Of a DNA stretch of 31,082 bases, positions 1 to 31,082 are shown piece after piece. Each line of letters opens with the position of its first letter. The first letter of the stretch is position 1. The stretch covers positions 77,025 through 108,106 of the forward strand of contig RQSC01000154.1 of the NCBI GenBank assembly GCA_013416795.1. The letters run 5' to 3'. Below the pieces are notes generated by a model. It ran no database searches and was not told the origin of the DNA. It saw only the letters and a program-made list of their open reading frames with translations. Position numbers and translations under genes: made by a program. The DNA comes from Prasinococcaceae sp. CCMP 1430 (taxonomy: Eukaryota; Plantae; Prasinodermophyta).

Positions 1-258
1 CGCCGCGCGCGCCGCGCGCGCGCAGAGGCGACGCCGCGGCGACACGTGGCGGGGCGGCCCCAACCAACCGCACCCAACGAACGCCTTGCATCGCACGCCA
101 GAGCCAAAACCACGCCATGGGCAGACGAATTTAGCCACAACCGTCGAATTCATCCCAATCCGTATGGGAACCGCGTCCGCTCCCACCGCACCCCCGAATT
201 CATGCGGCGATGAAAGAAGGCCACCCCGGGGCGCGCGCCGACCGGCCCCGGGGCGTAA

Positions 259-268
259 TTAGGGTTTA
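259..268 (-). promoter_or_regulatory. Telo-box-like element (TAAACCCTAA on the minus strand)
   Basis: Plus strand reads TTAGGGTTTA, in an AT-richer intergenic stretch. Confidence 0.4.
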
Positions 269-419
269 GTCGGATGCGCGCGCGCGCGGCACACACGCCC
301 AGTACACAGACGCACATGTGTGATGCGAACACAGCAATTTAGGCGAAATTTTATGAACTACGGATTTGATTGCATCACAAATATTACGTAAATTAGGTCA
401 AAACGGAGAAGAAAATGAC

Positions 420-540
420 GCACGCGCGCGCGCGCACGGACGAAAACGCGCGCGCGCGCGCACGCGCGCGCGCGCCGGCGCGCGCTTTTTTCCGACCCTC
501 AAACGCGCGCGTGCCGCGCGCGCGCCGCGCGCGCGCCCGC
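420..540. repeat. (CG)n-rich alternating purine-pyrimidine tracts (similar tract at 10162-10194)
   Basis: For example, 447-475 is an uninterrupted alternating CGCG/CACG tract. Confidence 0.85.
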
Positions 541-599
541 AGCGGGGTTCCAACGGAATCCGTCCCTTCCCCCAATTTGAGCGAATCCAATTTAAGAAT

Positions 600-2108
600 A
601 TGAGGTGGTTTGGAGTGGAAGGGGGGTTCCGCGTTTTCGCGCGGCGGGGGCGCGGCCGGGCGGCGCGCGGGCGGCGCGAGGCAAGGAGATCGTCAAGTTC
701 TTCAAGAAGCTCACGGGCGTGTACGGCATCGACCGCTGCGGCGGGGCCGAGCGGCAACAGCTTGGCGCACGCGCCGCTGGCCAAGGCGCCCACGGCGCTC
801 GGCGTCACCCACCCGCTCGCGTTGGCGACGCACATGCCGCCAGTCGGCGTCAGCGCGGCCCTCCCGGCGCTGGGCCAGGGCCTGGTGGCTGGGCTCGCGC
901 CCGCCAACCTGGCGTTCGCGGCGGCCGCCGCAGCGGCGGGCAACCAGACCGCGTACGCGGCGCTGGCCCAGCTCACCCAGCAGCTGCAGCAGCAGCAGCA
1001 GCAGACGGCGCTGGCACTGCAGCGGCAGCTGGAAATAGACGCCGCCGCCGAGCAGGCGCGGCGCATCGAGCACGCTCGCCTGGAGCAGGAGGGGCAGAAC
1101 TCGCCCCCGCAGCCGCGCTCGCCGCTGCGGAGCGCCTCCAACGGCACCATCGAGGCGGTGTCGCCGCAGATGTCGCGCGGCGCGCGCACCAACGCGCGTC
1201 GGCCGTCCGTCGAGCACATCTCGAGCCTGCCGCAGGGCCTGGCCAAGGTCCTCGGGACCGTGGGGACCAGCAACGCGCCCCGCGGGACGGGCACGCCGCC
1301 GCCGTCTGAGGGCAGGCCCGTGCTGACCAAGCCCACTGCCTGGCATGCAAAGGACGCGACGTCCGGGCGCGGCAAGAAGAGCAGGAGCGCGACCTCGGGC
1401 GCGTCGTCCAAAGCCGGCAAGAAGCCCAAGGGCGTCGCCAAGCCCGGGAGAGCGCGCGCGGGCGCCGACGCCCCCAAGCCGAAGGGCAAGCCCAGGGGCA
1501 TCCACGCTGCGCGCGCGAGGGAGCGCGAGCGCGTTGCGGCGCGCGAGGCGGCGGCTGCGCGAGGCGAGGCGGTGCCGCATGCGCCCACGCCGTGCTTCGA
1601 CGGCACCAATTGGGTGGGCACGCCCGAGGTCATCGAGAGGGAGATCGGCGACATGGACCAGAAGTCCCTGCAGGCGCGCTTCGAGGCTGTCTACGGCAAG
1701 GCCACCAACAGCAACAACAACGCCTGGCTCCGGCGCAAGCTGCTCGAGGCCTCGGGCCTGCGCGCGCCGCCCGCGCCTCGCTCCAAGGGGCGGCCCACCG
1801 TGCACTTCGCCGGCGCGAGCCTCGGCGTGCAAACGCTCATGCAGCTGGCAGGCCCCGGGTCGCGGTCCGCCAAGAGGAGGTCGACGTCCAAGCGCAAGCC
1901 CTCCCCTGGGGACGCGGTTCCTGCGCAGAGCAAGGGCGTCTCCAAGCCGAGGTCAACGGCCAGGCGCTCGCCCCTGAAAGCCCCGGCCCTGAATTCCGAG
2001 GCCGTGCCGGCGACCGCCGTGCCGGCGACCGCCGTGCCGGCGACCGCCATGCACGGCGCGCCGTTGCTCGCCCACGGACTGGCGGACGCCGCCATCGCCG
2101 CGGCCTGA
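600..2108 (+). CDS. Uncharacterised low-complexity protein (poly-Q, Lys-rich basic patches) with a small helical domain (EIGDMDQKSLQARFEAVYGKATNSNNNAWLRRKLLEA, 1641-1752); probably nuclear; start uncertain (ATG 600 or 834)
   Basis: Open frame to TGA 2106-2108 with strongly G/C-ending codons from about 750 onward. (CAG)n poly-Q near 979-1005. NLS-like KKPK/KRRSTSKRK segments. The ORF-track start at 366 is a TTG in non-coding-looking sequence. Confidence 0.75.
   Translation: MRWFGVEGGFRVFARRGRGRAARGRREARRSSSSSRSSRACTASTAAAGPSGNSLAHAPLAKAPTALGVTHPLALATHMPPVGVSAALPALGQGLVAGLAPANLAFAAAAAAAGNQTAYAALAQLTQQLQQQQQQTALALQRQLEIDAAAEQARRIEHARLEQEGQNSPPQPRSPLRSASNGTIEAVSPQMSRGARTNARRPSVEHISSLPQGLAKVLGTVGTSNAPRGTGTPPPSEGRPVLTKPTAWHAKDATSGRGKKSRSATSGASSKAGKKPKGVAKPGRARAGADAPKPKGKPRGIHAARARERERVAAREAAAARGEAVPHAPTPCFDGTNWVGTPEVIEREIGDMDQKSLQARFEAVYGKATNSNNNAWLRRKLLEASGLRAPPAPRSKGRPTVHFAGASLGVQTLMQLAGPGSRSAKRRSTSKRKPSPGDAVPAQSKGVSKPRSTARRSPLKAPALNSEAVPATAVPATAVPATAMHGAPLLAHGLADAAIAAA
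2001..2045 (+). repeat. Coding tandem repeat, 3 x 15 bp (AVPAT x3)
   Basis: GCCGTGCCGGCGACC repeated three times exactly. Confidence 0.95.
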
Positions 2109-2493
2109 AAAGGCGCGCACACGAAACAAGAAGCTCCTCGGGATTCGTGCCGGATGCCGGCACGCCCCGCGCGCTGAGAAACTCAAACACCGACACAGAC
2201 TGCTGACCCAGCGACAACAATGTATACTAGTTGGCAGCAGAGCGCGAAGGCCGTAGGCCCCGGGCCGAGCGCACGCGCTCCGAGTAGACGACGCGGTGCG
2301 CAAGCCATTGGGTCCCTCTGCACCCCCTCTCTGCACCCCTCTCCCTTTTTGGTAACTTATGATAGCTGTAGACGAACGTTATACGAATGACAGTGACCCC
2401 CCCGAGCCGCACATGCGCGCGCCCTTAGACGCGCGCGAAGCGCGCGAGCGGTCCGCGGAGCGCGCGCGCGCGCCGCCTCCGCCCGTCGCACCC

Positions 2494-4372
2494 TCAGTCG
2501 ACGCTTGATCCGAGGCCCACTACCGACATATTGAGCGGAGACGTGGCCCTCCTCCCCACGCCACTCGCCCCCACCCTCTGCGGCGAGGCCTCGACGAGGT
2601 CCGCGGTAGCGGTGGCCACCAGCTCCGCCGTGCTGAGGGCTGTGGGGCAGGTGGCGTGCCAATGGCGAAACGGGGGGGAGACGAGCATGCCGCCCTCTGT
2701 CAGCACAACATTCGGCGCCGGCACTCAGTGGGCCCGAACGCGCGTGAGCGGGACGCGCGAGCGGTCGTGCTCGCAAGCCCTCGCTCGCTGCGCGCGAGCG
2801 GTCGCGCGTGCACGCACCCTCGGTGACCTCCTCCTCGAGCTGCGCTATTTTGCTCGAGTGCGACACCCGCACCTCACGCTCGAGCGCCTCGAGGCGCGCC
2901 TCGTTGACCTGTGTACCACGCGCTACCTCAGCGAGCTGCCGCCGCATGGCCTCTGCGAGGCCCAACGGCTCGCGTCGCTCGCTTTCCACCATGGCTGCTG
3001 CTGCTCCGCACACCTTCTGCATCATGGCATGCAGCGACTGAACCTCAGAGCTCAGGCTCTCGATCGAGGCTTCGAAGGAGGACAACTTCGAGCGCAGCGA
3101 GCGCACCTCGGCGGACGAGGGTTCAGCGTCGCGCTCGATGCCCTCACAGCGCTGGCGCAATGAGTCGGCCGCCGCGCCTGCCGCGTCCGCCGACGACGCG
3201 GCGCTCGACGCGGCGGCCGCCGCCGCCACGCCGCTGTGCGCGGCCTCCGCCAGACGCGCCATGGCCTCGCCCAAGCTCAAGGGCTCGCTCGACTGTGCGG
3301 CCCCCTCTGAGCCGCCCCCCTCGCCGTCTCTTGTGCCCTCGCTGCGCTGCGGCGTGCCCGCGCCGACCTCAGCGACTGCTCGCACGGCTGCATGGCGCGC
3401 GGACGCGAGCTCGGCTTTCAGCTGTTCGACGCGTTTGGTGAGCACCTCGCAGCGTGCATCATCTCGGCGCGTTTGCATGGCCGCCGCGGCCGCCGCGGTG
3501 GCTGCGTCGCTCTCGAGCTGTCCCAGCGCGCTGTGTAACGCCGCAATGCGCTCCTCCTGCTGCGGAACTCGGCTGCTGAGGCCCTCGGAGAGCTCCGTCA
3601 GCTCGCGCACGCGCCGGCGCAGCTCCTCGTCGCCTTGTCGCTGCGTCGTCCGCTGCGCTTCGGCCGCGGCCGCGCGCAGCTGCTCGGCCTCGGCCTCTAG
3701 AGCCACAAGCTCGGATCGAATCGTTCGAGCGTCCTCGCGCGCAGCGGCTGCGCCGGCGGCCTCTCTGCTCGCGGCGGCCTCGGCGACCTTGGCGCGGTCC
3801 TCCATTGCCGCCAGGCGCTGGCGCGCGTCGTCACGCTCGGCCTCGGCGCGCGCGCGCGCAGCACCGGCATCTTGCGCCTCGGCTTGCCACGCATCGGCGG
3901 CCTCGCGCCACGCCTCCATCTGCGACGCCCAGCCCGCAACTTTTTTGCGCGACGCCGCGAGTTCCTGCGCGTACCGCTCTGCCGCCGCGGATGCTAGCGC
4001 ACCAGCACGGCGGTGGCCCTCGAGCTCAGCGCGGAGCGCCTCTGCCTCGGCGCGCGCGCGCGCGGCGTCGGCTGCCGCGGCTAGTGCCCCACCCTCGGAC
4101 TCGCCTGTGCTCACGAGAGGAGAGGGAGGGCTGGGTTGCTGGTGGGCCGCGCTAATCGGCTGTTGCGACTGTTGCGGGGTGATTGGCTGCTGCTGCTGCT
4201 GCAGCAGCGGCTGGGCCGGGGAGCATCGCGCCATCTGCCCCTGCTCCGTCCGCGCTGCGTGCCAAGCGTGCTGCGCGACGTGCGGCTGCGCGGCCACCTG
4301 GGCCGCCCGTGCCTTTCGCGAGGTGACGGCGGCGGTGGCATTGGTAGCAGCGGTGGCGGCGCCGGCTGCCAT
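2494..4372 (-). CDS. Long coiled-coil protein of unknown function; exons 4372-2818 and 2696-2494
   Basis: ATG at 4372. Ala/Glu/Arg heptad-rich translation. Phase-1 intron 2817-2697 (G|GTGCGT ... CTGACAG|AG) joins the long ORF to the 2494..2724 frame, which ends in TGA. Confidence 0.75.
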
Positions 4373-4957
4373 GCCGCGCAGCCGGCGGCGGGCGGCGCGG
4401 CGCGGCGCACGGGGCGGCGCTCCCGCCCTCGGCCCTCCCTCTTCCTCTCCCTCTCGTCGCGGCGCCGTTCGTCCCTCGCCCCTCCCCCCCTTTTCCCTCC
4501 ACCCCTCTCCCTCCTCCTCCTTCGCGCGGCTCACCCCCCGCGCGGCGGGCCGCTGTGGCCGCGGCCTCCGCGGCGCCCCGCCACCCCCCACCAGCGCCCG
4601 ATGCGGCCAATCGGCCGTTCCCCGAGCGATCGATGCGCTGCGGGCCGCCCGCGCCCCCGTTGTTATGCGCCCGCCCGTTTTATTTTTGGCGCCTTTTCCG
4701 GGTATTTTGTTTTTAAAAACACCGCACCGCGTGCGAGTGTGGTGACGAGCAGGTGCCCAACCAGCCGCGTCTCAGCCCAAATCCTGCTTTGATTCTCACT
4801 ATGCCGCGGTCTACCGACCCCGAGGCGATGGCCTCTGTTTTTTTTCTCATGGGGTTCCACATCCGCCTGGTGAGGGACACACGCTTCGGTCGGAGCGGGG
4901 GTGTCGATTGACCTGGCCCTTGTCAGTTGACGGCGTTATCCACAACGCCCCAAAAAT

Positions 4958-6743
4958 GTATGGTGGCAACGGGCCCCACTCATCGCAGCGAGCGAGCGAG
5001 CGAGCGCGGGGCGGCGGGGGAGAGCGAGAGCGGGCCGGGGCGGGCCGGGGGGGAGGCGGGCACAACGCGCGCCGCGCACCGCAACGCACGGNCCCGCTCC
5101 GCCGGAGCGCGCCGCGCCGTCTGCGCGCGACTGCCGCCGCCGATGACCGCCGCGCCGTCATCGGCGGCGAGCGATGGCTCACGCACGCGCCGCTGGCGTA
5201 CTTCGCGCTCGACAAGCTCGCGGCCAAAGGCCTCCGCGCGAACGCCGATGTGGGCTCGCCGAACGACTCGTCGCGGCCGCTGCTCAAGCTGGGCGACGTC
5301 GCCGTGGGCTCGTGGGCGTGCACCACCGGCGGATGGGAGAGCCCGTCGCCGCGGGCGTCGACCGAGGTCTTCTACGTGCTGAAGGGCGAGGGCTCTGTCG
5401 ACGATGAAGATGGCACCCGGCACCGCTTCGGGGCGGGGGACCTGGTCACGCTGCCGCGCGGCTGGAGTGGCCGCTGGGACGTGACGTCGACGGAGACGCT
5501 GCACAAGGTGTGGGTTACGCACGCCCACCCCGAGGTTAGCGGCGCCTCCACCGCCGCCGTCGTGACGACGCCGATCGCGCCGGCGCAGACCTCCGGCTGG
5601 TTCAAGCGCGACGTGGCGAGCGGTCCGTCGCACAAGGTGGCGTACAACGTGGGTGGCACGTCGGTCTCGGTGTGGAGTGCCCCGCCCGGCACGAAGCAGC
5701 AGCAAGCCGATCCCACGATCCAGGCGCTCCACGTGCTCGACGGCGTCGCCTTCGTCACCAACGCCGACGGCACCGCGTACCGCTGCGCCGCCGGCGACAC
5801 GCTCGTGCTGCCCGCGGGGTGGTCGGGCAGCTGGGACATTGTCGAGGAGCTGAAGGCGGTGTCGGTCGCCGTCGGCGATGGGACGGCGGCGCCGGGAATC
5901 TCCGCCAGCGCAGCCAGCACTTCGCAGTCCAAGGCCCGCCGGCCTATCGTCGGCGGCAACTGGAAGTGCAATCCCGAGAGCTTCGACGACCTGCCGGGGC
6001 TCATCGCCAACATCAATGCGTGCGACACGACGCACTGCGACGTGTACGTCTGCCCGTCGAACTTGCACGTGGGCGCGGTCTACAATTCGTTCACGAACGG
6101 CGCGCTCGTCGCGCCCCAGAACTGCAACTTCAAGGGCACTGGCGCCTTCACCGGCGAGATGGCGGTCGAGCAGATGAAGTCGATGGGGATGAAATGGGTG
6201 CTCATCGGCCACTCGGAGCGCCGCGGCGAGTTCGGCCTCCCCACGCCGGCTGAGTCGAACGCTCTGCTCGCGACGAAGCTCGAGCACATCCTCGACCAGG
6301 GGCTCAACTGCATCCTCGCGATCGGGGAGCCGCTGCCCGTGCGCGAGAAGGGCATCGACGCTGTCATGGAGAACCTGATTCCGCAGCTCGCCGAGGTGAA
6401 AGATCTGCTGAGCCCCGAGCGCGTCGTCATCGCGTACGAGCCGGTGTGGTCCATCGGCACCGGCGTCACGGCGACGCCGGCGCAGGCGCAGGAGACGCAC
6501 GCGGCCATCCGCCAGTGGATCCGCGAGAACGTCTCCGACAGCTGCGCCGACGGCATCCGCATCCAGTACGGCGGCTCGGCGAACGCTTCGAACGCGCCCG
6601 AGCTTGCGGCGTGCCCCGATGTCGACGGCTTCCTCGTTGGCGGCGCCAGTCTGAAGCCCGAGTTCAAGGACATTGTGGCGGCGCTGGTACCCGAGGAGAC
6701 CCGGCTGGCCGCGGAGCGCCAAAAACTAGAGAAGGCGATGTGA
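4958..6743 (+). CDS. TPI: Fusion of two EutQ/DUF861-like (Cupin_3) domains with a complete triosephosphate isomerase; possible plastid transit peptide; true start uncertain (ambiguous N at 5092)
   Basis: TPI motifs: IVGGNWK (catalytic Lys), IGHSERR (His), AYEPVWSIGTG (Glu, loop 6), YGGS, DGFLVGGASLKP at about 5937-6690. Cupin motifs: GSWACTTGGW...EVFYVLKGEG...GAGDLVTLPRGWSGRWDV (5298-5517) and SVWSAPPG...LHVLDG...AAGDTLVLPAGWSGSWDIVE (5661-5865). All in one uninterrupted frame. Confidence 0.92.
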
Positions 6744-6922
6744 GCGAGCGAGACAGAGACCCTGCCCGTGCCCCGTGCCGGCCGCCCGCCGACTCGACGC
6801 CTACTCCGCGAGCAGTTTTTGTTAAGATCCTAGGTTGTGTGTTTGCTTTGCCCCCAGACCCGCCGCACACACACACACACACACACACACACGAGTTCCC
6901 CCAGCCGACGGGTCGGTCCCCT

Positions 6923-6952
6923 TGAATTGAATTGAATTGAATCGAATCGAAT
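6923..6952. repeat. Pentamer array (TGAAT)4(CGAAT)2, preceded by a (CA)n microsatellite at about 6866-6891
   Basis: GAA at 6924, 6929, 6934, 6939, 6944 and 6949. Confidence 0.9.
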
Positions 6953-7157
6953 GCGCGAATCACGCGCGCACTTGGTATCATGCGTTCGAACAGAGCCTGA
7001 TCAGACGGACGGTCGCGTGTTCCGTTCCCCCAGCGGGCGCGGGCGCCGGCGGGGCGCGCCAAGCGGCACACCCCGCGCCGGCGCGAGGCGCGGCCGCCTG
7101 GCGGGCGAGCGGCGGGCCGCAACCGGCTCCGGCGCGGAACAGCGGGCGGCAGCGGCG

Positions 7158-8003
7158 ATGACGGACTTCGCCAAGTGGGACCGCATCGTCTTCGAGATGA
7201 GCGACAGCGATGATGAGGCAGCGGCGACCGCGACGGCAGCGGCCGAGCGCGCGCCGCGCGCGGTGCCTCGGCCGGTCGTCGCCAACGGCATGGGCAACGC
7301 GCTCGGCCACAACGCCGATGTGGCCGACGTCGAAGCGGTGCGCCTTAGTGAGGTCGCCTGGCGCGACCTGGGCGACACGGTGGAGATCACATTGCCGCTG
7401 GGCGATGCTGCGCGCAACAGCGTCGCATGCAGCTTCGGTGCTCGATCGATTGAGCTGCGGCTAGGCGCACCGCCCACGCAGCAGCGCGTGCTGCGCGTGA
7501 AGCGGCTGCATGCGCGCGTCGCGCCGGAGCGGTGCGAGTTCGCCGTGGCGTCGAAGGGCACGGCGGACTTTCACTCGGAGGGGATCGTGCGCGTGACGCT
7601 AGTGAAGGTAGATGCGGGGGGAGCGGCATGGAAGTCGCTCGAGGCCACGGGTCCTGACGCGCTACAGGTCAGCGCGCGCGAGCGAGCGCGCGGCGCGCCT
7701 CCGCTGACCATCAGTAGCTACTCGTGGCTCGATCTCACGCAGGGCGTGCGTGTGTTCCTCAACGTGCCCGAAATCGACAGCATCCCACTCGGGGACATCA
7801 CCGTCAACTTCCGGGACAAGTCTTTTGACGTGGAGGTACTCGACATCGCGCGTGCCAAGCGCTGGGTGCTCGCCGTCACGGAACTGCCTGACACCGTCAT
7901 TATCGGGCAGTGCAAGTGGAAGGTCAAGGACGGTCAGCTTTCGGTGTATCTGCGCAAGTGGGCGCGCATGGGATGGTCTAAACTCCAGATGAAGCGAGGA
8001 TGA
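7158..8003 (+). CDS. Protein with two CS (p23/CacyBP-like) domains and an N-terminal DFAKWD..SDSDDE motif; probable Hsp90-system co-chaperone
   Basis: ATG 7158 in GCG-ATG-A context. CS-like segments VAWRDLGDTVEITLPL...SFGARSIELRL and SYSWLDLTQGVRVFLNV...VNFRDKSFDVEV...KWKVKDGQLSVYLRK...WSKL. Confidence 0.75.
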   Translation: MTDFAKWDRIVFEMSDSDDEAAATATAAAERAPRAVPRPVVANGMGNALGHNADVADVEAVRLSEVAWRDLGDTVEITLPLGDAARNSVACSFGARSIELRLGAPPTQQRVLRVKRLHARVAPERCEFAVASKGTADFHSEGIVRVTLVKVDAGGAAWKSLEATGPDALQVSARERARGAPPLTISSYSWLDLTQGVRVFLNVPEIDSIPLGDITVNFRDKSFDVEVLDIARAKRWVLAVTELPDTVIIGQCKWKVKDGQLSVYLRKWARMGWSKLQMKRG

Positions 8004-8199
8004 GGACGGCGGGGCCGCTGGTGCTGGTGCGCACGCGTGTTTGCGCGTGTCTCCCGCCCATCACAGCGCCCGCGACTTAGCAGGTGGGGGCAAAATTACA
8101 GTACTGTACATGAATTTTGATTACGGGCTCCGCCGGGGTTGCTGGCACAAATAGCGCGCGCGCGGACGGAAGTTCAACGCGGTGGCAGCACGCCCTCCG

Positions 8200-9945
8200 C
8201 TATCCTGATGGGGGGTTCCCAGTCTCAGCCGCGACAGCGGCAGCTGCGCCCTTCTCCTTGGCGCGTTTATTCTTGAGCGAAGTGGCGAGCTCGGCCGCCT
8301 TGCGCTTGCACTCGGCAGGCAGGCGGCCACCGGGCACAGCGGACGAGATGCGCGCCCAGCGCTCCGCGGGGTCGTCATGGGCATCGGCGGGAAACGCGCG
8401 CATTGCCTTCACCAGCGCGCTCACCTGAGCATCCGTCCACGGCGCAGGCTGCTGCGATGCACCCTTTCCAGCTCCGCCGCGCTTCGCAAGGAATGTTTTG
8501 TACGCATCGCTATCTATCGATGCCGACGCGAGCTCCGGGTACGTCTTGACGAAGGCCACGATCTCTGCGCCGCTGCGACCCGAGCCCATCGAGGTGGCCA
8601 CGGCGTCCCAGCGCCCGGGCGCACCGGCCGGGTGTTTTTTTAGTGCAGCGCGCAGCGAGGCGAGCTCCACCTCATTCCACCCACGCATTGCAGCGGCAGA
8701 CGCGTCGTTGCCGCTGCCGACCTCCTCCTCATCGCTGCCCCGCTCCGGCGCGGCGAGAGCGGCCGCACAGAGCTCCCGCAGCAATGGCAGGAACCTCTTC
8801 AGCAGAGCCGTGTTCACCGTTGCGCGTGCCGCCGCGCGCTGCAGTACCGATGCGTCGGCATCGCAGCCTGTGGCAGCAGAGGCCGCAACGCCCGCGTCTC
8901 CTGGGAGTTGTTCCGCCTTGACTGCCTCGCTGGCCTCCGCTCGCCAACGCAGCGCCTCCTGGCGGAGCGCCTGGTTGGAAGCTCCACCGGCGGCCGCCTC
9001 CCACCCCACTGCCTTGGCCACCTCGGCCAGCGCACGCAACAGCACTAGGAGGGCGCCGCAGGCACCCTGCTGCGCGCTGGCCTTCGCCTCCCCACGCGCA
9101 CATTCGGCGACCGCGCATACCTCGGCGAGTCGCTCACCGGCGCCATCTCCCGGAGAGGGCACCTCGAACTTTGCAAGAGCGGCGGCGGCGTCTTTCTCGG
9201 CTGCGGCGACGGCACGGCGGAAGTGCGCGATGCGCTGCTCCTGCCCGCCACGTTCTTTGGGGCCGTTGCGCTTACTGCTCGCCGCCGCGGCCCGGTCGGT
9301 GGACTTTTTGACCGAGCGCAGGATGCCCTCCTTCTTGCGCCGTGCCTTGTCCTTGCGCTCGCTCGCCTGCGCTGCCTGCATTGCACGCCCGTACGCCGCC
9401 GCTACCGATCCGCATATCGCCGCCAGCAGCGCCCAACCCCACCATTTGGAGAGCGGGTCTTGCGCCGCCTCGAACTGCGAGCGCGCCCACGCCGCGTCGT
9501 GGCTGCCGCCGCCCCAGAAGTCATCGCTGTCTTCGTCGCCGTCGCCGTGATACCTTATGTCCCAGCCCGAGCCAAAGGTATCGTACTCTCCGCGCAGTCC
9601 CTCATTGGTGAGGATCTCGTGCGCAGTCGCAAGCAGCACGAACGCGGCCTCGGCCTCGGCCTTGTCCTCGGCCGAGGCCTTGTCGGGGTGCGTGTTGCGC
9701 GCCTTAGCGCGGTACGCCCTCTTAATGGCGCGCGCGTCCGCGGTGCGCGGCACGCCGAGCAGCTCGTAGCAGTCCGCGCCGGAGCGCGTCGGCCGACCGC
9801 GCGGCGCGCACGGCGGATGGCTGAGTCAGCACCTAACTGTCGCCTTTGCCGATACGTTTCGTCTCTACGGCGCCCCTGTGGCACTGCGCGGCCGCACGCG
9901 CCGACCGACGCACCCTCGCGGCGACGCACCGCGACCCGCAGCCAT
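8200..9945 (-). CDS. J-domain (DnaJ) protein with one transmembrane helix and two C-terminal SANT/Myb domains (DNAJC1/ERdj1-like architecture); proposed exons 9945-9914 and 9820-8200
   Basis: DCYELLGV...IKRAYRAKARNTHPDK (HPD motif)...LRGEYD. Hydrophobic WWGWALLAAICGSVAAAYG. SANT repeats GWNEVEL..L..ALKKHP....RWDAVA and PWTDAQV..LVKAM..FP......RWARISSAVPG. An in-frame TGA upstream of the J domain forces an intron; the phase-2 GTGCGT...CTGACTCAG intron 9913-9821 fits. Confidence 0.85.
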
Positions 9946-9972
9946 CACTTCGCATGCGCTCCACATCACAGG

Positions 9973-9980
9973 TAGGGTTT
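9973..9980 (-). promoter_or_regulatory. Telo-box (AAACCCTA) 28 nt upstream of the proposed J-protein ATG
   Basis: Plus strand reads TAGGGTTT, inside the divergent J-protein/transporter intergenic region. Confidence 0.45.
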
Positions 9981-10433
9981 AACATTTCTCGTATTGATGT
10001 CACATTAGATTACGTTTCGTGGGCGGAGTTCGCTTTTGGGGGGTTACGAGGGCTTCACCCCAAACTACGGAGAGGCGGCAGCGGCTGTTACTGTGCTCGA
10101 AGGGGGGTCGATGCGTGCGATTTGATGTGGGGCTCGGCGATGAGGGTTTGGGTTGCCACACCGCGCGCGCGCGAGCGCGCGCGCGCGCGCGCGCCGCTAC
10201 GCAGCGAGGCGAGGCGAGGCACGGCGCGGTCCCCTTGCCGCGGTCCAACCGCCAGCCAGCCTGACCCTCCCCTCTTTCCCTTCCCGCCCACCTACCCTTG
10301 CGCTGCTCTCCCCTCCTCTCGCTCGGCTGCCCGCGCTCCCGCGCCCCCAAGCGCGCGGGGTGTGTGGGGTGGGGGTTTGGGGTTGGGAGGGAGGGAGGGA
10401 GGGAGGGAGGAGGGGGGCCCGCGGCCGGGCATC

Positions 10434-12466
10434 ATGGCAGCGCGCCGGCACGGGAGCTCGGGCGATGGCGGCGGTGAGTGGAGCTTCGACGATCCCGGCG
10501 CGCCGGGCGGGGCGCTCGACGGCGACGCGGGTGGCATAGAAGCGGGAACCAGCGGAGGTGGCCACGAGTCGCCGCCCGGCGGCAGCGATGGTGGTGTGCC
10601 GCGTCCCGGGACGTGGCTCTCCCAGGCGTTCGAGTCGGCAGGTGCGCGGCGTGGGCGGAATCTGCCTGCGTTCCCGCGCGCGAGCGCCGCCACGCGCACA
10701 CAAACGAGCGGCCTGCTCCTCTCTCGCGCGCTGACGCGCTGGCACGCCGGCGCACTGGCGCTGCGTGCATGCTGGCCGCAGGCGCTAGCGCAAACGTTGC
10801 GTCCGCCATCATGGGCTCAGGTATCCTGGGATTGCCGCTCGCCGCGAGGTACTCCGGCGTGGGGCTCTTTGTGTGCGTGCTCTTGGTGTGCATGCTGCTG
10901 GCGAATGCGGGCGCGAAGCTGCTGCTCGCGTCGGCCAAGGCGACAGGCGTGTACTCGTACGAGGCGCTCGGCGCCGACGCGCTCGGCCGCCGCGGCCGCG
11001 GCGTCGTCGCAGGCGCCATTCTCGTGCAGAACACAGGCGCGATGACCTCGTACATGATGACCATCCGCGACGCGGCGCCCAACGTGGCCTCAGGCCTTGC
11101 CAAGGCGCTCTTTGGCGTTTCCCTGGCCGATGACTCAATCTGGCGCGACAGGTCGGTGCTCACCGCGACTGTCGCGACGCTCGTCGTCCTGCCGCTCGCA
11201 TGCATGCGACGTGTGTCAGGCCTGGCATTCGCGAGCTCGCTCAGTGTGCTCATCGGCGCGACCTTCGCCGTGTTCGTCACGTGGCGGCACTCGGCCAGCC
11301 CTGACCTGAGCGATATCTGCGACGTGGGGCCCGCACCCAGGGGCCACTGGTGGATACTGCGGCCGCTGCCCGAGGAGGGCGCCGTGCCGGGCATCTTCAT
11401 GGTCTTCCCGACGGTGTGCTTCGCCTTCGTCTGCCACACCATGCTCCTGCCGGTGGCGGACGAGCTCGTGCGCAAGCACGAGGCGTCGATGGCCTTGTTC
11501 CCTGCCGCTGCACAGGCGGCAAGCAGCGCGTCCGCGCCGCGCCGCGTGCGCCGCGCGCTCGACGGGGCGTTCCTCGCCTGCACGTGTTGCTATGCCGTGG
11601 CCGCCATCATTGGCTACCTGACATTCCTAGAAACCACCGACGCCGACCTGTTGCTCAACTATCCGCCCAACGACCGCTGCAAGGCCGACCGCTACGAGGA
11701 CGTCACGCAGCTCGTGCGCGGACTCTTCGCGTTCTCGATCGTGCTCTCGGTGCCGCTCATCCAGTACCCGGCCAGGCGCACCCTGACGCTGCTGCTGTTT
11801 GGTGAGGAGGCCCTCGGGGAGATGGCCCTCGCCGATGACCAGGTGCGTGAAGCACGCATGCGCACGCACTGCGCATGATGCGCTCGGCGGTGGGTGCGCG
11901 TTCGGCTGAGTTCTGACACAGCGCGCTGCGCTGTGTTCCCCGCGCAGGTTGACGAGCTCGGCGACATGGTCTTCTCGCCCGCGAGGCGCACCACCAGCAA
12001 CCGCGCGCTGAGCGTCATCAACTCAGACAGGCTGCTGGTGAGTGTCGGCAGCGCGGCAGGTGGCAGCGCGGGCAGCAGCGCCGAGGGCTTGCGCAAGCCG
12101 CTGCTCGCGCTGGGCGGTGACACGCACATGGAGGCTCGTCGCGTCACAGGGGATGGGGAGGGGGACACCTCGGAGAGAGGTGGGGGCAGGGAGCTCAGCA
12201 CGTGGGCGCGCTGCGGCCTCTCCGTGGCAATCATAGGTACCGTGACGACGCTCGCGCTGGCCGTGCCCCAGATATCGATGGTGTTCTCTGTGGCAGGTGC
12301 CACCAGCTCGCCGACGCTCATGTTTGTGCTGCCTGGAGTCATCGCCTCGCGCGTGGCGCCGGGCTACCGCGCGGCTGGCTTCGTGCTTGCAGGCACGGGC
12401 GTCGTGATGGGCGCCTGCTGCCTGTCGGCTGTGATCATCTCGCTCGCGACGCGCGGCTCGAGCTAG
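10434..12466 (+). CDS. Amino-acid transporter, Aa_trans (AAAP; SLC38/AVT6-like); exons 10434-10641, 10782-11842, 11948-12466
   Basis: NVASAIMGSGILGLP TM1 motif, LVVLPLACMR..SGLAFASSLSV, FPTVCFAFVCH, GYLTF and GATSSPTLMFVLPG. Introns 10642-10781 (phase 1) and 11843-11947 (phase 0) are GT-AG, frame-consistent, and each contains CTGAC. Confidence 0.92.
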
Positions 12467-12748
12467 CTATAGAGAGCCGCGGGCCGGCACACGCGCCTGG
12501 CGCTGTACATTGCACGTAATCAAACCAGCACTGCACTGTCGCCGCCGCCGCCTGCAGCGCCGCCCTGCTTTCGCGCGTGCAGGCATGGGCATGCCGCGCG
12601 CGCACGTGCGTCCACGCGTGGCGTGACGCGTCAGGTCGTTTTGCTGGGGTTTGCAATTGGAAATGTGCACGGAGCTGAGGGGGTGGATGCACTCGTTGGT
12701 GGGTGCCACAGGGTGCGCGCGCGCCGCGCCGTGCGCGCGCTGGAGGGC

Positions 12749-13652
12749 ATGGCGAGCGCGCAGGCGAGCGCGCTCAAGAGCGCGCGTGCGGCGCCGACGC
12801 GCCGCGCACGCACATCCGCGGCCGCCGCGCGCGTGCGCACGGCCAGACTTCGGTACGCGCCCCCAGGCGCGCCGCAGGCGCTGCTCGATGGCGTCGAGCT
12901 CGATGTGCCGGCTGGTGCGCTCCACGTGGTGGTGGGACGTTCGGGGTCGGGGAAGACCACGTTGCTCAACCTGCTTGCGGGCCTCGCTGCGCCCACCGAG
13001 GGGGAGGTGCACGTCGGAAGCGCGGTGTCGAGCGCCGCCGCGGGCGCGGCGGCCGTCGCCGCCAGCGCAGGCATCGTCTTCCAGTTCCCCGAGCGCCACT
13101 TTCTGGGCAGCACCATCGCGGAGGAGCTCACATTCGGCTGGCCGCGTGGCGGCGGCCAGGCTGCCTACGACGCTCGCCGGCGCCTCGGCGCGCAGGCGGG
13201 CGTGGCGATGGAGACCGTGTCGATGGGGGACGTGGACACAGCCACGCGCGTTTCGGGGCTCAGCGGCGGCTATCAGAGGTGCGTTGGGGCGCGTGCGTGC
13301 GGCAGCAGTTGGACGCGTGACGCTGGCAGTGGAAGGGCCTGTGCGGAGGGGAGCTCGTGGGGAGTCGGTGCTTTGCTGACATCAGGCTTTGCGCCGCGCG
13401 CTTGCGCACAGGCGGCTCGCGCTGGCGGTGCAGCTGGCGCGGCGGCCGCAGCTTCTGCTCCTCGACGAGCCGCTCGCAGGGCTGGACTATCGAGCGCGCG
13501 ACGAGGTGGTGCGAACACTCGAGGCGCTCAAGGGTGGCACCACGGTGGTGGTCGTGTCACACGACCTCGAGGAGCTCGCCCCCGTTGCCGACGGCGCATG
13601 GCGCATGGATGACGGCCGGCTCGCGCGGCTCTCGAAGCTCCCCGGCCGGTGA
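12749..13652 (+). CDS. ABCI11: Stand-alone ABC ATPase, ECF/CbiO-type, plant ABCI11(NAP14)-like, probably plastid-targeted; exons 12749-13278 and 13412-13652
   Basis: Walker [11 protein letters not shown]-loop [11 protein letters not shown], signature LSGGYQR|RLALAVQL, Walker [14 protein letters not shown]-loop VVSHDL. Intron 13279-13411 (AG|GTGCGT...CAG|G) restores the frame. The N-terminus is Ala/Arg/Ser-rich and lacks acidic residues. Confidence 0.85.
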
Positions 13653-13779
13653 CGGTGACGGCGCGCGCCGACTGGGAGGGGCGGCGCGAGCCGTGTGACA
13701 CCACGGACAATCAGACGTCGTATTCGTAATAAATAGAGTGGGGGACGACCTACTGTACTTACTCGCACATGCCAGCAGC

Positions 13780-15199
13780 CTACAGCTCATCGTGGTCGAA
13801 GTCCATGTCCTCCATGTCCTCGTCGAAGCCTCCGTCCTCCGCAGCGCCGTACACCGACGACACGATGGGGTTGGCGACGGCCTCGAGCTCCTTGAGTTTC
13901 TCGTTGATCTCGTCCGCCTCGGCGTCATCCCCGTTCTCCTCCAGCCACTCGAGCGTGTCGGCGACGGCGTCCTCGAGCGTCTCCTTGTCCGCCTCGTCCA
14001 GCTTGCCCCCCAACTTCTCCTCGTCCTCCACCTGGTTGCGCAGGTTGTAGGCGTACGTCTCGAGGCTGTTGCGCGCGTCGATCCGCTCCTTGACCTTCTT
14101 GTCCTCCTCGGCGAACTCCTCGGCCTCCTGGACCATGCGATCGATCTCCTCCTGGGAGAGGCGACCCTTCTCGTTCGTGATCACGATCTTCTCCTTGGAG
14201 CCGGTGCCCTTGTCCTCGGCACCGACGTTGAGAATGCCGTTCGCGTCGATCTCGAAGGTCACCTCAATCTGCGGCACGCCGCGCGGCGCCGGGGGGATGT
14301 TGGTCAGGTCGAACTTGCCCAGAAGGTGGCAGTCCTTGGTCATGGTGCGCTCGCCCTCGAACACCTGGATCTGGACGGTCTGCTGGTTGTCCTGGTACGT
14401 CGTGAACGTCTGCGACTTCTTGGTCGGGATCACCGTGTTCCTGGGGATGAGCTTGGTCATCACGCCGCCGACGGTCTCGATGCCCTGGGTGAGCGGGGCC
14501 ACGTCCAGCAGCAGAATGTCCTTGGCGTCGCCGTCCTCGCCGCTCAGAATGCCGCCCTGCACGGCCGCGCCGAAGGCGACGGCCTCGTCGGGGTTGACGC
14601 CCTTGTTGGACTCCTTGCCGTCGAAGTAGTCCTTGATGAGCTGCTGGACCTTGGGGATGCGCGTGGAGCCGCCCACCAGCACGATCTCGTCGACCTCGTC
14701 CTTGGAGAACGCGGCGTCCTCCATGGCCTTCTTGACGGGGCCCATGGTCTTCTTGAACAGGTCGGCGTTGAGCTCCTCGAAGCGCGCGCGCGTGAGCGGC
14801 TCGGAGAGGTCGACGCCGTCGTAGAGCGACTCGATCTCCACGCGCACCTGGTGCTGCGACGAGAGCGAGCGCTTGGCGCGCTCGCACTCGCGGCGGAGCT
14901 TCTGGAGGGCGCGCTTGTCGCCGGAGATGTCCTTGGAGAACTTCTTCTTGATGAGCTTGATGAAGTACTCCATCACGCGCTGGTCGAAGTCCTCGCCGCC
15001 CAGGTGGGTGTCGCCGTTGGTCGAGATCACCTCGAACACGCCGTTGTCGATGGTCAGGATGGACACGTCGAAGGTGCCGCCGCCGAGGTCGAAGACGAGG
15101 ATGTTCTTCTCGCCGCCCTTCTTGTCGAGGCCGTAGGCGATGGCCGCGGCGGTGGGCTCGTTGATGATGCGCGCCACGTTCATGCCGGCGATGGTGCCC

Positions 15200-15237
<38 letters not shown>

Positions 15238-15947
15238 GGCCGGGACGGTCACCACGGCGGACGAGACGTCCTTGCCGAGGTACGCCTCCGCGGTCTCCTT
15301 CATCTTGGTCAGGATCATGGCCGAGATCTCCTCCGGCGAGAAGCTCTTGGTCTTGCCGCCCGCGATCTCAACCGACACCATGGGCTTGCCGTCCTTGGAC
15401 GTGATCTTGTAAGGGACGAGCTTGGCGTCGCGCTGCACCTCCTTGTCGGCGTAGTTGCGGCCGATGAGGCGTTTCACGTCGAAGATGGTGCGGGTGGGGT
15501 TGACGGTGGCCTGGTTCTTGGCGGCGTCGCCGATCAGGCGCTCGTCGTCCGTGAAGGCCACGTACGACGGCGTGATGCGGTTGCCCTGGTCGTTGGCGAT
15601 GATGTCGACCTTGCCGTTCTTGTAGACGCCCACGCACGAGTACGTGGTGCCGAGGTCGATTCCAATCACCGTGCCCAGGTCCTCGTCGGCGCGCGCCAGC
15701 GAGCCGGCACACACCGCCGCCACGGCGGCGAACGCGAGGAAGCCTGGTGATGGTGGTGGTGTTTGAGGCGCGTGGGGAGCGGGCCGGAGGGAGCTCTCTG
15801 TGTCAGCGGGCGCTGCCTGGAACGCGCGCAACACATCACACCTGCCCTAACTTCCGCCACAGCTTGCAGGGGAGCACCTGCCCGGTGGCGCACGCGCACG
15901 CGGCTCGTCCTCCCGGAAAGCGCGGTCACACGCGCTGCCTTCGGCAT
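13780..15947 (-). CDS. BIP: ER luminal Hsp70 chaperone BiP; main exon 15743-13780 plus a short signal-peptide exon (best model 15947-15932)
   Basis: [50 protein letters not shown] and C-terminal HDEL. The phase-1 intron model gives [27 protein letters not shown], a typical signal peptide. The exact first exon is uncertain. Confidence 0.97.
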
Positions 15948-16265
15948 GCGCTCAGCCAGGCGGCGCCATCGCCTCGCCATCCCCGCCGCGCCGCCCCGCC
16001 CCCCGCGCCCCCGCACGCGCCGATCGGACCGAGCAGTTGCCACCCACGATGGCGTCGCGCGCGCGCGCGCCGCTGCCGCTGCTGCTGCGGCGCGCATTTG
16101 CGGCTCCCGCCGCCCGAAATCGCCGTTCCGCGCTTCTCCGCGCCACCGCGCGCCACCCGCGCCGCGAGACCCTGCGGAGAAGGAAACTCCGCGAGCGCGC
16201 CGATCGCCCGCCGTAGACGTAGTAGGCGCGCAATCGGCCCGGAACGCGCCGGAAGCTGTGGGTGC

Positions 16266-16294
16266 CCACGTCACGTCGCCAATGTTAGGGTTAA
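16266..16294 (-). promoter_or_regulatory. BiP promoter module: UPRE core TGACGTGG, adjacent CCAAT box and telo-box-like AACCCTAA
   Basis: Plus strand CCACGTCA 16266-16273, CCAAT 16279-16283 and TTAGGGTTAA 16285-16294, about 320 bp upstream of the BiP ATG. Confidence 0.55.
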
Positions 16295-16600
16295 GAATAG
16301 GGTCCAAAAAGTCGCGTGCGACGTCTCATTCTGACGTCGAATCCGCAATGGGATGGGGTTCGGGGTCGGGGTCGCCTCGTCGCCGCGTGGGCGCGCGCGG
16401 CCCACCCGGGTACGACGTGCTCGATGGACCGGGTCACCTCGTGTCAACAGCCCATCGGGAACCGGGTCGCACCCGGGGATCGACCCCCGCTTCCCGGGGC
16501 ACGCCGCTTCGAACGCGAGGGAAGACAGTTTGTTTAACTGCTCGGGTGTCGTGTCGTGTCGTCATCATCAACCAACGGGGCGAAACGCGCGCGCGCTGAG

Positions 16601-16695
16601 GTGCGCCGGCCAATCGGATCGCGGCGTTTGGCGCGCCGGCCAATCAGATCGCGGCGTGTGGCGCGCCGGCCAATCGGATCGCGGCGTGCGGCGCG
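16601..16695. repeat. Tandem repeat, 3 x 30 bp, each unit containing GGCCAATC[G/A]GATCGCGGCGT
   Basis: Units at 16601-16630, 16631-16660 and 16661-16690 differ at only a few positions. CCAAT at 16610, 16640 and 16670. Confidence 0.95.
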
Positions 16696-16985
16696 GCAGA
16701 CGCGAAAGCGATGAACCCGCCGACGCTATGGCCGGTGCTGGCAAGGATGCCATGTCCGGGCACGCGGGCGCGGGGCGCCCGGGCCTTGGGAGGGTCGCCG
16801 TGGCGCGCTCGTTGGCGGCGTTGAGCATGGATGCCCGGCCTTGGAGCGCGGGCGCGGGCCCGGGGGGCGCCGTGGGGGCCGGCCGCGGGGCCACACAGGC
16901 GAGTGTCAAAATCTGGAACATTCATTGGGAGCAAGTACGACGCCGAATGTCTCCTCCGCCCGCACACGACAATGCGGGCCATCGG

Positions 16986-19900
16986 TCAGCTTGCGCCGGC
17001 CAACTCCCTCCCACCCGAGTCGCCCACTCCCGCTGCTGCGCCCATGGCGACGGCGACGGCGTTGGCGACCGCCGCGAGGCCCTGGGCGGGCGAGAGCAGG
17101 GCCTCTACTTGGCGCACAACGTCCAGGCTGAGCTCCTCCGTCTCGGACATCTGCTCAATCCCGGCCGCCTCGGCTCCCCCACCCTCATCACCGGCGGCCT
17201 CGTCCTCGTCCTCGCCTACGGCCGATGACTTATCATTGGCGAGGGCCGCCTTTTGAGGGAAGAGCGTCATGACGGCGCGTTGGAGCACCTCGAGCTGCCG
17301 GTCGCGCGGCGGGAGCGGCTCGCCTGCGGCCTGCGCGGCCTCGGCCGCGAGGCGCAGGTCGGTGGCGGCACGCCTCGCTTCGCTCAACGCTCGCGCTTTG
17401 ACGCACGTGCTGCCGCGCAGCACGCGCGCCTCGCTGAGCTTGCCGTCGCAATCGCCGTCCCCAGGCGCCACGATGACGTACACGGCGCGCAGCGTGCCTC
17501 CGGCGCCCTCAAGCCACTGCACGCACACGAGGTTGTCCGCCAGCAGCTCCGCCGCGGCACCGGCGTCAGCGAAGCTCGGCAGCGGTACCTCCGCGAAGCA
17601 ACACTGGCTGGCGTATGGCTCGCACGACTTGATGAGGAAAGAGTGCAGCGCGACGGCCTTCCTCCGCGCGGAGCCGTCGAGCCCCGTGACAATTCCCCCG
17701 GCCTTGAGCACAGCCCGTCCGCCCGCGCGCAGCAGCAGCCTAGGCAGCTGCGAGTCGCTCGCGGCGGCAGGTGCCGGGCCGCTCGAGGCCGCCCTTAGGG
17801 CGGCATACTCCTCAGACTCGCGCGCCTCGGCGAGCGCCCACGAAGGAGCCTGCGAGATCGCAGAGGTCCCCATCCCGGCCGCAATCGCATCGCTGGCGCC
17901 GAGAAAGCTACGGCCCATCGCCACAGCCCGCTCCGCGGCCTTCAGGCAGCTCGCAGCGCGGCCGACAGCGTCCATCCACGAATCGCCGGTGCTCGTTGCC
18001 GGCAGATTCCCACGCTCGCCATCGCACAGAAGCGCAAGGGCGAGCTGGACGAGCGCCGAGCGTAAGAGGTCACGGTCGTTGCCGCCGTCGCTCACGGTGA
18101 TACGGACCGCCGCCGAGAGGTGGCGCGCCGCGCCCTTGGCGTCGCCGACACCAGCTTCGCCGCTCAGCTGGAGCTTGGCCGCGCCGAGCGCTGCGTACGC
18201 AGACGCCGCGAGGGCGGGGTCCACCTGCGCGGGGTACGTGCGCGCGAGCGCGCACGCGCGTTCTCCAGCAGCGCACGCCACCTCAGCGAAGCCACCGCCG
18301 CCGGTGCCGCCCGAGGCGCTCGCGTTGACGAGCAGGCACGTCTTCGCGTGAAGCACGTGCGCGGTGGCGAGCATTTCGACTCCCGGGACGCACGCGCGGC
18401 GCAGCACGAGGTGCGTGTCCGAGTCGCGCAGGGCAAGCCCTTCGCAGAGCTCCTCCATTTCCTCGACTGCGCGGCGCGCGGCGGCTGTGGCGGCGTGTGC
18501 GTCGCCCAGATCGACGTGCATCGCGGCCATCCGTAGCAGGCAGCGCGTACGAGGGGCGCCAGGGTTGCCCATGCGGTCGTGCGCGGCTCGCACGTTGCGT
18601 AGAAGCTCGATGGCCGCTTCGATGTCGCCGTCGGCCAGCGCGAGATGCGCCTGGATCTCGGTGATTGCGGCAGCACTGCGATCGGCGCGCGCTTTCGAGG
18701 CGGCCACCAGCGCGCGTTCGCACGCCTCGCGTGCTTCGACGCGCCGTCCGAGCTGCTCGAGTGACTCGCACAGCAGCCGGTCGCAGGCGAGCTCGAACGC
18801 CGTCCCAAGAGACTGCCCGGCGCTTTGGGGGGTCGCCGAGAGTGCCAGGCGCGCCTCGCGTGCGCACTGCAGTGCCGCAGGCGCATCGAGCTGCGCCCGG
18901 TGCACGTGTGACAGCACCAACGCACCCCACGCCTTGACCTCCCACGCGTAGGAGCCCTCCTGCTCAAGATCACTCTGGCCCGTCGTCGGGCGTTCGGTGG
19001 CACCCTCAGCCGCGGCGTGGCGCGAGAGTGTCTCGTCCGCCTCGCTCTTCAGCGCGTTCACGAGCTGCTTGGCGGCGTCGAACAGTTGGTTCTGCTCGGG
19101 AGAGACCACCAAGGCCGGCGCATCCGCCTGCAGCCCGTCCTCGGAGGCGGGATCAGTCACGGCCCAGGTGCGCGCGGTCGTGCCGGCGACCAGAAGCCAG
19201 CGCGCGCGCGCGAACTGGATGTTGGCGGTGACGCGCGCACCGTACGCTTCGCGCACGGCCACGGGGATCTCAGCCTCGGCCACGAACTTGGTTATGGCGG
19301 CGTTGTGTGGATGGTCTGCGCCGCAGTCATCCCGGTAGGGCGAGGGCCGCCCCAGGCCCGTGGTGGCAGGCAATGCGGCAATGCCCCGGCTGCCCGGCAT
19401 GGGGCCGCGCCACGGCACATCATCGCCATGGACGAGCGCGACGAGCACGGCGGAGGCTGACGCGATCCGCCCCAGCAGGCAAAGAGCGCGCACGCGCATG
19501 GCGCGCGCGGAGGCTGTGCCACCCGCCTCGCGGGCGCGGAAGCGGAACAGGTGCTCGAGCATCGACAGCACGGGCAGCGCCGCCAGCGCGTCGCTGGCGG
19601 GCTCGCCCTGAGCGATGTGTTCCGCGCTGATCTCGTCCCCGGATTTGAGCAGCACCTCAGCAGTCACGCGAAGCGCATGAATGAGTTTGCTCGCACAGCA
19701 CAGGTACGGGTCATCCAGCACGTCAACGTTCTCCCAGAGCTCGACAGGCACGTAGTCAGCGAAGTCGATCAGGCGCTGTGGGTGCACGATCGAGCACTCG
19801 AACGTGGCGGCCACGAGCGCGGCCGCGAACTCGCAGCACCGCCGCTTGCCTTCGATGTCGTTCGCGTACGTTGACTCGCCAACCTTGACGAGGATGCAGA

Positions 19901-22900
19901 CGCTCATCAGGCAACCGTGTAGACCGAGCGCCCTTATGGGCGATGCGCCCAGCGCACGCAGTGTCGCGCGCCAGTCCTTCGTCGCGTGATAAGAACCGAA
20001 GAGCGCGTCAATGGCGTCGCTCCAGGCCACTGCGGCTGACGCGTGGTCGCCCAGGGACGCATGCACGTCGCCCAATTCGTGCAGAGCCTGCACGTGCAGC
20101 AGGCGCGCGTCCTTGCCAGTTCGCAGCCGCAACATTTCGACGGCCTTGCCGTAGGCGGCCACAGCGGCATGCACATGGCCACCGCCGTGGCCACGAGCGG
20201 ACCCGCGGCTGAGTGGGCGGGCGGTTTGCGCGGCGCCGTGGCCCTCGGCGGCGCCGCCGCTGCCATCCGTGTCCTTCTCTGCGGCACAGTGCTGCGCCCA
20301 CAACGCGCGGCAATCGTCCAGCGCCGAGACGGCGAGGTTTTTGTCGCGGCGCAGCTGCTCCGTGCGCTTGCGCACGCGGTTTCTTGCTGCTGAGTCGCCG
20401 CTCGCCTCGGCGGCCTCCATCGCTAAAGGGAGGCTCTTGTCGGCGTACGCGTCGTCCGTGAGAGCATTAAAGCTTTGCGCCACGCTGATGCAGCCGTGCC
20501 ACATGCCCGCGTCGAGGATGCGGCGCAGGCACTGCATGGTGAACGCGCACGCCCACTTCATGTGGCCGGCAGCGAAGTGATCCTTGAACCAAGGCTCTGT
20601 GGGCGGTGCGTCTGACGCCGCGCTGAACGCGGTGGCCGGGCGCCCATCTGCGCCGTGTACTTTGTGCGAGCGCAGGCCCTCCATCTGTGCGAGCAGTGAC
20701 TCTGACGCCACCTCGAGTGCGCGACCGAGCTTGCGCGCCTCGTGAGGCGCCGCGCCATCCGCGAAGAGTTCGCGCAACACATCGGTGAGCGCACGTGCCG
20801 CCCACGCCGCCTCCGAGCTCACGAGGATATGTGTGCGGTAAGCAAGCACGCACGTTCGGCACATACGCAGCGCCAGCTGCAACTCCGGGCTGGGTTCTTT
20901 GGACTTCAAGTCGGCCTCGTCGCCGCCAGTGGCAGCGTCGTCGCCTCCCTCGCTGATCTTGGCAGCTTCGGCGTCGGACACGAGCATGAAGGACGGCCCG
21001 CCGTTGACTTCGGCCGCCTCGAGGCACAATTCCATCTCACATGAGGAACGTAGCAGCTCCACGCGCACTCGCCATGTGTTGAAGTGTTTCATGCGCTCTA
21101 GGCGCGCAAACATCTCGCGACGCCTGCGCAAGCGCGCACGCAGGCCGCGCTGGATGATAACAGCTGCTGCCTCCTGCTGCGTTGCTTCATCCTTCGCAAC
21201 TGCAGCGGCGTCAGCATCCATTGCAACGCCGGGCCCACCAGTGCCATCACCATCGCCCTCGACGGCCTCGTGAGCCGCTGCAGCCGCCTCGGCATCGGCG
21301 GCCTCCCGAGCGGCGACCAGCTCGGCGTACTTCTGTGCGCGAGCAGCCTCGTCCGCCTCAGCCGCAGCGGCAGCCGTATCGTTGATTTGCTTCTCGTCGG
21401 CGACGACCATGCCAACCGTCTCCTCGATCCATCCTTGGACCTCTGTGAGCCGACCCTCTCGTACGCCCTGCGCGACGACGCTGTGCAGTGCCTCGAGGGT
21501 GCGAGGGCACAGCGGCGCCGCCAAGAGCACACCGCGCGCAGCCTCCGCGCCTGCTTTCGTGAGCGTGGCATTGATCTTTGCGATGAGTGCGTCGCCGCTC
21601 GCCTCATCAGGTGTGGGCGCGTCTGGGCTCTCAGTTGCAGTGGGTAGCACCGCGACGTACTCGTTCAGCGCCTTGACGGTGTCCACGGCCGTGTGCTGGC
21701 CGTCCTCGACGCCATCCGGAGGCTTTCTGAAGAGCGACGACTTGGTGATGGACGCATAAGATGCTACTGCGTCGGCTTCGCCAGCGGTACGGTAGATCTC
21801 GATGAGGTCGTACGCGGCTGCGGCCGCCGATGCGGCGACAGTCGAATGGCCGCGCTTGGACTGGATGCACCGCTGCAGAGCAATGTTCGCGCGGCCGAGG
21901 GGCTTCGCCAGCCAATTCGCCCGGTGGCGCAGGGTGCGCAGCGGAGCAAGCGTATCGTGTACGCGCAGCCCAGCCTCTTCGATGAGACGCTCGTCGCCCA
22001 CAGCTGCCGCCACCTCGAGAGCCATCAAGCGCAACTTGGCGCTGCGCAGCAGCCCCATATGCGCTTTGAAAGGCGGGAGGCGCACATTGGTGCTCGTGCC
22101 TGGGGTCCGGCCATCGCAGCCAGTCAGAGCCGCACTCTGCAGTAGCACATGCACCAGAGAGCGCAGCGTGGCAGCCGGGGCACTGGTTAGTGCCGCCGCG
22201 TTGATCTCAACCTCATCGGTGGGGTGCGCGTCCCACGGCGCGCTGAGGTCGTGCGATACCAGGAACTTTTCTGTCACCTGCGCGAAGGCGTCACGCGCGA
22301 TTGTAGTGGAGCCAACACGCGCAGCTGCGAGGCCAATCGACGACCACAGTGCCAGCGTGGGCAGAGGCAGGAGCGCGGGGACACCAACAGTACTCGCGCC
22401 GATGCCATCGCCAACCAGGCGCTTCGACTTGTCGTACGCGGCCACCGCAAACATGTACATCTCATTGGGACGCAGGCCATGCACCCGCACGGCGCTGTCC
22501 ACCGGTACGAGCTCGCCACACCCAGCGAGGCCGGAGTCGTTCAGGCTGACGCCGAGACCGCTGCCGAGCGGCTTGGCATACACGGCGTAGTACGTCACCT
22601 CCCCCTGCGACTTGAGGTTGAAGGCAGGCGCGCCAACCACGACGGCACCGGCTGTGCGCGCGACAACACGCGGCGCAGCAGGTACGCGGCCGCGGGGTGT
22701 GGTCTTCTGTGCTGCCGCTGTCCGAATCGCCTCCTCCGCATCGCTGGCCTCCCGCGCTTTAGCGCATGCCTGCGAGAGCAGCTGACCCGCGCGCCCCGCA
22801 TCGTGGGGGAAAAGGCTCGCCATTTCCACCAGCAGCATCGCGTGCTCGTATGGGTTTTTGTTCACCACGTTTGCAAGGCGGCGCTCCTCCTTCGCGGGGT

Positions 22901-25271
22901 GCTCTGGCACTCGCCGCGCCTCGGAGAGCCGCTTAGCGTTCGCGGTCATCTGCAGCCCGAGCAAACCTCCATAAGCCTTGGCCTGCTCTTCTTGCTTGGA
23001 CACCTCACGCTCCACGCGCATCCGGCGCGTGCGGGCTTTGGCCAGGTCACTCCCCAGGCTCCCGCGAAGGGCGCCGCGGAAGCGAAGCGTAGTCAGGTCC
23101 GCCTGAAGACCAGCGAGCGCCGACTCGTTGCTCTCGGTGTCGTTAGCCGCCGCAAAAGCTGCGCCACCGCTGCCGCCGGTCATTGCTGAGCGCTCCGCCT
23201 CCTCGCCGCGGACTTGAATGACGTGGTCAAGCGCCTGGATGGCCACCTCTTCGCATCGGCGGTGGTCCTTCAGGCCATCGAGAAGCACGCACAACGCTGC
23301 GGCCACACGAGCTCGCGCGACAGCATCATCAGCGCGCACTGCTTGCAAAACCTCGTGGAGGGTGCCTAGGGCGCTCACCGCTGCCAGCGCGTCCCCTGCA
23401 GCGGATTCAGACCCATCGCCAGGGGCGGCGGTGGCAGTGTTTGGCGGGGGGGGCACCGCGCTCAAGGCGGCACCCGCGAGCTCCCACACACGCATGGCCA
23501 GATCCGCCGCGAGGTCCGGAGCGCGGCCGAGCACCTCTCTCTCTGCAGCGCTCGATTCTAGCACCGCAAGCGCTGTGGCCACGGCATCGTCGAGCTGCTT
23601 TCCCCCTCCGCATGTCCAAGGCATGGAACCCACACCCTCGGCGGGCGCAGCCGCGGCCACGTCGAGCGCGCGCAGTGCGCGAACCATGTGCAGCTCGTGC
23701 TCAGCCTGTGCGGACGTCATCTGGCCCTTGGGGTCGGCATCGCATGCCAGAGCTGCTGCTGCGCGCCGTTCGCTCAACGCCAAAGCGCGCTCCAGCAGCT
23801 CGTGGCGCTCGTACTGGTACGCACATCGCACGAAGCCAACGAGCAGGTCGAGCGGCACGCTGACCGCACACGCCGACGCCGCCTCGGCTGCTGCGGCCAT
23901 ATCCGCGGCAGCAGCTTCAGCGGCTTCGGTCGTCTTGGCGTTGAGCTCTTCTTCGGCGGTCAGCGCTGCCTCGGATGTCTCCCCCTCCGCACGTGCAGCG
24001 GCGGCGCTCTCTTTGACTCCGGCAGCGGCGGCAGCGGTGGCCGCAGCTCGCGCACTTTCGCCCTCATCCAGCTTGGCGACCATGTCCTGAAGTGTCGGCT
24101 CGATGAGCGACCACATGGCGTCAAACAGTGCGACTTGCGCTGGGACGGCCTCGCTGTGGTTCCCGGGGCGCTCGACGTTGCCACTCGCGCGCAGCGCCTC
24201 CACAGCGGCCTGCAGCTTGCTTTCGATGTTGTTGAAGGCGCCGAGCGCTGCTTCTGCGTCGAACGTGGCGTCAGAGCCGTCCGCCAGCGCCGCGTCATAC
24301 TTCAGCACGAGCATGTTGATGGCCATCAGAGCACGCGCGTACGCAGCCTCGCTCTCAACGGGCAGCGCGATAGGCTCGAGCTTCTCGAGCGCATAGAGCT
24401 GCTCCATCTCGCCGAGGCCACGCCTGGCGAAGGCAAGAGCGAGTGATCGCTTGCCTGCGTCGGCGTACGCCTCGCACGCGAGCGCGATGAGCTCGCAGCG
24501 CCACGCAAAGTGACGGGGCAAGCACAATGGCAGCAATTTCTCAAATGCGAGCGAGGCGAAGAGCAGGCTCTCGAGCGCGAGCGCGCCCAGGCCAGCCGCC
24601 ATGAGCGGCGCCGCGAGCGTCGCCATGTGCACCGACCCATCGTGCACGAGCCAATACAATTCGTCTTCGGGGAGCGACAGCTCGATACCGCGCCGCACCA
24701 GCGCCATCGCCGCGAGGAGGCGCTTTGGGGTTTCTTGCAGCGCGCATGTGCCGTCGGCCTCGACCGCCAGCGCGTGCTCGCAGCGCGCCACGCCGAATGA
24801 TGCTTGCACCTCGAGTGCAACGAGCTCGGCACGCGTGGTTGCGCCAGCCGCCCCCGCGCCGAGCAGGTCCATATCGAGGCAGCGGCGATAGCACTCCGTC
24901 AGTGCCAGCCGATGCTCGCCGCAGCGGATGAGCCCGCTGCCCAGCGAGAGTAACGCAGCGGCCGCCGCCGCGACCGGCAGGCGCGCAACATGATGTGCGA
25001 CGCAATCGGCGAGCTTGCCTCGCAGCTGCCACAGGCGCTCGCACGCAACCCGCACGCGCTCGTCCTCGCTCTGGGTGGGGACTGGAAGCGTCATCGTCGC
25101 CGCCACGGCGGCGGCGGCAGCTGATTCCACCGAATCTGCCGCGCGTGTGCCCGCGTCCCGCTCGCCCCACCCGCCACCTTTCTCGCGCTTGTGCGCTGCG
25201 AGCGCGCGCATCGCCTTGCCGGCCTCTTGGTCGAACGCGCGGCGCCACGCGGCGGACGCGCCGGCCGCCAT
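16986..25271 (-). CDS. CFAP54: Cilia- and flagella-associated protein 54 (central-pair C1d projection), about 2760 aa, apparently one long exon; may have an extra 3' exon
   Basis: The N-terminal region LLSLGSGLIRCGEHRLALTECYRRC...LPEDELYWLVHDGSVH...LLFAS...LLPL...FAWRCEL..LACEAY matches my recollection of the CFAP54_N family. There is also an Fn3-like YAVYAK...GLRPNEMYMFAVAAYD segment. ATG 25271 is the first plausible start. Confidence 0.85.
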   Translation of the reverse strand: MAAGASAAWRRAFDQEAGKAMRALAAHKREKGGGWGERDAGTRAADSVESAAAAAVAATMTLPVPTQSEDERVRVACERLWQLRGKLADCVAHHVARLPVAAAAAALLSLGSGLIRCGEHRLALTECYRRCLDMDLLGAGAAGATTRAELVALEVQASFGVARCEHALAVEADGTCALQETPKRLLAAMALVRRGIELSLPEDELYWLVHDGSVHMATLAAPLMAAGLGALALESLLFASLAFEKLLPLCLPRHFAWRCELIALACEAYADAGKRSLALAFARRGLGEMEQLYALEKLEPIALPVESEAAYARALMAINMLVLKYDAALADGSDATFDAEAALGAFNNIESKLQAAVEALRASGNVERPGNHSEAVPAQVALFDAMWSLIEPTLQDMVAKLDEGESARAAATAAAAAGVKESAAAARAEGETSEAALTAEEELNAKTTEAAEAAAADMAAAAEAASACAVSVPLDLLVGFVRCAYQYERHELLERALALSERRAAAALACDADPKGQMTSAQAEHELHMVRALRALDVAAAAPAEGVGSMPWTCGGGKQLDDAVATALAVLESSAAEREVLGRAPDLAADLAMRVWELAGAALSAVPPPPNTATAAPGDGSESAAGDALAAVSALGTLHEVLQAVRADDAVARARVAAALCVLLDGLKDHRRCEEVAIQALDHVIQVRGEEAERSAMTGGSGGAAFAAANDTESNESALAGLQADLTTLRFRGALRGSLGSDLAKARTRRMRVEREVSKQEEQAKAYGGLLGLQMTANAKRLSEARRVPEHPAKEERRLANVVNKNPYEHAMLLVEMASLFPHDAGRAGQLLSQACAKAREASDAEEAIRTAAAQKTTPRGRVPAAPRVVARTAGAVVVGAPAFNLKSQGEVTYYAVYAKPLGSGLGVSLNDSGLAGCGELVPVDSAVRVHGLRPNEMYMFAVAAYDKSKRLVGDGIGASTVGVPALLPLPTLALWSSIGLAAARVGSTTIARDAFAQVTEKFLVSHDLSAPWDAHPTDEVEINAAALTSAPAATLRSLVHVLLQSAALTGCDGRTPGTSTNVRLPPFKAHMGLLRSAKLRLMALEVAAAVGDERLIEEAGLRVHDTLAPLRTLRHRANWLAKPLGRANIALQRCIQSKRGHSTVAASAAAAAYDLIEIYRTAGEADAVASYASITKSSLFRKPPDGVEDGQHTAVDTVKALNEYVAVLPTATESPDAPTPDEASGDALIAKINATLTKAGAEAARGVLLAAPLCPRTLEALHSVVAQGVREGRLTEVQGWIEETVGMVVADEKQINDTAAAAAEADEAARAQKYAELVAAREAADAEAAAAAHEAVEGDGDGTGGPGVAMDADAAAVAKDEATQQEAAAVIIQRGLRARLRRRREMFARLERMKHFNTWRVRVELLRSSCEMELCLEAAEVNGGPSFMLVSDAEAAKISEGGDDAATGGDEADLKSKEPSPELQLALRMCRTCVLAYRTHILVSSEAAWAARALTDVLRELFADGAAPHEARKLGRALEVASESLLAQMEGLRSHKVHGADGRPATAFSAASDAPPTEPWFKDHFAAGHMKWACAFTMQCLRRILDAGMWHGCISVAQSFNALTDDAYADKSLPLAMEAAEASGDSAARNRVRKRTEQLRRDKNLAVSALDDCRALWAQHCAAEKDTDGSGGAAEGHGAAQTARPLSRGSARGHGGGHVHAAVAAYGKAVEMLRLRTGKDARLLHVQALHELGDVHASLGDHASAAVAWSDAIDALFGSYHATKDWRATLRALGASPIRALGLHGCLMSVCILVKVGESTYANDIEGKRRCCEFAAALVAATFECSIVHPQRLIDFADYVPVELWENVDVLDDPYLCCASKLIHALRVTAEVLLKSGDEISAEHIAQGEPASDALAALPVLSMLEHLFRFRAREAGGTASARAMRVRALCLLGRIASASAVLVALVHGDDVPWRGPMPGSRGIAALPATTGLGRPSPYRDDCGADHPHNAAITKFVAEAEIPVAVREAYGARVTANIQFARARWLLVAGTTARTWAVTDPASEDGLQADAPALVVSPEQNQLFDAAKQLVNALKSEADETLSRHAAAEGATERPTTGQSDLEQEGSYAWEVKAWGALVLSHVHRAQLDAPAALQCAREARLALSATPQSAGQSLGTAFELACDRLLCESLEQLGRRVEAREACERALVAASKARADRSAAAITEIQAHLALADGDIEAAIELLRNVRAAHDRMGNPGAPRTRCLLRMAAMHVDLGDAHAATAAARRAVEEMEELCEGLALRDSDTHLVLRRACVPGVEMLATAHVLHAKTCLLVNASASGGTGGGGFAEVACAAGERACALARTYPAQVDPALAASAYAALGAAKLQLSGEAGVGDAKGAARHLSAAVRITVSDGGNDRDLLRSALVQLALALLCDGERGNLPATSTGDSWMDAVGRAASCLKAAERAVAMGRSFLGASDAIAAGMGTSAISQAPSWALAEARESEEYAALRAASSGPAPAAASDSQLPRLLLRAGGRAVLKAGGIVTGLDGSARRKAVALHSFLIKSCEPYASQCCFAEVPLPSFADAGAAAELLADNLVCVQWLEGAGGTLRAVYVIVAPGDGDCDGKLSEARVLRGSTCVKARALSEARRAATDLRLAAEAAQAAGEPLPPRDRQLEVLQRAVMTLFPQKAALANDKSSAVGEDEDEAAGDEGGGAEAAGIEQMSETEELSLDVVRQVEALLSPAQGLAAVANAVAVAMGAAAGVGDSGGRELAGAS

Positions 25272-26221
25272 CGCGCTGGCCGCCGGCTGAGCGGAACGGC
25301 TGAGCGGGACGGCGGCGGTCGGGGAGCGTCGCCACTCGATCACGCGCACCGGTCTCAGCCCGGAGGAGGAAAAGCAGGAGGGGTGGCATGCGACGAGATA
25401 TGTATGGCTGCGGGCAGTGGCGGAGGCGTGCGGACGCCGTCGTGGAGCAGTTGTCCACCATGAAGGCGACGCCGCGCGCGTGGCGCAGCCCCGCGCGCCG
25501 CGCCGACACCAAACCGCGCCGTACAAATGCCGCGCCTTCCCGATGAAGCATCCAATCCGTATCAAAATACGAGTTATTCTTCGCATGAACGCGGATATTT
25601 TCCCCTAACGTCGCTCAATTGGGGACCTTCCGTGAAATTCCCGCGATGGGGTGCCGGGCCGGGCGGTCGTGTGGCGCCCGCGTGGCCCCGCGGAACATCC
25701 CCGTTTTCCCGCCTTTTTCCGAAACCCCACCCTGCGCTGCGCCGGCAAACCCGGTCAAACTACCATCAAATGAAACATAGTATAGACCCTATGTTGGAGC
25801 GCACCGCAACAGAATATTCTCGCGGGAGCTGGCGCGCGCACGTGTGCGCCTGCTGGACGGGCTCGGCCGCCGGGGTTGGGGCCACGCGCGGGCGCACGAG
25901 GTGCTCCCCGGCTGGCGCCGGCTCGGAGGGGCGTGGGCGTGCCCCGCCGCGGATGGTCTTTGTGGCGCCCACCGCCGGGGACCGGCCTGCCTCCATGCCT
26001 GACTACTGATCGGCTGACTGAGTGCTGACTGACTGAGTGACGCCGTGCGGTGGCGGGAGGTCTCGTCGGCTTCCCATGAATCGCCGGGCAAAGCCCTGCC
26101 CCTCCGCCGCGCCACCGGTCCGCGCCGCGTGTCACGTGTGGCCGGCGCAGACCCAGCCGGGCGCGCGCTCGCCTCGTGGCGGTTAGCAGCGTGGCCCCAG
26201 CAAGCGCCTAGCAGGCGCGCG

Positions 26222-29134
26222 ATGGCGGAGCCGGGCGCCGCACCCGCGGGCGTGGACGCAGACCCGCAGGGCGAGGGCCCGCAGCAGCCGGAAGCGGAGC
26301 GCTACGCCAGTGACGCCAGCGCAGACAGCGCCGACCATGGCAAGCCCGGGTCGTTCCGGCCGCGCTCCAGCGGCGCGGAGGACGGCGACGGAGGGGGCAG
26401 CGAAGACCAATCGGATGACCTGCCCAACTTTCTGCCGCCCTTCGCCGACGCGCGGAACAGGCAGCTCAACGAGGAGGTTGTGGCCGCCGAGAGGGCTGTC
26501 GAGAAGGCAGAGGCGCTACTCGAGGAGAACGTGGACCGTGTGGCCATCATGGCCGAGCACCTCCGTAACGTGCAGGCGGAGCTGACGTACACGCAGGCAC
26601 GCGCCGACGCAAAACGCAAGGAGGCCGAGACCGAGGAACACCTGCGCCAGCTGAACGCGCGCGAGGCCGGCCGCCTCGAGAAGGAACGGAAGGCGGCCGA
26701 GGCCGAGCGTGCGGAGCTGCTCGACAAGGCCAAGCGCACACAGCAGCAGATCCTGAAGGGCACGGAAACGCTCGACCAATTTCGGCTTCTCATGAACTGG
26801 AACCAAGAGGAGCTCGAGAACTGGGCGCTTGCGAGCCGCCAGAAAGAGGAGGACAACCTCGCGCTGCAAAAATACCGGCGCGCCGACGATGCGCGAGTCA
26901 AGGAGCTCAATCTCGCTATCGAGAAGACGACCAAGTCGGTGAGCGAGAAGAAGGCCGAGCTCGAGGCCGAAGTGACCGAGTCTCAGGCTGCGCAGATCCA
27001 GCTGTACAAGACCGCGGACGATTTCGCAGCGCTGCACGCGGAGCGCACGCAGCTCGTGCATCAGTGGGAGGAGGCGGTGGAGGCGATGCAGCGCCGTGAC
27101 GCTGCCATCGCTGAGGCCTCGGAGCTCTTCGCCCAGCGCCGGGCGGAGCTCCGCGAACTGCAGCAGAAACTGGACGAGCGCGGGCGCTTCTTGGCGGCCG
27201 AGGTGGCCAACAACCGTGAGCGCCAGGCAGCTATCAGCCAGGCGGAGCGCGGCGTTGACAAGCTGCGAAAGGTCTATGGCAGCCAGCACAGCGTTGTGCA
27301 GGACGCCAGCGACGAGGTACATGTAATGAAGAACACGCTCACGAAGGCGCAGAAGGAGCTTGGAGCGCAGAAGCAGGGCAACAAGACCATGGGCGAGGAG
27401 CTTGCCTCCAAGACGAAACGCCTCGACGACGTGCAGAAGCGGCTGGCAAGCACCCAAGCCAAGCTCGATGGCGAGCACGACACGCTGCTCACGCTGGAGG
27501 AACGTGCCGACGAGCTCGCCAAGATGCAGGCCGAAGAGGAGGCAAGCGCCGCGGCGGTGGCCGAAGAGGTCACGCGCCTCAAGGACTCGACTTTCAAGCA
27601 CTCGCAGGAGCTCTTCTCGCTCCGCAGCCGCGAGAAAGATCTCATCGCCGAGATCGCGGGCTGCCAATCGCAGAACAAGAACGTGACCCTGAAGCTCTCG
27701 GCGCTTGACGCGAACGTGGTCAAGCAGCAAGAGCTCCTCTACGCGGCCGAGTTCAAAGTCCAGCAGATGGAGCGGAAGGTGGCGCGCGCGGGCGGGGTGC
27801 GGTCGGACGATGAGAAGCGCGTGCTCAACGCGCGCATCGAAAAGCTCACGGAGGTGCTCGAGGAAAAGATCGGGCAGCACGCTATGCTGTCGGGTCAGGT
27901 GAAGCGGGCGGAAGACGCCCTACAAGGAGCGCAAAGGCGCGCGCGAGAGGTGGGGAAGGAGGCTGAGGACCTCAGCGGCAAAATCTCCGAGCTCTCGCTC
28001 GAGACGGACTCGACTGCGCGCTCGCTGCGGGCCACCGAAAAGGAGAAGGAGGACACGTTGGTGTCGCACGACGTGCTGAGGCTCGAGGCCAAGCGTCTGC
28101 GCGACTTGCTCAACCTACGCGCGGACGAGGTGTACGGGCTCGAGAATCGCAAGTTCGAGCTGCAGATGTCGATGGAGGAGCGGCGGCACGAGATCGAGGC
28201 GCACCGCGAGGTGCTGCGCGCAGAGCTGAAGAGCGCGCAGGAGGGCGTGCACAAGGCGACGCTCGAGGTCAAGGAGCGCGCCACGCGCGTCGAGCGCCTG
28301 CAGTCCAGGTACGAGGTGCTGGTGGGGCGCATGAGGCCCTCGGGCGACCAAGGCGACGGCGAGGAGCACACGCAGGCCTACCACCTAATCAAGGCCGCTC
28401 AGGAGCGCGAGACGCTGCAGCGCGAGGGCGACGCGCTTGACGCGGGCATTCGGAAGGCTGAGAAGGAGATCAAGGCGCTCGAGGCCACGCTTTCCAAGCT
28501 CAACGGCAAGAACTCGAGCTTCCACGGCTCGTTCCGCCGCGCAGAGTCGTCGGACCAGCTCCGCGAGCAGGACGCGCTGCGCGAGAAGCTCGACCGGGCA
28601 TACGACCGCATGAAGTTCAAGCGGGCTGAAGAGCGCGCGCTGATGCAGGACGTGGAGCAGTACCAGGCGCGCCTGCGGAACGCGCGCGGAGAGGAGGACG
28701 CGCTCGCCGAGGCGGTGGGGTTGGCCCAGCAGCGCGCTGAGACCGCCGCGCGTGAGGTGGAAGATCAGGAGGCCAAGCTCGGCCGCGCTCTTCGCAAGGT
28801 GGATCGCCTCCGCAAGGAGCACCGCATGCGCGCAGGCGTCCCGGCGGACGCGCCGACGGACGAGCCGCAGACCACCGAGGAGGTTGACTTTCTGTACCGA
28901 GAGACTCGAGAGGCCAACAAGCAGATGCTCCACGAGCTGGCCGCCGTGGCCGCGGACAACCCGTCGGTCGCGCCGCTCATCGAGGAGAGGCTTGCGGGCG
29001 TCGGCCTGAGCCTTCCGTCGCGCCCGCCCAGCCGTGCGAGCTCAGTCGCGGCGAGCTCCGCCTCGGGCGTCTCGGCCACGTCGTCGCGGGCCGGCCGCGC
29101 GCTGCAGCCCAAGGTGATTGGCCTGGACCTTTGA
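26222..29134 (+). CDS. CCDC39: Coiled-coil domain-containing protein 39 (FAP59; 96-nm axonemal ruler subunit), 970 aa, intronless
   Basis: LPPFADARNRQL, MAEHLRNVQAELTYTQ, MNWNQEELENWALASRQKEEDNLALQKY, QQELLYAAEFKVQQMERKVARAGG and HTQAYHLIKAAQERETLQREGDALD are characteristic CCDC39 segments. Confidence 0.93.
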   Translation: MAEPGAAPAGVDADPQGEGPQQPEAERYASDASADSADHGKPGSFRPRSSGAEDGDGGGSEDQSDDLPNFLPPFADARNRQLNEEVVAAERAVEKAEALLEENVDRVAIMAEHLRNVQAELTYTQARADAKRKEAETEEHLRQLNAREAGRLEKERKAAEAERAELLDKAKRTQQQILKGTETLDQFRLLMNWNQEELENWALASRQKEEDNLALQKYRRADDARVKELNLAIEKTTKSVSEKKAELEAEVTESQAAQIQLYKTADDFAALHAERTQLVHQWEEAVEAMQRRDAAIAEASELFAQRRAELRELQQKLDERGRFLAAEVANNRERQAAISQAERGVDKLRKVYGSQHSVVQDASDEVHVMKNTLTKAQKELGAQKQGNKTMGEELASKTKRLDDVQKRLASTQAKLDGEHDTLLTLEERADELAKMQAEEEASAAAVAEEVTRLKDSTFKHSQELFSLRSREKDLIAEIAGCQSQNKNVTLKLSALDANVVKQQELLYAAEFKVQQMERKVARAGGVRSDDEKRVLNARIEKLTEVLEEKIGQHAMLSGQVKRAEDALQGAQRRAREVGKEAEDLSGKISELSLETDSTARSLRATEKEKEDTLVSHDVLRLEAKRLRDLLNLRADEVYGLENRKFELQMSMEERRHEIEAHREVLRAELKSAQEGVHKATLEVKERATRVERLQSRYEVLVGRMRPSGDQGDGEEHTQAYHLIKAAQERETLQREGDALDAGIRKAEKEIKALEATLSKLNGKNSSFHGSFRRAESSDQLREQDALREKLDRAYDRMKFKRAEERALMQDVEQYQARLRNARGEEDALAEAVGLAQQRAETAAREVEDQEAKLGRALRKVDRLRKEHRMRAGVPADAPTDEPQTTEEVDFLYRETREANKQMLHELAAVAADNPSVAPLIEERLAGVGLSLPSRPPSRASSVAASSASGVSATSSRAGRALQPKVIGLDL

Positions 29135-29204
29135 GGCGCGCGCGTGCGCGAGGGCGCGCGCTGTACGTCCCAGCACCTTTTGTAATTTTGCGCATGCGAT
29201 ACTG

Positions 29205-30227
29205 TCACTTGGCGAGCGCCTTCGCCTGCGAGGGCGTCGCCTTCCAGCTCTTGCTGGGCAGCAGCGCGGCGCCCCTGTCGTGCTTGTACTTTCGGAGCTT
29301 TTCCAGCAGCGGGTCTACGGTGCTCTCCGACAACAGAAGGTCGCGCGTGCGCTGCTTGACGAAGCCTTCCCCGACGGCCGAATCAAAAAAGGCCAGCAGC
29401 TGCGTGTAGTAACCACATACGTTGAACACGGCCACGGGCTTGTCGTGGATGCCCAGCTGCGCGTGCGTCAGCATCTCCACCAGCTCTGCGTGTGTGCCGG
29501 CGCAGCGCACAGCGAGTGGGAAAGGGGGGGGGGGGTCGGAGAGGCGGGTCAGACTCGAGCGGCGCTCTTCGGTTTGCGGCGGTGGCGCGCATGCGCCCGC
29601 TCGCGCGCTCGCTAGGACGTCGGTGAGCGAGCGCAGGAGCGCTGGCAGGGACCACGCCGCACCCTCGAGCGTGCCGTAGCCGCCAGGAAGCGCGATGAAG
29701 GCGTCGGAGCGCTCGGCCATGAGCGCCTTGCGCTGGTGCATCGTCTCCACCACGGTGGTCTCGCCCACCGTCGAGCCCGACACCTCGCGCGGCATGAGCG
29801 CGCGGGGGATGATGCCGTTCACCTCGCCGCCCGCGGCCGCACACGCCGACGCGACCTTGCCCATGAGACCCACATTGCCGCCGCCGTAGATGAGCTTTAT
29901 GCCGGCCGCGGCGAGCGCCGTGCCGAGCGCCTCGGCCGCGGTGGCATACTCCGGCCGAGCCCCCGGCGACGCGCCGCAGTACACGCACACGCTGCGGATG
30001 CCGCCCCCGGCCCCGCTGCGAGGCGCGGACGGGCGGCCGCGCACGCACAACACCCGCGCACGCGCACCGACGCAACGCACTGCGGCACGTCGCGCCCGCG
30101 TCACGATCGCGCGCGCCCGCGCGCAGATTTCGGCGGGAACTCGGCTGGTACGAACGCGTCCCGGCGCACACCAGAGCGCGCGCGAGCCGCGAGGCGCGAG
30201 GCGCGAGGCGCGAGGCGCCAGCGCCGT
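29205..30227 (-). CDS. LOG: LOG-family phosphoribohydrolase (cytokinin-activating 'Lonely Guy' type); intron 29662-29486; start unresolved (candidate ACG 30227, possible intron 30171-30016)
   Basis: SVCVYCGAS, LIYGGGNVGLMG, GIIPRAL, MHQRKALMAERSDAFIALPGGYGTLE|ELVEMLT.AQLGIHDKP...NV.GYY. Removing the phase-1 intron restores PGGYGTLEE. Confidence 0.9.
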   Translation of the reverse strand, partial: TALAPRASRLAPRGSRALWCAPGRVRTSRVPAEICARARAIVTRARRAAVRCVGARARVLCVRGRPSAPRSGAGGGIRSVCVYCGASPGARPEYATAAEALGTALAAAGIKLIYGGGNVGLMGKVASACAAAGGEVNGIIPRALMPREVSGSTVGETTVVETMHQRKALMAERSDAFIALPGGYGTLEGAAWSLPALLRSLTDVLASARAGACAPPPQTEERRSSLTRLSDPPPPFPLAVRCAGTHAELVEMLTHAQLGIHDKPVAVFNVCGYYTQLLAFFDSAVGEGFVKQRTRDLLLSESTVDPLLEKLRKYKHDRGAALLPSKSWKATPSQAKALAK

Positions 30228-30294
30228 GGTGTGTGTGTGTGTGTGAGGTGGAGGGTGGGTAGGGGAGGTGGGAGAGAGAGAGGGAGAGGAAGAG
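30228..30294. repeat. (GT)n plus purine-rich (GA)n tract forming the entire LOG/tubulin head-to-head spacer
   Basis: (GT)n at about 30229-30245, G-rich middle, GA-rich at about 30272-30294. Confidence 0.85.
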
Positions 30295-31071
30295 ATGGCG
30301 CGCGCGGGCGGCGAGGCGGTCTTCGTGCACGTCGGTCAGTGCGGCGCGCAGCTGGGCGCGGCGTTCTGGAGGGCGGTCGCGCACGAGCTGCGCGAGGGCG
30401 GCGGCGCGTGGGCGCACCTCGCGGACGGCGGCGGTGACGGCGGCGGGGGGGGCGGTGTGCGGCGACGCGGCACGCTCCGCGCGGTGTTCGTCGACAGCGA
30501 GCCCGCGGCCGTGGACGCCGCTGTGGCCGCGCTACGTCCGTGCGCAGTCAGTGCCGTGCACGCAGGCGGCGGCGGCGGGTGCGGCAACAACTGGGCGCAC
30601 GGCTACGCGGCGGGCGGCGAGGGCGAGGGCGAGGGCAACGTGGCGGAGCGCGTGGCGGAGGAGGTGCGCGCGCACGCCGAGCGCTGCGCCGTCGAACCAG
30701 CGTTCGTCGTGTGCTACTCGCTGGGCGGAGGCACGGGCTCGGGACTCGGCTCGCGCGTGCTTGAGGTGCTGCGGCGCGAGCGGCCCGAGGCGACGCTCAT
30801 CGCCGTCGCCATCGCGCCCGACATGGAGAGCGGCCCCGCCGCGCAGAGCCTCAACGTCGCCATGGCCGCTCAGTGGTTGCACGAGTACGCCGACGCCGTC
30901 ATGCTATGGCGCAATGGCGAGCTTGCGGCGGCCGCGCGGCGCGCAGCCAAGCGCGCGCCGGGCGCGGGCACGGGCGCAGGCGGGGCACCGCAGGTGACGA
31001 TGGCGGCGATGAACGACCATGTGGCCGCCCCGCTGCTCGCGCTGCTCGCTCCCGCTCCCGGCGCTCGATGA
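30295..31071 (+). CDS. Divergent tubulin of the delta/epsilon/zeta group, most like zeta(eta)-tubulin; only the N-terminal GTPase domain is visible
   Basis: VHVGQCGAQLG, RAVFVDSEP, GNNWAHGY, tubulin signature SLGGGTGSGLGSR, WLHEYADAVMLWRN. The DSEP, GSR and AP motifs fit zeta better than delta, by recollection rather than a search. Confidence 0.8.
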   Translation: MARAGGEAVFVHVGQCGAQLGAAFWRAVAHELREGGGAWAHLADGGGDGGGGGGVRRRGTLRAVFVDSEPAAVDAAVAALRPCAVSAVHAGGGGGCGNNWAHGYAAGGEGEGEGNVAERVAEEVRAHAERCAVEPAFVVCYSLGGGTGSGLGSRVLEVLRRERPEATLIAVAIAPDMESGPAAQSLNVAMAAQWLHEYADAVMLWRNGELAAAARRAAKRAPGAGTGAGGAPQVTMAAMNDHVAAPLLALLAPAPGAR

Positions 31072-31082
31072 CCCGCCTGCCC

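Follow-up and report, generated by a model that had tools for sequence, protein, structure and literature searches.

A nuclear gene of a pelagophyte-like marine alga, contained in a 31,082-nucleotide stretch of DNA (the window), is a real, intron-free fusion of two cupin barrels to triosephosphate isomerase (TPI). Here, combining profile searches, structure prediction and phylogenetics, we show that a single frame encodes a double cupin of the DUF861 (Cupin_3) family ahead of a complete TPI, and that related bicupins recur on TPIs of other algae, in either domain order. Because no fewer than three groups of algae have joined the two on separate occasions, the bicupin very likely works with TPI. 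On balance, we favour an organelle-targeted, probably plastid, protein of two modules, in which an autonomous bicupin that binds or converts a metabolite is tethered to TPI.

Few enzymes have been studied as closely as TPI, and much of the carbon fixed in the ocean depends on the Calvin cycle and glycolysis of marine algae. Structures of DUF861/Cupin_3 proteins have been available since 2003 (1rc6), yet to our knowledge no function has been assigned to most members of the family. The fusion draws attention to a part of plastid carbon metabolism in algae that lacks annotation, and makes the function of these cupins a directly testable question. A preliminary description of the locus knew of no described cupin–TPI fusion; a full-text literature search likewise found no published description, and the fusion goes unmentioned in an ochrophyte plastid proteome paper, a Phaeodactylum carbohydrate model and a 2025 review of glycolysis. 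Homologous fusions are nevertheless widespread in public transcriptomes and metagenomes, where they are usually auto-named 'triosephosphate isomerase'.

The cupin–cupin–TPI reading frame is open from position 4908 to the TGA stop, and its forward-strand portion at 5094–6740 encodes 549 residues, in which two barrels of the Cupin_3/DUF861 family are followed by a disordered linker rich in Ala and Ser and by a complete TPI (Table 1). The open frame, together with the Pfam and NCBIfam matches given below, bears out the one uninterrupted frame of the preliminary description. The start that it assigned, at position 5092, has to be abandoned: this letter is a single N standing for an assembly gap, and the real ATG lies in 299 missing bases. 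A TARA scaffold (L001), 98.4% and 98.8% identical to the window on the two sides of the gap, aligns by blastn at 348–4696 with window positions 733–5091 and at 4996–6891 with 5093–6999, and carries those 299 additional bases at the site of the N, including an in-frame ATG at its position 4892. As the N is an assembly gap and the ATG lies among the bases that L001 carries there, the window protein lacks about 35 first codons; a 99% identical homologue (P0001) has 584 residues. The in-frame stretch at 4908–5091 falls outside this protein. Downstream, the window, the TARA scaffold (an independent sequence) and relatives' transcripts all show an unbroken cupin–linker–TPI junction, and the linker placed earlier at about 5874–5936 coincides with disorder predicted by AlphaFold2 at nucleotides 5880–5927. 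Among homologues, this linker differs in both length and sequence. The C-terminal tail was not found in the inspected homologues other than P0001.

Table 1. Features of the cupin–cupin–TPI gene, in window coordinates.
Feature	Position	Strand	Basis and remarks
Single N, assembly gap	5092..5092	.	About 299 bp absent, including true ATG and about the first 35 codons (blastn against L001)
Tail of targeting presequence, Arg/Ala-rich, PLRRSAPRRLRATAAA	5094..5141	+	pLDDT <50 at aa 1–13; continues P0001 leader
Conserved N-terminal lead and cupin barrel 1 (DUF861/Cupin_3)	5142..5543	+	Pfam Cupin_3 at aa 66–133; pLDDT 91–98
Variable inter-barrel loop	5544..5627	+	pLDDT 55–74, <50 at aa 166–170; low conservation in homologue alignment
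Cupin barrel 2 (DUF861/Cupin_3), degenerate copy	5628..5879	+	Second Cupin_3 stretch; pLDDT 91–97
Flexible Ala/Ser/Thr linker GTAAPGISASAASTSQSK	5880..5927	+	aa 263–278, about 16 residues; pLDDT <50
TPI domain, eukaryote type	5934..6689	+	Pfam TIM E 2.1e-66; TIGR00419 above cutoff; best PDB chain 8v2x
Short C-terminal helical tail PEETRLAAERQKLEKAM and TGA stop	6690..6743	+	Helix predicted at aa 534–548; stop 6741–6743

Judged from its sequence, the window TPI is of eukaryote type with a complete active site. The Pfam TIM profile (PF00121) matches residues 284–530 over profile positions 1–244 of 245 (E 2.1e-66; 224.4 bits against 20.1), and the NCBIfam model TIGR00419, with a cutoff of 130.6 bits, matches at 177.5 bits. 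In the alignment to the best PDB chain, 8v2x (E 5e-66), which encloses the active-site motifs, all the catalytic residues (Asn289, Lys291, His373, Glu375 and Glu449) are kept and the lid PVWSIGTG and the phosphate loops YGGS and GGASL are present, so that the earlier reading of an intact TPI with every catalytic residue holds. The domain would dimerise as usual and interconvert DHAP and GAP, each subunit carrying one freely tethered bicupin.

The N-terminal half is matched by Pfam Cupin_3 (PF05899) in two stretches (E 8.7e-26; 89.9 bits against a gathering threshold of 23.5), and AlphaFold2 models it as a compact two-barrel fold (pLDDT 93, pTM 0.89), for which the best structural matches, all DUF861 bicupins, are 3myx (Z 20.6) and 1sfn (Z 19.7), with 1rc6, 1sef and 4e2q at TM 0.66–0.70. 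For the two barrels, termed DUF861/EutQ-type in the preliminary description, the Cupin_3/DUF861 assignment stands; the general Cupin_3 ('EutQ-like') model alone matches, and a Pfam scan returned no match to the EutQ family model PF06249 at E ≤ 0.1, which sets aside EutQ acetate kinase. (S)-Ureidoglycine aminohydrolase was likewise rejected, as NF008373 scores 14.8 bits against 445 and NF040771 14 against 350, and the His/Glu metal ligands are absent by motif mapping. NCBIfam searches with the single barrels and with bacterial homologues matched no named family, and the ESM Atlas yielded nothing beyond generic 'EutQ-like cupin' clusters of bacterial and fungal origin.

Conservation is concentrated in barrel 1. 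Across the homologue alignment, K45, D52, W74, C76, T90, E91, R127, W128 and H145 are invariant and R48, R87, D129 and K138 nearly so (98%); with the exception of K45, T90 and H145, these residues are mostly common to 68 bacterial single-domain homologues. Barrel 2 keeps the signature in part across the family, with His in 28% of sequences at the equivalent of R127, the Cys in 63% and the Lys in 53%, and in the window sequence its Glu equivalent reads as Gln. Canonical cupin metal-ligand positions, mapped by the motifs G-X5-H-X-H-X3,4-E-X6-G and G-X5-P-X-G-X2-H rather than by superposition, are occupied in barrel 1 by Ser85/Arg87/Glu91 and Gly126, none of them His, and no His stands at the equivalent positions of barrel 2. 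On this motif-based mapping, the double cupin is a metal-free bicupin. The lack of His at the canonical ligand positions makes the familiar metallo-cupin chemistries unlikely, which leaves binding alone as plausible as catalysis. Barrel 1 is probably a conserved barrel of one or the other kind, ligand-binding or catalytic.

The Arg/Ala-rich, transit-like stretch noticed earlier is part of a presequence, and represents merely the tail of a longer leader that starts within the gap: PLRRSAPRRLRATAAA continues the leader of P0001, in which MAPLALSTPSVA is followed by LRGSLRRD.... Leaders of relatives begin with a signal peptide and continue through an A-L or A-F junction (hyphens mark junctions) in the bipartite or tripartite manner of plastid proteins; the junctions include A-LQLP, G-FTF and A-FVV, that is, the aromatic residue or Leu at +1 of the ochrophyte ASAFAP type, with a transit peptide behind it. 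The leader of the window species, taken from L001, is weakly signal-peptide-like, with a possible VA-L junction and a weakly hydrophobic core (maximum Kyte–Doolittle 12-residue window of 1.29, against 1.7–3.0 in most relatives), and this weak hydrophobicity makes plastid targeting of the window protein itself uncertain. The fusion protein is probably targeted to an organelle, and the leaders of relatives are the main pointer to the plastid as the likely destination.

The same architecture occurs in many metagenome proteins and in a transcript of Pelagophyceae sp. MMETSP1329, the closest named relative (P0004 and P0132; 69–70% identical); as the majority of homologues come from metagenomes and bear no label, assignment to taxa depends on a few labelled sequences. 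The reverse order, TPI–cupin–cupin, is found in Corethron pennatum, Chattonella subsalsa, Polarella glacialis and an uninterrupted genomic open reading frame (L082). The TPI that carries it is of bacterial type in diatoms and raphidophytes, whereas that of dinoflagellates belongs to a third lineage. Stand-alone bicupins, often behind a plastid-type leader, occur in haptophyte, cryptophyte and diatom records and under the labels Emiliania, Hemiselmis, Pinguiococcus, Amphiprora and Partenskyella. Bacterial single-barrel homologues of 113–125 residues are 37–51% identical to barrel 1 and share its Cys/Arg/Glu/Lys signature. Among about 80 bacterial loci with such homologues, no tpiA was seen in those inspected, and the neighbours are heterogeneous: acyl-CoA dehydrogenase in Actinomycetota, as well as aldehyde dehydrogenase, PrpD, EamA and ABC transporters. 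A PlsC-type acyltransferase and a CdsA-like cytidylyltransferase were identified at one scanned Rhodobacteraceae locus, which related loci match in the lengths of their open reading frames. Given this heterogeneity and the lack of tpiA, the bacterial neighbourhoods allow no coherent functional inference.

Other partners of TPI in a first algal search were all pathway enzymes (GAPDH, PGK, enolase and aldolase), except in one LHC and one TLC combination with TIM, and a diatom search added a lactonase-like SGL domain. A large profile search (560 positions) was built from an alignment with full-length fusions and thus included TPI columns; its counts of 19,881, 11,201 and 1,783 are mostly ordinary TPIs, uninformative on the distribution of bicupins, and the result served solely as a source of longer bicupins. 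In ten such proteins Pfam detected no further partner, beyond one sub-threshold DPC2 match (21 bits against 70).

Of the separate phylogenies of the cupin and TPI parts, as suggested in the preliminary description, the TPI tree places the fused TPIs in separate TPI clades. The approximately unbiased (AU) test rejects the grouping of every fused TPI in a single clade (dlnL 240, p 1.4e-5), a clade of the cupin-first and dinoflagellate forms (p 5e-63) and a single TPI-side origin of the cupin-first forms (p 0.0026), all trees being quick searches and the clades tested having been named after the tree was seen. The PDB chains that best match the diatom-type fused TPI are, we take it, bacterial, and those that best match the window TPI eukaryotic. 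In the bicupin tree, each fused group adjoins stand-alone bicupins, and the bicupins of the cupin-first forms constitute one clade (96% SH-aLRT); set against the TPI-side rejection, this single clade suggests that the cupin-first forms have undergone replacement of their TPI, fission or additional fusions. With a single origin rejected by both the trees and the AU tests, these sequence phylogenies give at least three independent bicupin–TPI fusions.

Such repeated fusion (at least three times, in both orientations and with TPIs of different ancestry), alongside forms that remain separate in algae, constitutes a Rosetta-stone signal that bicupin and TPI act on the same metabolite pool, and its independent recurrence lends support to the earlier idea that the fusion could hint at the function of DUF861. 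The full-length AlphaFold2 model (pLDDT 88, pTM 0.54) predicts two folded modules about a linker with pLDDT below 50, and no bicupin–TPI interface is predicted in it with confidence. Three observations speak for an autonomous module rather than an allosteric regulator: the lack of a predicted fixed interface, the stand-alone forms and the attachment to TPI at either of its ends. We propose that barrel 1 would form a pocket free of metal, in which Arg87 and Glu91 take the metal-ligand positions and the conserved Cys76, Arg127 and Lys138 lie close by. This pocket would bind, and possibly convert, a small anion from among the metabolites of the triose-phosphate pool, with barrel 2 as a degenerate structural partner. 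The fusion would then provide co-localisation and fixed stoichiometry of two cooperating activities, in the manner of TPI–GAPDH or PGK–TPI, rather than allosteric control. A more specific reading, which we offer tentatively and consider rather unlikely as it stands, is that the bicupin is an unrecognised enzyme of plastid triose-phosphate metabolism, repeatedly welded to TPI by red-lineage algae; candidate activities include those of a metal-free isomerase, a lyase or an enzyme of damage control whose target is a substrate, inhibitor or by-product of TPI. If true, a DUF861 subfamily that reaches into bacteria would thereby gain its first functional handle.

Sensing, methylglyoxal handling and scaffolding were among the roles that the preliminary description suggested for the cupins. 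One alternative casts the bicupin as a regulatory sensor that binds a plastid metabolite (such as 2-phosphoglycolate, PEP or 3-PGA) and modulates the attached TPI. DUF861 domains, as small ligand-binding barrels without metal ligands, and the 1:1 stoichiometry of a fusion would suit such a role, as would the inhibition of TPI by 2-phosphoglycolate (PMC2173943). We nonetheless judge it improbable: AlphaFold2 gives no confident interface (pTM 0.54, disordered linker), the module occupies the N or the C terminus of unrelated TPI paralogues according to lineage, many algae keep the bicupin separate, and the bacterial homologues inspected lack any link to TPI. Distinctly improbable, in our view, is a docking or scaffold module that brings TPI to a Calvin-cycle or pyrenoid-associated assembly. 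A related plastid TPI of Thalassiosirales does bear the Pfam DPC4_N motif of a pyrenoid-matrix protein, so algal plastid TPIs do acquire localisation modules, and the degenerate barrel 2 could act as an interaction surface; the strongest conservation, however, is a signature of buried-pocket type, into which the canonical ligand positions in barrel 1 fall, and this signature is common to 115-residue bacterial proteins without such partners. A neutral fusion without functional meaning, or an artefact of assembly or gene modelling, is very hard to credit despite the gap within the locus and the general proneness of TPI to fusion in these algae, given that both cupins and the TPI lie downstream of the gap, that the junction is continuous in window, TARA scaffold and relatives' transcripts, and that bicupins of this one family became fused to TPI on at least three independent occasions, with no other Pfam partner in the ten longer bicupins.

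The tethered, autonomous bicupin that we favour can be set beside known proteins on both of its sides. The closest folds, PSPTO_0244 (3myx) and DR1152 (1sfn), are Cupin_3 proteins with the same two barrels (rmsd 3.3–3.9 over 209–218 residues), but are bacterial, stand-alone and only 11–14% identical to the window bicupin. UGlyAH/YlbA (4e2q, 1rc6) is also a DUF861-type bicupin (TM 0.68–0.70, Z 18.3–18.9). UGlyAH is a Mn-dependent enzyme with His/Glu ligands in its barrel, whereas both window barrels are without His at the canonical positions. The best PDB sequence matches of the window cupin, 3bcw (E 4e-9) and TM1112 (1lkn and 1o5u; E 8e-5), are DUF861 proteins of a single barrel, and bacterial single-domain DUF861 homologues share the Arg/Asp/Cys/Arg/Glu/Arg/Asp/Lys signature of barrel 1, those inspected being unlinked to TPI.

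On the side of TPI, neither known fusion class accounts for the protein, as its sole non-TPI domains by Pfam are cupins. The TPI–GAPDH fusion of stramenopiles (Liaud et al. 2000; Nakayama et al. 2012, PMC3527533) is likewise one open reading frame with a second module and an organellar presequence, from the same broad algal group, and has been read as co-localising consecutive activities. Its partner is a known pathway enzyme and its location mitochondrial, whereas here the bicupin is N-terminal to TPI and the leaders of relatives are of plastid type. PGK–TPI of the Thermotoga type (NF010569) is also a TPI fusion with a flexible junction, and the window TPI matches its TPI half (E 8e-58), but no PGK domain is present and the score is 196 bits against a cutoff of 883. 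Nearest in kind are the TPI–cupin–cupin proteins of Corethron, Chattonella and Polarella, known as database entries only, which combine the same bicupin family with TPI behind plastid-type leaders and differ from the window protein in their opposite domain order and in their TPI paralogues, which are bacterial-type or of the dinoflagellate clade.

The preliminary description had placed two cupins and an intact TPI (triosephosphate isomerase) in one frame of this window of ~70% G+C, and domain searches of the 549-residue translation, read without splicing, bear this out far beyond chance. The Pfam TIM match covers nearly the entire profile (E 2.1e-66), Cupin_3 (DUF861, 'EutQ-like cupin') matches two stretches (E 8.7e-26), and NCBIfam TIGR00419 (tim) scores 177.5 bits against a cutoff of 130.6. 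Solved TPIs align along the full TPI part (top chain 8v2x, E 5e-66), which is intact in sequence: it retains Asn289, Lys291, His373, Glu375 and Glu449, the loop-6 lid PVWSIGTG and the phosphate loops YGGS and GGASL.

The N at 5092 coincides with the start originally assigned to the gene. The nearest database protein, P0001 (99% identity, 584 aa), is encoded on the TARA Oceans metagenome scaffold L001, whose identity to the window is 98.4% as far as 5091 and 98.8% from 5093 onwards. Because L001 carries 299 additional bases between these matches, including the first in-frame ATG (L001:4892), the N is an assembly gap in which about 35 first codons were lost; the in-frame low-complexity sequence 5′ of it is outside the protein. 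The 'transit-like stretch' noticed earlier is indeed Arg/Ala-rich leader sequence, but merely the end of a leader of ~52 residues, MAPLALSTPSVALRGSLRRD..., whose start lies in the gap. The hidden sequence (~299 bp, relative to L001) is of very high G+C, and further single-N positions in the assembly may conceal missing exons.

Features of the window, and representatives of the other architectures
Feature	Source	Position or record	Strand	Remark
Open frame	window	4908 to TGA at 6741-6743	+	
Cupin-cupin-TPI gene	window	5094-6740	+	549 aa from 5094
N	window	5092		sole N in window
(CA)n microsatellite, then GAATT/GAATC pentamer repeats	window	6866-6952		3′ flank of TPI gene
Hsp70 gene	window	within 13738-15834	-	E 1.7e-261
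Hsp70 antisense ORF	window	13738-15834		Pfam NAD-GH, E 8e-140
ORF with a CFAP54 N-terminal domain	window	16989-25586	-	2866-aa ORF
CCDC39	window	26045-29131	+	full-length
TPI-cupin-cupin	Corethron pennatum (diatom)	P0395		
TPI-cupin-cupin	Chattonella subsalsa (raphidophyte)	P0080		
TPI-cupin-cupin	NCBI assembly GCA_977009685.1	L082		uninterrupted genomic ORF
TPI-cupin-cupin	Polarella glacialis (dinoflagellate) and an MMETSP transcript	P0147, P0148		
Stand-alone bicupin	Emiliania huxleyi	EMIHUDRAFT_204045		
Stand-alone bicupin	Hemiselmis andersenii			
Stand-alone bicupin	Pinguiococcus pyrenoidosus			
Stand-alone bicupin	Amphiprora (diatom)			
Stand-alone bicupin	Partenskyella (chlorarachniophyte)			tentative; MMETSP labels can carry contamination
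Stand-alone bicupin	record labelled Tetraselmis			tentative; MMETSP labels can carry contamination
Stand-alone bicupin	compact picoeukaryote scaffold, probably green			tentative assignment

The NAD-GH family is a recognised artefact of Hsp70 antisense frames. The CFAP54-domain ORF and full-length CCDC39, two ciliary genes side by side, indicate that the organism is flagellated, and its genes are largely intron-free.

The same architecture occurs in many ocean metagenome proteins and in a transcript-derived protein of the undescribed pelagophyte MMETSP1329 (P0004/P0132, 69–70% identical), in which one mRNA spans all three domains, as the expectation of a single transcript for cupins and TPI would have it. 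Among 199 proteins (198 fetched plus the window's own), cupin-first fusions numbered 28, TPI-first fusions 23 and stand-alone bicupins 43; removal of near-duplicates at 92% identity left 12, 10 and 41, respectively. The stand-alone bicupins tabulated above are 270–390 aa long, several of them preceded by signal-peptide-type leaders. Public sets name these proteins automatically as 'triosephosphate isomerase' or 'ureidoglycine aminohydrolase cupin domain-containing protein'. The fusion, singled out as possibly new, is thus not unique but widespread in public sequence sets, although we found no published description; the window gene is an ordinary member of a widespread family that has none.

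Trees, all from quick searches, place the fused TPIs in several positions. In the TPI tree (n = 88 sequences), diatom and raphidophyte forms group together very far from the rest (support 99, branch length 2.7), dinoflagellate forms lie inside another clade together with enolase–TPI fusions, and cupin-first forms occupy two further subclades among stand-alone TPIs. For groups chosen after the tree had been seen, AU tests reject a single clade of all cupin-fused TPIs (dlnL 240, p 1.4e-5), of cupin-first plus dinoflagellate forms (p 5e-63) and of cupin-first TPIs alone (p 0.0026). The top PDB chains for the diatom-type TPI are 1b9b, 1btm/2btm and 3uwu, which we take to be bacterial TPIs; those for the window TPI are eukaryotic (1hti, 1r2r, a 'cytosolic' and a 'chloroplastic' chain). 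In the bicupin tree, 11 of the 12 cupin-first proteins fall into a single clade (support 96), and diatom-type and dinoflagellate-type fusions form separate clades, each neighboured by stand-alone bicupins. At a minimum, these results call for three separate events in which a member of this one bicupin family was joined to TPI, plus further fission or replacement events. The cupin-first metagenome protein P0010 (532 aa) has no signal peptide at its N terminus, and its bicupin sides with those of the diatom forms, away from the other cupin-first proteins. It may be cytosolic, or may stem from a fourth, separate fusion event.

In cupin-first relatives the N terminus is a hydrophobic signal peptide that ends in a junction of the A|LQLP type; in diatom-type proteins the junctions are the classical G|FTF, A|FVV and A|FTN. 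Dinoflagellate proteins carry a long leader containing two hydrophobic segments, which we take to be of the class-I plastid type. These leaders point to the plastid. That of the window's species, with a possible VA|L junction, is far less hydrophobic, so the destination of its protein is inferred from its relatives'.

Modelled with confidence by AlphaFold2 from a 51-sequence alignment (pLDDT 93, pTM 0.89), the two cupins are jelly-roll barrels that pack into one bicupin. Its top Foldseek matches in the PDB are the DUF861 bicupins 1sef, 1sfn (DR1152) and 1rc6 (YlbA), with (S)-ureidoglycine aminohydrolase 4e2q slightly below (TM 0.66–0.70, identity 10–14% across the four). VIA-align ranks 3myx (PSPTO_0244, DUF861; Z 20.6) and 1sfn (Z 19.7) above numerous metallo-bicupins tied at Z 17–19. 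In sequence comparison the closest chains of solved structure are 3bcw and TM1112, single-barrel DUF861 proteins that are both uncharacterised. Across 51–61 bicupins (alignments A1 and A2; numbering of the 549-aa product), most invariant positions fall in barrel 1: Lys45, Asp52, Trp74, Cys76, Thr90, Glu91, Arg127, Trp128 and His145, with Arg48, Arg87, Asp129 and Lys138 nearly so. By motif mapping, without superposition, Ser85/Arg87/Glu91 and Gly126 are the barrel 1 equivalents of the usual metal ligands (His-X-His...Glu, His), and His is likewise absent from the corresponding places in barrel 2, which makes the familiar chemistry of metal-dependent cupins unlikely. The conserved residues are rich in Arg and Lys, suggesting a small, negatively charged ligand.

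A motif search (PK[GHQ][WH]xGRWD) through 185,579 genomes of bacteria and archaea recovered single-barrel homologues of 113–125 aa in Alphaproteobacteria, Actinomycetota and Chloroflexota, 37–51% identical to barrel 1 with its N-terminal lead. Since Arg48, Asp52, Cys76, Arg87, Glu91, Arg127, Asp129 and Lys138 are common to them at 97–100% and just partly kept in the algal barrel 2, barrel 1 appears to be the functional one and barrel 2 its degenerate partner. The bacterial gene neighbourhoods gave no coherent functional hint. At L019 the homologue lies directly upstream of glycerolipid synthesis genes (a PlsC-type acyltransferase and a CdsA-like cytidylyltransferase); by length only, L012 and L021 have matching ORFs at both positions and L038 and L040 at the first, weak evidence as all five Roseovarius/Rhodobacteraceae loci come from closely related genomes.

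The full-length model has a pTM of only 0.54 despite a pLDDT of 88, and linker residues 263–278 fall below 50, in agreement with the flexible linker proposed at about 5874–5936; bicupin and TPI are thus predicted to be autonomous modules on a flexible tether. An allosteric sensor, by which the bicupin regulates the attached TPI, is less favoured: attachment end and TPI paralogue differ among lineages, no bicupin–TPI interface is predicted, the cupin module is free-standing in bacteria as well as in many algae, and nearly all other TPI partners are pathway enzymes (GAPDH, PGK, enolase and aldolase in a first search of algal data; exceptions, one LHC+TIM and one TLC+TIM protein). On these grounds we regard the bicupin as more probably an autonomous module, for binding or for catalysis. 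It and TPI would act on a shared pool of metabolites, with their joining in one chain fixing co-localisation and stoichiometry.

Many diatoms, including Chaetoceros tenuissimus, Seminavis robusta and Cylindrotheca, have the same bacterial-type plastid TPI joined at its C terminus not to the bicupin but to an SGL domain (SMP-30/gluconolactonase/LRE-like, PF08450) (P0434, P0477, P0472 and P0409 among them), apparently another undescribed TPI fusion. In the Thalassiosirales TPIs P0409, P0412 (Conticribra weissflogii) and P0416 (Thalassiosira sp.), Pfam DPC4_N (Diatom pyrenoid component 4 N-terminal motif) precedes TPI at 31–33 bits (cutoff 27), a hint of a possible link between the plastid TPI of diatoms and the pyrenoid; DPC4 is a T. 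pseudonana pyrenoid-matrix protein said to be without predictable function (bioRxiv 10.1101/2023.10.26.564148).

What makes the family interesting is that bicupin and TPI were joined repeatedly, which offers a lead to what DUF861 does. Fusion of TPI to PGK is known. TPI–GAPDH fusions are likewise already known (PMC3527533), and our literature search found no description of a cupin–TPI fusion. TPI is fused here as in those proteins, but its partner is a bicupin.
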